From: an uncultured Verrucomicrobiae bacterium | GTDB taxonomy: Bacteria > Verrucomicrobiota > Verrucomicrobiia > Limisphaerales > UBA11358 | DNA: 64,000 bases | Assembly: GCA_963769285.1 (NCBI GenBank) | Contig: CAVYLE010000005.1 | Coordinates: forward strand, 115,235 to 179,234 | Reading direction: 5' to 3' | In this document: positions 1-64,000 of the stretch, piece after piece | Layout: every line of letters begins with the position of its first letter | Position numbering within the stretch: the first letter of the stretch is position 1 | Made by a program: the position numbers and the translations under genes | Notes under the pieces: model-generated | What the model saw: the letters and a program-made list of their open reading frames with translations, nothing else | Told to the model about the DNA's origin: nothing | The model's database searches: none

Positions 1-341
1 TGCCGCGCAGTTATCCCCTGATGGTTGCGGTCGAGCAAAAGCCTGTCGCCGGGGTTGCCAATCCGCGCGGCAACACGCGCATGATTGTTGTGGGCGATTC
101 CATTTTCCTGGGCAATTACTGTATTGAAGCCGGCGGCAACCGTGATTTTGTCAGCTATGCCGCCAACTGGCTGCTCGACCGCACGACCTTGCTCAATGGC
201 ATCGGGCCGCGACCCGTCACGGAATTCCGGCTGTTGATGACCCGGACGCAACAACGCGAAGTCCGCTGGCTGTTACTGGGGGCGCTGCCCGGCGCGGTGC
301 TGCTGTTCGGCTGCCTGGTCTGGCTGGTCCGGAGAAAATAA
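1..341 (+). CDS. C-terminal part of a GldG-like / ABC-type uncharacterised transport auxiliary protein (5' truncated by window edge)
   Basis: RMIVVGDSIF...GNRDFVSYAANWL motif, C-terminal TM helix ending RRK, followed by a DUF4340 gene as is typical. Confidence 0.75.
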   Translation, partial: PRSYPLMVAVEQKPVAGVANPRGNTRMIVVGDSIFLGNYCIEAGGNRDFVSYAANWLLDRTTLLNGIGPRPVTEFRLLMTRTQQREVRWLLLGALPGAVLLFGCLVWLVRRK

Positions 342-2149
342 TGAATTCAAAAACCACTGGAATCTGGTTCACGATTGCCGCGGCGCTGTTCGCGCTGATT
401 TTTGTTTTTGAGCGTTTCCTGCAGCCAGCCGCCCCGGAATCGTCCCGCCTTCTGCTGGAATTGCGCCCGCCCGCCGTCACCAGCGTTCAAGTGATCCCGT
501 CCGGCGCGCTGGAGATTCGGGCCGACCGCACGAACGGCGCGTGGCTGCTGACCAAACCCATTGCCTATCCCGCGCAGCCAGCCGCCATCGAAGCCCTGCT
601 CGACGCGCTCCAAAAACTCACGCCCGCCACCCGCATCGACGCCGCCGAACTCCGCAACCACCGCAATACGGACGTTGAATTCGGTTTTGAAACGCCGCGC
701 ATTTCGCTGGTCATCGAAACCGGCGGCCAGCGCCGGCAGCTTTTGGTCGGCAACAAAACCCCGCCCGGCGATCAGGTTTATCTGCGCGTCGTTGGTGTGG
801 ACGGGGCCTTTGTCGCCGATGCCGACTGGCTCAAATTCATTCCGCGCTCGGCCAACGACTGGCGCGATACCGCATTGGTGGATGCGAACAACAGCGGCCT
901 GGATTGGATTGTGCTGACCAACGGCGCGAAGGCCATCGAACTTCGTCGCGACGCGACGAATCATTTCTGGCGCATGATTCGTCCCTTTCCGGCGCGCGCC
1001 GACGCCGAGCGCATCACCGACGCGTTGCAGCACCTGCAAACCGCGCGCGTCACCCAATTCATCACCGACGACCCGAAGGACTTGACCGGATTTGGTTTGC
1101 AGCCTGCCGATCTCGACCTGTGGCTCGGTCACGGCACCAATTTCATTTCCGCCATTCACGTCGGCAAGAGTCCGACGAATGATCCAACGCAAGTCTTTGC
1201 CAGACGCGAACGATGGAACGTCATGGTTACGACCGCCAAAGAGCCGTTGTCGCCGTGGCGCGGCTCGGTGAATTATTTCCGCGATTCGTATCTGCTGGAA
1301 TTGACCGCGCCCGTCGCGGAAATTGAAGTGCATGGGCAGAAAAATTTCACGTTGCAACGGCAAGGCTCGAATGACTGGCAAATCGTCGGCGAAAAATTCC
1401 CCGTGGACGCCGAAAATGCGCAGTTATTCATCAAAACTCTCGCCGGTTTGCGCGTTCCTGAGTCGGGATTTGTGAAGGACGTTGTGACCAAGCCCGATCT
1501 GCCCACTTACGGGCTGGCGACGCCGACGCGCCAAATCACTTTGCGTTCGGCAGCGGGCGATACGAACGGGGTCATGGTCCAATTGTCCTTCGGCACGAAC
1601 CAAAACAACGAGGTTTTTGTCCGGCGCGCGGACGAGGATTTTGTGTATGCCATTACGGTGGAAGCGTTCAATGGTCTGCCCGAAGCAGGCTGGGAATTTC
1701 GCGAGCGCCACATCTGGGATTTCAGCGAAACCAACGTGGCACAGATCACACTTCACCAGAACGGCAAGACGCGGCAGCTCGTCCGGACCGGATCGAACAA
1801 ATGGTCGCTCGCCGCCGGTTCGCAAGGCATCATTAACGGTCACGAGCTGGAACAGGCCGCGCACTGGCTCGGTCAACTGGCCGCCGTCGGCTGGGTCGGC
1901 CACAACCCAACCGAACCGGAAAAACTGGAAAAATACGGACTGAACACGAACAATTTGCAGATTACTTTCGAACTAAAGAATGGTGAAAAACATTCCGTGG
2001 ACTTCGGCACGGAACTTCCCTCCCTGCAAACCGCGCTCGCCGCCGCGACGCTGGACGGCGAGCAGTGGATATTCGTCTTTCCGCAGGGGCCGTACCAGTT
2101 CGTCTTGAGTTATCTCACCATTCCGGTCCCGCAAGGCGGGATTCCCTGA
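341..2149 (+). CDS. DUF4340 domain-containing protein (repeated domains, N-terminal membrane anchor)
   Basis: 602 aa ORF; repeated W-x-l-x-x-P...AD...l..L and fGL..P motifs; translationally coupled to the upstream gene. Confidence 0.75.
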   Translation: MNSKTTGIWFTIAAALFALIFVFERFLQPAAPESSRLLLELRPPAVTSVQVIPSGALEIRADRTNGAWLLTKPIAYPAQPAAIEALLDALQKLTPATRIDAAELRNHRNTDVEFGFETPRISLVIETGGQRRQLLVGNKTPPGDQVYLRVVGVDGAFVADADWLKFIPRSANDWRDTALVDANNSGLDWIVLTNGAKAIELRRDATNHFWRMIRPFPARADAERITDALQHLQTARVTQFITDDPKDLTGFGLQPADLDLWLGHGTNFISAIHVGKSPTNDPTQVFARRERWNVMVTTAKEPLSPWRGSVNYFRDSYLLELTAPVAEIEVHGQKNFTLQRQGSNDWQIVGEKFPVDAENAQLFIKTLAGLRVPESGFVKDVVTKPDLPTYGLATPTRQITLRSAAGDTNGVMVQLSFGTNQNNEVFVRRADEDFVYAITVEAFNGLPEAGWEFRERHIWDFSETNVAQITLHQNGKTRQLVRTGSNKWSLAAGSQGIINGHELEQAAHWLGQLAAVGWVGHNPTEPEKLEKYGLNTNNLQITFELKNGEKHSVDFGTELPSLQTALAAATLDGEQWIFVFPQGPYQFVLSYLTIPVPQGGIP

Positions 2150-2150
2150 C

Positions 2151-4829
2151 ATGCCTGCGCAACCCGGCTTCTGGCGAAAATGCCGAACCGGCTTTCGCTG
2201 GTTTCGCATCACCGTGCTTTTCGCGGTGCTCGCGCTGGTTTGCGCCCTCGTCTGGTTCAATCGCATCGGCCTGCCGGATTTTTTGAAAAGGCGTCTGGTG
2301 GAAACACTGCAAACGCGCGGAATCGAATTGGAATTCACCCGGATGCGACTGCATTTCGTCCACGGGCTGGTCATCGAAAACGTCCGCATCGGCCACGCGG
2401 AACCGCCCGACAACCCGGTGCTTTCACTGGACGAAATTCAACTGCAATTGAACTACCGCGCACTGTTGCGCCGGCAATGGCAGGTGGATGGACTCATCTT
2501 GCGCCAGGGCAAATTCGTCTGGCCGCTCACGCCGACCAATGGGCTCACGCTCGACAACATTCAGACCGAATTGCGCTTTCAAACAAACGACACCTGGTCA
2601 CTCGACCATTTTCAAGCTGATTTCGCCGGCGCAAAACTCGCGTTGTCAGGCGACATCATACACGCGCCGGAGATTCGCAATTGGGAAATTTTCCATGGCA
2701 AAAAATCCGCCAGCCGCGCCATTTGGCAGGCGCGATTGCGGAAATTTTCCGACACGCTCGACCGGATACATTTCACGGGCACGCCGCAATTGAGCCTGGT
2801 CGTGGATGGTGACGCGCGGGACATTCACTCGTTCGCCATCCGGCTGAATCTGAACGCGACCTCGATTCAAACGCCCTGGGGCGGCGTGGGTGACATCCGG
2901 CTCACCGGCAACCTCACCGCGCCCGCCGGAACGCCAACCCATTTCGTCTCGTCGTGGGGGTGGTGGACAAACGCGCAGCCGTATCGGTTGACCTGGACGG
3001 CAAGGTTCAGGGAATTGAAATCCGAAAAGCTGAACGCGGACTTCGTGGAATGCAACGGCCACTGGCAGGCGCCCGAATTGGCCGTTACCAAATTGTCCGC
3101 CGGGCTGGACGGCGGCCCGCTCGACGCCGCCGCACGGCTGAATGTGGCCACGCGCGAGTTCACCTTCACCAATTCCTCGTGTTTCAACCTCCCTGCGATT
3201 GCCGCATTGCTGACGGAAAAAACGCGCGAACGGCTGGCGGATTTTTCGTGGACCCAACCGCCCTCACTCCAGGGCAGCGGCTCGCTCATTCTGCCCGCGT
3301 GGACGAATCGCCAGCCGGATTGGCGCGATGAAGTGCAACCGACCATCCAATTGAATGGTGAACTGGCCATCACCAATGTCAGGTACAGCGGCGTGGCGAT
3401 TGACCTGGCGCGCACGCATTTTTCCTACTCAAATCTCCTGTGGCAACTGCCCGATCTGGCGGTCGTGAAATCAAAGACCCGGCTCAAATTAAGCGGCGGC
3501 GAGGATGACGCGACAAAGGATTATCACTGGCGCATTCGCGGCGTGTTGGATCCGGAAGTTGTCCGGCCATTTTTGACAACGAGCAACGCGATTCGCGGCT
3601 TGGAGATCATGAAATTCACCGGGCTGCCGGTGTTGGACGTGGACGTGTCGGGGCGTTTATACGACTACGACAGCATCGCCGCCAGCGGGCGCGTGGCGGT
3701 GACGAATTTTTCGGTGCGCGGCGAGGCGTTTGGCGATGTGGCGTCGGCGGTGAATTACACGAACCGGGTGCTGGAATTTGTCAATCCGCTGATGCACACC
3801 GGGGCGCAGATGATGACGGCGGACAAGGTGACTTTGGATTTCAACACGCAGCTGATTTGTTTCACGAATGGTTTCAGCACCGCCGACCCGGGACCCGTCA
3901 CGCGCGCCATCGGGCCGAAGACGGGGCGGGCGGTGGCGCCGTATCATTTTCTGCAACCGCCGACGGTGCGGGTGAATGGCCAGTTGCCGTTGCACGACAT
4001 GAACGGCAGGCGTGATACGGCGGACGTGGATATGCGGTTTGATATCATCAAAGGCGCGCCGTTTGAATGGATGAAGTTCAAGACGACAAACATTGTTGGC
4101 ACCATTCACTGGCAGGGACAGACGCTGATTTTGACCAATGTGGCGGCGGCGTTTTATGGCGGTGATGGAAATGGTTTTGCGAATTTTGATTTTCGCGTGC
4201 CGCATGCAGGCGCGGATTATCAATTTGCCGTGAGCGTGACGAATGTGAATCTGCATTTGCTGGCGGCGGACTTGTCATCGCCGACAAACCATCTCGAAGG
4301 CACATTGGCCGGACGACTCGTTGTGACGGACGCGGATTCGAGGGATTGGCGGACGTGGGATGGTTTCGGCCACGCGAACCTGCACGACGGGTTGCTCTGG
4401 GACATTCCGATTTTCGGCATTTTGTCGCCGGTGTTGAACACGTTTTCGCCGGGTTTGGGCAACCTCCGCGCCACGGACGCGGCGACGAAATTTACCATCA
4501 CCAATGGCGTGATTTTCACCGACTCATTGGAAATGCGCTCGACCATGATGCGGCTGGACTACACGGGCACGGTGGATTTGAAGCAAAACGTCCATGCGCG
4601 CGTCACCGCGCAGTTGCTGCGCAACACCTGGGTGGTCGGCCCGGTGGTCAGCACGGTGCTTTGGCCGGTGAGCAAATTGTTTGAATACAAAATCACCGGC
4701 ACGCTGAAAAATCCGAAGAGTGAACCGGTTTATTATGTCCCGAGACTCCTGCTGATGCCGCTCCATCCGTTCCGCAGCCTGGAGGAAATATTCCCCGGCG
4801 GCAAAACTGAACCTAAATTCCGCAATTGA
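2151..4829 (+). CDS. AsmA-like / YhdP-like outer-membrane biogenesis protein
   Basis: 892 aa, N-terminal TM anchor, beta-rich, C-terminal AsmA-like G..TITNGVIFTDSL...YKITGTLKNP. Confidence 0.65.
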   Translation: MPAQPGFWRKCRTGFRWFRITVLFAVLALVCALVWFNRIGLPDFLKRRLVETLQTRGIELEFTRMRLHFVHGLVIENVRIGHAEPPDNPVLSLDEIQLQLNYRALLRRQWQVDGLILRQGKFVWPLTPTNGLTLDNIQTELRFQTNDTWSLDHFQADFAGAKLALSGDIIHAPEIRNWEIFHGKKSASRAIWQARLRKFSDTLDRIHFTGTPQLSLVVDGDARDIHSFAIRLNLNATSIQTPWGGVGDIRLTGNLTAPAGTPTHFVSSWGWWTNAQPYRLTWTARFRELKSEKLNADFVECNGHWQAPELAVTKLSAGLDGGPLDAAARLNVATREFTFTNSSCFNLPAIAALLTEKTRERLADFSWTQPPSLQGSGSLILPAWTNRQPDWRDEVQPTIQLNGELAITNVRYSGVAIDLARTHFSYSNLLWQLPDLAVVKSKTRLKLSGGEDDATKDYHWRIRGVLDPEVVRPFLTTSNAIRGLEIMKFTGLPVLDVDVSGRLYDYDSIAASGRVAVTNFSVRGEAFGDVASAVNYTNRVLEFVNPLMHTGAQMMTADKVTLDFNTQLICFTNGFSTADPGPVTRAIGPKTGRAVAPYHFLQPPTVRVNGQLPLHDMNGRRDTADVDMRFDIIKGAPFEWMKFKTTNIVGTIHWQGQTLILTNVAAAFYGGDGNGFANFDFRVPHAGADYQFAVSVTNVNLHLLAADLSSPTNHLEGTLAGRLVVTDADSRDWRTWDGFGHANLHDGLLWDIPIFGILSPVLNTFSPGLGNLRATDAATKFTITNGVIFTDSLEMRSTMMRLDYTGTVDLKQNVHARVTAQLLRNTWVVGPVVSTVLWPVSKLFEYKITGTLKNPKSEPVYYVPRLLLMPLHPFRSLEEIFPGGKTEPKFRN

Positions 4830-5044
4830 GAGAGCGGATAATTGCAAAGAAAACCGGTGGTTTCATTTTCATGCGCCCTTTGCGCCTTATTGCGGCAGCC
4901 CTGTCCACCCGTATTCATCCGGGTTCATCCGTGGCGCCGGCGCGCGGCCTTCAGGCGGCTCATGACCGCACCAAGGCACGCCATTCATTTTGACGACAAA
5001 CTTTGGCGTTGCCTTTGCGGGCTCAATTCTTAACTTGCATGGCC

Positions 5045-7942
5045 ATGAATTCTGCCGCTTTTTTTCGCCGCTTTTTTACCGTCATCTTGTTTGCCAGTCT
5101 GACGACCGGCCTTCCGGCCGCCGATACTAACAGCCCGCGCGAACGGTTGCTGCTGGATTTCGGCTGGAAATTTCATCTCGGTAACGAGTGGGGCCTCGCC
5201 CAAAACCTGGCCAAGGCCGGCACCGGCAGCGGCCCGGCCAGTGTATGGTTTGGTGACGCCAACTGGCGCACGGTCAACCTGCCCCACGATTGGGCGGTGG
5301 AACTGCCGTTTAACCAGGGCGCCGATGGCAGCCACGGATTCAAGGCCCTGGGCTCCGGTTTCCCGTCCAACAGCGTCGCCTGGTATCGCCGCACGTTTGA
5401 ATTGCCGAAGGAGGATGCGGGTAAACGCCTCTGGCTGGAATTCGACGGTGTGTTCCGCGACGCCCAGGTGTTCGTCAACGGCTGGTTCGTCGGCCACCAC
5501 GAAGGCGGTTACAACAACTTCCGGTACGATATCACCGACCTCGCCGATGTCGGCGGCAAAAATGTCGTCGCCGTCAAAGTGGACGCTTCGCAATTCGAAG
5601 GCTGGTTCTATGAAGGCGCTGGCATCTACCGCCACACCTGGCTCGTGAAGACCGCACCCGTCGCCATCGCCCCGGATGGGATTTTTGTGCGGAGCGAATT
5701 GAGAACTAACGAAAACGCTTCTGGGCCGAACAAATTACAAGCGCCGGTTTATATTGAAACACGCGTCATGAATTCGCAAAAAGAATCTGTGCAAGTCAAA
5801 GTCAATTGTGCCGTTTTCGATGACCAAGGCAAAGAAGCTGAAAACGATGTATCCACAAATCTTCCTGCGTGGTCTGAAAGTGCAATTCAACTTGAGACTT
5901 GGATTGTTTGGAGCCCAAAACTTTGGACCCCCGAAACGCCAAATCTTTACAAGCTTATCACGACGGTTGAAGTGGACGGCAAAGTCGTTGACCGCCAGGA
6001 AACCAGCTTCGGCATCCGCACCGTCGCGTTTGACAAGGACAAGGGCTTTTTACTCAACGGCAAGCCCTATGTGCTCAAAGGCACGTGCAACCATCAGGAC
6101 CACGCCGGCGTCGGCGCGGCGTTGCCGGATGCACTCCAGTATTTCCGCGTCGCGAAATTGAAGGAGATGGGCGTCAATGCCTATCGCACCTCCCACAACC
6201 CGCCCACGCCCGAATTGCTCGACGCCTGCGACCGCCTCGGCCTGCTGGTCATGGACGAAAGCCGCCTGCTCGGCAGCGACCAGGAAAATCTGCGCCGCTG
6301 GGAAGGCCAGATCCGGCGTGACCGGAACCATCCGAGCGTCGCCATCTGGTCCCTGGCCAACGAGGAATTCCGCGTGGAGGGCACGCCCGCCGGCGGCCGG
6401 GTCGCCCTGACGATGCAGAATTTTGTCAAGCAACTCGACCCCACGCGGCCCGTGACGTACAACGCACCTGTCGGCAACGAGTTCCCGGGCATCAATGAAA
6501 TCATCGAGGTGCGCGGTTGGAGTTACCACATTGGCACAAACAACATGGACGCCTATCACGCGGCCCACCCGGCCCAGCCGAACGTCGGCAGCGAACAGGG
6601 CAGCACCGTCAGCACGCGCGGCATTTATACGAATGACGCGGCGCGCGGCTACGTGAGCGCCTACGACATCGGCGCGACGAAATGGTCGAACACCGCCGAA
6701 GATTGGTGGAGTTTCTTCGCCACGCGACCGTGGCTGTCCGGCGGTTTCGTCTGGACCGGTTTCGATTATCGCGGCGAGCCCACGCCTTACGGCTGGCCGT
6801 GTGTCAACTCGCATTTCGGCATCCTCAACACCTGCGGTTTTCCGAAGGACAACTTTTATTACTACCAGGCGTGCTGGACGGACAAACCTGTCTTGCATTT
6901 GTTGCCGCATTGGAACTGGCCGGGCAAGGAAGGCCAGGATATTGACGTTTGGTGCTACAGCAACTGCCAGGAAGTCGAGTTGTTCCTCAACGGCCAAAGC
7001 CTCGGCCGGAAAACGGTGGATAGAAATTCACACCTGGCCTGGATGGTGAAATACGCGCCCGGCACGTTGAGCGCAAAAGGATACAACGGCGGCAAGACCA
7101 TTGCCGAAACCAAGGTCGAAACCACCGGCGCACCCGCCGCCGTCCGGCTCGCGCCCGACCGCGCCACCCTCAACGCCGATGGCGAGGACGTGAGCGTGTT
7201 CACCGCGGCCGTGACCGACGCCCAAGGCCGCATCGTGCCGTTGGCAGCCAATTTGATTCACTTTGAACTGAGCGGCCCCGGAAAAATCATCGGCGTCGGC
7301 AACGGCGACCCGAGCTGCCACGAGCCGGATGTTTTTCTCCCACAACTTTCAATGCGATCGGTCCCATTAAACGACGGCTGGCGCTGGAAAAAAGTTGTGA
7401 ACGTCTATGGCGCAAGCCTCGCTGAATTTAAAACGAATTTTGACGATTCGACCTGGGAGGCGGCGAATCCGCAATCCGACGGCGGCCCGCTGGGAGAGCG
7501 TGACCAGGCGATTTACCGCGTAAAAATCCAGGTGACTGAATCGGATCTTGCCTCCCGGGCGGTGGAATTGCGTTGCGGCATGATTGACGAGGACGGTTGG
7601 GTTTATGTGAACGGCAGGCAGATCGGCGAATCGCACGACTGGCAGGTCCCCGCCGTCTTTGATTTGAAGCCGTTCCTTCATCCGGGCGAAAACACCCTTG
7701 CGGTGGCGGTGGCGAACTACAGCGGACAGGGTGGACTTAACAAGGGTGTGACGCTGGAATTCCCGGAAAAACTCGTCGCGCCTGAATGGCAACGCAGCGT
7801 GTTCAACGGCCTCGCGCAAATCATCATCCAATCCACCAAAGAACCCGGCGAAATCAAGCTGACCGCCAGTGCGGACGGCCTGTCACCGGCGACCATTTCC
7901 ATTCAATCGCAACCCTGCCCGCCACGCCCGTTTATTCCCTGA
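5045..7942 (+). CDS. GH2 beta-galactosidase (GalA-like) with extra jelly-roll domain
   Basis: NLPHDW, LEFDGV, WFYEGAGIYR, GTCNHQDHAGVG, YRTSHNP, WSLANEE, WTGFDYRGEP motifs; signal peptide; start may be 5039. Confidence 0.92.
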   Translation: MNSAAFFRRFFTVILFASLTTGLPAADTNSPRERLLLDFGWKFHLGNEWGLAQNLAKAGTGSGPASVWFGDANWRTVNLPHDWAVELPFNQGADGSHGFKALGSGFPSNSVAWYRRTFELPKEDAGKRLWLEFDGVFRDAQVFVNGWFVGHHEGGYNNFRYDITDLADVGGKNVVAVKVDASQFEGWFYEGAGIYRHTWLVKTAPVAIAPDGIFVRSELRTNENASGPNKLQAPVYIETRVMNSQKESVQVKVNCAVFDDQGKEAENDVSTNLPAWSESAIQLETWIVWSPKLWTPETPNLYKLITTVEVDGKVVDRQETSFGIRTVAFDKDKGFLLNGKPYVLKGTCNHQDHAGVGAALPDALQYFRVAKLKEMGVNAYRTSHNPPTPELLDACDRLGLLVMDESRLLGSDQENLRRWEGQIRRDRNHPSVAIWSLANEEFRVEGTPAGGRVALTMQNFVKQLDPTRPVTYNAPVGNEFPGINEIIEVRGWSYHIGTNNMDAYHAAHPAQPNVGSEQGSTVSTRGIYTNDAARGYVSAYDIGATKWSNTAEDWWSFFATRPWLSGGFVWTGFDYRGEPTPYGWPCVNSHFGILNTCGFPKDNFYYYQACWTDKPVLHLLPHWNWPGKEGQDIDVWCYSNCQEVELFLNGQSLGRKTVDRNSHLAWMVKYAPGTLSAKGYNGGKTIAETKVETTGAPAAVRLAPDRATLNADGEDVSVFTAAVTDAQGRIVPLAANLIHFELSGPGKIIGVGNGDPSCHEPDVFLPQLSMRSVPLNDGWRWKKVVNVYGASLAEFKTNFDDSTWEAANPQSDGGPLGERDQAIYRVKIQVTESDLASRAVELRCGMIDEDGWVYVNGRQIGESHDWQVPAVFDLKPFLHPGENTLAVAVANYSGQGGLNKGVTLEFPEKLVAPEWQRSVFNGLAQIIIQSTKEPGEIKLTASADGLSPATISIQSQPCPPRPFIP

Positions 7943-8040
7943 AACCAACACCATGAAACCACACGCTAACTTTTTGCATGGGGTTTGATGCGACAAAATC
8001 ATGTTGTCGCACCACGTTTGTGCCGTGTAATTTCAAGATT

Positions 8041-10758
8041 ATGCAATGGACGATCTTTGGCGTGCTGGCAGGGTTAACCGTCTGCCTTTCAACCAGCATC
8101 GCCTTCGGCGACGAGGAAACCTGCGTGGCCTGCGACCGCCAGGTCCTCGTCAGCGGCCAGTTCGAACACGGACGGGGACATGAAAGCCTGGCGATCACCG
8201 GCGCGCCGAAGCGCGGCGAGGAAGCGTTCCGCGAGGAAATTTACGGAACCAATTTTACCGTGTCCGTCCCCAATCTTCCCGCAGGCAAATACACCGTCCT
8301 GATCGGGCTCGCGGAAATTGTTTTCACCAACGCCGGCCAGCGCACGTTCGACATCACCTGCGGCGACCAGACGCTCGCGCGCGATCTTGACGTTTTCACC
8401 GCCGCCGCCGGCGCGGGCCGGGTCCTTCTGCTCACCAACGAGATTGATTTTTCCGGTGACGCGGCGCACGGGCCATTCATCCTCGCGTTCACCGGGCGCA
8501 CCAACACGGCCAAGCTGAACACGTTCGAACTCAAGGACGCTTCCAGACAGTCCCTCATTTCCTTTCAAGCGGCGGATTTGATCAACGCCGAGGACACCAA
8601 CGCGTTGCAGGCGCCCGTCGTCGCCGGACCGGAAATCTGGAAGGACGCCGCGCAGCCCGTTGCCGCACGGGTGGACAACCTCGTGCACCGCTTGTCGCTC
8701 GCGGAAAAAGTCCAGCAGATGCGGAACGCCGCCCCGGCCATTCCGCGGCTGGGCATTCCCGCCTACGATTATTGGAGTGAATGTCTTCACGGTGTCGCGC
8801 GCGCCGGCACGGCCACGGTTTTTCCCCAAGCCATCGGCATGGCCGCCGCCTGGGACGTGCCGCTCCTGCACCAGGCCGCCGATGTCATCGCCACCGAGGC
8901 CCGCGCCAAACACAACGACTACGCCGTCAAGCACAACGGCGACAGCGCGCGCTATTTCGGCCTCACGTTCTGGACGCCGAACATCAACCTCTTCCGCGAT
9001 CCGCGCTGGGGCCGCGGCCAGGAAACCTACGGCGAAGACCCGTTCCTCACCGCCCGGCTCGGCGTGGCGTTCATTCGCGGTTTGCAGGGGGACGACCCGA
9101 AATACGTGAAGGCCATGGCGTGCGCGAAACATTATGCCGTCCACAGCGGACCGGAATTGGAGCGGCACCGTTTTGACGTTGCACCGTCCGAACGCGATTT
9201 TTACGAAACGTATCTGTCCCAATTCGAGGCCGCCGTCCGCGAAGGCCATGTTGGCGCGGTGATGGGCGCCTACAATTCCGTTTATGGCCGGCCGGCCTGC
9301 GCCAGCCCGCTCCTGCTTACGGACCTTTTGCGGAGGCAGTGGGGTTTTGGCGGTCACGTGGTTTCCGATTGCGGCGCGATTTACGACATTTATGCGAATC
9401 ACAAATTCACGGCCACGCCGGCGGAGGCCGCGGCCGCGGCGGTGAAGGCCGGCGACGATCTCTGTTGCGGCACGGATTACAACTCACTGGTGCGCGCGGT
9501 CAAAAACGGTTTGATTTCGGAAGCGGAAATCAACACCGCGGTTGGCCGCGTGCTCGAAGCACGGTTCCGGCTGGGGCTGTTTGATCCGCCGGGGAAGGTG
9601 CCGTACGCAGAAATTTCCATTTCGCAAAACGACACGTCCGAACACAAGGCGCTGGCGTTGAAAATGGCGCGCGAATCCATCGTGCTGTTGAAAAACGACG
9701 GCCTGTTGCCGCTCGACCGCGCCAAAATCAAACGCATCGCCGTCATCGGCACCAACGCGAATTCCGTGGCGGTGCTGCTCGGCAATTACTACGGAACGCC
9801 CGCCCGGCCGGTGACCATTCTGGACGGCATCAGGAACGCCGCCGGCACGAATATCGAGGTGGTTTATGAACCGGCCTGCCCGCTGGCGTTGGGCCGGGAC
9901 GAGTCGGGACGGGTTGATGCGCAGGCGTGGACCCGGGCCATTTCGTCGGCGTGGATGTCGGACGTGATCATTTATGTCGGCGGCATCAGCCCGCGGCTCG
10001 AAGGCGAGGAAATGAAGGTGGACTTCGATGGCTTCAGTGGCGGCGACCGCACGGCGATTGAACTGCCGGCGGTGCAAAACGAATTGCTGGAAGCCTTGCA
10101 GGGATCGGGCAAGCCCGTTGTGTTCGTCAACTGCAGCGGCAGCGCCATTGCCATGCCGTGGGAAGCCACCAACCTGCCGGCGATTTTGCAAGCGTGGTAT
10201 CCGGGCGAACAAGGCGGACGCGCCGTGGCTGACATTCTATTCGGCGAGGTAAACCCCTCCGGACGGCTGCCGGTTACTTTTTACCATGCCACCGCCGACC
10301 TGCCGGCGTTTGATGATTATTCGATGTCCAACCGCACTTACCGTTACTTCAACGGCCGGCCGGACTTCGCCTTCGGCCACGGTTTGAGCTACACCAGGTT
10401 TGATTACAACAACCCGAAGCTCAACGGGACAAACTTCGAGGCGGGCGACACGATCAAGCTGACATTTTCGCTGCACAACACCGGCGCGCGGGATGGCGAT
10501 GAGGTGGCGCAGGTATATTTCCGGCATGTGAACTCCACCCAGCTCCAGCCCTGGCTCGCGCTGTGCGGCTTTGCGCGGATTCATTTGCAGGTCGGCCAAG
10601 TGGCCCGGTTGACCATGGACATCCCGGCGGAACGGTTCCGCAGTTGGGACCCGGACAAAAAGCAATACGTTGTGGAGCCCGACGATTATGAATTGCTCGT
10701 GGGCGCGGCATCCGACGACATCTGCCTGAGCCTGCCTTTGACCATCACCGCCAAATAA
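8041..10758 (+). CDS. GH3 beta-glucosidase/xylosidase with N-terminal malectin-like domain and C-terminal Fn3-like domain
   Basis: WSECLHGV, WTPNINLFRDPRWGRGQETYGEDP, KHYAVH, VVSDCGAI, AWYPGEQGG, SGRLPVTFY. Confidence 0.93.
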   Translation: MQWTIFGVLAGLTVCLSTSIAFGDEETCVACDRQVLVSGQFEHGRGHESLAITGAPKRGEEAFREEIYGTNFTVSVPNLPAGKYTVLIGLAEIVFTNAGQRTFDITCGDQTLARDLDVFTAAAGAGRVLLLTNEIDFSGDAAHGPFILAFTGRTNTAKLNTFELKDASRQSLISFQAADLINAEDTNALQAPVVAGPEIWKDAAQPVAARVDNLVHRLSLAEKVQQMRNAAPAIPRLGIPAYDYWSECLHGVARAGTATVFPQAIGMAAAWDVPLLHQAADVIATEARAKHNDYAVKHNGDSARYFGLTFWTPNINLFRDPRWGRGQETYGEDPFLTARLGVAFIRGLQGDDPKYVKAMACAKHYAVHSGPELERHRFDVAPSERDFYETYLSQFEAAVREGHVGAVMGAYNSVYGRPACASPLLLTDLLRRQWGFGGHVVSDCGAIYDIYANHKFTATPAEAAAAAVKAGDDLCCGTDYNSLVRAVKNGLISEAEINTAVGRVLEARFRLGLFDPPGKVPYAEISISQNDTSEHKALALKMARESIVLLKNDGLLPLDRAKIKRIAVIGTNANSVAVLLGNYYGTPARPVTILDGIRNAAGTNIEVVYEPACPLALGRDESGRVDAQAWTRAISSAWMSDVIIYVGGISPRLEGEEMKVDFDGFSGGDRTAIELPAVQNELLEALQGSGKPVVFVNCSGSAIAMPWEATNLPAILQAWYPGEQGGRAVADILFGEVNPSGRLPVTFYHATADLPAFDDYSMSNRTYRYFNGRPDFAFGHGLSYTRFDYNNPKLNGTNFEAGDTIKLTFSLHNTGARDGDEVAQVYFRHVNSTQLQPWLALCGFARIHLQVGQVARLTMDIPAERFRSWDPDKKQYVVEPDDYELLVGAASDDICLSLPLTITAK

Positions 10759-10872
10759 CGGAGACCATTCTGTTTTCAGTGGAACAGGAGTTTACACTCG
10801 CCCTCCCCTGTCACCCATTGAAAATAGCGTAGAACCGTAAAAATTCTCGCCACCGGCCATAAAATTGAGAGG

Positions 10873-13131
10873 ATGTTTCACATGAACCGCCCATCCACAA
10901 AATTCGCGATCATTTTCGGCGCACTGACCTTTTTCGGAATGAATGCCGCAACCTTCGCCGGCAATCTTGTCCTGTGGTACTCGCAGCCGGTGGGAAGCGC
11001 CAAAGGCGCCGCGCCGTTCATCAACGAAGCGCTGCCCATCGGCAACGGGCGCATCGGCGGGTTGATTGCCGGCGGGACGGCGCGCGAACGGATTGCACTC
11101 AACGAGGACAGCCTGTGGGCCGGCGATGAAAATCCCTCGGGCAATGATCATACGATGGGCACCTATCAATGTCTGGGCAATCTGTTCATCAATCTGCCGG
11201 GACACGAAAACTTCGCGGATTACCGGCGCGACCTCGACATCGGGAACGCACTGGCGCACGTCAGCTACCAGTCGGGCAGCGTGAATTACCGGCGCGAGTA
11301 TTTTTGCAGCCAACCCGGCGGCGTCCTCGTGGCGCGGCTCACCGCCGACCGGCCCGGCAGTTACACCGGCAGCATTGAACTGGGCGACACCCGCGACGCG
11401 CAAACCAGCGCGGGAAAAAATCGCCTGGCGTTTGCCGGCGCGCTCGCCAACGGCCTGAAATACGAGGCGCAATTGATCGTGGTTCCCGCAGGCGGCTCGC
11501 TGGTCACCAATGGCACGACGCTCGAATTCAAAAACTGCAACAGCCTCACGCTCATCGTCGCCGCAGGCACGGATTACGCGCTGGATCCTGCCACGAAATA
11601 TCGGGGCGAAGATCCGCGCGCGCGCGTGACCAAACAGGTCGAAATGGCCGCCGCCAAAAAATACGACGAACTCAAGGCCGCTCACGAAGAGGATTTTCAT
11701 GCGTTATTCGACCGTGTCGCGCTCGACCTGGGCCAATCCTCCGCCGGGCAAACCGGGTTGCCCACCGACATGCGCAAGGCACTGGCCGGCGGCACAGAGG
11801 ACCCCGGACTTGAGGAACTGCTGTTCCAATACGGCCGATACCTGCTGATTTCGTGTTCACGGCCCGGCGGGCTGCCCGCGAATTTGCAGGGTCTGTGGAA
11901 CGACAGCAACAATCCGCCGTGGCATTCCGACTATCACGCGAACATCAATGCGGAGATGAATTACTGGCCAGCCGAGGTGGCGAACCTGCCGGTGTGCCAT
12001 CTGCCATTCTTTGATTTGGTGTTGAGCCAGCTCCCGGCCTGGCGCAAGGCCACCGCCGCCTCGCCCGACTTCAAGACGCCCGCCGGCGCGATGACCACGC
12101 GCGGCTGGGCCATCCGCACCTCGCACAACATTTACGGCGGCATGGGCTGGAAATGGGACAAGACGGCCAACGCCTGGTATTGCCTCGGCTTCTGGGAATA
12201 TTACGCCTTCACCGGCGACAAAAAATACTTGAAGCAAACGGCCTGGCCGGTGATGCAGGAAACCTGCGAATTCTGGATGGACCATTTGATGGAATTGCCC
12301 GATGGCCGGCTGGTCGTGCCCAAGGGCTGGTCGCCCGAACACGGCCCGGTCCTGGACGGCGTGAGTTACAACCAGGAAATCGTCTGGGACCTGTTCAACA
12401 ACACCGTCGCCGCGGCGGATGCGCTCGGGGAGGACAAGGCGTTTCGTGATAAAATCGCCGCGATGCGCGACAAGCTGGTCACGCCGGGAATCGGCAGTTG
12501 GGGCCAGTTGCTCGAATGGATGACGGAGCAGCACGATCCGAAATATCCGGAACTCGACACAACCAACGATCATCACCGCCACACGTCGCATCTGTTTGCG
12601 GTTTATCCCGGCCGGCAGATCAGCGTCGTCAAAACGCCCCAACTGGCGGCGGCGGCGAAGGTGTCGCTCGACGCGCGCGGCATTGCCCCGGACAGCGACG
12701 TGCGCGAATGGTCGTTTGCGTGGCGGACCGCCCTCTTTGCCCGCCTGCACGATGGCGAAGGCGCGCATCAGATGCTTCAGCAGTTGTTTTCCGCGCGTAA
12801 TACCTGTCCGAACCTCTTCGGGCTGCATCCGCCCATGCAGATGGACGGCAACTTCGGCATCACCGCCGGCATTTGCGAAATGCTGCTGCAATCCCACGAG
12901 GACGAAATCAACCTGCTGCCCGCGCTGCCGAAAGCATGGCCCGATGGCAGCGTGAAAGGTCTGCGCGCGCGCGGCGGCTTCGAGGTGGACATCACCTGGA
13001 AGAACGGCAAACTGGTTTCCGCCACCATGCACTCAATGCTCGGCAACCCCTGCCGCCTGCGCTACGGCGACTTAACCCGCGACGTAAAAATCAAGCAGGG
13101 CAAGTCGTTCCAGTGGGATGGAAACAATTGA
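10873..13131 (+). CDS. GH95 alpha-L-fucosidase/galactosidase
   Basis: [68 protein letters not shown]. Confidence 0.93.
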
Positions 13132-13207
13132 TCCCGCACATCCGGCCTGACAGAGCGTGTGTGTTTTTTGAATGAAGCCGGATTTCGCCGAACGGAAGCG
13201 AAACGCT

Positions 13208-13951
13208 TCAGTAGCTGTGTCGCAGAGTTTCGAGTTCCTTGAGCAAGGGACGCCAATGGCGTTTGTCAGCCCGGCGCTCGTGAAGCTCTTCGGCCAGCAG
13301 GGCGCTCTCCAATTGCGTTATCCGGCCTGACCGGGCATGTGCCAGCAAAGGGCGCCGGGACATGAGGCGGCGGCAGAGACCGGGATTTGTGCGCGCCAAT
13401 TCAACGAGCAGTTCCGGCGTGCGAAGTTCCAGCAGCCAGAATTTTTGCCGCGCGGCGCCGGCTTTTTCACGATTCTGAAAGTAGTGCGCCTCCACCAGCC
13501 GCCGGAGCATCGGCCAGTCTTTGTCGCGCTGGGTTTTCTTGGCTTGCACCAAGTCGGGCAGGGAAAGCAGGTCGCAAACGGTTCCATCCGGCAGTTCAAT
13601 GACCGTGCGGCGTTTCCAGAGCTTGGCGAAGGCATCCACCCCGCGCATTTTGGACATCACATCCACACGCATCCGGGAGGCGTCGGGATGCAGGCATCGG
13701 AAGTGGAGGGCATGGCCGCGCCGGAGAAATTTTATTTCAAACGGCGGGACGGCTATGGGTTCGGCCCGCAAATCGGCAAGCGCCCGGCGCAACCGCGCAA
13801 GGTTGTCCGCGGCGGCGAGAAGGATGAAGTCCGCGTCGCGGCTAAATTCGGCCGCACCGTAGAACACGCACGCCTGGCCGCCCATGAGCAGGGCGCGGAC
13901 ACGGTGTGCGCGCATCGTGGAAAGGACTTTGCGTATCGGGTTCGGAATCAA
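13208..13951 (-). CDS. Putative nucleotidyltransferase-fold protein
   Basis: LLMGGQACVFYGAAEFSRDAD (GG...D-x-D) motif; KKTQRDKD resembles the K...R.KD end of DUF6036-like NTases; TTG start uncertain. Confidence 0.55.
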   Translation of the reverse strand: MIPNPIRKVLSTMRAHRVRALLMGGQACVFYGAAEFSRDADFILLAAADNLARLRRALADLRAEPIAVPPFEIKFLRRGHALHFRCLHPDASRMRVDVMSKMRGVDAFAKLWKRRTVIELPDGTVCDLLSLPDLVQAKKTQRDKDWPMLRRLVEAHYFQNREKAGAARQKFWLLELRTPELLVELARTNPGLCRRLMSRRPLLAHARSGRITQLESALLAEELHERRADKRHWRPLLKELETLRHSY

Positions 13952-14072
13952 GTGAGCCTCCCAGCGCGAGGTAGGTCTGCCAGAGTTTCTCGCTTTCCAG
14001 CCAGCGTTGCACGGGTGTGAGCCGATACCATTCGGCCCACTCGTCTGCCACCACCTGTTCCGGCTGAATCAT
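13842..14072 (-). CDS. Small hypothetical protein, partner of the downstream NTase-like gene
   Basis: 76 aa, EWYRLTPVQRW..SEKLW; overlaps the start of the downstream gene. Confidence 0.5.
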   Translation of the reverse strand: MIQPEQVVADEWAEWYRLTPVQRWLESEKLWQTYLALGGSLDSEPDTQSPFHDARTPCPRPAHGRPGVRVLRCGRI

Positions 14073-14135
14073 GAAAAACAAATAGCACATCCGCCGCGCC
14101 GCGTAAACCTCAGTGTCCGCCCCCCGACGACATGT

Positions 14136-16706
14136 TTACCTTGCCGAAATTTTCAGCGCGCGGCCTTGGTAAACCACTTCGACATCGGCCTTCTCCGTCA
14201 CCGCGTCGCCAACGCCGTGGCCGGGCGACACAAACACGATGCGAAAGGTCCGTTGTTTCAGCATTCCGGGAAATTTTCCCGACCGCTTGCCAAGGGTGAG
14301 CATCTTCGCTTTCTCATTCCACGAAATCGGGATGGCGGCGTGGACGCCGCGCTCGTAGTTGTAGTTGTCGCCTTCGTCCTCGTAGAGGGTGAACGCGCCG
14401 TCCGCGCCGCGATAGACGCGCAGCTCCAGCGGATCGGCGGGTTTCTCGCCGGCGAACTGCACCGGCGGGCCCAACGGCACGATTGAACCGGCGCGAACAA
14501 ACAGGGGCATTTGTGCCAGCGGCGCGGCGGCGTTGACGGTTTGTCCACCGTCAAATTTTTCCCCGCTCCAGAAATTCACCCAGCCGGTTCCGGCGGGCAG
14601 ATAAACCGCTTTGTTCGTCGCCTGCGGTCCGGTCACGGGCGCGACGAGGAACGCCGGCCCCAGCATATATTCATCGGACACGGCGAGCGCGGTTTTGTCC
14701 GCGCGAAAATCGAGCGGCAGGGCGCGCATCATCGTGTAGCCACTGCTCGTCACGCGCCACGCGACGGAATAATTGTAGGGCAGCAGCCGGTGGCGAAGAT
14801 TGTCGTAGTCGAGCAGGATTTTCTGCGTTTCGGGCAGCCATTTCCACATTTCGGTTTCCGTAGCGCCGCCGTGGATGCGGAGGATGGGGCAGAACGCGCT
14901 CCACTCGAACCAGCGCGCCAGCAGCTCGTTGTAATCGGGCGAGGCGTATTGGTCGGCGGGATGCCAGAAGCCGCCGCAGTCGGTGGTCCAGTACGGAATG
15001 CCCGCGAGGCAGAAATTCAAGCCCGCCGGAATCTGGCGTTTGAAAGTTTCCCAATTGCCCGAAATATCCCCCGACCAGATGGCGGAGGCATAACGCTGCA
15101 AACCGGGAAACGCCGAGCGCGTGAGGATGCAAACCCGCTTGTTCGGGTCCGCCGCGCGCTGGCCTTCGTAAATGGACTGGCTGGCGAACAGCGGGTAGGC
15201 GTTGCGATAAAAATCACCCGCGCCCAAGAAACGTCGGCTTGCCCGCCAGGCCGTTGCCATCATCGCCCGGCTCGGTGGCGTCGCCCCACCACGCGTCCGT
15301 GCCGATTTTGAAGAACGCCTCGTTGAGGTGCCGCCAGCGAATTTCCCGGCCGGCGGGGTTGAACACGTCAATCCAGTTGCCAATCAGCGTGTGGTTCGTT
15401 TCAAGCTCCGCCCGCGTGGTTGCCGTGCGGATTGCACCAGACGGAAATCATGAACTTCACATTATTCGCGTGAAGCTGCCGGATCATTTCCGCAGGGTCG
15501 GGATAATTCTTCAAGTCCCACTCGTAGCTGCCCCAGCCGTGCGGCCCCCAGTATTTCCAGTCCTGCACGATAAGATCGAGCGGCAGGCCGCGTTGGCGGA
15601 ATTCGGCGGCGGCGTCCAGCAACTGCTGCTGGCTGGAATACCGCTCGCGGCATTGCCAGAAACCGTAAGCCCACTCCGGCCACATCGGTGCGTCGCCGGT
15701 CGCGAGCCGGTAGCCGCGAATCACGTCGTCCAGGTCCGGCCCGTAAAAAAACGTGTAGTCAATGGCCCGGGCGAATTGCGAGCGGAACGTCGTCGTGTCC
15801 CCGCGCGAACCGACGAACAGCTTCACGTTCTTGTCGCCGCGGACCGTCACGGCGCAAGCCTGGTTGGCCGGCAGCCGGATCGTTCCGCACAGGCTGAGCG
15901 GGCGTCCAGTAATTCGTCACCCCGGCGATTTCCCGGCCGTCAACCGAGATGGAAAATTCCTCGCGGTTGTTGTCGGCCTTCGCGAAAAACACGTACTCGC
16001 CCGCCGCGCCGCTGGTGAACGTTCCGCGCCAGGTGGCAATTTTCGGCGCCTTGCCGGAGTTGCTGTTGGTATTGGTATCTTCCACCAGTGTGAGCGGAAC
16101 TTCATTGTCCAGCGGATTGAAATCCGTCAGCGACGCGTTGTCCCACAGCAGGCCGTAGCCTTTGCTGGACACCAGCACGGGCAGAACGCTGGTCGTGTTG
16201 TGCTGGCGCAGCTCGCGCGTCAGGCCGCGCCAGTTCCAAAGCCCCTCCTGGTACTGGCCGAGGCCGTAAAGAAATTCGTCCGGCGGCGACGCGAACGAAT
16301 CCTCGGCGGTGAAAAATTCCCCATGCGGCGTGAACCGGCGCGCGCCGGGATTTTCCGCGAGCAGAACGTTCCCGGCCCGGTCGAGAAAGGTGACCGCGCC
16401 GGAATCGCGACTGACGTTCACCCGCAGGTTGCGCGTCACGATGACCACGGCACCGGTGCCGGCCTCCACCTTGAACGGTACGGATCGCCAGTCGCGCGTG
16501 ACTACAAAACTTTTGTTGGTGGGAATTCTGTCTGTGGGCGAACCGATGATGCGCACGATGCGGTCGGTGCAGACCTGGATTTTAACCGCACCGGACGATG
16601 TGGCGAACGTGACGCCGTCGGGATCTTTGTGGAACGAGGTCACGGTCGGCGGCGCGGCGAACAAGGCCGGTGCGAGCAGCAAAAACAAAGCGGCGGGGAA
16701 TTTCAT
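14136..16706 (-). pseudogene. GH31 alpha-xylosidase (PA14-like insert, DUF5110 C-terminus) broken by three +1 frameshifts; pseudogene or assembly error
   Basis: YGLGQYQ, GFWQCRERY, IVQDWKYW, catalytic WWGDATEP, WSGDI, YEDEGDNYNYE spread over successive frames; extra bases near 15901, 15420 and 15224. Confidence 0.85.
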
Positions 16707-16817
16707 GCGCCTCAAGCTAACAAATCGTGCCGCGGCTGCAAAATTCAATTACGCGCGTGGCCATTTCCAGAATGTCAAATCCGTCCACGTTGTTTTTACT
16801 CCTGTCGCCCCTGCTTG

Positions 16818-16857
16818 AAAGCGGTGCTAAAGCCACCGCAGTCCAGACGCCTCGCGA
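16818..16857. repeat. REP-like palindromic element (single arm)
   Basis: AAAGCGGTGCTAAAGCCACCGCAGTCCAGACGC: GCGGTG/CACCGC hairpin in the intergenic space between GH31 and xylulokinase. Confidence 0.55.
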
Positions 16858-16881
16858 AATTCTTGGACGATTAACCAATCG

Positions 16882-18504
16882 TCATCTTCTTTCGCTCAAT
16901 CGGTACAGCGCCTCGCGTTCGCAGCGGGCGTATTTTTCAATCAGCCGGTCGTAAACCTTTGCGGCTTTGGGAATCGGCCGGATTTCGCTGTTGGGAATCG
17001 GGTCGGTGAAACCGGCCACGACTTTTTCCCACTTCGGTTTTTTCCCGGCTTTGGCCAGCCAGCCGTGCGCGGCCCGCAATGCGGCGCCCAACGCGGCGCT
17101 CTTGGAAACCTCGATGCGCTCGACGCGGCAGTTCATCACGTCGGCCATCACCTGCAAAATGGATGAATCCTGGGAAGCGCCGCCAGTGGCGAAAATACGA
17201 TCGGGCGCAACCTTCATCCATTGCGAGTGCAGCCGCATGGACATCATCTGCGCTTCGACAATGGCGCGGCAGTTCGCCGCGGCGTCCTTTTCGTCGAGGT
17301 CGAACCGGTGGATGCCCGGCCGGTTCACACGCGGAACAATCTCGGCCTCAAACCACGGCAACAGGATGCCGCCGTTGTTGCCCGGCGGCGTAGTTTTTAG
17401 CGCTTCGCCGAATTTTTTCCAGTTCTTGATGCCATACGCGTCGCGGATTTTTTCCCGGGCGAGCGACCCGTTCTTGAAACAGATCAGCGTCATGTAATCG
17501 CCCGTCGGCGAACCGAACACATGACCCTCGCCGTGCGCGTCGGTCCGGCATTTCTTCATCGAACCGAAATACGTGTCGCTGGTGCCGAGGCTGATGGCGA
17601 CCATGCCTTCGCGAATTAAACCGAGGCCGACGACGCTGCACGGGTTGTCGCCGGACCAGACCAGCGTCTGCGCCTCCGGATTCAGGCCGAATTTTTTGAC
17701 GAAATACGGGCTGACCGTGCCGATGGCCTTCCAGGAATCGGCGAGCGGCGGCAGTTTCTTTTTCAAATCCGGCGCGGTGGCTGCCAGCGCTTCCGGATGC
17801 CAGACCTTTTTGCGAATGTCCATCAGGTTCATGCCTGCGCCGTCGCCGTGGTCAATTGGCGCGATTTTTCCCGCCAGCAGCGAAGCCATGAAGGAGCTGA
17901 CCAGCGCAATGCTGGCGGTCTGGGCGTAGGCTTCGGGTTCGGTCTGGTAAAACTTGCGGATTTGCGGGCCGGTAAAGCGCTCGAACGTATCCGAGCCGGT
18001 GGTCTCAGCCGCAGCCTTGATACCGCCGAGCTTTTTCCGGATTTCGGCGCATTGGGCGGCGGTCGAGGAATCCATCCAGATGGGCGAAGTCGGGCGCGCG
18101 AAAACACCGTCCGCCTTCGTTCCACTTCGGCGCGACAAGGCCAGATTTTTCACCAGCGATTTTTTCGGATCCAGATTTGCCAGCGCATCGGCGGCGCGGT
18201 CGTTGAGATAGACCGAGCCGTGTTGCTGGCCGCTGCCGCTGACGGCGAGAATTTTGCCGAGTGCCCCGCCGTCCTTTTTCATTTCGGCGAACAGCAAATC
18301 CAGTGCCTCGGCCCACATCAGCGGCGAGCTGTGTTTGACCAGTGGATCGGCGTTGGGCAGGACGCCGTTTTGCGTGCCGTACTGCGGCAGCGACTGGTCG
18401 AAGTTCAGCGATTTTTCATAAACCACCTTGCGGCGGTCGAGGTCAATGACCACCGCGCTGAGGCTTTGAGTGCTGGAATCGAGTCCGAGAAATAATTTGG
18501 CCAT
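16882..18504 (-). CDS. xylB: Xylulokinase (FGGY family, eukaryote-like clade)
   Basis: LGLDSSTQS, SGSGQQHGSVY, ERFTGPQIRK, GDNP, ISLGTSDT, KNGSLARE, TGGAS. Confidence 0.88.
   Translation of the reverse strand: MAKLFLGLDSSTQSLSAVVIDLDRRKVVYEKSLNFDQSLPQYGTQNGVLPNADPLVKHSSPLMWAEALDLLFAEMKKDGGALGKILAVSGSGQQHGSVYLNDRAADALANLDPKKSLVKNLALSRRSGTKADGVFARPTSPIWMDSSTAAQCAEIRKKLGGIKAAAETTGSDTFERFTGPQIRKFYQTEPEAYAQTASIALVSSFMASLLAGKIAPIDHGDGAGMNLMDIRKKVWHPEALAATAPDLKKKLPPLADSWKAIGTVSPYFVKKFGLNPEAQTLVWSGDNPCSVVGLGLIREGMVAISLGTSDTYFGSMKKCRTDAHGEGHVFGSPTGDYMTLICFKNGSLAREKIRDAYGIKNWKKFGEALKTTPPGNNGGILLPWFEAEIVPRVNRPGIHRFDLDEKDAAANCRAIVEAQMMSMRLHSQWMKVAPDRIFATGGASQDSSILQVMADVMNCRVERIEVSKSAALGAALRAAHGWLAKAGKKPKWEKVVAGFTDPIPNSEIRPIPKAAKVYDRLIEKYARCEREALYRLSERR
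18110..18139 (-). repeat. 30-bp interspersed repeat inserted in frame in xylB (encodes LSRRSGTKAD)
   Basis: Minus strand CTTGTCGCGCCGAAGTGGAACGAAGGCGGA; matches copies at 32491-32520 and 33763-33795. Confidence 0.7.
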
Positions 18505-18534
18505 AAGATGTTCGAGCAGCATTGTTTAGCAGCA

Positions 18535-18595
18535 AATCCGGGCGTTGTCACCATTTCTGTTGATGGCAGATCACTGCTCGATGGTGTAAATTGAT
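18535..18595 (+). promoter_or_regulatory. Shared 61-bp promoter/operator upstream of the PL11 gene pair
   Basis: 49/61 ungapped identity to 27997-28057 upstream of PL4. Confidence 0.7.
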
Positions 18596-18623
18596 CAACA
18601 AGCTGTAAGAAAGTTGTATAAAG

Positions 18624-21600
18624 ATGACCAAAAGCCTTTTTGCCGGGTCCGGGAAGAATGCCCGGCGCACTGTCGTAAATAATCACATCAAATTCAAACC
18701 CTGCCTTTTCCCAAGCGGCACTGCCACCCGGCTTGTCCTGTTGCTCGGAGCCATGATTTTGGCGGTTTCAGAGGCCGAGGCCCAACGCCAGATGGAAACA
18801 CTGGGCCGGGGTGTCGTAGCCGTGCGCACCGGCACCTCCTCCGCCTACATCGGTTGGCGGCTGCTGGCGACCGATGCCGAAAGTATCGGCTTTAATGTTT
18901 TGCGCAGCACTAATGGCAGCGCGCCGGCGCAGATCAACAGCACGCTGATCACCAACACGACGGACTATACCGACACCACCGCCAATTTCGCCTACTCGAA
19001 CGCCTGGTTCATCCAGCCGGTGGTCGGCTCCGTGACGCAGGCGTTGAGTGCGCCCTGGGGCCAGCCGGCCAACGCCGTCATCGGCCAGTATGTTTCCATC
19101 CCGTTGCACAACCCGGGCGGCGCGGCCCCCCCGTACGACGTAAAATACTGCTGGGTGGGCGATCTGGACGGTGATGGCGAATACGATTTTGTCGTGGACC
19201 GCATGTCCACCACGGTCGCCACCAATGAATTTCTTCAGGCCTACAAGCGCGACGGAACATTTCTCTGGCAGATGGACATGGGTTACAACAGCACCAACCA
19301 GTACAACATCGAGCCGGGCGCGTCGGCCATCAGCATCGGTGACAAGGATGACGTCACCGTTTATGACCTGGACGGCGACGGGCGGGCGGAAGTTTGCGTG
19401 CGCACAGCTCGCGGCGTCATTCTGCCCGATGGCTCAACCATCACCGGCGCGGATGACACCAACCAATTTCTTTCAATCCTTGACGGGTTGACCGGCAAAG
19501 AGCTCGCGCGCACTGCGATCACGAATCTGTGGCCGGCGGACGGCCCGCTGAGTTTCCGGTTCGCCATCATGTATTGCGACGGCGTGCGGCCGAGCCTGTT
19601 GATGGAAGGCGAGAACCGCCACGGCTCGGGGGCATTTCAGCGCGAGAGCATGACTTATGATTACCGGGGCGGCCAACTGACGCGGCGCTGGTTCTTCGCC
19701 TATCCGGCGGATGCCAACCTGGCCTGGTCGCATCAGCTCCGGATTGCGGACGTGAACCACGACGGCATTGACGAAGTCGTCGAAATCGGTTCGGTCCGGA
19801 ACGGGACGGACGGCACGACGCTTTTTGACACGGAACTGCTTCACGGCGACCGGTTTCACACCACCGACATGGATCCGAACCGGCCGGGCCTCGAAACCTA
19901 TTCCATCCAGCAGCTCAACCCCACGTTGCTGGCCGCGATGCTTTATGAAGGTGGCACGGGGAAAATCATTAAAAAATGGTATGCGCCGAATGTCGTGGAC
20001 GTGGGCCGCGGGGACGCGCTCGATATGGACCCGCGCTACAAGGGCGTTGAAGTTTTTTCGACCCAGCCGGGCATTTACGACTGCAAGGGCAATTTCATTT
20101 CCAACTCGGTCGCGCCATTCCCGACGCTCGGCATCTGGTGGGACGCGGATTTGCAGCGCGAGATGTTCAGCGCCGCCGACGGCAACGGCTACAACCCGGT
20201 CATCAACAAATGGAATTACGCTAACAACTCGGCTGATCGCATGTATTCCATTTACAAGGAGGGTGTGCACACGGCCTACGGCGGGCGGCCGGCGTTCTTC
20301 GGCGACATCCTCGGCGACTGGCGCGAAGAGTTCATCGTCATCTCCAACGATTATTCCTCGATGCGCATTTACACGACGACGATCCCGGCGACGAACCGGC
20401 TTTATTGCCTGATGCAGAATCCCGAATACCGCGACCAGTGCACCGCCAAAGGCTATTACCAGGAGAGCTATCCCGATTATTATCTCGGCGAGCAAATGCT
20501 CCCGCCGCCCCTCCCGCCGGTTTCGAACGCGAAACTGGTCTGGCGCGGAGGCGCCTCCAGCACCTGGGACACCTCTACGGCAAACTGGTACACTAACAAT
20601 CTCTGGATTTCCAACGACACCGCCGTCGCTTTCAGCGCCGGCGATACTGTGCTTTTCGACATCAGCGGTTCGAACAGTGCGGCCATCAATCTGACCGGCA
20701 CGTTCTCGCCGGGCGCGGTCACGATCAACAGTCCGAAGGATTACGTCTTCGGCGGCGGCGGCGCGCTCATCAGCACCATGACACTGACCAAAGCCGGCGC
20801 GGGCAGACTGATTTTCAACAACACGAACACCTACTCCGGGCGCACGTTGATCTGTGAAAGCCCGTTTCTGGTCAATGGCGCGTTGTCCAACAGCCCTGTC
20901 ACCATCCGCGGCGGCGTGTGGCTGGACGGGCGGTTGGGCGGCAGCGGCGTGGTGGCGGCGGCGGTTACCTGCGAGCCCAATGGCGGCATTTCGCCCGGCT
21001 CCGGCACCAATGCTCCCGGCACGCTGACCATCGCCGGTTCGCTCACGTTGAGCAATTCGCTCAACGATTTCGACCTGTCCGACGACGCAACCGGCACGAC
21101 GAAAACAAATGATTTGCTCGCCGTCACGGGCAATGTAACCCTGTTCAGCACCAATACCCTGACCATACACCCGCTCAATGCCACGTTGCCGCCGGGAATT
21201 TATCCGCTCATCAATTATTCCGGCGCCTTGAGCGGCGGCCTGTCCAACTTCACTGTCGCCGGACTCGACGGCATTCCCCTTGCGTTGACCAATCCGGCGG
21301 GCCAGATTGCGCTCGTCGTCAAAAGCGTCCGCTCCCCGGCCAGCCTCGTCTGGGCCGGCGGCCAAAACGGGAACGTCTGGGACCTGGTCACCACGAGTAA
21401 TTTCCTGAACGGCGCCGCGCGGAACTTTTTTGTGCCGCAGGACAGCGTAACATTCGACGATTCCGGCGGCGCGAATACCAACGTGAATTTGTCCGGCACC
21501 CTCGTCGTTTCCAACCTCGTGGTGAGCTCCGCGTCCAATTACGTCTTCGGCGGCAGCGGCGGCAGCGGCGGCGGGGGATTGACGAAAACCAATTCCGGCA

Positions 21601-23258
21601 CGCTGGTCATCAACACCGACAACAGCTACACAGGTCGCACCGTCATCGGCGCCGGCGTGCTGGAGGTGAACGACCTGTCCGTGGCCGGCTCACCCGGCCC
21701 GCTCGGTTCCGCGCCGAACACAAGTCCGACGAACCTGGTGATTGGCGACGGGGCGACGTGGCGCATCAACGCCACGCAGGCTTACACTGATCGCGGCGCG
21801 ACGCTGGTGTCCGGCACAAACACGGTGGATGTGCCGGCTTACAGCGCGCTCGCCAATTGCAGCGGCCTCGTCACCGGCGGCGGCACCCTGCAAAAAATCG
21901 GCCAGGGCACGCTTATCCTCGGCGCCAGCAACAGTTACAGCGGCGGCACCCTCATCAAGACTGGCGTGGTCCAGCTGGCCACGGAAGCGGCCAACACCTA
22001 CGGTTTTGGCACCGGCCTGGTGACGCTGGACGGCGGTATTTTGAAGATGCTTGACGACAGCAGCACCTATAGCACGGCCAGTTACAACCTTTATGTGCCG
22101 GCCAATTCCGCCGGTGAACTTGATTGCGACAGCCGCATTGACTTTTTCGGTTCGCTCACCGGCGGCGGCACTCTGAAAATGTGCATTCCGTATGTGCGCA
22201 CGACGCTTTACGGCAACTGGTCGGCATTCGCCGGCAAAATCAACGTGCTGCCCGGCAGCGCCGGTGACTCGCGCACCGGCGGCACCGGCACCAACGGCGA
22301 TTTCCGCATCAGCAATGCCTACGGCTATGGCAACGCCGCAATTTACCTCACCAACTGGATGTATGCCTATCATACCTCGGGCAATACCACGGTCGCCGTC
22401 GGCGAACTTTCCGGCGCACCCAATTCGTTTCTCACCTCCGGGTCATGGCAGGTGGGCGCCAAAAACACCGACGCCATCTTCGCCGGGACGATCAAAAGCA
22501 ATTCCATCACCAAAGTCGGGACGGGCACCTGGACGCTGACCGGCACCAACACTTACTCCGGCACGACGACCGTCAGCGCCGGCACCCTGCTCGTCAACGG
22601 CAACCAAATCGCCGCCACCAACACCGTCACCGTTGCTTCGGGCGCCACCCTCGGGGGCACCGGTATCCTCGGCGGCGCCATCACGGTGAACGGCAAGCTT
22701 TCGCCAGGCAGCAATGCCATCGGCACGTTGACGTTTACCAACAAAGTCACCCTCAACTCCGGCGGCACGTTATTCATCGAAATCAGCAAATCGGCCAAGA
22801 CCAACGACGTGTTGCGCGTCCTTCCTGGCCGGTTGACCTATGGCGGCACCTTGAGCGTGACCAATCTCACCGGCACGCTCACCAACAGCGACAGTTTCAA
22901 GATTCTTGACGCGACCAACTACACCAGCACCTTTGCCACGTTGGCTCTGCCGGCGCTAAACCGCGGTTTGGGCTGGAACACCAACGCGCTTTACACCAAC
23001 GGCACGTTGTCGGTGATGGCCGTCATGGCGCCGCATATCAACTTTGTCGGGCTGGTGGGAACCAACCTGGTCCTGAGCGGCGATGGCGGCATGGTGAGTT
23101 CAAATTATTATGTGCTGGCCTCGACCAATCTGATCCTGCCGCTGGCGCAATGGACGCCGATCGCGACCAATCAATTCCTTACGGGTGGCATTTTCAATTT
23201 CACCAACGGCGTCAGTTCCGGCCCGCCTTGGAGATTTTATCAAATCCAGGTACCGTAA
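18624..23258 (+). CDS. PL11 rhamnogalacturonan lyase (YesW/YesX-like) with autotransporter-associated beta-strand repeats
   Basis: QRQMETLGRGVVA, VGDLDGDGEYD, HGDRFH, GDILGDWREE; repeated LTK.G.G.L.L...NTYSG.T motifs; start uncertain. Confidence 0.88.
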   Translation: MTKSLFAGSGKNARRTVVNNHIKFKPCLFPSGTATRLVLLLGAMILAVSEAEAQRQMETLGRGVVAVRTGTSSAYIGWRLLATDAESIGFNVLRSTNGSAPAQINSTLITNTTDYTDTTANFAYSNAWFIQPVVGSVTQALSAPWGQPANAVIGQYVSIPLHNPGGAAPPYDVKYCWVGDLDGDGEYDFVVDRMSTTVATNEFLQAYKRDGTFLWQMDMGYNSTNQYNIEPGASAISIGDKDDVTVYDLDGDGRAEVCVRTARGVILPDGSTITGADDTNQFLSILDGLTGKELARTAITNLWPADGPLSFRFAIMYCDGVRPSLLMEGENRHGSGAFQRESMTYDYRGGQLTRRWFFAYPADANLAWSHQLRIADVNHDGIDEVVEIGSVRNGTDGTTLFDTELLHGDRFHTTDMDPNRPGLETYSIQQLNPTLLAAMLYEGGTGKIIKKWYAPNVVDVGRGDALDMDPRYKGVEVFSTQPGIYDCKGNFISNSVAPFPTLGIWWDADLQREMFSAADGNGYNPVINKWNYANNSADRMYSIYKEGVHTAYGGRPAFFGDILGDWREEFIVISNDYSSMRIYTTTIPATNRLYCLMQNPEYRDQCTAKGYYQESYPDYYLGEQMLPPPLPPVSNAKLVWRGGASSTWDTSTANWYTNNLWISNDTAVAFSAGDTVLFDISGSNSAAINLTGTFSPGAVTINSPKDYVFGGGGALISTMTLTKAGAGRLIFNNTNTYSGRTLICESPFLVNGALSNSPVTIRGGVWLDGRLGGSGVVAAAVTCEPNGGISPGSGTNAPGTLTIAGSLTLSNSLNDFDLSDDATGTTKTNDLLAVTGNVTLFSTNTLTIHPLNATLPPGIYPLINYSGALSGGLSNFTVAGLDGIPLALTNPAGQIALVVKSVRSPASLVWAGGQNGNVWDLVTTSNFLNGAARNFFVPQDSVTFDDSGGANTNVNLSGTLVVSNLVVSSASNYVFGGSGGSGGGGLTKTNSGTLVINTDNSYTGRTVIGAGVLEVNDLSVAGSPGPLGSAPNTSPTNLVIGDGATWRINATQAYTDRGATLVSGTNTVDVPAYSALANCSGLVTGGGTLQKIGQGTLILGASNSYSGGTLIKTGVVQLATEAANTYGFGTGLVTLDGGILKMLDDSSTYSTASYNLYVPANSAGELDCDSRIDFFGSLTGGGTLKMCIPYVRTTLYGNWSAFAGKINVLPGSAGDSRTGGTGTNGDFRISNAYGYGNAAIYLTNWMYAYHTSGNTTVAVGELSGAPNSFLTSGSWQVGAKNTDAIFAGTIKSNSITKVGTGTWTLTGTNTYSGTTTVSAGTLLVNGNQIAATNTVTVASGATLGGTGILGGAITVNGKLSPGSNAIGTLTFTNKVTLNSGGTLFIEISKSAKTNDVLRVLPGRLTYGGTLSVTNLTGTLTNSDSFKILDATNYTSTFATLALPALNRGLGWNTNALYTNGTLSVMAVMAPHINFVGLVGTNLVLSGDGGMVSSNYYVLASTNLILPLAQWTPIATNQFLTGGIFNFTNGVSSGPPWRFYQIQVP
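23040..23222 (+). repeat. 183-bp near-identical repeat encoding the C-terminal domain shared by the two PL11 genes (other copy 27721-27903)
   Basis: GGGCTGGTGGGAACCAACCTGGTCCTGAGCGGC and ACCAATCAATTCCTTACGGGTGGCATTTTCAATTTCACCAACGGCGTCAGTTCCGGC occur in both. Confidence 0.85.
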
Positions 23259-23274
23259 ACCGACTGCAACGCAC

Positions 23275-26200
23275 ATGACCTATAGCCATATTCGACCCGG
23301 ACTGGCCGTCCTGACCGCGGCGGCTTGTCTGCTCGCAACCAATGTCCAGGCCCAGCGCCAGATGGAGAAACTGGGCCGGGGCGTCGTCGCCCTGCGCACC
23401 AACAGCAGCTCGGTGTATGTGGGCTGGCGGATGTTGGGGACTGATCCGGACGACATCGGGTTCAATCTCTACCGCATGACCAACGGCGGCACGGCGGTAA
23501 AGGTCAACAGCTCGCCCATTACCAACTCGTGCAACTACGTGGACACCGGTGCGACGCTGACGGTGAGCAATTACTGGTTCGTGCGTCCGGTCACCAACGG
23601 CGTCGAATGGGCCGCCAGCAGCGCGTTCCTGCTGCCGTCCAATTCGCCGGTGCAACAATATCTTTCCATTCCGCTGCAAATCCCGCCGGGCGGCACCACG
23701 CCGGACGGCGTTGTTTACACCTACAGCGCGAACGATTGCAGCGTGGGCGACCTCGACGGCGACGGCGAATACGAGATCGTGGTAAAATGGGATCCGTCGA
23801 ACTCCAAGGACAATTCTCAAAGCGGCTACACCGGCGACGTGTATCTGGACGCCTACAAGTTGGATGGCACCCGGCTGTGGCGGATTGATCTCGGCAAAAA
23901 CATCCGCGCCGGCGCACACTACACCCAGTTCATGGTTTATGACTTGGACGGCGACGGCAAAGCCGAGGTGGCCTGCAAGACCGCTCCGGGCACCGTGGAT
24001 GGACAGACCAACAATGTGATCATGTCCGGCGACGATCCCACGGCCGACTATCGGAATTCCAGCGGTTACATCCTGTCCGGGCCGGAATATCTGACGATTT
24101 TCAACGGGCAGACCGGCGCGGCGATGGTCACCACAAATTATTGGCCGCCGCGCGGCGACGTCAGCAGTTGGGGCGACAGCTACGGCAACCGCGTGGACCG
24201 TTTCCTTGCCTGTGTGGCGTATCTCGACGGCGTCCGGCCCAGTCTCGTGATGTGCCGGGGCTACTATACCCGCACGGTGCTGGCGGCCTGGGACTGGCGC
24301 AACGGCCAGTTGACGCAACGCTGGGTTTTCGACACCACCAACGGTTACAGCAGCTACATGGGGCAGGGAAATCACAACCTGAGTGTGGGCGACGTGGACG
24401 GTGACGGAAAAGATGAAATCGTTTATGGCGCCTGCGCGATCAACCACGATGGCACCGGGCTATACACCACCGGCTGGGGGCATGGGGACGCAATGCACCT
24501 GTCCGACATGGACCCGGACCGGCCGGGGCTGGAGGTGTGGGACGTGCATGAAACCCCGAACCCCACCTGCGGTGGCGGAGAATTCCGTGACGCCCGGACC
24601 GGCCAGTTGCTGTTCGGCTACCCGGGCACCTCCGACACCGGGCGCGGTCTGGCTTCGCACATTGACCCGGCGTATCCGGGTTATCAAATGTGGTCCTCCG
24701 CCACCGATGGCACCTATAACCATACCGGTACAAAGATCTCTTCCAGCAAACCATCGGTCAATTTTGCCATCTGGTGGAATGCCAGTTTAAGCCGGGATGT
24801 GCTGGACGGCAGCAACAACGACGGCGGTTCCACCGGCTCGCCGCACATTGACCGGTGGACCGGGAGCGGCACCGTCACCGAGCTTTCCGCCACCGGCTGT
24901 TATGCCAACAACTCCACCAAGGCCACGCCCGCGCTGACGGCGGACATCCTGGGCGACTGGCGGGAGGAGGCAATCTGGCGGACGGCGGACAGCAGCGCGC
25001 TGCGCATTTACATTTCGACGGCCGTGGCGACGAACCGGTTCTACACGCTCATGCACGACCCGCAATACCGGCTCTCCATCGCGTGGCAGAACGTGGCCTA
25101 TAACCAGCCGCCGCACACCGGTTTTTACATCGGCGAAACCATGTCGCCGCCGCCGCGCGCCCCCATTTCGGACGCGGACCTCGCCTGGTGCGGCGGCAGC
25201 GGTGGCAACGCTTGGGACGTCACCACCACCAGCAACTGGTTTTTCAACGGCATCTGGACGAACAATGCGCTCACGACCTTCGCCCAGGGCAGCTCGGTGC
25301 TGTTCGACCTGCGCGGAGTCACCAATGCCGCGATCAACCTTGCCGGCGCCCTCGCGCCCGCGAAGGTCACGGTGTTTACCTCGACCAATTATACTTTTGC
25401 CGGCGGCGGTTCGCTCACGGGGGCGATGAAGCTCTACAAAACCGGTTCGGGCCGCCTCATTCTCAACAACACCAACACCTACACCGGCGGCACGTTTGTC
25501 AGCGGCGGCTCGTTGTTCGTCAACGGCACGCTGGCCGGGAGCGCGGTGACGGTTGAACGGCGCGGCACCCCCGAAGGACCGTCGCAATTAGGCGGCAATG
25601 GCCGGTTGGGGCAGGGTTTGACCGTCCAAAATGGCTGTACCGTCATTGTCGGCCCCGGCACCAACGCAGCCGGAACGCTCACGGTTTCAAACAACCTCAC
25701 TGAGCTTGGCAATGTGTTGAATCAATTCGACCTCTCCAGCGATCCAACCGGCACAACCAAAACCAATGATCGCGTCAGCATCGTCGGCAATCTGACCCTG
25801 ACCGGCACGAACATCATTGCGATCAACCAGCCCGACGGCTCGCTCGGCACCGGCGTTTATCCGTTGTTCCAATACACCGGCACGCTCACGGGCGGGCTGA
25901 CGAACCTGTCGTTGACCGGCAATTTCCTCCAGTTCGTCACGCTCACCAACCCGCCGGGCGTCATTGGCCTGCTCGCCGTGGTGCCCACCTCGCCTCCGGT
26001 CGCACCGGGCGGCCTGACGGCCACCGCCGTCAGCGCCGTCCAGATCAACCTCCGGTGGACGGACAATTCCACCAACGAGAACGCGTTCCTCGTCGAACGT
26101 TCCACCAACCTGGTCTTTGCGCAGATTGCGTCGCTGCCCGCCGGGACCACCAACTACTCCGACTTCGGCCTGACGCCCGCCACCACCTACTACTACCGGG

Positions 26201-27939
26201 TGCGGGGCATCAATCTGGCCGGCGCATCCGGTTATTCCAACACCAACAGCGCAACGACGCTGGCCGTATCGCCGTCGCTGACCTGGCGCGGGGATGGCAC
26301 CCTGAACGTGTGGGACGTGGCCACGACCGCCAACTGGCTGAACGGCACCAACCTCGGGTTCTATGCCGACACCGCGTTCGTTACGTTCGACAACACCGGC
26401 TCAAACAGCCCCGCAATCAATCTTTCCACCAATCTGTACCCCGGGTCGTTGACGGTCGCGGGTACGAAGAACTACACCTTTAACGGCATGGGCGGGCTGG
26501 CCGGCAACATGACGCTCATAAAGTCCGGCACCAGCACGCTCATCATCAGCACGACCAACACTTTTTCGGGGGGAATCATCATCAGCAACGGCGCGGTGGC
26601 CCTGTCGGGCTCGGCGGCCGGCGGTTACACGGCGAATGCTTATGCGCCCGGTTCCGGAGCCATCACGTTCCGGGGCGGCGGGTTCGCCCTCTACGGCGCC
26701 GGCCTGGCCGACAACACGAGCAGCTACGGCACCTTCACCAATGACCTGATCATTGCCGCGGGCCAGACCGGAACCCTGGCGGCCGGACCACGCCAGACCC
26801 TCGCCAGCAAGGTCACCGGTTCCGGCACGTTGAACTTGTACGTGGATTACGTGCGCGGCGATGTGGGCGGCGACTGGTCCGGTTTCACCGGTCTCCTCAA
26901 TGTCTCGCAAACCACCGGCACGCCGAATTCATCCACCACCGATGATTTCCGCGTATTGACCACGGGCGGTTTCCCCAACGCGCGGCTGAACATCGGCACC
27001 AACATCCTCATGTATTCGCGCGCCGCGGCCGGCAGCACCATCCCCATCGGCGAATTCTCCGGCGCCCCGGGCGCAATCGTCAGCGCCGGCGGCGGTTCCA
27101 GCGCGGGAACGCAATATGCCGTGACCTGGCGCGTCGGCGGGCTGGACACCGACACCACGAACGCCGCGCTCATCCAGGGCACGACTTCGCTGATCAAAGA
27201 AGGGAGCGGCGATTGGACGCTCACCGGCAACAACACTCACTCGGGCACCACAGCAGTCAACGAAGGCGCGCTGCTGGTGAATGGAAATCAGGCAACCGCC
27301 ACCGGCGCCGTCACCGTGGGCGCCAACGGCACGCTGGGCGGAACCGGCATCCTCGGCGGCGCGGTGACGGTGAACAGCGGCGGCGTGCTGGCGCCCGGCG
27401 TCGGCGCCGGAACGCTGACCATCAGCAACAGCCTGACGCTGAGTTCAGGCGCGATGTTGTACTTCGAGCTGGGCGCAACCAACGCGAGCGACAAGGTCGT
27501 TGTCTCCGGCGCGCTGGCCCTGGGCGGAACGCTGAACGTGATTAATCTGGCGGGATTCGGCACGAACACCTACACGCTGTTCACGTATGGCGGCGCGTTG
27601 AGTGGCAGCCTGCCGGCCCTTGGCGTGATGCCGTCGGGTTACCTCTGCAGCATCAACACCAACACAACCGGCCAGGTGAAACTGGTGGTGCAAGCCACTC
27701 CGCCCAATCCGCCCCGCTTCAACTTCGTCGGGCTGGTGGGAACCAACCTGGTCCTGAGCGGCAACAACGGCACGGCAGGTTCAAATTATTATGTGCTGGC
27801 CTCGACGAATCTGACCCGGCCGCTGGCGCAATGGACACCCATTGCGACCAATCAATTCCTTACGGGTGGCATTTTCAATTTCACCAACGGCGTCAGTTCC
27901 GGCACTCCCCAGAGATTTTATCTGCTGCAGTTACAATAA
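23275..27939 (+). CDS. PL11 rhamnogalacturonan lyase (YesW-like) with Fn3 domain and autotransporter-associated beta-strand repeats
   Basis: YSANDCSVGDLDGDGEYEIVVKWDPSNSKDNSQ, NIRAGAHYTQF, GNRVDRFLA, HGDAMH, NVAYNQPPH. Confidence 0.93.
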   Translation: MTYSHIRPGLAVLTAAACLLATNVQAQRQMEKLGRGVVALRTNSSSVYVGWRMLGTDPDDIGFNLYRMTNGGTAVKVNSSPITNSCNYVDTGATLTVSNYWFVRPVTNGVEWAASSAFLLPSNSPVQQYLSIPLQIPPGGTTPDGVVYTYSANDCSVGDLDGDGEYEIVVKWDPSNSKDNSQSGYTGDVYLDAYKLDGTRLWRIDLGKNIRAGAHYTQFMVYDLDGDGKAEVACKTAPGTVDGQTNNVIMSGDDPTADYRNSSGYILSGPEYLTIFNGQTGAAMVTTNYWPPRGDVSSWGDSYGNRVDRFLACVAYLDGVRPSLVMCRGYYTRTVLAAWDWRNGQLTQRWVFDTTNGYSSYMGQGNHNLSVGDVDGDGKDEIVYGACAINHDGTGLYTTGWGHGDAMHLSDMDPDRPGLEVWDVHETPNPTCGGGEFRDARTGQLLFGYPGTSDTGRGLASHIDPAYPGYQMWSSATDGTYNHTGTKISSSKPSVNFAIWWNASLSRDVLDGSNNDGGSTGSPHIDRWTGSGTVTELSATGCYANNSTKATPALTADILGDWREEAIWRTADSSALRIYISTAVATNRFYTLMHDPQYRLSIAWQNVAYNQPPHTGFYIGETMSPPPRAPISDADLAWCGGSGGNAWDVTTTSNWFFNGIWTNNALTTFAQGSSVLFDLRGVTNAAINLAGALAPAKVTVFTSTNYTFAGGGSLTGAMKLYKTGSGRLILNNTNTYTGGTFVSGGSLFVNGTLAGSAVTVERRGTPEGPSQLGGNGRLGQGLTVQNGCTVIVGPGTNAAGTLTVSNNLTELGNVLNQFDLSSDPTGTTKTNDRVSIVGNLTLTGTNIIAINQPDGSLGTGVYPLFQYTGTLTGGLTNLSLTGNFLQFVTLTNPPGVIGLLAVVPTSPPVAPGGLTATAVSAVQINLRWTDNSTNENAFLVERSTNLVFAQIASLPAGTTNYSDFGLTPATTYYYRVRGINLAGASGYSNTNSATTLAVSPSLTWRGDGTLNVWDVATTANWLNGTNLGFYADTAFVTFDNTGSNSPAINLSTNLYPGSLTVAGTKNYTFNGMGGLAGNMTLIKSGTSTLIISTTNTFSGGIIISNGAVALSGSAAGGYTANAYAPGSGAITFRGGGFALYGAGLADNTSSYGTFTNDLIIAAGQTGTLAAGPRQTLASKVTGSGTLNLYVDYVRGDVGGDWSGFTGLLNVSQTTGTPNSSTTDDFRVLTTGGFPNARLNIGTNILMYSRAAAGSTIPIGEFSGAPGAIVSAGGGSSAGTQYAVTWRVGGLDTDTTNAALIQGTTSLIKEGSGDWTLTGNNTHSGTTAVNEGALLVNGNQATATGAVTVGANGTLGGTGILGGAVTVNSGGVLAPGVGAGTLTISNSLTLSSGAMLYFELGATNASDKVVVSGALALGGTLNVINLAGFGTNTYTLFTYGGALSGSLPALGVMPSGYLCSINTNTTGQVKLVVQATPPNPPRFNFVGLVGTNLVLSGNNGTAGSNYYVLASTNLTRPLAQWTPIATNQFLTGGIFNFTNGVSSGTPQRFYLLQLQ

Positions 27940-27996
27940 GATTGGGCATTGACTGCCCCCGATGTCCGGAGGTCCGAACACCATCGGGCAGCAGCC

Positions 27997-28057
27997 AATC
28001 CGGGATTTGTCACCATTTCTGTGGATGGCCGGCCGCTTCCGGATGGTGTAGCTTGAT
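27997..28057 (+). promoter_or_regulatory. Second copy of the shared promoter/operator, upstream of PL4
   Basis: AATCCGGG..TTGTCACCATTTCTGT.GATGGC...GATGGTGTA..TTGAT. Confidence 0.7.
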
Positions 28058-28069
28058 GCATAGATTTTT

Positions 28070-30661
28070 ATGAGTTTTACCAGATGTCATTCCGGTCACG
28101 TCTTCCCACACCTTTTGAAATCCTGCGGAACAGTTTCGCTGCTGATGGCGATGGTCCTTTTGCCGCTGGTTCCCGCTTGGGCGAACAATCCCGGCGGTTT
28201 CACCACGCTGGTCACCACTCCGGTAACCACGGGCACGGAGGCGTTTGGCAGCCGGACGGACCGGTATCTGGACAACGGCATTCTCCACGTGTTGATTGCC
28301 ACCAACGGCAGCGTGGATTCCATCAAGTATCTCAAGCCCGGCTCGGCGGGCACGCCCAAGACCAACGGCACTGAGACCGTCAGCCAGTCGGGTGTGAATT
28401 TCGACAATCACACGGCGATTTATTATTACTGGTATCCCGACGGCAACGGCGACTGCGTTTATTCCAACACCGTCATCGGCAGCACGAACATTGACGTTTA
28501 TTATCTGCGCCCCTTCAGCCAGGCCAACAAGGATCAGGTGATTGCCGATTTGGAGCTGCATTACCTGCTCGGCAAGGGAAATACCGGCCTTTATGCCTAT
28601 CTGGTTGTCCGGCACCCGACGAATTATGTCAGCTACGCCACGAATTTAAGCCTCAGTTTCATCCAGTGTCTCTGGCCGACGGCACATGACGACACCAATT
28701 TCCTCTGCGAAAACTCCTATGTGGACGACGGCGTGAGGTATGGTCTGACCTTGAACGGCGTTTATCAGAAGCGCAACGGCTTGCAGCCGAATTTTTGGGA
28801 CAATTGGCACCAGATTGCGGTCACCAACATCAATATCCCCAAGGAAGTGACGGAATACACCACCGGCGCATTTGCCGGCAGCACGAATGGAAAATACTCC
28901 TACACGTTCGATTATCCCAAGCTGGGCACCTTTGGCATGGCCAGCGACATCAATCAAATCGGACTGTGGTACGTCACCGGCGGCCATGAATACCAGAACA
29001 ACGGCCCGACCGCCTGCGAATACTCCGGCGGCATTGGCGGCATCATCACGTTCGAGCCGCTCATCGCGCACTATGGCAACACGGGACTGACGGTCAGCAG
29101 CAACGCCGACTTCACCATGGTTTACGGGCCGTGGCTGTTTTACATCAACAGCCAGTCCAACGGCGCCGCGTGCTGGCTGGACTCGCAGAATCAGGCGCTG
29201 GCCGAGCAATCGGCCTGGCCTTACGCGTGGCTGACCAACAGCGTTTACCAGGCGAAAAACCAGCGCGCCACCGTCTCCGGCAAACTCGTCATCAGCGATC
29301 CGCTGCGGTCGTCGGCGAACGCCGCCGGCGCGTGGGTGGGTTTCGCCGCGCCCGATTCCGGTTTGGAAAATGATCCCAACGACTGGCAGTGGCAGTCCGA
29401 CGGCTATCAATTCTGGACGCAATGCGCGGCGGACGGTTCCTTCACGCTGCCACCCGTCGCAACGATTTCGCCTTACGGCACCAATGCGACGTATGAACTG
29501 TACGCCTTTTGCGCGGGCACAAATGGTTCCGTTGGTCAATTCCAGACCGGCCCCTTCACGTTTGCATCCGGCACGGTGACAAACCTCGGCACACTGGTCT
29601 GGAACGTGCCGCATCAGGGCAACAGCGTTGCCTGGGAAATCGGTTACCCCGACCGGACGGCTGCTGAATTTCGTCATGGTGATGATTATTCCGTGCCGGG
29701 ATTGTGGCTGGGTTTTTCCAGCGAATTTCCGAATCCGATGACCTACACCATCGGTGTGAGCAGTCCGACCAACGACTGGAATTATGAGCAAGGCGCCTAC
29801 TTTGTGAATGGCGTTGCCTACAACATGGTCTGGAATGTCAAATTCAACCTGACCAATCTTCCGACGAGCGGTAATCTCACGCTCAACACGGCTTGGGCCG
29901 GGGCCTATCAGGCCGCCATCCAGGTCTTTGTAAACGATCCAAACCTGACGGCCCCGGTCGCCGATTTTTATCCGAACATTCCTTATCCCACCGGCGGGAA
30001 TGCGAATTCGCTGATCCGGCAGGGCATCCATGACAAATATGGCATCAACCACACCAATATTTCCGTGGGCAAATTCGTCGTCGGCACCAATACCCTCACG
30101 CTCGTGCAACGCAAAGGTGCCGGCACCACTTCCGGCTATGCGTTTTATGATTATCTGGACCTCGAACTGCCCACGCCCATCGCGCCGCCCGGTTTGAGCG
30201 CCGCGCCCGGCAACGCAAAAGTCACGTTGAGCTGGCAGGCCGCGCCGGGCGTGACCGGTTATAAACTGCAACGCTCGACCACGAACGGCGGGGCCTACAC
30301 GCTGGTTGCCGCCCTCGCGGCCACGAATTACACCGACACGGCGGTGTTGAACGGCACGAATTATTTTTACGTCGTGGCCGCCACCAATTCCAGCGCCGGG
30401 AGTGGCAACTCGCCGCAAGTCAGCGCACGTCCCGTGGCCACCAATTCGCCCCCGCTCAATTTCAGCCTCGGTGGCGGACAAATGTATTTTACCTGGCCAT
30501 CTGACCATACCGGTTGGAGCATGCAGGTTCAGACGAACACGCTGGCGACCGGGCTCGGGACGAACTGGGTGACGCTTGCCGGTTCAAGCAACAACTGTCA
30601 AGTCGCCTTGCTGGTGACTTCCACCAACGGCTGTGTCTTCTTCCGGTTGGTCTATCCTTGA
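28070..30661 (+). CDS. PL4-like rhamnogalacturonan endolyase with Fn3 domain
   Basis: KY, EYQNNGP, HYG, YGPW, AWPYAW, GYQFW, WEIGYPDRTAAEF, DW.Y, YDYLDLE motifs. Confidence 0.8.
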   Translation: MSFTRCHSGHVFPHLLKSCGTVSLLMAMVLLPLVPAWANNPGGFTTLVTTPVTTGTEAFGSRTDRYLDNGILHVLIATNGSVDSIKYLKPGSAGTPKTNGTETVSQSGVNFDNHTAIYYYWYPDGNGDCVYSNTVIGSTNIDVYYLRPFSQANKDQVIADLELHYLLGKGNTGLYAYLVVRHPTNYVSYATNLSLSFIQCLWPTAHDDTNFLCENSYVDDGVRYGLTLNGVYQKRNGLQPNFWDNWHQIAVTNINIPKEVTEYTTGAFAGSTNGKYSYTFDYPKLGTFGMASDINQIGLWYVTGGHEYQNNGPTACEYSGGIGGIITFEPLIAHYGNTGLTVSSNADFTMVYGPWLFYINSQSNGAACWLDSQNQALAEQSAWPYAWLTNSVYQAKNQRATVSGKLVISDPLRSSANAAGAWVGFAAPDSGLENDPNDWQWQSDGYQFWTQCAADGSFTLPPVATISPYGTNATYELYAFCAGTNGSVGQFQTGPFTFASGTVTNLGTLVWNVPHQGNSVAWEIGYPDRTAAEFRHGDDYSVPGLWLGFSSEFPNPMTYTIGVSSPTNDWNYEQGAYFVNGVAYNMVWNVKFNLTNLPTSGNLTLNTAWAGAYQAAIQVFVNDPNLTAPVADFYPNIPYPTGGNANSLIRQGIHDKYGINHTNISVGKFVVGTNTLTLVQRKGAGTTSGYAFYDYLDLELPTPIAPPGLSAAPGNAKVTLSWQAAPGVTGYKLQRSTTNGGAYTLVAALAATNYTDTAVLNGTNYFYVVAATNSSAGSGNSPQVSARPVATNSPPLNFSLGGGQMYFTWPSDHTGWSMQVQTNTLATGLGTNWVTLAGSSNNCQVALLVTSTNGCVFFRLVYP

Positions 30662-30674
30662 GCGGCCGGGATGC

Positions 30675-30733
30675 GTGGCACAGGTCTCCGACCGGTGTGA
30701 TTTTGGGAAACACAGACCGGAGGTCTGTGCCAC
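30675..30733. repeat. REP doublet (inverted pair) downstream of PL4
   Basis: GTGGCACAGGTCTCCGACCGGTGTG ... CACAGACCGGAGGTCTGTGCCAC. Confidence 0.75.
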
Positions 30734-30852
30734 GGCGGAATTCGCGTCCTTACACCTTGTCTGACGGAAATACGTCTCGACACGAAAGAAAGAACCCATA
30801 ACCATTTCCCCGTGATGGCCAATAGCACATCATTTTTGAAGGTTGCTTAACT

Positions 30853-31294
30853 GTTGGGCGGGACAGGCCTAGCTCCTATGGACGCTAAAGAGATAAGAGA
30901 ACTGATGCGGCAGCTTGCCGAAGGTGTCGGTCAGCGAAACATTGCTCTGCGGTGCGACTGCGAGAATCTGGAGACGGTGTACTTAATGGTGGAAGAGGGC
31001 GGTACTGTTCGTGTGACCGACGATCACAGGACATTCCAATACCTAGACGGCGGAACCGATTCGACGTTTGTCCCGGTTGCGAGCCTTGATCTGAGCGCGG
31101 CGCGCCAGATTTGCCAAGAACTTTGCGTGGAGCTGAGGCCCCCTCCGCCGGATGGTTATCCGAGCATAGAGTGCATGCCAAAGTCAGGGGAGCCCATCTC
31201 GGATGTCATCGAGCGGGTGGCAACGGCGATTGACCGCATCTTCAACCTCGCTATGCGTCCGGACCTGAAATGAAGCGAGAGCCCAACAAGGCGC
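30853..31294 (+). mobile_element. Orphan integron gene-cassette-like unit with truncated attC
   Basis: GTTGGGC (GTTRRRY) at 30853-30859 and complementary GCCCAAC (RYYYAAC) at 31281-31287 just after the stop, followed by AAGGCGC. Confidence 0.55.
30878..31273 (+). CDS. Hypothetical protein (weak DUF1828-like VRVTDD motif), atypical codon usage
   Basis: 131 aa ORF filling the cassette-like unit. Confidence 0.6.
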   Translation: MDAKEIRELMRQLAEGVGQRNIALRCDCENLETVYLMVEEGGTVRVTDDHRTFQYLDGGTDSTFVPVASLDLSAARQICQELCVELRPPPPDGYPSIECMPKSGEPISDVIERVATAIDRIFNLAMRPDLK

Positions 31295-31576
31295 GAAGCT
31301 GTGTAAAAAGTCCTGGGTGGGGCAAGTGATGGGCGAAGAAAAATTGACCGGCGGTCTGTTTTTTTAGGCCGCTGATTTTGGTTGTTCAGAAATTTCGTCC
31401 ATCAAGGCAGCCGCCGGAGTCCTGAGTATCTGCGGAACCGGAGCCATCTGAGGAATAATCCATTTCGGGCAATGCTGGCTTCCCGTTTTGTTTTTCGTGT
31501 GGTTCGTGTATTTCGTGGTCGGACTTTCATCTGACTTGTCTTGCGGCGGGCTTTCCTTGATTTTGCGGTCATCAAT

Positions 31577-33880
31577 ATGCCCATCCGAATCCCGGCAATG
31601 CTCCGTCTGACAGCACCAGTGCTGCTGTTAACAGTCACGGTCTGGTCAACTCCGATAGATCGCCATGCGCTCGTCACCCGGCACAATGTCGTACTGCGCC
31701 AGTTCGATGCCAACAATCCGCTGACGGTCGGCAATGGCGAATTCGCTTTCACCGTGGACGCAACCGGATTGCAGACGTTTCCCGAAGCGTTCGAGAAAAC
31801 CATCCCCCTCGGCACGTTGTCAGACTGGGGCTGGCACACGGTTCCCAACACGAACGGCTGGAACATTGACCATTTTCAATTCAAGGAATTTCCCGATCTG
31901 AACGGCCGGCTCGTGCCGTACGCCGACGTGCCGCACAATCAGCAGACGCCGGAAATCAAATGGCTGCGCGCCAATCCGCACCGGCTGCACCTCGGCCAGA
32001 TCGGGCTTGTCCTCACCCACACGAATGGTTTGCCGGCACAAACCAACGATTTGACGGACATCGAGCAGACGCTGGATTTGTGGAATGGCGAAATTGTAAG
32101 CCGGTTCAAATTCGACGGCCAGCCGGTCACAGTGGAAACGGTTTGCAATCCAAACCTTGACGGCGTTGCCGTGCGTATCGAGTCGCCGCTGGTGAAATCG
32201 GGCCGGCTGGCGATTCAAATTCATTTTCCCTACGGCACCGGCGAGACGAAGACGGCGGATTGGACCAAGCCGGATGCGCATGAGACGACTTTGACTCAGT
32301 CCGGTCCCGAACAGGCGCTGTTTCACCGCAAGCTCGATCACGACGAATATTTTGTGGCGGCCAAATGGACGGCGGGGGCCACGCTCACCAACACGGCGAA
32401 GCATCAATTTATCGTGAGTTTTGGGCTGGATGGTAGGGCGGGCAGTCCTCTGCCCGCCGCATTTTCGAACACCGCAGACGGCGCGCACGGCTTGTCCCGC
32501 CATAGCCAGGCGACGGCGGAAGTGACGCGCCCTACCTCAGCGGAGAATCATCCTCTGACGGCGGACACACTCGAACTGGTGTGCGCCTTTTCGCCAGGGA
32601 AATTGAAGCCGAAAAACCTGCCGACCTTCGCGCAAACCCAGAGCGCAACTTCCAACCACTGGCAACAATTCTGGACCAGCGGCGGCGCGATTGATTTGTC
32701 CGGCAGCCAGGACCCGCGCTGGTTTGAGCTCGAACGCCGCATAGTGCTGTCGCAATACCTCACCGCCATCCAGGACGCGGAACATTATCCGCCGGCGGAG
32801 ACCGGCCTGACGTACAACACCTGGGAAGGCAAGTTCCACCTGGAAATGCACTGGTGGCACGAGGCGCACTTCGCGTTGTGGAACCGGCTGCCGCTGCTGG
32901 AAAAGAGCCTCGGCTATTACCAGGACATCCTGCCGCGCGCCAAAGCCACGGCAAAAAAGCAGGGCTACGCCGGCGCGCGCTGGCCCAAAATGACCAGCCC
33001 CAGCGGCGCGGAATCGCCGTCGCCGGTCGGGCCTTTCCTTGTCTGGCAGCAGCCGCACCCGATTTTCTACGCCGAACTATGCTACCGCGAACACGGCGAC
33101 CGCGCCACGCTGAAGAAATTCAAGGACATCGTTTTTGCGACGGCGGATTTCATGGCCAGCTACGCGACTTGGGATGAGAAGACAAAACGTTACGTGCTCG
33201 GCCCGGTGCTGCAATGCGCGCAGGAAATTTTCCCCAAGAACAACACTTTCAACCCGACGTTCGAGCTGACTTACTGGCGTTGGGGACTGGAGACGGCGCA
33301 GCTTTGGCGCACGCGCCTCGGCCTGGCGCGTAATGAAAAGTGGGACGCCATTTTGAAGGACCTCGCCAAGCCGCCGATGGGCGACGGCAAATATCTTTTT
33401 GCCGAAAGCACACCGGATTGTTACACGAACCCGAAATGGAATGCCGACCATCCGTCGGTGACGGGTGCGCTGGGCATTTTGCCCGGACCCGGCGTGGACA
33501 CGAACATCATGCGGAACACGTTGGAGTGGATCTGGAAAAACTGGAACTGGCCGGACACGTGGGGTTGGGATTATCCGATGCTGGCGATGACCGCCGCGCG
33601 GCTGGGCGAACCGGAGCGCGGCGTGGATGCGCTGCTGCTCGACACGCCGAAAAATCATTATGCGCTCAACGGCCAGGTTTATCAGCGGCCCGGCCTGACG
33701 ATTTATCTGCCCGCCAACGGCGGCCTGCTTTACGCCACGGCGATGATGGCTGCCGGATGGGATTCGCCTTCGCCCGGAAGCTCCGGCGCAACGAGTTCAT
33801 CACCGAAACGGAATGCGCCCGGTTTTCCAGACAACGGCCAGTGGAATGTGCAGTGGGAAAATCTGCGCCCGGCGCCGTAA
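31577..33880 (+). CDS. Six-hairpin glycosidase (GH65-like)
   Basis: IDRHALVTRHN, LTVGNGEFAFTVDATGLQTF, NPHRLHLG, GKFHLEMHWWH, GARWPKM, WGWDYPM, YLPANGGLL; start may be 31598. Confidence 0.8.
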   Translation: MPIRIPAMLRLTAPVLLLTVTVWSTPIDRHALVTRHNVVLRQFDANNPLTVGNGEFAFTVDATGLQTFPEAFEKTIPLGTLSDWGWHTVPNTNGWNIDHFQFKEFPDLNGRLVPYADVPHNQQTPEIKWLRANPHRLHLGQIGLVLTHTNGLPAQTNDLTDIEQTLDLWNGEIVSRFKFDGQPVTVETVCNPNLDGVAVRIESPLVKSGRLAIQIHFPYGTGETKTADWTKPDAHETTLTQSGPEQALFHRKLDHDEYFVAAKWTAGATLTNTAKHQFIVSFGLDGRAGSPLPAAFSNTADGAHGLSRHSQATAEVTRPTSAENHPLTADTLELVCAFSPGKLKPKNLPTFAQTQSATSNHWQQFWTSGGAIDLSGSQDPRWFELERRIVLSQYLTAIQDAEHYPPAETGLTYNTWEGKFHLEMHWWHEAHFALWNRLPLLEKSLGYYQDILPRAKATAKKQGYAGARWPKMTSPSGAESPSPVGPFLVWQQPHPIFYAELCYREHGDRATLKKFKDIVFATADFMASYATWDEKTKRYVLGPVLQCAQEIFPKNNTFNPTFELTYWRWGLETAQLWRTRLGLARNEKWDAILKDLAKPPMGDGKYLFAESTPDCYTNPKWNADHPSVTGALGILPGPGVDTNIMRNTLEWIWKNWNWPDTWGWDYPMLAMTAARLGEPERGVDALLLDTPKNHYALNGQVYQRPGLTIYLPANGGLLYATAMMAAGWDSPSPGSSGATSSSPKRNAPGFPDNGQWNVQWENLRPAP
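32432..32536 (+). repeat. 105-bp REP doublet inserted in frame in the GH65-like gene, with a nested 30-bp repeat (32491-32520)
   Basis: GGTAGGGCG...CGCCCTACC terminal inverted repeat, internal GGCGGGCAG/CTGCCCGCC hairpin; length is a multiple of 3. Confidence 0.75.
33763..33795 (-). repeat. 33-bp copy of the same short repeat, in frame in the GH65-like gene, antisense to the gene
   Basis: Minus strand CTCGTTGCGCCGGAGCTTCCGGGCGAAGGCGAA; translated on + as SPSPGSSGATS between AAGWD and RNAPGFP. Confidence 0.6.
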
Positions 33881-33931
33881 GGGATTCAGATCGGGAACGC
33901 GCCCTGTTTCGTGGATCGCCTCGAATCGCCG

Positions 33932-34057
33932 TTAGCAGTCCGTTAAAGAAGCAGGAGACGACGTAAGGAGTCTCTAACTTGGCCTTCAAAAACCAAGAGA
34001 ATTTGAGACTCGTCACCTCGTCTCCTACAAAGGAAGAGATTTTAAACGGACTGTTAG
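33932..34057. mobile_element. MITE-like element with TTAG direct repeats enclosing a REP doublet
   Basis: TTAG|CAGTCCGTT...AACGGACTG|TTAG; internal AGGAGACGACGTAAGGAGTCTC...GAGACTCGTCACCTCGTCTCCT. Confidence 0.65.
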
Positions 34058-34487
34058 CCCGCCGTCGTTCCAGATTTGATCCGAAGCATCGGCTGGAGCC
34101 GCAAACGGGTTTCCTGTCATGGTCTTCATCCGTCCCTCCCGGTTTGCCAGCCGGTAGATGCCGCAACCAACCAGACCCGCAATGACGAGAATTGAAAAAC
34201 ACACCGCAATAAAGCCAAGTTCGGCGAGCGCCCTGCGAGCGGCGGGAAAAAAGATTGACGAGCATAAACGAACCTGCCAGTTGGGCGACCAACCCTGTTG
34301 CGTCAGCTTCTTGTCTTCGTCGTGTCATTCGACTGCAAATGCACACGTTCCATGCCTAAATGCGACGGGAACATGCGACGAGAAAAGGGGGGCGCGCCGC
34401 GCTGTCATACGCCGCCGCAACGCCGCGCAACGAGTGTGTGGAAACTTGTTTACTTCGCCGCCCGACAAAATATATTGTCGCACTGTT

Positions 34488-34528
34488 GCCGACGTGGCGG
34501 AATTGGCAGACGCGCCAGACTCAAAATC
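34488..34528 (+). repeat. 5' half of tRNA-Leu(CAA); left attachment site of the island
   Basis: GCCGACGTGGCGGAATTGGCAGACGCGCCAGACTCAAAATC, 40/41 identical to 51610-51650. Confidence 0.92.
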
Positions 34529-34643
34529 ATTATAAGTCTCTTGGACTCAAGTAGAAACACTTGGACAGCAATGCCCTAGCGTGCCTGACAAAAAATTCAA
34601 AATGGACTGGTTGGGACTGTTTTGGCCTCATTTTTAAGCGCGC

Positions 34644-34665
34644 GGGGTACAATACGGGGTGCAAT
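34644..34665 (+). promoter_or_regulatory. Putative integrase arm-type sites (tandem GGGGTACAAT, GGGGTGCAAT)
   Basis: Same tandem 10-mers at the opposite island end (51543-51565). Confidence 0.6.
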
Positions 34666-34778
34666 GGAGATTTGACGCATAAAGGCGAAGTCGCAACATC
34701 CAAAATCAGCCTTCCGATTGAACTACAAACCAACGATCAAAAACATATTAGCTATTGAGTTTTGATATTCTTATGTTT

Positions 34779-36542
34779 TCAGAAATTGGGTGAAAACCGA
34801 CCCTCGCTTTCGAGAGCCAAATCGTTGTCGCTTTTGCCTTTTTCCACTTCAGCCCGCAGCAAATCATGGAGCGTGACCAAGCCGATAACCTTACCGTCTG
34901 GACGGTCGAGCACAACAACAAAATGGCTGGTGGATTCGATCAATAGATGTTGCAGGTCACGGATCGTCTGCTCGCGCTGGCAGGTCGTTGCCCGTTCCAA
35001 TTTGGGCGCGCGATTTTCCATCAAAGCCAGCCCGGCTTCCTTGCGCGTTAAAATGCCGGCCAGCCGGTCATTCTGCTCCACCGGAAAACGCTGGTACGGA
35101 TGCGCTTTCAGCATCGACTCAATTTCGGGGGCGGTCAGGCTGCGCAACATCACCGGCTGGAAACTGGCGATGGCCGACACGGACAATTGCTGCCAGCTTT
35201 GCAAATCGCGCGGTGGACGGACGTGTTCGATCTGATGGCCGTCCTGGGTCAGCAGGGCATCGTAGAAATTCTGGCGGTTGAGTTTGCGGCTGATGGCTTG
35301 ACTCACCAGCGCGCCGATCATCAGGACCGGCACCAGCGCAAATTGGTGCGTCATTTCAAACACGATGAGGATGCCTGTGACCGGCGCGCCTACCACCGCT
35401 CCCAGGCAGGCGCTCATGCCCACCACAATCAGCGTCAGCGAGTCAACGTGCGTCATCGGCCATTCCAGTCCCACCAACCCTGCCACCAGGGCGCCCGTCA
35501 TGCCGCCGAAAAACAGCGCCGGTGAAAAAATTCCGCCGCAACCGCCAAACCCGTAACAGCAAAACGTGGCGATGAACTTGGCGACCAGCAGCCCGGCTGC
35601 GAGTTGCCAGCCGATGTCGCCTGCCAGCGCGCTGGACAAATCGTCGTACCCCAGGCTGAACACGCCGAGATGGCCGGTGCGCCAAAAGATGAATACGCCG
35701 AGCGCCCAGGTGACCAGCCCGCCGAACACCGGCAACAGCCAGCCGGGAACCCGGCGGTTCCGTTTCATCCGGAAACGCAGGCCCAGAGACGCTCTTTGAA
35801 AATAGACTCCCACCAGACCGGCCAGCGCGGCAACGATCGGCGTGAGGCTGAAACCAATCCACGACGGCGTGTCCGCGCCGGTCAGGATGAAGGCGGGTTG
35901 TTTGCCGATGATGCCATGCACGGCCAAAGCGCCGAGGACCGATGCCAGCAACACACCGCCCAGCAACCGGCTATTGAGGTCGCCGATGATTTCTTCGAGC
36001 ACGAATGTCGTGGCGGCCAGCGGTGTGTTAAACGCCGCCGCCAGACCTGCTGCGGCACCTGCCGCCGCCGCGGCCCGGCGATTCTGTTTCGCCTCGCCGG
36101 TCACTCCGGCGAGATTGGAAGCGATGGCGCCGGCCAGTTGCACGCTGGGGCCTTCGCGTCCCATGCTGGACCCGCCGCCGACGCTGAGGATGCCGGCGAT
36201 GAATTTCACCCACGCCACGCGCACCGGCACCAGGCCAAAATCCTTCCAAAAGGCGAGCTTGAGTTGCGGGATGCCGCTACCGGCCGCTTCAACACAAAAC
36301 GAATTCAACAGCCAGCCCACCAACAACGACGAGACAGTGATGACAACAAAGCTGCCGATGAGAAAGGTAGTGAGGGATTGATGGGAAAGCTGAACCAACC
36401 CCAGCCGGTAAAGCCAGTTCATGCCCAATTGGAAGACGACGGCAGTGCTGCCGGCGACCAGTCCGTAAAGGCACATCTGCACGATGGCACGGGTTTGCCG
36501 GGGCAGCTTTTGAAAGAACTCAACGGTAAACAACGTCGTCAC
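34779..36542 (-). CDS. ClC chloride channel / H+/Cl- antiporter with CBS pair
   Basis: GSGIP, GREGP, GGIFSP motifs; C-terminal CBS domains. Confidence 0.92.
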   Translation of the reverse strand: MTTLFTVEFFQKLPRQTRAIVQMCLYGLVAGSTAVVFQLGMNWLYRLGLVQLSHQSLTTFLIGSFVVITVSSLLVGWLLNSFCVEAAGSGIPQLKLAFWKDFGLVPVRVAWVKFIAGILSVGGGSSMGREGPSVQLAGAIASNLAGVTGEAKQNRRAAAAAGAAAGLAAAFNTPLAATTFVLEEIIGDLNSRLLGGVLLASVLGALAVHGIIGKQPAFILTGADTPSWIGFSLTPIVAALAGLVGVYFQRASLGLRFRMKRNRRVPGWLLPVFGGLVTWALGVFIFWRTGHLGVFSLGYDDLSSALAGDIGWQLAAGLLVAKFIATFCCYGFGGCGGIFSPALFFGGMTGALVAGLVGLEWPMTHVDSLTLIVVGMSACLGAVVGAPVTGILIVFEMTHQFALVPVLMIGALVSQAISRKLNRQNFYDALLTQDGHQIEHVRPPRDLQSWQQLSVSAIASFQPVMLRSLTAPEIESMLKAHPYQRFPVEQNDRLAGILTRKEAGLALMENRAPKLERATTCQREQTIRDLQHLLIESTSHFVVVLDRPDGKVIGLVTLHDLLRAEVEKGKSDNDLALESEGRFSPNF

Positions 36543-36754
36543 AGCTTGCTATTTTCAACAATCCCCGCCCCATTCAAAGCAAATTTATGATACGGAACAT
36601 CCAGTGTAACCGGCGTCGCCGTCCTCAACAACACGCTGCCATTTCTGTGCCGATGTTGACTGCAATCTGGCGGTTGTTCTTCAAATGGATCAATCCTTTG
36701 AATTGATTTTCATTTATCTTCATTCGCTATGTCAACCGCGTTGTGCGCGTCAAC

Positions 36755-39700
36755 TTATTTTTTGGCTTTCGTTTCTGGAACCTTTCGCTCCGCCTCCTCC
36801 AATTCTTGAACAGCTCGAACATCCTCGCGCCCTAATTGCTCATAAAACTCATGGACTCGTTTGACGAGTTGCGGGGACACCTCGGCCGTAGGTTTCCCAT
36901 TCGTTTCAGATTTGGTTTCCTCTTTGGCATCCGGCTTCGGCTCAACTTTGTCGGTTGGTTTGGCGTCGGCTTTGAGGTCTGGTTTTGGCTCTGATTTGAC
37001 GGCGGACGGCGGCACGGCAGCGGCGTCCGGTTTGGTCGGGGCTTTGACTTCAGGTGCCGGCTCGGTCTTGGCTTCTGATTTAGGTTCGGAGGTTGCCTCG
37101 GATTTAACGTCAGGTTTGGTTTCAGATTTAGGCTCGACCTTCGTTGCCGGCGTCGGGTCCACTTTGGCTTCCGGTTTTGAATTGGCGTCAGGTTCAGGTT
37201 GAACTTTTGTTTCTGGCGTGGACTCGGCTTTGGCCGCCGGTTTGGTTTCGACTTTGGATTCAGCCTTGGTTTGAGTTGCGCGAATCTCCTGCTCGGCCTT
37301 GTCCCAGTTCTGCACCGATTGACCCTCCCGATGGCCTTGGCGTTCGTATAGTTCGTACGCCCGTGTGGCGATTTGCGGCGTCAAATCGGAAGTTGTCTTG
37401 GCTTTGGCTTCCGGCTTCGGTTCAGCCTTGGTTTCAGGATTGGACACTATTTTGACATCAGGCTTGGCTTTCGCTTCAGATTTCGCCTCGGCTTTGACGG
37501 GATCAAAAATCCGATAGGCCAGCAATTTGATGCGATCATTCAAGAGGAACCACAGCAGCGCATAGCCCCACACGAACCCGGCCCAACCCCAGCCGAGGGG
37601 TGTCATAAACAACCCATAAACCGCTATCAACGTCGCCACGATTTGCGTGCCGACCACTGCTACCCATAAAATCCGCGCCGGACGATGAGACCAGAACGGG
37701 CCGCGCGTGCGGGTGAGAAAAATCGTCAGATGTCCCGCCACGGACAGCTTCAAATACATCAGTGTCTGGATGTGCGCCCGGTCGAGATGAAAAACACGCT
37801 CACCGAGATAAAACAAGCCGAAGGCGGAGACGACCCCGATGACGCCCAGCACCGTGGAGATCCCCAACACCATGTGCATGTTCCAGGCCTCGGGCTGATC
37901 CTTGTAATGAACATTGTCATACGCGATGGACAGGATGGCACCGTCGTTGAGTAAGGCCAGCATCACGATCATCACCGCCGTCAATGGATAAAAGTTAAAA
38001 ATCAGGATCGCCAGCGTCATGAACAACAGCACACGGATCGTCTCGGCGATGCGGTAGATCGCGTAGCTGTTCATCCGCTGAAAAATTCTCCGGCTCTCTT
38101 TGATCGCATCAATGATCACCGACAGGCCGGGGGCCATCAGCACGATGGCCGCCGCCGCGCGCGCCGCGTCGGTCGCACCCGAAACGGCGATGCCGCAGTC
38201 GGCTTTCTTCAGCGCAGGGGCGTCATTCACCCCGTCGCCCGTCATGCCGACGATGTGGCCGCGTTTTTGCAGGACATCCACAATGTGAAACTTGTGTTCG
38301 GGGAACACCTGGGCGAAACCGTCGGCCTTCTCGATGGACTCGGCCACCGGCGCGCTCTCTTGCTTCTTTGAGTCGCCCAAACTGCTGGCATCGAGAATGT
38401 CTGCGCCCATCGCCAATTTCTTGGCGGTCTCTTGGGCAATCGCGAGCGCATCGCCTGTCACCATCTTGACCTTTACGCCCATCGCCAGCGCAGTCGCGAT
38501 GGTTGCCTTGGCATCTTCCCTTGGCGGATCGAACAGCGGCAGCACACCCAGAAACTGCCATTGACCGTCTCCCTCGGCCCGTGCCACACCCAATGAACGA
38601 AAGCCGCGCGCCGCGAATTCGTTCACGGCTTTCTCGACGGCGGGCTTCACCTGCCCGGCATTGGACGACAACGCCAAAATCACCTGCGGCGCGCCCTTCG
38701 TCACCTTGAACGTCTTTCCGTCCTTGGCTTTGACGGTGGCCTCGGTGCGTTTATGCACCGGATCGAACGGCTGGAAATGGACCACCTCATAAGCCTTCAA
38801 TGCCTCTTTGTCTTTCAGGCCGCCCAGAACGGCCAGGTCAATCGTGTCGTTATTCTCTGCGCGCGACGCCAGCGCGCCATTGAGGATGACTTGCTCGGCG
38901 GGGACATTATTCACGCTGAATGGATCGCCCAACGTCAGTTTGTTCTGGGTGAGCGTGCCGGTCTTGTCCGCGCACAGCACGTCCACACCCGCCAGTTCCT
39001 CGATGGCCACCAACCGGCTCACAATTGCCTGTTTCCTGGAGAGTAAGCGCGCGCCAACCGCCATTGTCACCGACAGCACCGTTGGCATCGCCACGGGAAT
39101 CGCGGCCACGGTCAGCACCAGGGCAAACTGCAACGTCGTGAGGATCGCGTCACCACGGTAAATTGCGAAACCAATAATCACCGCCACCAACACCACCGCG
39201 AGAATGATCAGGTAATTGCCAATTTTCAAAACCGCCTTTTGAAAATGGCTGACGGTGTGCGCCTCCTGCACCAGTTGCGCCGTCTTGCCGAAGTAAGTTT
39301 TCTCGCCCGTGGCATAGACCATTGCGCCAGCTTCACCCTGACGGATGATCGAGCCGGAAAATACGGCATCGCCGGATTTGCGCTCGGCGGGCAATGACTC
39401 GCCGGTCAGCGCGGACTGATCCACCTCCACCGGGTCGCCGTCCAGCAGTCGAGCATCCGCCGGCACAATATCGCCCAGGCGCATGCGAATGACATCGCCC
39501 GGCACCAACTCACGCGCCGGCGGGTTGATCCACTTCCCGTCGCGTTTCACCCGGGCCTTGACCGCCAGCTTGGCCTTGAGAGCCTCGATGGCGTTGCTCG
39601 CTTCACGTTCCTCCCAGAACCCGACCACGGCATTGGCCATCAGCAAAAGGAGGATGATGAAAAAATCCGGCCAGTGCCCGACCACGCCCGACAGAATCAC

Positions 39701-40018
39701 CGCAATTTCGATCATCCATGGGATGGGTCCCCAAAAATAGGAAAGGAATTTCAGAAAGAGATTCGTCTTCTTCTCGGTAAGTTCGTTTGGCCCGTATTGG
39801 GTCAGCCGTTTCTGCGCCTCGGCTTGAGTTAGGCCTTCTGGCGACGACCCTAATTTTTTCTCCACCTCCGCCAGCGGCAGCGTTTTCAAATCGTCCTTCG
39901 CATCGGTCTTCGCATCAGGCTTCGATCCCGGCTTGGATGCGGGCGCTTTGGTCTTCAATTCTGCGGATTTGCCTAGCTTGGGGTCAGGCGTCTTGGGCTG
40001 GTCGGTGTCTGGTGTCAT
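36755..40018 (-). CDS. P-type (IIIA) plasma-membrane proton-efflux ATPase with Lys/Pro/Glu-rich tail and DUF2934-like domains
   Basis: DQSALTGES, IPVAMP, CADKTGTLT, KGAPQ, MTGDGVNDAPALKKAD; tail IATRAYELYERQG. Confidence 0.92.
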   Translation of the reverse strand: MTPDTDQPKTPDPKLGKSAELKTKAPASKPGSKPDAKTDAKDDLKTLPLAEVEKKLGSSPEGLTQAEAQKRLTQYGPNELTEKKTNLFLKFLSYFWGPIPWMIEIAVILSGVVGHWPDFFIILLLLMANAVVGFWEEREASNAIEALKAKLAVKARVKRDGKWINPPARELVPGDVIRMRLGDIVPADARLLDGDPVEVDQSALTGESLPAERKSGDAVFSGSIIRQGEAGAMVYATGEKTYFGKTAQLVQEAHTVSHFQKAVLKIGNYLIILAVVLVAVIIGFAIYRGDAILTTLQFALVLTVAAIPVAMPTVLSVTMAVGARLLSRKQAIVSRLVAIEELAGVDVLCADKTGTLTQNKLTLGDPFSVNNVPAEQVILNGALASRAENNDTIDLAVLGGLKDKEALKAYEVVHFQPFDPVHKRTEATVKAKDGKTFKVTKGAPQVILALSSNAGQVKPAVEKAVNEFAARGFRSLGVARAEGDGQWQFLGVLPLFDPPREDAKATIATALAMGVKVKMVTGDALAIAQETAKKLAMGADILDASSLGDSKKQESAPVAESIEKADGFAQVFPEHKFHIVDVLQKRGHIVGMTGDGVNDAPALKKADCGIAVSGATDAARAAAAIVLMAPGLSVIIDAIKESRRIFQRMNSYAIYRIAETIRVLLFMTLAILIFNFYPLTAVMIVMLALLNDGAILSIAYDNVHYKDQPEAWNMHMVLGISTVLGVIGVVSAFGLFYLGERVFHLDRAHIQTLMYLKLSVAGHLTIFLTRTRGPFWSHRPARILWVAVVGTQIVATLIAVYGLFMTPLGWGWAGFVWGYALLWFLLNDRIKLLAYRIFDPVKAEAKSEAKAKPDVKIVSNPETKAEPKPEAKAKTTSDLTPQIATRAYELYERQGHREGQSVQNWDKAEQEIRATQTKAESKVETKPAAKAESTPETKVQPEPDANSKPEAKVDPTPATKVEPKSETKPDVKSEATSEPKSEAKTEPAPEVKAPTKPDAAAVPPSAVKSEPKPDLKADAKPTDKVEPKPDAKEETKSETNGKPTAEVSPQLVKRVHEFYEQLGREDVRAVQELEEAERKVPETKAKK

Positions 40019-40223
40019 GGCAAAATCCTTTTGTGTCTGTGAATTTCGACTTTCACAATTTTTAATCGTTCAAATTATATCTTTTGGACGCGGAAAAATG
40101 TATGGGGTGAATACCCCATGAGATTCAAAATTGTGAAAATCCGCGGCACCGTGCTCCGCTTGCGGGAGCGGGGAAAAGTGGCCGCAGGACAGATGAGGGA
40201 TGGGGTAAGAACGGCGTAATTAG

Positions 40224-41987
40224 TCAGGATGGAATCGTTATCCCACAGGCAGTTAATTTCGCGAGAAGAATTTCCATGCTCAATGTTTCGTTGTGTATCC
40301 AACAAATCAGCGTGATGCCATTGTCTCCGCATTTTTTAGCTTTAAGTTGGTCGCGCTGCCGGGTTCGCGCCAAACCTTCTTCCCCGCCAAAAACAGCGAC
40401 GTTTTCAAAGTGTTGTTGACCTTGATATTCAAACCCAACTTTTATTGAAGGCACGTAGCAATCCAAGTGCTGCGGATTTAGCCAATCCGGCTGCGAGTGC
40501 AACTCGGCATCTGGAAATTTTTTCTGGATCAGACGGAACATTCGCATTTCCGAGACCCAACCCTCGCCGATACGTGGTAAGCCGTGACGTTCTCGAAGCA
40601 AATTCTCGGCTTCCCTGAGCACCTCTTCTACCAATTCTACAAAGGGATTTTCCACTTCTGAACTGGTGATTGTCCGATGACGAATAAGATCAATTTCGTA
40701 GAATACTTTCCCCTCAATGGTGTGCTGTCGTCCGGTGAATCGAATGCCGTTGGTTCCAAATGAAGACTTCTCAATTTCGTTCAATGAAGTAATGGCAGCG
40801 AACTCAGGCTTGCGCGGCCCGCGAAATCGCCGACGCCATGATTTCGGAAAATAACCTTCAATCATGTTTATGTGAAGGCCACAAGCGTAAACATGATCGT
40901 CGCAAAACGCAGGAGAGTAGTTTGTCCAGAGACCAGTGTATTCAGAATCCTCAATTGACTTCTCGACTCGACAATGCCGGATTTGATCTGGATAACGGTC
41001 AAAGAGTCTGCCTTCCGGGCAAGAGTCGTATTGGGCTGAAAAATTCACCGGCGTGAAGTCTCGCTTCACTTCGCCGTCGAGGAGGAATGCACCAAAATGC
41101 CAGTCGTGGCGCCGGGCTTCAATCATCTGTTCCATCGTTGGGGCGTGTTTCAATATGATGTCCAAGGGTTGCTCCTGTCCGGAATCCCGGCAGCGAGTCA
41201 ATGCGATATCAATACATTCAACGTATTCAGCCAAGTTTTGCTTCAGAAATTCGTCACATGACGACTCGCTCCTGAAAAACAACAGGTCTCGCCCAGCAAG
41301 CGGAATCCGTGACAGTCGCTTCAGATAAATCAGCTCGCTCGTCAACTCACCGTAGAACTTGCTGCCAAGGCTTTCGTAATAGGCTGTAACCGCTGCTGTA
41401 CCTGCACCTGCTGCAATAAGCTCGTGAATATGTTTGATGTAGGCAACCGGCTCTGTTGACAGAGGTTTTGTTGCGGGAATAGCCTTCATTGTTTCGTAGT
41501 CGAAGCCATCCAAGCAACCTTCTGCTTTGAGCTTTTGTTGCACAGCCAACATATCTCGGCTTATTCCATTAACGTATGTGTCGCGTATAAATTTCGACAA
41601 CTCTGCCCCAGACTTGCCTGTGCTGTGCTCGATTTCTTGAAGGCACTGTTTGATGCGAGCGGATTGGTTGGATGCTGGCGACCAACCCTGACGCCCATCC
41701 GACTTCTTGCACGCCAAATACAAACGGATTGGCTCAACTCCATGAAGCTTTGGTCTGGGCAGTTTTCTGGCAAGAAGATAAAGTCGGTGCATCAAATCAA
41801 TTTGCTCACCGGAAAATGAAACGATGTGCCAAACATCAGTCCCTTCCCCGCGAACTTCGTGACGAGCGGCAAGCGAAGCGAGTTCCAAGGCATGAGGGTA
41901 AAACTTGCTGCGCTTGGAAATGCCGAAATGGATATGGAATTCTTGGCTCGTAATTGCGGGAGTTGTTTCGGCTTCCGGCGGCGGCAT
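40224..41987 (-). CDS. Hypothetical protein with C-terminal PD-(D/E)xK-like endonuclease domain
   Basis: WVSE...LDCYVPSIKVGFEYQGQQHF...RDQLKAKKC; visibly more AT-rich than neighbours. Confidence 0.6.
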   Translation of the reverse strand: MPPPEAETTPAITSQEFHIHFGISKRSKFYPHALELASLAARHEVRGEGTDVWHIVSFSGEQIDLMHRLYLLARKLPRPKLHGVEPIRLYLACKKSDGRQGWSPASNQSARIKQCLQEIEHSTGKSGAELSKFIRDTYVNGISRDMLAVQQKLKAEGCLDGFDYETMKAIPATKPLSTEPVAYIKHIHELIAAGAGTAAVTAYYESLGSKFYGELTSELIYLKRLSRIPLAGRDLLFFRSESSCDEFLKQNLAEYVECIDIALTRCRDSGQEQPLDIILKHAPTMEQMIEARRHDWHFGAFLLDGEVKRDFTPVNFSAQYDSCPEGRLFDRYPDQIRHCRVEKSIEDSEYTGLWTNYSPAFCDDHVYACGLHINMIEGYFPKSWRRRFRGPRKPEFAAITSLNEIEKSSFGTNGIRFTGRQHTIEGKVFYEIDLIRHRTITSSEVENPFVELVEEVLREAENLLRERHGLPRIGEGWVSEMRMFRLIQKKFPDAELHSQPDWLNPQHLDCYVPSIKVGFEYQGQQHFENVAVFGGEEGLARTRQRDQLKAKKCGDNGITLICWIHNETLSMEILLAKLTACGITIPS

Positions 41988-41996
41988 AGCAGAATG

Positions 41997-45052
<3,056 letters not shown>

Positions 45053-45056
<4 letters not shown>

Positions 45057-45541
45057 GCGGCGGTTTTCAATCCGAACGAAGCCAGTTTTGCGCGGGTGGA
45101 TCTGTAATCCGTGTGCAGAATGCCGTGAATCCCCAAGCCTTCTGCGATCTGGACGAACATTGGGGTGTTTTCGATATAAACCACCTGACGGGCTGGCACC
45201 TGGGAGATGTCCAGCGCCATCTGGAAGATGGCTTCATCAGGCTTGTGCAGGTGGACGAAGCAGGAGGAAACAAAGGCATCCACAAATTCGTCCAGCTTGA
45301 AGGTTCGAATCCGATGCACATTCAACTCACGCGCTTCGTTGCTGAGCACGATGATCTTCAAGTCATACTTTGCCTTGAGCTGACGGATTTCCTCGCTGAG
45401 GAACGGTGAGCCATATAGTTCGTAACCGGCGTTTAATTTTTCGTTCACTTTCCGCGCCAGCTCGTCATGGGTGGCGGCATCGGCATGAAACGGCACCGCG
45501 ACAATGATGTATTCGATCAGAGTTTTCATGTTATTTGTCAT
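45053..45541 (-). CDS. Chimeric ORF: DUF1737-like N-terminus fused to the C-terminal half of a HAD phosphatase
   Basis: KVNEKLNAGYELYGSPF then LSNEARELN, KPDEAIF, VYIENTP; HAD motif I absent. Confidence 0.6.
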
Positions 45542-48066
45542 CGTATCGCCTCCAGCTTAATTTCCCGTTCCGCTTGGAGCCAATCCCGGTCGGTTTGACC
45601 GTTCTGGCGGCCCCGTTGCTCGTATAATTCATAAGCCCGCTTCGCGATCCGTGGCATCGGGTCATCTTTTTGACACCGAGCAGCGGAGCTGAGTTCACCA
45701 GTCTTCAGTCGCCCACATTCTATGGTTAGGCTTCGCAGCCTTTGCGCGAGTTTCTCGGTCAGCGCGCCATCCTTCAGTCGCCAACCCCAGTTTCCTTTCG
45801 CAATTCCAGGAAAATTCATTCGCGCTTCCGACCCCAGTTCCAGGAGATCTTGCGCCGGAACGATGGCGGTGTTGGCCTGCGATGCCAGCGCTTCACGGAT
45901 CATGGCCCAGACAATTTCCAGGTTGTTTGCCCCCAATTTTTTTTGCAAGGCTTTGCGTTGCGTACCTGGCAACTTCCGGTACCAGCCTGCCGTTGTGTCG
46001 TTATCATGGGTTCCGGTATAGACCACGGTTTTCAGCGGATGCGGAGCTGGCGGATCAGAATTGGTTTGGATATCTGAACCGAACTCGAATTGGAGCACCC
46101 GGGTGCCGGGAATCTGAAATTGGTCGAGTAAAGTCACCACTTCGGGGGATGTGGCCCCGAGATCATCCGCAATCAAAGGCAATGATCCAAGGGCTTCGCG
46201 GATGGCTTTGAAAAAAGACGCACCGCCTCCAGGTTGATACTGCCCGTTCACAGCCGTCCGGGCTTGCGCAGACACTTCATAGGTGCGGACAAAGCCGATA
46301 AAATGATCCAGCCGATTGACATCGAATCGGCCAAATGCCGTCCGCAGGCGTTCAATCCACCAATGATAGTTCTCCGCTTGCAGCGCCTCCCAGTTATACA
46401 CTGGCAGCCCCCAAAGCTGCCCGGTTTTGGAGAAATAGTCGGGCGGGACTCCCGCAACCACCGCAGGATTTCCATCAGCGTTCAGTTTGAAAAGTTCGGG
46501 ATGAGCCCAGACATCGGCGCTGTGGTGAGCCACGAACAGGGGAATATCGCCGATGAGTTGGATGCCTTTGGACGCACAGCAAGCTCTTAATTCTTTCCAC
46601 TGCACTGAAAACTGCCACTGGACAAACTCATGATAACGGATGTCATCGGCAAAGTGTTTCTGCGCGCGAATGACGGCGTCTGGCAGGCGCGTTCGCAGTT
46701 CTTGGTTCCATCGGGTCCAATCCGCAGTGCCCTCTTTTTCCTGGATGGCCGAGAACAGCGAAAAATCCTCAAGCCAGAAAGACTCCGCGCGGGAAAATGC
46801 GTCGAACTCGGATTGTCTGCCACCGTGCCTCTTCTCTCCAAAATGCTCGAATGCTTTTTTTAACAAGGCCATTTTCCAGCGTGCCGCTTCGGGATAATTC
46901 ACATTCCCAGCGACCCTGGAGATTGGAAGCCCGATTTCCTGGCGGCTGAGAAGCCCTTGCTCCACCAACCGATCAGGACTTGCCAGAAGCGGATTGCCGG
47001 TGCCGTCCCGGCCGAGAACCGACGCCAAGTCAAACCGGAATCCATCCACATGCATCTCGACCGTCCAATATCGGAGCGCGGCCAGGATGTGGTCCCGAAC
47101 CACGGGATGGTTGGCATTGACGGCATTGCCGGTCCCTGCGTAATCTTTGTAGTAGCGCTTGTCGTCCGCCAGTGTGTAGAAGATCGCATTGTCCATCCCG
47201 CGGAAACATAGCGTCGGACCCAGTTCGTCTCCCTCCGCCGTGTGATTGAACACCACATCTAGGATCACTTCGATGCCGGCCTTGTGAAATGCCTGCACCA
47301 TTTCCTTGAACTCCAGCTTCTGCTGGCCCAAACCTCCCGAACTGCAATAGGAAGCTTTGGGCGCAAAGTAGGTCACGGAATCATAGCCCCAGTAATTCTT
47401 GAGCCGTTGATTGGTTTGCGGATTCCGGCGCGTGACCGAATTTTCATTGAACTCCTGCACGGGCATCAGTTCCACAGCGGTCACTCCCAGGGTTTTGAGA
47501 TAGGGAATCTTTTCCATCACACCCCGGTAGGTCCCCGGATGGTTTATGCCCGACTTCGGATGAATGGTAAAGCCGCGCACATGCGTTTCATAAATGACGG
47601 TCTTGGACCCAGGGTGCCGGGGTGGCTGGTCGCCATCCCACTCGAAGGGCTCGTTGACAAATACGCATTTCGGCATCGTCCCGGCATTGTCCAGCTTCGA
47701 TGGAGTCAAATCTTTCCCCGGCGACGATGGGTCATATCCAAGTGCCAATGCAAAATCCCACAGGGGTGGCCGCGAAATCGCGGCGGCGAAGGGATCGAGG
47801 AGAAGCTTGTTGAAATTGAAACGATATCCTTTATTTGGTTCGTAAGGGCCGTCCACGCGATAGGCATAGAATTGACCGGAAGCGATTCCTTTTACCCAAA
47901 TGTGCCAGACGTCGCCGGTGCGGTTGTGTGTTGAATCCAGATCAATCGTCCGCGCGGGCGCGGCATCTTCGGGATGGTTGAAGAATTCCAGTCGAACACG
48001 GCTGGCGTAGCGGCTGAAAATGGCGAAGTTCACTCCGCCGTTGCTTTCGTGGGCGCCCAATGGCAT
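45538..48066 (-). CDS. In-frame chimera: GlgX (GH13) N-terminal half + MalQ (GH77) lacking its N-terminus + DUF2934-like tail
   Basis: GlgX IYETHVRGFT, NYWGY, DVVFNHTAEG, DGFRFDLAS; then MalQ GNPLL, GVPPDYFSKTGQLWG, RLDHFIGF, YTGTHDNDT, RMNFPG. Confidence 0.85.
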   Translation of the reverse strand: MPLGAHESNGGVNFAIFSRYASRVRLEFFNHPEDAAPARTIDLDSTHNRTGDVWHIWVKGIASGQFYAYRVDGPYEPNKGYRFNFNKLLLDPFAAAISRPPLWDFALALGYDPSSPGKDLTPSKLDNAGTMPKCVFVNEPFEWDGDQPPRHPGSKTVIYETHVRGFTIHPKSGINHPGTYRGVMEKIPYLKTLGVTAVELMPVQEFNENSVTRRNPQTNQRLKNYWGYDSVTYFAPKASYCSSGGLGQQKLEFKEMVQAFHKAGIEVILDVVFNHTAEGDELGPTLCFRGMDNAIFYTLADDKRYYKDYAGTGNAVNANHPVVRDHILAALRYWTVEMHVDGFRFDLASVLGRDGTGNPLLASPDRLVEQGLLSRQEIGLPISRVAGNVNYPEAARWKMALLKKAFEHFGEKRHGGRQSEFDAFSRAESFWLEDFSLFSAIQEKEGTADWTRWNQELRTRLPDAVIRAQKHFADDIRYHEFVQWQFSVQWKELRACCASKGIQLIGDIPLFVAHHSADVWAHPELFKLNADGNPAVVAGVPPDYFSKTGQLWGLPVYNWEALQAENYHWWIERLRTAFGRFDVNRLDHFIGFVRTYEVSAQARTAVNGQYQPGGGASFFKAIREALGSLPLIADDLGATSPEVVTLLDQFQIPGTRVLQFEFGSDIQTNSDPPAPHPLKTVVYTGTHDNDTTAGWYRKLPGTQRKALQKKLGANNLEIVWAMIREALASQANTAIVPAQDLLELGSEARMNFPGIAKGNWGWRLKDGALTEKLAQRLRSLTIECGRLKTGELSSAARCQKDDPMPRIAKRAYELYEQRGRQNGQTDRDWLQAEREIKLEAIR

Positions 48067-48085
48067 GGGAGAGCCAGCCCGAACG

Positions 48086-48229
48086 TCAGCGTGCTCGGAA
48101 ACGCCCGACGATTTTCGTCGAATAATCCGCCACTGGGACAGTTGATGAATTGTTTGCGCAGGACGCCAAACAAAATCCCAAGACGACTACTGCGATTGCC
48201 CTTACCCAAGGCATGCAATTGGATTTCAT
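48086..48229 (-). pseudogene. Truncated lipoprotein N-terminus (47 aa) abutting glgX
   Basis: AAGGAG RBS; MKSNCMPWVRAIAVVVLGFCLASC lipobox; stops shortly after running into glgX-derived sequence. Confidence 0.55.
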
Positions 48230-48250
48230 AAGATCAACTCCTTTCATCAT

Positions 48251-48823
48251 TCATGATGTTTTCTTTGGTGGTCTGCTTTCGAGTTCCGCCACTTTCGCCA
48301 GGCGGCGACGAAAACGCTCCGCTCCGGTGAATCGCGCGGCGAGAAATGTTTGAACCAATTCCCAAGCGAGGGCGTGACCGACCACGAGGCCGCCGAAACA
48401 AATCAGGTTCAAATCGTCGTCCTCGACACCTTGATGCGCCGAAAAGTTTTCGTGAATCAAGCAGGCCCGAACCCCCGCTACTTTGTTCGCGCAGACCGAT
48501 GCGCCAACCCCGCTGCCGCAGATGCCCACGCCGCGTTCCACCTTTCTGTCGGCAACCGCCCTGGCCAGTGGCACGATAAAATCCGGGTAGTCGTCGTCCT
48601 CTTTCGGACGGCCGTCACCGAAGTCAACCACTTCATGACCGGCTGCGCGCAATGTCCCGACCAGATATTCCTTCAACTCGTAACCGCCGTGGTCGGCGGC
48701 GATGCCGATGCGTTGAAGCTTTCCTGGCAATTCTGTCAGCACGTCATCACTGGTGCGTTTATTGATGGTGCGCTCATGTCTCCGGTTTGGTTCGGTTGAG
48801 GATTTCTTTGGCATATGCGACAA
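48251..48823 (-). CDS. rpiB: Ribose-5-phosphate isomerase B (RpiB/LacA/LacB family)
   Basis: IAADHGG, DDYPD, CGSGVG, ANKVAGVRA; start uncertain. Confidence 0.88.
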   Translation of the reverse strand: MSHMPKKSSTEPNRRHERTINKRTSDDVLTELPGKLQRIGIAADHGGYELKEYLVGTLRAAGHEVVDFGDGRPKEDDDYPDFIVPLARAVADRKVERGVGICGSGVGASVCANKVAGVRACLIHENFSAHQGVEDDDLNLICFGGLVVGHALAWELVQTFLAARFTGAERFRRRLAKVAELESRPPKKTS

Positions 48824-48975
48824 GGATTGGGTCAGGATCGGGTCGGATCAACCCTTCTGCCGAGGAAGAGGATGCTTCCGGAATGGGTGTCGTGGATCAT
48901 GATGCCTTCAACTTTGGTGCGCCGCGGATTTTTCCATGCCCTTGCCGGCCCACCCCGACGGTCTGTCGTTCAACA

Positions 48976-49268
48976 TCAAGCGATTTGCCTGACGGTGTCT
49001 TGAGTGCCGTAAGGATTGGCCACGCGCAGCATGCATTCCGGATCGTCCCGCCACTCGCCGTCCACGATGAACCGGTAGTGGTGGGCGCCGGGCGGCAGGG
49101 CCACAGTGGTTTTCCAAACCCCTTCGGTGCCCTTCGTCATGGGAATGGCTTGCGCCTGCCATTGTGTGAAGTCGCCTGCCAGCAATACGCTCAACGCGTC
49201 GGGGGCGGTGAATGCGAAGGTTTGTCTCCTGTCATTGCTGCTGTTTTTTGAGTTCGTTTTTTTGCCAT
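48976..49268 (-). CDS. Small glycogen-binding (CBM48/AMPK-beta-like) protein; ATG out of frame by one base in an A7 run
   Basis: LAGDFTQW, G.W...V.LPPGAHHYRFIVDGEWRDDP, NPYG; adding one A at 49257-49263 joins ATG 49268. Confidence 0.75.
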
Positions 49269-49612
49269 GTGTTTTTCCTTTCTACTTGCGTCTGTTCATT
49301 ATTTTTTGCACGCGGAAATAGCTTCCGCCGGTTCGTAAACGTGCCGGACCTGGGTTCACTCGTTCAATCTCCCATGAACCCAGGAGTAGGAACTGGGAAC
49401 TGCCTGTTGCCGGACGTAGACGGGTTCGGACTTTTCCACGCCGTTTCCTGCCACAGGCAGCGAGCGGCGGGGTGAAGCGACAGTCCGGCTTAAATCCTCT
49501 CCGGTGTTTGCGCGAGGCGGACACGGGTTTGGCAGCAACAGTTTTTCAACGGGCAATTCGTTGAACGATTTCAAAGTAAGGTGTGTTTTCATAGCTCTTC
49601 TTGTTGTTTGTG

Positions 49613-50155
49613 TTAGTAGTCGCGCTCTGGCTGCTCCGAGATGTGCTGAAACGTTGGGGTCAAAGAAACCTCGCGTTCGTGCAGGTCGCTCGCAACCACC
49701 GAGGATTTGTCCCCGGCCAGCGCGTTGTCGTCAAATATGAGGCTCAAGCCATGGCGCAGGGCAAACTGCGACAATTCAGGTGTGGCTCGCGCCAAGCGTG
49801 TGTCGGTGCTTCCACCATCCCAAACGGCCAGGGCAGCCTCCTGGACCTGCCTGCGCGTGGCCCACCGCTCCAGCCAGTCCACCAGCCAGGGCAGAAGGGA
49901 CTGAATCTGGCGCACGGCGAGCATGATCAGGTGCGCTTCCGTCGCTTCCGCCAGCGCCGCTTCGGCCGCGGGCGGCAGTTTCAACACGTCCACGCGCCAC
50001 AGCCTGACGCCCCAATGCGTGGTTTCGTCCGTCCGATGCGCCACACGTTCCAGCGTCGCTTTCGCCTTCGTCGCGTAATCGAATTCGTCGTAAATGATGA
50101 CCGCATTCATAGTCGCCTCAAAAACATTTTCTTCTCGTATTGCCGTCGCACTCAT
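49613..50155 (-). CDS. Hypothetical protein
   Basis: 180 aa ORF with GGAG RBS and globular composition. Confidence 0.6.
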   Translation of the reverse strand: MSATAIREENVFEATMNAVIIYDEFDYATKAKATLERVAHRTDETTHWGVRLWRVDVLKLPPAAEAALAEATEAHLIMLAVRQIQSLLPWLVDWLERWATRRQVQEAALAVWDGGSTDTRLARATPELSQFALRHGLSLIFDDNALAGDKSSVVASDLHEREVSLTPTFQHISEQPERDY

Positions 50156-50515
50156 ACGTTTTATCTCCAGTTTTATCAGCGGTTCATCGCTGATGCGTTC
50201 ATAAGTGTGAAAATAATCCAGGTAGCCGCACGGACGCTATGGGGTGTTACCCGGAGATTTCAAAGATGGCTGAAACCAACCAGCCGGTGCCGCCCCTCAT
50301 CCCAGAGCCGGAAGGTGAGGGATTTTAAGCTGGAGAAGAGCGTGACGAGCGGCACGGTTTGAAACTGCGGTTTCGCCTTGCGTTACGGGATGTTTTCCCC
50401 ATGCCAGACTAGCTGAATCCAGCCCCGACACGGCAGGTCGGAAGAGTGGAGAGCGAAACCTGACGCGACCAGGACAAGTCGGAGCGAGGCGGAGAACCCC
50501 CAAAAACTTCCATTG

Positions 50516-51199
50516 TTAAATAATGGTCAACTGGACATTGTGTTCAATGATGCCCATTGCGACGGCGAGGCGGGTGAGTCCGGCGATACTGTGGATGTTG
50601 AGCTTCTCCATGAGACGTTCGCGATGTGTTTCGACGGTCTTTATGCTGATGCCCAGTTCCGCCGCGATTTGTTTGTTGGCTTTGCCTTCGGCAATCAATT
50701 GGAACACTTCCATCTCGCGCGAAGTCAGGCGGCCTTTGCGCGGCGTTAACCGTCCGGCTCGATCCAACGACTTTCGCTCGCGTTCGGGAAGAAGCTTCGC
50801 AATGAACGGGCCAAAAAAGGTATGCCCCTTGTTGACTTCTCGAATCCCCTCGGACAGAACGCGCGCGGAGGCTTGTTTGAGCAAAAATCCCACGGCACCG
50901 GACTCCGTTGCGCTTTTTACATACGCGTCATCATTGTGCGCCGTGAGAATGACTATTCTGGTGCCGGGGACGGCTTTGAGAATCTGACGTGTGGCTTCCA
51001 AACCATTGAGCAGCGGCATGGCGATGTCCATCAGCACCACGGCGGGGCGAAGTCTTTTGACCATGGTGACCGCCTGACGGCCGTCTTCCGCTTCACCGAC
51101 CACTTCGAAGTCGTCTTCCAACTCCAATATCTTGCGAAAACCCTCACGCACGACCGTGTGGTCTTCAGCCAGCAGAACAGTGATTCGTTTCTTAGACAT
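50516..51199 (-). CDS. NarL/FixJ-family response regulator (REC + LuxR HTH)
   Basis: LAEDH, LMDIAMP, LTSREMEV...GKANKQIAAELGISIKTVETHR. Confidence 0.93.
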   Translation of the reverse strand: MSKKRITVLLAEDHTVVREGFRKILELEDDFEVVGEAEDGRQAVTMVKRLRPAVVLMDIAMPLLNGLEATRQILKAVPGTRIVILTAHNDDAYVKSATESGAVGFLLKQASARVLSEGIREVNKGHTFFGPFIAKLLPERERKSLDRAGRLTPRKGRLTSREMEVFQLIAEGKANKQIAAELGISIKTVETHRERLMEKLNIHSIAGLTRLAVAMGIIEHNVQLTII

Positions 51200-51542
51200 T
51201 CAAGGCTTTCTGCCCACAATCATGCCATGCAAAACAAAAAACCTTCAGTGAAATCTTCAGTAACGGAGTTAAGCCGGGTTAGGGAATAACCAACGGAACG
51301 TTGGCGAGAACCGGCAGACGTGCCAGATTCCAGTCTGCTGCGACTGTCAACAAACCGTTGACTGGCATTTTCCGAACATCTCCTTTCCATGAAATATCTT
51401 GCCTTTCACTATTCTCATGGCATCATTGAAAACATTGGCGATAATCAGTATCGCCTTCATGCTTAAGCCGCTGGATTTTTGTTTTGATCAAGAGTGGTTT
51501 TAGCAAAAGTGTGTTGCTCATTCTGAAGCTCTTTTGTGCCTT

Positions 51543-51565
51543 GGGGTGCAATGACGGGGTGCAAT
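51543..51565 (+). promoter_or_regulatory. Putative integrase arm-type sites (GGGGTGCAAT x2)
   Basis: Matches 34644-34665. Confidence 0.6.
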
Positions 51566-51609
51566 GGAAGGATTGAGTAAAAGTCACTTTGTAAGTTGTT
51601 CATTGGTAA

Positions 51610-51696
51610 GCCGATGTGGCGGAATTGGCAGACGCGCCAGACTCAAAATCTGGTACTCGTGAGAGTGTGTGGGTTCGACCCCCTCCGTCGGCACCA
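51610..51696 (+). tRNA. tRNA-Leu(CAA)
   Basis: Acceptor GCCGATG/CGTCGGC, anticodon arm CCAGA-CTCAAAA-TCTGG, long variable arm, GGTTCGACCC T-arm, encoded CCA. Confidence 0.96.
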
Positions 51697-51823
51697 GGGC
51701 TTTCCGGGCGTAACGCATGTTGATTCTGTCCGGTTTTATTTTGTAACTCTTCCAAATCATCCGGGCAGCAGGTAACGCGCCCCGTTTTTCGGAGCGCGAA
51801 AATCAATCCGCGAACCCGCCGCG

Positions 51824-52990
51824 CTATCGGCGCGAACCGTTCGCGGACGCCTTGCGGCGAACGGCGGCGCGTTCAATCGCCGCCGCCAAAGCTGCATCGG
51901 ATGGCATCACGCCAGTTTTGACGGCGCGCTGAATGTCCTGCCATTCGGCTCTAGCCCGTCCATCCTGACTGGCCAGGTAAATCGCTTGCTTCACAGTGTG
52001 CTCAATAGCAGCAACGCCTTTCTGGGATAGGTTTGCCACATCGGCCAAGACTTCGAGGGATCGTTGATTGCCATGCGGCAGCCAGGCCCGCGCAACTTTT
52101 TCCAAATCGGCGATGCTCAGGCTTTCCGGCAGAACGATATATTTTTCAATCCGACCGACGAACTGGCTTGCTGCCCAACCACTCTTGTCAACGTAATCGG
52201 CTTGCGTGTTAAAAAATTGCGGCGTCACCAGTAAGGCCACGCTCGCGCCTTGATTGATCAAACCTGTCATCAACCACGAAATGCGCGATGGACGGGCGAG
52301 CCGATAGTTATGGCTTGGGTATAGATTTGCCGCCTCGTCCACGACCAACAGAACGTCACCGGCCTGCAACGCCGCTTCGATTCGGGGGCGCAGGTTTTTC
52401 GTTTTGGCATTACTCTCGATTGTGATTCCAAGCGCGCGGGCTATCGCGGTGAAAAATGCCAGGTTATCCGCGCTACTCGGCGTTTGAACATATCTGGCGC
52501 GGCCCGGATGTTGCTCAATCCAGTGTTGCGCGGCCCAGGTTTTACCCAAACGCGGCTTGCCGGAGATCAACACCAGACAACGTGATTGACTGCAATAATC
52601 CAAGGCTTCACATACAACGCGCCCAACTTCCGTAACTACGACGCCTTCACTTTTTTGACGCGTGTAATCGGCCATCAATTGCCGCACTTTCGGAAGCACG
52701 GATTGCAAGTCGAGATTCGTTTCCGGGTTCAGGCACAATCCGGCGAGCCATTTCTCTTGATCCGATCCGTTCAAAAATTCCGGCGCGATTTCCGCCGCTG
52801 CCCAACGCAAGCCGCCGCCATACATGCTTAAATGCTGGATGAACCAAACCGCTTCGCGCTGTTCTGCGGATTCCAGGACAGACGCGCGGGCCGCAACCAA
52901 ATTAGCCTTGAGCGCCCGATCCAATACGGAAGATGAAGCCCACCTTTCTTGATGGAAAGCGCCGTTTTGATTTGTGCGGGTGCCAGGCAT
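51824..52990 (-). CDS. MuB/TnsC-like AAA+ transposition ATPase
   Basis: Walker A GKPRLGKT, Walker B LLVVDEA; directly downstream of the transposase. Confidence 0.8.
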   Translation of the reverse strand: MPGTRTNQNGAFHQERWASSSVLDRALKANLVAARASVLESAEQREAVWFIQHLSMYGGGLRWAAAEIAPEFLNGSDQEKWLAGLCLNPETNLDLQSVLPKVRQLMADYTRQKSEGVVVTEVGRVVCEALDYCSQSRCLVLISGKPRLGKTWAAQHWIEQHPGRARYVQTPSSADNLAFFTAIARALGITIESNAKTKNLRPRIEAALQAGDVLLVVDEAANLYPSHNYRLARPSRISWLMTGLINQGASVALLVTPQFFNTQADYVDKSGWAASQFVGRIEKYIVLPESLSIADLEKVARAWLPHGNQRSLEVLADVANLSQKGVAAIEHTVKQAIYLASQDGRARAEWQDIQRAVKTGVMPSDAALAAAIERAAVRRKASANGSRR

Positions 52991-52992
52991 GA

Positions 52993-55593
52993 TTAAACAA
53001 ATATTTCAGGATGCTCCCGATCAAACTTTTCAACTTCCGCCATTTTTGCGGTGAGTTCAGCGCGGCGTACAGCGCGTCCTTCAACCTCTCGCTCGTGCGC
53101 CATTTCGTCCGCTGTTTCTTCCAAAAGCCTTTGCGTCAGACGTGACGTGCTGGCCTCTTTGCCGTCCCGCATGGTTTTCTTCCCGGTGCTGTCACATTCA
53201 ATGATGCCGATTGATTCCAGTGCCTTCACTTCGCTTTTTGAATATCCACTGCGACCGCCGGGCATCACTGTGCGGACCTCGCGCCGCATAGCAACTTGCG
53301 TCTGTTGCTTGGCCTTAAGGCCATCTGTGCCGGCGTCGTCTCCCCACCCCAACATCAAGCGGATGTAACCCGTGGTTTCGTTGACCTGGTTGAGTGGAGG
53401 CAATACCTCACCGGCGCGATGGTCATTCCATGCTTGCATCAATACCGGCGTGGCCAAACATTTGGGCGCGGTTGGGTCGAAGTGCAGCCGCATCTTTGCC
53501 CCTGAAAATTCCGGCAACCAAGGCGCTGAGAAATCGAATGGCACGGACATGTCCTCGAAGATCGGCACGCGACCACCGACAATCATCCCGCGCACAGTCC
53601 ATTCAATGGCGTAGGGTGCAAACATGAACATCTTGACCTCGTCCACCTTGCGCAGCGCGCGTTCCGCCGTCTCGCGTTGCCAACGGTCCTCCGGCACCCA
53701 TTGGCCGGAGTTGCGCGATTTGACAAGGGTGCGGTTCTCTTCCTCGGTGATCTCCGCGAACGCGGCCAGCGCATCCGACAACGTTGGAAAATACCGGCGC
53801 GGGTCAGTGGCCCCCCGCCGGCATGATTGCATCAGCTTGTTTGCGGCTTCGGTGTCGCCCCGGTAACGCCCAATGTCGCATTGCGGAAAATGCACCGAGA
53901 GCTTGGTCCAGTCCTGGTTAAACCCGCCCTCGATAAACGGCTTGCTGTGCGGCGATACCACCGTATGCAGCCGCGAGCCGAGTAATTCGATAGCGTGCTT
54001 CACCAGGTGGCTTTTGAACACGCCGCGCTCAAATCGGTACTGCTCCCATGCGCCATGCTGAATTGTGAGGCCGTGCAGGAGGGTGAGCACGTCCGCGCCT
54101 CGAAAGCCGCCGCGCGAGCGCGCCACAAAAACCCAGCCTGGCCGATAACGGCTGGCAACGTCAATAGTACGAAGCCATTGGAAGCGCCCGACTATGACGC
54201 CGAATTTTACAGAACACGGCGTCTCCGTAATCAAGCCGCCGGTTGGCGAAGTCCACGGAATGCACACCGGGAAGTTGATGCTTCCATCGTCCGCTTCGAT
54301 GATGTCCCCGGCGCGGGCAAATTCCGGTTCACAGCCAGGCCGGCGCACCATCATCATCGTGCCAGGGCATTGTAAATTATTCAGTCCGGCTTCGTGCGGG
54401 CGGCGATAATTCTGAACAACCTGCCGTGAAACTTTCCACCGGATGGCGTTGGCAATACTGGCGGGCACCAGTGGTTGCCCGGCCTTTTCCCGTGCTAAAA
54501 TTGTTTCACGCAAATCATCCGGGCAGACCGGAATGGTTTTCTTCAAACCAACTTTTTTCAAGAAGCGGCGTTTGATGGTGTCTGTCCATCCGGCAGGAAG
54601 ATTCGGTAACGAGACGACACGCCGGATAGCTTCCGGCGTCGAGCCGGTGTCGTGGGTCCTGTTGGTGATGAGGTAGAAAAACTCTGCCGCCGGAAGAAAC
54701 CAGGGGAGCGACTTGATCTGCCCCGTCAATTCAGATTCTTTTGCTCCTTTGTTCCCGGCCCGCTTGTCGAAAGCCTCCTTGGACTGCCAGCGTTCACGCT
54801 TGCGATTGTAAGTCTTGAGCAAGCCGTCCTGTGATGTTGCCAGGCTTGGCGCACGCTCAGTAATGACGGCTCTCAACAGTCGCGCGGCACGGTTGCGCGG
54901 TTGGCCCGCATTGACCATTTGCGCCTCAATCTCAAAAGCCTTTTCAAAAATTTTATCCGCTGATGCGCCGGCATTGATCGTGGACACCAAGGCGGGAAAT
55001 TGCTCATTTAATTCAGTAACTCCCCGTTTTCGGTCCGGCTTGGCGGGCAGGTAAAGAGCAAGGTTCGCCCAATCCTCCCGCCCCCCGTCCCGCTGCACCG
55101 TGCGCCGGATCAATTCACGAAAATGGCGCGTAGTGATTTTCTGGCCGAAAACTTTTTCCCAATCCTTTACCCCGTCGTGTTCAAAGTCCGCCTGGCTGGT
55201 GACAAACTGCCGCCGCAATGATGGCAGCAACGCTTGCTTGCTTTTGTTCGTTTCCGTCAAACAGACATCGGATATTTCAGACATCGGAACGGGGGAAATC
55301 CACGCCGTAACGCCGGCTTTGACCATGTCTTCAACACTGGCGAAACCTCGACGGCCCGCCAGTCGTGACAAGCGCGAGCGCAACCTGTCAGGCAATCGAG
55401 CGTGTTCCCAAGTGTCGGCGGGATTGCCGGTAACTGTGCGCTTGCCGGTAGCAGGAACAGAGCGAAGTTGTTTCCGAATGGCTTGAGGGCTGATTCCCAA
55501 ATGAGCCGCGATCTCCGCCGCCGTCAGAGCAACCCATGATAAGCCCACTTCCCCGGCGGTGAATGTCTGTGGAAGTTTTGAGTTCATAGCCAA
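52993..55593 (-). CDS. MuA-like DDE transposase
   Basis: N-terminal HTH TAAEIAAHLGISPQAIRK; RNase H core IIEADDG, TIDVASR, RFERG, SKPFIEGGF. Confidence 0.8.
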   Translation of the reverse strand: MAMNSKLPQTFTAGEVGLSWVALTAAEIAAHLGISPQAIRKQLRSVPATGKRTVTGNPADTWEHARLPDRLRSRLSRLAGRRGFASVEDMVKAGVTAWISPVPMSEISDVCLTETNKSKQALLPSLRRQFVTSQADFEHDGVKDWEKVFGQKITTRHFRELIRRTVQRDGGREDWANLALYLPAKPDRKRGVTELNEQFPALVSTINAGASADKIFEKAFEIEAQMVNAGQPRNRAARLLRAVITERAPSLATSQDGLLKTYNRKRERWQSKEAFDKRAGNKGAKESELTGQIKSLPWFLPAAEFFYLITNRTHDTGSTPEAIRRVVSLPNLPAGWTDTIKRRFLKKVGLKKTIPVCPDDLRETILAREKAGQPLVPASIANAIRWKVSRQVVQNYRRPHEAGLNNLQCPGTMMMVRRPGCEPEFARAGDIIEADDGSINFPVCIPWTSPTGGLITETPCSVKFGVIVGRFQWLRTIDVASRYRPGWVFVARSRGGFRGADVLTLLHGLTIQHGAWEQYRFERGVFKSHLVKHAIELLGSRLHTVVSPHSKPFIEGGFNQDWTKLSVHFPQCDIGRYRGDTEAANKLMQSCRRGATDPRRYFPTLSDALAAFAEITEEENRTLVKSRNSGQWVPEDRWQRETAERALRKVDEVKMFMFAPYAIEWTVRGMIVGGRVPIFEDMSVPFDFSAPWLPEFSGAKMRLHFDPTAPKCLATPVLMQAWNDHRAGEVLPPLNQVNETTGYIRLMLGWGDDAGTDGLKAKQQTQVAMRREVRTVMPGGRSGYSKSEVKALESIGIIECDSTGKKTMRDGKEASTSRLTQRLLEETADEMAHEREVEGRAVRRAELTAKMAEVEKFDREHPEIFV

Positions 55594-55596
55594 ACA

Positions 55597-57045
55597 TCAA
55601 ATTAAATTGACGAGGCTGTGGTTGGCATCGCCGCCGCCGGCAAGTTGCCCGGAAATCTTATTCAGTGCCGATACTGTGCGGTCAATGCCAGTCGCCATCC
55701 GGCGGTTAAGTTCGAGGATCGGATTTGCGCCGCCCATGACAAAACCCATTTTCTCAAAAGCATTGGCCTCCGGCTTATAATGTTGGCCGGTGGCTTCAAG
55801 AGCATCGCCGGGTTTATTTTTGTCAGGAGCTTCACCAGTCTGCCCGGCCAGATTCTTGGCGCGGCCACGAAGGCCGGCAATCATGCTCATAAACTTGTCC
55901 TGCTCAGGACCGCCAGAATTTTTGAACGCATCGGCAAGGGCGCCAGCCTGCTCTTTCACACCCCCGGCGATGGACTGCGCGCCTGAATAAGTCATGTTCG
56001 CAGCAGAATATTTGCCCAGCCCTTTTTCCATCCCCGCCATATTGTTTTGGTAAAGGTCTTTCCAGCTTTTAGACGGGTGCAAAACTTTTTCAATGGTGGC
56101 AGCATTGGCCGCTATCCAGGCTTCCGAAACGGTCATCATGGTTCCCAATGCAACTAAAAATTCACCCTTCATTACATCCCATATTCCCTTCCAATATTCA
56201 CCAGACCCAAAAAGACCGGTTATGAAATTTGACGCTTTTTCCGCTCCCGCTATAAAGCCTTGAGCAAGAACATCGCCGATAGCGCCTTCCTTGAAAATCT
56301 CGGCGATGGTCAAAATCGTTTCGCCGACAGTGCGCGCAACGCGGGAGAAATCAATTTTGGAAACGACATTAATAATGCTTTGGATAATTGGTAAAAGTTG
56401 CGTTGCGGCCTCAGTCCAGATCGCGTCAATTTCCATCCCGACGTATTTCAGTGACCGCTCGAATTTGTCGGCCAGCGGTGCCAGCTTTTCCCAAAGGGCG
56501 GCGTAGCGTTGCCCTTTTGCAATTGCCTCGGAAAATTCCGCGTTGGAACGTGCGAGTTGAACCACTTGGCCCGCTGCCTCGCGTCCAAAAAGCTGTCCGG
56601 CAGCACTGGCGGCGGCGGTGGTGTTCAGCTTCGCCAGCGCGCCGGCAATAGCCTGAAGCTGCGCCGGAGCATTCATCTTCTTGAGCGCGTCAATGCTCAA
56701 TCCCATGCGATGGAAAACGCTCTTGGTGTCCACCCCGTATTCGTTCACGCCGCCAAGCGCCTTTTGCGTCTTGAACAAAATCGGCCCTACGGCGTCAGCT
56801 TCAAGTCCCACGGCTTGAAACCCGCGCCCCAGCTTGTATAAGTCGCCAATGGACGTGTCGGTCCTCTTATGGAGGTGCTCCAACGCCGCCCCGCGCTCGA
56901 TTTGAGACATGACACCCTCGTACATGGCTCCAACGCTTACCAATCCGCCGATGAACCCTTTAAGCTTGGCACCGGCCACGCCGAGCGGACCGAGAAAGCC
57001 GCCCGCGCCAAGGCCAAGAGAAAATTGTAGGATGCCGCTATTCAT
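55597..57045 (-). CDS. Short phage tail tape-measure-like protein
   Basis: Ala/Gly-rich helical; VFHRMGLSIDALKKMNAPAQLQAIAGAL...AAGQLFGRE tape-measure-type motif. Confidence 0.75.
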   Translation of the reverse strand: MNSGILQFSLGLGAGGFLGPLGVAGAKLKGFIGGLVSVGAMYEGVMSQIERGAALEHLHKRTDTSIGDLYKLGRGFQAVGLEADAVGPILFKTQKALGGVNEYGVDTKSVFHRMGLSIDALKKMNAPAQLQAIAGALAKLNTTAAASAAGQLFGREAAGQVVQLARSNAEFSEAIAKGQRYAALWEKLAPLADKFERSLKYVGMEIDAIWTEAATQLLPIIQSIINVVSKIDFSRVARTVGETILTIAEIFKEGAIGDVLAQGFIAGAEKASNFITGLFGSGEYWKGIWDVMKGEFLVALGTMMTVSEAWIAANAATIEKVLHPSKSWKDLYQNNMAGMEKGLGKYSAANMTYSGAQSIAGGVKEQAGALADAFKNSGGPEQDKFMSMIAGLRGRAKNLAGQTGEAPDKNKPGDALEATGQHYKPEANAFEKMGFVMGGANPILELNRRMATGIDRTVSALNKISGQLAGGGDANHSLVNLI

Positions 57046-57055
57046 AGATTAATTT

Positions 57056-57625
57056 TTAGGGGTTTGACCGCCTTCTAAAATCCAACTGCCGCGCCTCGCG
57101 AGGGGGTAGAAGCGATTTTCCCCTGCCAGGACGTTGGATTGTGGCAGGAAGCGCCGTGGCGGGCGTTTTGTGAAACTGGCAGCGCGACAGAGCCGCCCTG
57201 CCCAACCATCGGTTTCTTAGAAAATCACGGAGTCCGGAGCTGGGAATAAACGCGCCGCCGGAACGCAGTTTTCCGGCGAGTTGATCGCGTAACTTCCCTA
57301 GCGTCGGACGCCGGACGCGCAACAATTGGCAGGCCTCACCAGCGTGGAAATTCTTCCTGTCGCCAAGAATCAGCGCAAGCACTTCGTCCAGTCTCAGGTT
57401 GCGAGTGGTTTCAGGTGCGATCACTTCGCGTGCAAGGAAGCGAAGGCAGCGAATTTTCCCTTTCGGGTTGACGGCAAAATTCCACACCCACTGCAAGCCA
57501 TCGCCGTCGGCCATTTCATAGACCACATCGGCTGAAACGCCGCGCACATCCATGACGCTGTTCGCGGTCATCAAGACTGTGCGGGGGTTCAGCGTGAGGG
57601 GCAATGTTGGGTTCGGCGAGTTCAT
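57056..57625 (-). CDS. Putative DNA-binding protein (excisionase/wHTH-like repeats)
   Basis: RGVSADVVYEMAD and FHAGEACQLLRVRRPTL HTH-like segments. Confidence 0.55.
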   Translation of the reverse strand: MNSPNPTLPLTLNPRTVLMTANSVMDVRGVSADVVYEMADGDGLQWVWNFAVNPKGKIRCLRFLAREVIAPETTRNLRLDEVLALILGDRKNFHAGEACQLLRVRRPTLGKLRDQLAGKLRSGGAFIPSSGLRDFLRNRWLGRAALSRCQFHKTPATALPATIQRPGRGKSLLPPREARQLDFRRRSNP

Positions 57626-57782
57626 TCAATTGTTTTCGGCGGGCGACATACATTGTTTTCCATTCGCCACCAGGGGGCTGAACTCATCCGCCATGAAACA
57701 CCGAAGAGGCGGACGAACCCCCAAGCGAATTGCAACACCGGGTTGCGCAATGTAAAATATCGCCGCGCCGAAAACGAGAAAG

Positions 57783-57814
57783 AGCCGGCGCGCCTTTTGA
57801 ATGACGCGCCGGCT
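57783..57814 (-). terminator. Intrinsic terminator/attenuator-like hairpin inside the leftward operon
   Basis: Perfect 10-bp stem AGCCGGCGCG/CGCGCCGGCT followed on the minus strand by CTTTCTCGTTTT. Confidence 0.5.
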
Positions 57815-57911
57815 TGGTGACGCGGATTGACTGCACTGCGCTTCCACCCGCAGTGTGAGTGTCAACCAACGAAAAAGTTTAAAATGTTTTTGTGGAAGTG
57901 CCACGGCTTGT

Positions 57912-58124
57912 TCAATTTCCTCCTCGCGCAATTCGATCCCGCAATTTCTGCATCCGAAAAATGAGCCGCCGGTGTAAACCGACAGACCGCTGGACATACT
58001 TGTCCGCCAACCAACAGGACCAGGCAATCCCCCAAGTTATGAGCCAAAGGCTCCAGAACTCGGCGTAAACAAGCGGCAGTGGCGCGCCGGAACTTTTTGT
58101 AATGGAAGTAAGCGGAGCCATCAA
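57912..58124 (-). CDS. Small membrane protein
   Basis: 70 aa, one Trp-rich hydrophobic helix with basic tail; start overlaps the upstream stop. Confidence 0.45.
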   Translation of the reverse strand: MMAPLTSITKSSGAPLPLVYAEFWSLWLITWGIAWSCWLADKYVQRSVGLHRRLIFRMQKLRDRIARGGN

Positions 58125-58558
58125 ACAAGTCCAAGCTCGCGAAGCGTCTCGCGATTTTCTTTTTTAAATTTTTCGAAATTGGCGCGGGCCTCCTCTGCCT
58201 CCGCCCTTGCTATTTTCACGATTTCGTCCCAATGATGCTTCGTGACGAAAGCGCCGGCAAGTTGCGCCGCAACCGATCGGATGTCACTCAAACCACTCTG
58301 TCCATCCCGAGCAGAGAAATAGATCGAACGCGCAATATCCGCTTCGCGGATTGTTCCATCCTTTTCACTCAAAATCTGAACATTCAGTTGACTATCCTCG
58401 GCCCGGCTCTGAAGCAATCGGAACTGCCGGACAATTTGTTCCTTTCTGGCCTCCTGTGCCTCGAAGGCCGAAAACCCGGTGGGGTTTTTTGCAATGTAAC
58501 GGTCCTTGAGGTCATTCAATTTATCGGCGATGAAATCATGGATGGTTTTGTCGGACAT
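58121..58558 (-). CDS. Hypothetical helical/coiled-coil protein
   Basis: 145 aa charged helical ORF right after the protease gene. Confidence 0.6.
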   Translation of the reverse strand: MSDKTIHDFIADKLNDLKDRYIAKNPTGFSAFEAQEARKEQIVRQFRLLQSRAEDSQLNVQILSEKDGTIREADIARSIYFSARDGQSGLSDIRSVAAQLAGAFVTKHHWDEIVKIARAEAEEARANFEKFKKENRETLRELGLV

Positions 58559-58584
58559 AAACTTTGATTGGTTGATTGGTTGAT

Positions 58585-59154
58585 TTATTCAGTCGAAAAA
58601 AACCGCAGGTCTTTTACCTTACCATTGGGCGTCAGTGCCACGCTGTGAATCATAATCACTTCGCGGTTGTCGTCGTTGAGTGCCGGGGAGAGATCCTCGA
58701 AGTTGCGGGCGTGCTGAACACCGAGTGGCGTCCAGGCGATTTCCTCCAGCCAGATGCCATCGCCGGGGACCAGGTTGACGCGACCGTAGCCGAAAATGAG
58801 CGGCGGTTGGCCGGCGGCAATAAATTCCTTGTGCGTGTCCGTGCCGGGCACGGTGCAATGATTGAAGTCAATCGCCACCCGTTCAAAGCCAAGCAGTTTC
58901 TGGTTGGCGGACAGTTTCGCGGAAGTTTTTTCGCCGACGCGATAGACGCCATCAATGGTGTCGTTGTCGCCGCAATTTAAAATTTTGATTCTGGACGGAA
59001 GCCGATCCCCCTTCAACGCGCCACTGGAAACCCGGAAAGTTTTGAGTTGATCCAACCCCAAATTTACGGCGAAAGGCGCGACGGCCATATTTTCAAAGTT
59101 GAAAATCTTGGCGATTCTATTGAATCCGGCGGCGGATTGTTGGGCGGGTGTCAT
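58585..59154 (-). CDS. Mu-like prophage I protein / head maturation protease domain (no scaffold tail)
   Basis: AIDFNH, IAWTPLG, LSPA, HSVALT motifs in the order typical of Mu_like_Pro. Confidence 0.72.
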   Translation of the reverse strand: MTPAQQSAAGFNRIAKIFNFENMAVAPFAVNLGLDQLKTFRVSSGALKGDRLPSRIKILNCGDNDTIDGVYRVGEKTSAKLSANQKLLGFERVAIDFNHCTVPGTDTHKEFIAAGQPPLIFGYGRVNLVPGDGIWLEEIAWTPLGVQHARNFEDLSPALNDDNREVIMIHSVALTPNGKVKDLRFFSTE

Positions 59155-59314
59155 TTATTTTTCCAGTTTGTGGCGACGCGGCGCAAGGCAACGTCTCAGG
59201 CCGCGCGGGCAAGTTGCCAGGTGTGGCGACGGGCTGGGCAACGTGGCGAAGCTGCTCCGCCAGATTGTCCGACCGGCGCGGATCGGGCGTTTTAATGCGC
59301 ATTTTTTTCATTTC

Positions 59315-59506
59315 TTATGCCAACCTCTTTTGCCTTGCTTTAAGTGCATCATAGCGAACGCGGAGCGGCGCGCTGGTGGCTTCGCCCCGTAAAACTTTGA
59401 ACAGGAAATTTCGACTTACATGGAGCTTCGCACTGTCCGACACGATGCCCGGGAATTGTGTTTTCCCGCGCGGCCTGCGCCTCAGAATGTTGTCACGTTG
59501 TGGCAT
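59315..59506 (-). CDS. Small Ner/Cro-like DNA-binding protein
   Basis: 63 aa basic, SAKLHVSRNFLFKVLRG HTH; divergent from the repressor. Confidence 0.65.
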   Translation of the reverse strand: MPQRDNILRRRPRGKTQFPGIVSDSAKLHVSRNFLFKVLRGEATSAPLRVRYDALKARQKRLA

Positions 59507-59515
59507 TTGATTAGC

Positions 59516-59544
59516 GATTTACACCAATTCCCAGACAATGTCAA
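59516..59544 (-). promoter_or_regulatory. Sigma70-like promoter of the leftward operon
   Basis: Minus strand TTGACA-N17-TAAATC just upstream of ATG 59506. Confidence 0.55.
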
Positions 59545-59587
59545 CTGGTCAATTCAACTTTTTTATGCCACTCTCCCCACACGAAAA

Positions 59588-60232
59588 ATGCTAAAGAAAA
59601 GTCCTAGAACTGAGGCTGAAGCTGTTTGGGATCGCAAAATTGGAGCAGCACTCGCGTTTATTCGCAACCGGGATGCACAACAAACCCAGGCGGTTTTTGC
59701 CAAACGAATGGGCATTAGCCGAAGCCTCTTGGCGAACATCGAAAGAGGCCGGACCCCACTGACTGTTAGCGTTGGGGTGAATGCGTGCCGTATTTTTGAC
59801 ATTGACCCTCTTTGGCTCTGTCTGGGAGGAAAAGGCGGCGGCGGCGTCTTCCCTCCGATTCATGCCGACAAACTTGAAAAGATTGAAACTCACTTGCGAG
59901 CTGTCGGAAGTGCTCCGCTTCGTGCCGTGTGGCCTTCGCTGGTTTGGTTCATCCGGGAATCCGAGGGCGGGGATAAAAAAACATTTGACAGTATTACTTC
60001 TGAGAGTAATACTGAGGGGGTGAAATCTGAAATGCAAAAGTTGAGAGACGATCTTAAACGTGTGACTGCCAAGCCGGGTATGAAGGCGGCACTCGCGCGC
60101 TTTATGAAAGTTGATCCTCCCCGCGTTTCGGAATGGCTGGCCGGCCAGGAGCCGGGCGGTTCCTATGCTCTGAAGCTTCGTAAGTGGGCCGACGATCAAT
60201 TGGAGCAATCGGAACAAGAGCGTAAAAAATAA
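59588..60232 (+). CDS. XRE-family repressor with two HTH domains
   Basis: TQAVFAKRMGISRSLLANIERG and KAALARFMKVDPPRVSEWLAG. Confidence 0.8.
   Translation: MLKKSPRTEAEAVWDRKIGAALAFIRNRDAQQTQAVFAKRMGISRSLLANIERGRTPLTVSVGVNACRIFDIDPLWLCLGGKGGGGVFPPIHADKLEKIETHLRAVGSAPLRAVWPSLVWFIRESEGGDKKTFDSITSESNTEGVKSEMQKLRDDLKRVTAKPGMKAALARFMKVDPPRVSEWLAGQEPGGSYALKLRKWADDQLEQSEQERKK
59985..60013 (+). promoter_or_regulatory. Intragenic promoter overlapped by a palindromic operator
   Basis: TTGACA-N17-AATACT; AGTATTACT-N6-AGTAATACT perfect 9-bp inverted repeat. Confidence 0.6.
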
Positions 60233-60235
60233 AAA

Positions 60236-60266
60236 GCTGTGGCAGTGCTATGAACACTGCCACAGC
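60236..60266. terminator. 12-bp perfect hairpin after the repressor gene
   Basis: GCTGTGGCAGTG-CTATGAA-CACTGCCACAGC; A-run on its left gives a U-tail only on the minus strand. Confidence 0.5.
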
Positions 60267-60290
60267 GAAAGACCCGAATGAAGTCCTATT

Positions 60291-60584
60291 ATGAAACCGA
60301 CAAATCGAATCCAGTGGAACGGTAGCGCCAATGGCGCTGAAAAACAACCTCTAATCGGCAAATCAGTTGCAAAGACATCGGTCCGCATCACTGACGAGCG
60401 CTTGTTTGCTTCGCTGACTGCCGCCGCCAAAAGAGACCGCCGCACGGTGGCGAATTTTGTTTTGGTGCTGATTAAAAGAGCACAGCCCTTTTGGGAGAAG
60501 AAAGGCTGGGACAAAAATTATTTTAATGACTGGGCCGACGGTGTTTGCTTGCCGTTTTCGGTGTCCCCGTTTTGGCGTAGCTGA
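60291..60584 (+). CDS. Ribbon-helix-helix (Arc-like) protein
   Basis: TSVRITDERLFASLTAAAKRDRRTVANFVLVLI. Confidence 0.6.
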   Translation: MKPTNRIQWNGSANGAEKQPLIGKSVAKTSVRITDERLFASLTAAAKRDRRTVANFVLVLIKRAQPFWEKKGWDKNYFNDWADGVCLPFSVSPFWRS

Positions 60585-60612
60585 ACTGACTCCCGGTCCA
60601 ATCCGATCCCCC

Positions 60613-60648
60613 CGCCGCCCTGGTTGAATCCGGGCGGCGTTTTTCTTT
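60613..60648 (+). terminator. Rho-independent terminator
   Basis: CGCCGCCC...GGGCGGCG followed by TTTTTCTTT. Confidence 0.75.
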
Positions 60649-60689
60649 CCCGCCGATCCGCCGCGCCGATCCGGCGACCAGGCCGCGAA

Positions 60690-60727
60690 GCATCTGCACG
60701 GGCAGGTCGAGGGGCATCTGCACGGGC
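60690..60727 (+). repeat. Direct repeat GCATCTGCACGGGC x2 near the element end
   Basis: Exact 14-mers at 60690-60703 and 60714-60727. Confidence 0.8.
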
Positions 60728-61143
60728 TAAAACAAGGTTCCAGGTTCCACCCCCCGTCCGGTTTAGGTGTCTTTCTTCCAATTCATGCAAACCATTGCAA
60801 TTCAACCCCTTTTATTTTGGAAGCCCTCAGCGCCAACCCGGACACCCTTCAAAGTCCTTCGTCGAAATCCCTTGCCAAATCAAGGCTTTTGAAGCCTGAT
60901 AGCCCCTATTCGTGCCGGACAACATTAACCGCAATTCCACGGCGTTGTGCCTTCGCGCAACCACTTCCGGGCTGGCGGGTCAACGTATCCGGTCATTCAG
61001 AAATCTGGCCTTCGGCAGGCGGGCTTTGGCAACAGCTTTCCTTTCCTGCGGGCGGTTCGCAGCCGCTGCTTTTCGCAACTTGCGAGTTACCCGGGATTGG
61101 GTGTAGAATAGCAGCGCATTTGATTTTGCCAGCCGTCTTGCCT

Positions 61144-61716
61144 ATGTCGTACGAAATCACAAGCGAGATCACCCAAGTGCTGCAAGCCATCCGGAGTGGC
61201 GACGGCCGGGCTTCGGAAGAGTTGTTGCCGCTGGTTTACAACGAACTGCGCCGGCTGGCGGCGGCGCGAATGGCCGAGGAAGCGGCGGGCCAGACTTTGC
61301 AGGCCACGGCTTTGGTGCATGAAGCATGGCTCCGCCTGGTCGGGGATGGCGATCGGACGTGGCAGAACCGCGCTCACTTTTTCGGCGCGGCCGCCGAAGC
61401 CATGCGGCGCATATTGGTCGAAAACGCGCGGCGCAAGTCCAGGCTCAAGCGCGGCGGCGGCCAGATCCGGCTGGATATTGACGAATTGGACCTCGCGACC
61501 ACCACTCCGGATGAAAAGGTGCTTTTGATGGATGAAGCGCTGGAACAATTGCAGGCGGAAGACGCGGAAAAGGCGCGCATTGTCGTGTTGAAATTTTTCG
61601 GCGGATTGACCAATCAGGAAGTGGCGGAAAACCTGGGCGTGGCTGAACGCACGGTCGAACGCCAGTGGGCTTACGCGAAAGCCTGGCTGTTTCAACGCAT
61701 TCGGACGCAATTTTGA
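61144..61716 (+). CDS. ECF sigma factor (kinase-associated, Planctomycete/Verrucomicrobia type)
   Basis: LLPLVYNELRRLA, TLQATALVHEAWLRL, AMRRILVE, TVERQWAYAKAWL. Confidence 0.92.
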   Translation: MSYEITSEITQVLQAIRSGDGRASEELLPLVYNELRRLAAARMAEEAAGQTLQATALVHEAWLRLVGDGDRTWQNRAHFFGAAAEAMRRILVENARRKSRLKRGGGQIRLDIDELDLATTTPDEKVLLMDEALEQLQAEDAEKARIVVLKFFGGLTNQEVAENLGVAERTVERQWAYAKAWLFQRIRTQF

Positions 61717-61785
61717 AATCCGGGGTGACGCCGAAACCGGGCTAAACAAGATGATGAGGAACCAAAGGCTGTTGTCTCCTGCTGC

Positions 61786-64000
61786 ATGACGAAAACCAAG
61801 CCACAAGAAGAGGCATTGTTCGACGCGGCGCGGAACCTGGCCAGCCCGGCGGCCCGGCGGGCGTTTCTTGACCAGGCTTGCACGGACGATCCGGGCCTGC
61901 GGGCGAAGGTGGAGGCTTTGCTGGCGGCGGAAGCCGAGGCGGAAAAGTTTTTCAACGATGCCGCACTGTCCGTGGTCCTCACGGCCGCGGGTTCACAGGA
62001 AGCAGCGGTCAAAACCGGGCCGCCCGGCGCCAAGGCGGAGGATGGTATAACCGAAGTTTCCGGCACGCGCATCGGCCGTTACAAACTGCTTCAACGCATT
62101 GGCGAAGGCGGCGGTGGCGTGGTCTATATGGCGGAGCAGGAAGAACCGGTCCGCCGCCGCGTGGCGCTCAAGATCATCAAACTGGGCATGGACACCCGGA
62201 GTGTCATTGCCCGTTTCGAGGCCGAGCGGCAGGCGCTGGCCATGATGGATCATCCCAACATCGCCCGGGTGCTGGATGCGGGCGCCACCGACACGGGGCG
62301 GCCCTATTTCGTCATGGAACTGGTCCGGGGCGTCAAAATCACCGATTACTGCGACAAGAACCAGCTCGACACCCGCCGGCGTCTGGATTTGTTCATTCAA
62401 ATCTGCCAAGCCATCCAGCACGCCCACCAAAAAGGAATCATTCATCGCGACATCAAGCCGTCGAACATCCTGGTCACATTGCACGACGGTGTGCCGGTGC
62501 CCAAGGTGATTGACTTCGGTATTGCAAAGGCCACCGAGGTGCGGCTCACGGACAAAACGTTATTCACGGCCTACGAGCAGATCATCGGCACGCCCGCCTA
62601 TATGAGTCCGGAGCAGGCGGAGATGAGCGGTCTGGACATTGACACGCGCAGCGACATCTACAGTTTGGGCGTGTTGCTGTACGAGCTGCTCACCGGCCGG
62701 ACGCCGTTTGATCCCAAGAAACTTCTGCAGCACGGTCTGGATGAGATGCGACGCACGTTGCGGGAACAGGAGCCACAGCGACCCTCGACGATGGTCACCA
62801 CCCTTCAAGGAACGGAACTGACGGCAACGGCCGAACACCGGCAGGCGGAACCTCCCAAATTGATTTCCCTGCTGCGGGGAGACCTGGATTGGATCGTAAT
62901 GAAGGCGTTGGAAAAAGACCGGAGGCGCCGTTACGAAACGGCGAACGCTCTGGCGATGGACATCAATCATTACCTCAACAATGAACCGGTGATGGCCCGT
63001 CCTCCCAGCCGGCTTTATCGGTTTCAGAAGCTCGTGCGGCGGAACCAGGTTGTTTTTGCCGCGACCGGGGCCGTGGTGGTTGCGCTGATCATCGGGCTTG
63101 GCACTTCCACGTGGTTGTTCTTCAAGGAAAAAGCCGCCCGGCAGCGGGCGGTCGCTGCTGAACAGCAACAGGCACGTTTGCGTCAGGAGGCCGAACAAGC
63201 CGAGGGGCGGGAGGCTGAATTGCGCCGCCAAGCGGAAACCCGGGAAAAGATCACTCAAGCCACCGTATTGGTGGGCCAAAATAAATTTGATGAAGCTGAC
63301 GCGTTGATCAGCGGGGTTTCACTCACCCGGCCAACCGTGGAGGGTGCCGCCGTGGTCCGCTCGCTCGGCGAGTGGCACGCCCTTCAAAACCAGTGGCAGC
63401 CGGCGGCCGATCGTTTCACCTTGCTCCTGCAAATCGATCAACTCGACGGATGGGATATTTCCACCCTGGATTATTTGGAATGCGGTCCCGTTCTGATCGA
63501 ACTGGGCGACACCAACGGCTACGAGCGTTTCCGTGAGACAGCAGTCGCCCGCGTTGCCGATGCCGCTTATCCCTTTGCCGACCGCATCATCAAAATCAGC
63601 CTGCTTCGGCCGGCAGACGAAAAAATTCTAAAGGCGTTGGAGCCCCTGGCGGAGGCGGCGGCGAAATTGTTCGGCACCAACGTAAATGCCGATGGCGATG
63701 TTTTTCTCGCCGCCTGGCGGTCGGTTTCCCTGGCCTTGATGGAATATCGGCAGGGGGATTATACCGGGGCCGCAGCCTGGTGCCGGCGATGTTTGGACTA
63801 TCCTGAGTACAATGCACCACGGGCCGCAACCGCCCGGGTCATTCTGGCCATGTCCTGCCAGCATCTTGGTCAGACCGGGGAAGCCCGGTCCGAACTGACC
63901 CGGGCCCGCAGCATGATTGAAGACAAATTCAAGAATGGTCTGGACCGTGGCACCGGCGTCCAAGGGTTCTGGTTTGATTGGCTTTTTGCCCGGGTTCTTC
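61786..64000 (+). CDS. Ser/Thr protein kinase with TM helix and helical-repeat C-terminus (3' truncated by window edge)
   Basis: [48 protein letters not shown]; no stop before the window end. Confidence 0.92.

Follow-up and report, generated by a model that had tools for sequence, protein, structure and literature searches.

What do a prohead protease without a scaffold, a small helical protein and a tape measure protein (TMP) do beside a Mu-type transposase in an uncultured Verrucomicrobiae bacterium? We examined these genes in a 64,000-nucleotide stretch of DNA, referred to here as the window, and in relatives of the locus. The three proteins are best explained as cargo of a tRNA-targeted transposon that is likely a satellite of Mu-like tailed phages, a reading to which we give a probability of about one half. 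The definition of a phage satellite is that of PMC11389934.

Bounds and layout of the element

The element occupies positions 51709..60939 of the window (9,231 bp, no strand assigned), with ends placed by comparison with relatives. The insertion point lies 12 bp downstream of a tRNA-Leu(caa) gene (51610..51696, plus strand), the target landmark outside the element. In one relative (G011) the site is empty, and the tRNA and the ortholog of window 60968 are 35 nt apart; the window flanks minus the duplication give 36 nt (12+28-4). The terminal repeat on the repressor side (60915..60939, minus strand) starts with TG, while that on the ATPase side (51709..51733, plus strand) starts with CG where relatives have TG, possibly through damage. 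The empty site, the terminal repeats and the duplications in relatives mark out a discrete mobile unit with a defined site of attachment. The window copy is inverted with respect to the family, its flanks agree at 3 of 4 positions and its transposase is chimeric; with the CG end, these features mean that this copy may be immobile. Among sequencing runs, no RNA run was listed as containing the element, and a single DNA run returned only short exact pieces, which have no bearing on mobility.

The genes run in the order repressor, Ner-like gene, cargo, TMP, Mu-type DDE transposase and AAA ATPase. The repressor-like HTH_3 protein (59420..60232, plus strand; HTH_3 1e-9, phrog_4 and phrog_8), whose true start is probably downstream, is divergent from a small Ner/Cro-like gene (59315..59506, minus strand), so labelled from its position and with homologs in other elements. 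Nearby are a ribbon-helix-helix-like ORF of 97 aa (60291..60584, plus strand; RHH_5 0.002, below cut-off) and a 64-aa ORF with no assigned family (59117..59311, minus strand). The original prediction treated protease, helical protein and TMP as one module. Their ORFs and lengths were as described, and all three are on the minus strand, but the genes are not contiguous. The TMP gene is separated from the 145-aa gene by a 189-aa HTH gene (57056..57625, minus strand; HTH_17 6e-4, below cut-off) and small ORFs, along with a terminator-like hairpin (57783..57814, minus strand; consensus match only) located between the HTH gene and the 145-aa gene. The HTH protein belongs to a 13-member cluster spanning elements, and two phages have it too.

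The protease and the TMP are the only virion genes within the 9.2 kb, so the element is without a full virion gene set. Capsid, terminase small subunit and tail chaperone are absent from the window, and the terminase, portal and capsid genes of a Mu-like phage were not found for the element.

Transposase and ATPase

The AAA+ ATPase (51824..52990, minus strand; 388 aa) is MuB/TniB/TnsC-like (AAA_22 9e-12, TniB 5e-6, phrog_296 2e-20). It is of the element-family type and gave no BLAST match to the full phage's own ATPase. The neighboring Mu-type DDE transposase (52993..55593, minus strand; 866 aa) has relatives matching phrog_310 and Mu-transpos_C, and D435, D436, D478, E522 and E555 were invariant in 26 of 26 sequences. 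Comparison with element and phage transposases revealed a chimera, in which residues 1-280 are element-like and residues 281-810 phage-like, with 71-86% identity to phages. The transposase is a recent phage-element recombinant.

Every recognisable gene of the element has Mu-like phage homologs, and decayed relatives are known, among them decayed prophages of the phage family (L004, L005 and L049). The locus might accordingly be read as the remnant of a deleted Mu-like prophage. The gene order differs, however: the full phages transcribe their transposase in the direction leading away from the head-tail operon and pair it with a different ATPase of 343-345 aa. Furthermore, the family-type ends, repressor and ATPase of the element recur in other insertions, which lie at tRNA-Val, -Arg, -Leu and -Asp. 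The empty site and this shared chassis largely refute a prophage remnant, which we consider very improbable.

The element family

A search of 162 genomes from the genus detected the element ATPase in 43 and the phage-type protease in 5. From a survey sample of 20 loci, picked by transposase match alone, 19 had both transposase and ATPase, and 14 of those 19 had a tRNA. Ends could be called in 14 of 17 tRNA-linked elements under the chosen constraint of the family TGTA end, the other three having too little sequence or no match. These 14 elements lie 12-16 nt from the CCA and measure 8.8-13.5 kb. Terminal inverted repeats are present in the relatives. A 4-bp target duplication is exact in eight of the 14 and matches at 3 of 4 positions in two more, and no exact 5-bp duplication occurs in the 17 tRNA-linked elements.

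Tn7-like tRNA-targeting transposons combine a DDE transposase with an AAA ATPase, TG-ended repeats and a fixed tRNA distance, and rely on TniQ/TnsD as target selector; the target duplication of Tn7 and Mu is 5 bp. The element family shares the transposase, ATPase, repeats and fixed distance. It differs in the 4-bp duplication, in its cargo of a phage repressor switch and virion genes, and in giving no TniQ/TnsD or TnsA match in the scanned ORFs. For TniQ, the scan covered 12 window ORFs and 55 ORFs mostly from relatives, with ORFs on the tRNA side of the relatives' repressors outside it.

Twelve of the 19 elements carry a capsid (8) or a Mu-I protease (4), as detected by HMM, and four of the eight capsids are protease-capsid fusions of 646-660 aa. 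A large helical gene, roughly 400-700 aa, adjoins the transposase in 18 of 19. The helical family that occurs most often, in 17 of 19 elements, comprises 1,532 clusters at 50% identity, mostly of 450-600 aa among the top 150. One helical-family pair has a dN/dS of 0.16, a pairwise value whose path includes time in phages. Profile comparison found no homology between this family and the window TMP, rejecting it as a homolog, and one of its 90 homologs matches a TMP PHROG; its TMP label is therefore positional. ESM Atlas offered weak TMP leads for the large helical family (0.91-0.92, 108-109 shared features), and no relative appeared in the GenBank phage collection or, with one member as query, in viral contigs. 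In some elements a chaperone-like or distal-tail-like gene accompanies the TMP, or fragments of a scaffold are present. Weak small-terminase matches were confined to L074 and L112.

The variation in this cargo, which is at times broken (L076, L113), suits an account in which a tRNA-targeted transposon picks up adjacent Mu-like phage DNA by recombination and the phage genes are functionless passengers. The recombinant transposase is itself an example of such exchange. Yet the cargo consists solely of genes for head and tail assembly, placed in fixed slots, and its reading frames are intact despite saturated synonymous divergence. The breadth of the helical family and the persistence of scaffold-less clades (P0002/4/7; P0036/L008) also speak against passengers, and we judge this account improbable, slightly more so than the defence reading discussed below.

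The protease lacks a scaffold

The protease (58585..59154, minus strand) was confirmed as a 189-aa protein of the Mu I type: it matches PF10123 (27.6 bits, cut-off 25.2) and phrog_328, and its structure model resembles the VZV protease (Z 8.4, rmsd 3.0, 109 aligned) and T4 gp21 (Z 6.2, rmsd 3.8, 115 aligned). Foldseek returned nothing for it at E<=0.001. Mu gpI/Z is a protease with a C-terminal scaffold (Z); the window protease has the same domain (PF10123), fold and conserved His and Ser, and no scaffold part. Its full-phage relatives with a capsid gene after them are about 345-447 aa long, so the scaffold is truly absent here. HSVALT, the motif right after which the protein was said to end, occupies residues 170-175, and the ORF extends 14 further residues to stop three past the conserved FF, which indicates a whole domain. 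At least five changes are required to explain scaffold loss.

The invariant His99 and Ser156, which we take to be catalytic from their motifs, are retained in an assemblin-like fold, and the protease is therefore not a dead mimic. Its pairwise dN/dS against the scaffold-less protease of another element is 0.125, a value whose paths take in time spent in phages. Private changes of the window protease number 16 non-synonymous and 10 synonymous and include N44S and W61C at near-invariant sites; these are compatible with possible relaxed selection, a point in favor of passengers. The scaffold C-terminal motif, considered as relocated to the protease N-terminus, was not significant for the window, while it does score in P0006, P0028 and small ORFs of L107, G153 and L091.

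The helical protein is not a scaffold

The gene after the protease (58121..58558, minus strand) does encode a 145-aa protein predicted to be helical, at low confidence (pLDDT 49). Its proposed role as a separate scaffold failed. Profile-profile comparison with the scaffold gave a probability of 0.15%, the scaffold HMM matched nothing anywhere in the window element, and the homologs are confined to compact elements, two of which lack a protease. Profile comparison also ruled out Gam. A database search (79-254 aa) found no homolog except the protein itself, and the Atlas gave no usable match. We regard the protein as a putative accessory of the element family.

The tape measure protein has the length of phage tape measures

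The 482-aa protein (55597..57045, minus strand) proved to be a TMP, matching phrog_8125 (6e-8) and a full-phage TMP at 35% over 508 columns. It had been called short, a description excluded by the cognate full-phage TMPs: these have 469, 473, 489, 496, 497, 518 and 559 aa, and the window TMP differs by no more than about 40 aa from all but one of the seven. The predicted tail shortening is not borne out. Likewise, 28 of 29 database homologs have 430-538 aa (265-844 aa searched). The GenBank phage collection held no match to the window TMP.

The combination of a short TMP with a split scaffold was proposed to yield smaller heads and shorter tails. The scaffold is indeed absent, a smaller head would suit a 9-kb genome, and scaffold fragments or the C-terminal motif occur in other elements. 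Against this, the TMP length is the phage norm, the 145-aa protein is not scaffold-like and, for the window protease, the tail motif of the scaffold falls short of significance. We consider this combined account highly unlikely.

TMPs of the window family are present in eight compact elements, and five of the seven strongest matches of an order-wide TMP search were compact elements. In a quick tree, the element TMPs are dispersed among phage TMPs, the starred branches requiring at least six changes. Capture of true TMPs and scaffold-less proteases has happened repeatedly, and the family has taken TMP, protease and capsid genes time and again from the phage family with the same hosts.

Mu-like phages as probable helpers

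The Mu-like transposable phages of these hosts (G001-G003, G067 and G159) resemble the element in having a DDE transposase with an adjoining ATPase. They are the source of the protease, the TMP and the catalytic region of the window transposase, and are the probable helpers. They differ in ATPase and gene order, and their 30-38 kb include the terminase, portal, capsid and tail set that the element lacks. No tRNA was found in the contigs examined. One genome (G159) contains a full phage together with an element-type transposase and ATPase. No helper genes were found in the window's own assembly (90%-complete), and none of the viral-contig loci reached through the protease or TMP had the compact layout.

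Rather than exploiting such phages, the element might be a defence island that is not packaged, favored by selection because a stand-alone TMP, protease or capsid poisons the assembly of an infecting Mu-like phage. The window's morphogenesis genes are single, variable and without a packaging module, repeated capture is an arms-race pattern, and Tab, the tail-assembly block by Mu-like prophages, is a known defence (PMC10884400). However, the cargo shares an operon with the transposase behind a repressor, unlike a constitutive moron, the protease keeps its conserved His and Ser and the TMP is full length. Capsid proteins in eight of 19 elements, four of them fused to a protease, are also more than a decoy needs. 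We therefore consider defence unlikely.

The broader proposal, that a satellite-like element acts on the virion assembly of a helper, gained support from the conserved mobile chassis and from relatives that repeatedly carry head genes and TMPs, although its tail-shortening and split-scaffold parts did not stand. In such a satellite, the repressor would keep the long operon silent until a helper phage becomes active, whereupon the transposase and ATPase would copy the element. Helper terminase, portal and tail parts would package it. The TMP, the protease and, in relatives, the capsids are candidate factors favouring packaging; no packaging signal was identified. The element TMP would replace that of the helper in element particles, giving a chimeric tail of normal length and different sequence, and might let the satellite escape blocks directed at the TMP, for example helper-prophage exclusion or assembly inhibitors. 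The free protease could process helper proheads, by maturation or trimming, at times set by the element. On entering a new cell, the element would be guided by its ATPase, or by the N-terminus of its transposase, to a site 12-16 bp behind a tRNA.

Relation to known satellites

PICIs and cf-PICIs possess a primase-type replication module and a terminase small subunit, neither of which was matched in the window ORFs. The tyrosine or serine integrase of PLEs, PICIs, cf-PICIs and EPIPs is absent from the 12 window ORFs scanned, where the DDE transposase takes its place. A close parallel is the PLEs of Vibrio cholerae, which also encode a TMP: according to PMC12987554, the PLE TMP is incorporated in PLE virions, is required for transduction and, with a chaperone, builds chimeric tails on helper parts. 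The same source predicts tmp genes in some cf-PICIs. PLEs are there described as parasitic on ICP1, a lytic phage, and PLEs and cf-PICIs are drawn with integrases, whereas the element uses a DDE transposase and an AAA ATPase. The PLE11 TMP differs from that of ICP1 by 95 aa, while the element TMP is a same-length homolog (32-37%) of a Mu-like phage TMP; the window also lacks the accompanying chaperone. The EPIPs of Mycolicibacterium (PMC12822802) are similar prophage parasites of about 11 kb with TMP, scaffold and capsid-type genes. Their serine integrase, terminase small subunit, head-tail connectors and longer tails were not seen in the window.

Our literature search (titles and abstract openings, mainly outside subscription journals) found no account of such elements. 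We tentatively suggest, at somewhat less than even odds, a previously undescribed satellite class, with Mu-type transposition without an integrase, tRNA homing without TniQ, a roughly eightfold excess over Mu-like helpers in the genus, and repeated recapture of helper tape measure and head genes for its own chimeric virions. The satellites in the cited papers use integrases; if our reading is right, transposable phages would have dedicated parasites of their own, and satellite searches based on integrases would overlook a family that relies on a Mu-type transposase. The family also provides many independent natural tests of the reason for which a satellite carries its own TMP, a question raised by PLEs. 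As TMP length is unchanged, sequence must be what matters in the satellite's own TMP. Independently of whether these elements are satellites, a transposon that needs two proteins, has no recognisable target selector and inserts 12-16 bp behind a tRNA represents a compact site-specific integration system.

Protease and helical protein

The three ORFs of the original prediction were present as described on the minus strand, encoding a 189-aa protease (58585-59154), a 145-aa helical protein (58121-58558) and a 482-aa tape measure protein (TMP; 55597-57045). The 189-aa protein scored over the cut-off of PF10123, the Mu-I-type protease family, and its predicted model resembled the herpesvirus protease (Z 8.4) and the T4 gp21 prohead protease (Z 6.2). 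In an alignment of 40 sequences it matched all 28 invariant columns, H99 and S156 among them, and its C-terminus lay 14 residues past HSVALT and 3 past the conserved FF. Full-phage relatives with a capsid gene directly after them are about 345-447 aa long; the C-terminal scaffold is therefore absent from the window protease, as had been proposed. Scaffold-less proteases required at least five changes and comprise, among others, two multi-member clades, with the caveat that some of the short database sequences could be genes truncated at contig ends.

The idea that the 145-aa protein is the split-off scaffold did not hold, as profile comparison found no similarity between it and the scaffold profile. 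Its homologs were confined to compact elements (two in genome G153, and in loci L091, L040 and L020), and in L020 the homolog again comes after a scaffold-less protease.

The dN/dS of the window protease was 0.12-0.16 against six relatives and 0.125 against the element copy in L020. Its private changes comprised 16 non-synonymous and 10 synonymous substitutions (5 and 10 in the L020 protease), so some relaxation of selection is possible. That the phage genes ride as passengers seems to us rather unlikely.

Scaffold fragments, or the scaffold C-terminal VD[LM]AAIF-like motif alone, were seen in L107 (5991-6932), L067 (13978-14175), L091 (6307-6516) and L113 (7119-8255); these elements are possible candidates for capsid-size redirectors. 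One clade (L004, L005, L028, L032 and L049) consists of scattered or decayed Mu-like prophages with unrelated DNA between an intact protease-scaffold gene and the capsid gene.

Tape measure protein

Sequence comparison that included full-phage TMPs identified the 482-aa protein as a TMP homolog. The seven full-phage TMPs of its family measure 469, 473, 489, 496, 497, 518 and 559 aa, and 28 of 29 database homologs fall at 430-538 aa. The window TMP thus lies among phage TMPs and is not short; at the 0.15 nm per residue originally assumed, six of the seven phage TMPs would give tails within about 5 nm of its own. We regard the model of shortened tails as highly improbable. TMPs of this family occurred in eight compact elements (the window, L008, G153, L107, L108, L110, L111 and L112). 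In a quick tree, element TMPs intermingled with phage TMPs, which forced at least six changes. By position and eye, chaperone-like genes lie upstream of the TMP and distal-tail-like genes downstream in L111, L112, L113 and L107.

With TMP length unchanged, the benefit to the element likely lies in TMP sequence, which could allow evasion of TMP-directed blocks such as exclusion proteins. Tab (PMC10884400) is another such block.

Element boundaries and family

The trio is accompanied by an HTH gene, a repressor with a Ner-like gene divergent from it, and two larger genes, for a transposase of 866 aa and an AAA ATPase of 388 aa. Comparison with relatives placed the element ends at 51709 and 60939. 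In the congeneric genome G011, the tRNA-Leu that precedes the window element lies 35 nt before the ortholog of window 60968, and the window flanks sum to 36 nt once a 4-bp duplication is subtracted; judged by this comparison, the 9,231 bp is an insertion. Two tandem copies of 24 nt lie close to the repressor-side end (60679-60726), and nearby 60613-60666 shares 87% identity with the same position in L020; either is a possible binding or packaging site.

Among 162 other genomes of the genus, the transposase was matched in 37, the ATPase in 43, and the protease and TMP in 5 each. Of the 45 further transposase sites, we sampled 20 irrespective of cargo, with priority given to long contigs. Transposase and ATPase occurred together in 19 of these 20 loci, with a repressor match in 17 of 19 and a tRNA in the locus in 14 of 19. 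Both ends were callable in 14 of 17 tRNA-linked elements (8.8-13.5 kb), at 12-16 nt from CCA (14 nt in nine). The 4-bp duplication was exact in eight, matched at three of four positions in two and was poorer in four. No integrase or TniQ match was found in the 12 window ORFs scanned or the scanned ORFs of relatives. At the sequence level, these loci constitute a transposon family.

The cargo was arranged in slots, running from the Ner-like gene to a coiled-coil gene and head gene, then HTH genes, then a large helical gene. The head-gene slot held a capsid gene in 8 of 19 elements (four as protease-capsid fusions) and a Mu-I protease in 4 of 19. A large helical gene sat next to the transposase in all but one of the 19 elements. 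Of these 18 genes, one was a TMP by PHROG, and 17 belong to a family that comprises 1,532 clusters at the 50% identity level and whose TMP status is putative. L124 carried a different TMP along with a portal and a stand-alone HK97-type protease domain, and L122 encoded a Mu-I protease of 232 aa. L008 is a 12.3-kb element in a complete chromosome (3078-15400; exact ACTT duplication) with a capsid gene, a scaffold-less protease and a TMP; its reverse strand bears a gene homologous to a G-like gene of phages. RadC/JAB-like ORFs, labelled by eye, were seen within five elements (L040, L078, L086, L089 and L067).

Chimeric transposase and satellite reading

Residues 20-280 of the window transposase (52993-55593) showed 29-40% identity with 16 element transposases. 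Past residue 280, identity was 10-23% with all element transposases and 71-86% with two full phages, placing a junction near that residue between an element-type N-terminus and a phage-type catalytic region. This copy records direct gene exchange with the putative helpers. Five acidic positions were invariant, and dN/dS for residues 401-807 was 0.07-0.11. The window copy is inverted relative to the family, has CG starting one end and flanks agreeing at three of four positions, and may no longer be mobile. Searches of the 90%-complete source genome recovered neither another copy of the element nor any gene of a Mu-like helper.

We favour, at only slightly better than even odds (about 0.5), a family of satellites of Mu-like phages whose TMP would serve chimeric tails. 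The satellite life cycle is inferred from the repressor switch, a length about one-third to one-quarter that of the phage contigs, the presence of virion genes but no packaging set, and numbers far above those of full phages. That the cargo genes instead act in defence, with the element not packaged, is possible though unlikely. We give very little weight to the element being a remnant. In the satellite reading, the free protease would likely work on helper proheads. Satellites bearing TMPs are already known: a PLE TMP can enter chimeric tails and be needed for transfer (PMC12987554), and EPIPs likewise carry a TMP gene (PMC12822802), as the window element does. In the literature searched, including the consulted portion of a 2024 review (PMC11389934), we found no family of satellites that homes to tRNAs and relies on a Mu-type transposase.

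Other regions

The 5' 41 nt of the tRNA-Leu are repeated at 34488-34528, with native upstream sequence as in G011. The roughly 17 kb from there to the full tRNA (to 51610) contain, by eye, a probable P-type ATPase and glycogen and acetate-kinase-like genes, and 34488-51610 looks like a second island in the same tRNA. A possible defence gene is the 587-aa ORF at 40224-41987, which lies in a low-GC stretch (0.47-0.50) and whose C-terminal part shows, by eye, a nuclease-like motif. Elsewhere in the source genome, a phage-like region unrelated to the Mu-like family (L129, contig C15, 4400-16500) carries a terminase large subunit (PF03237) and, by eye, small-terminase-, primase- and portal-like ORFs.
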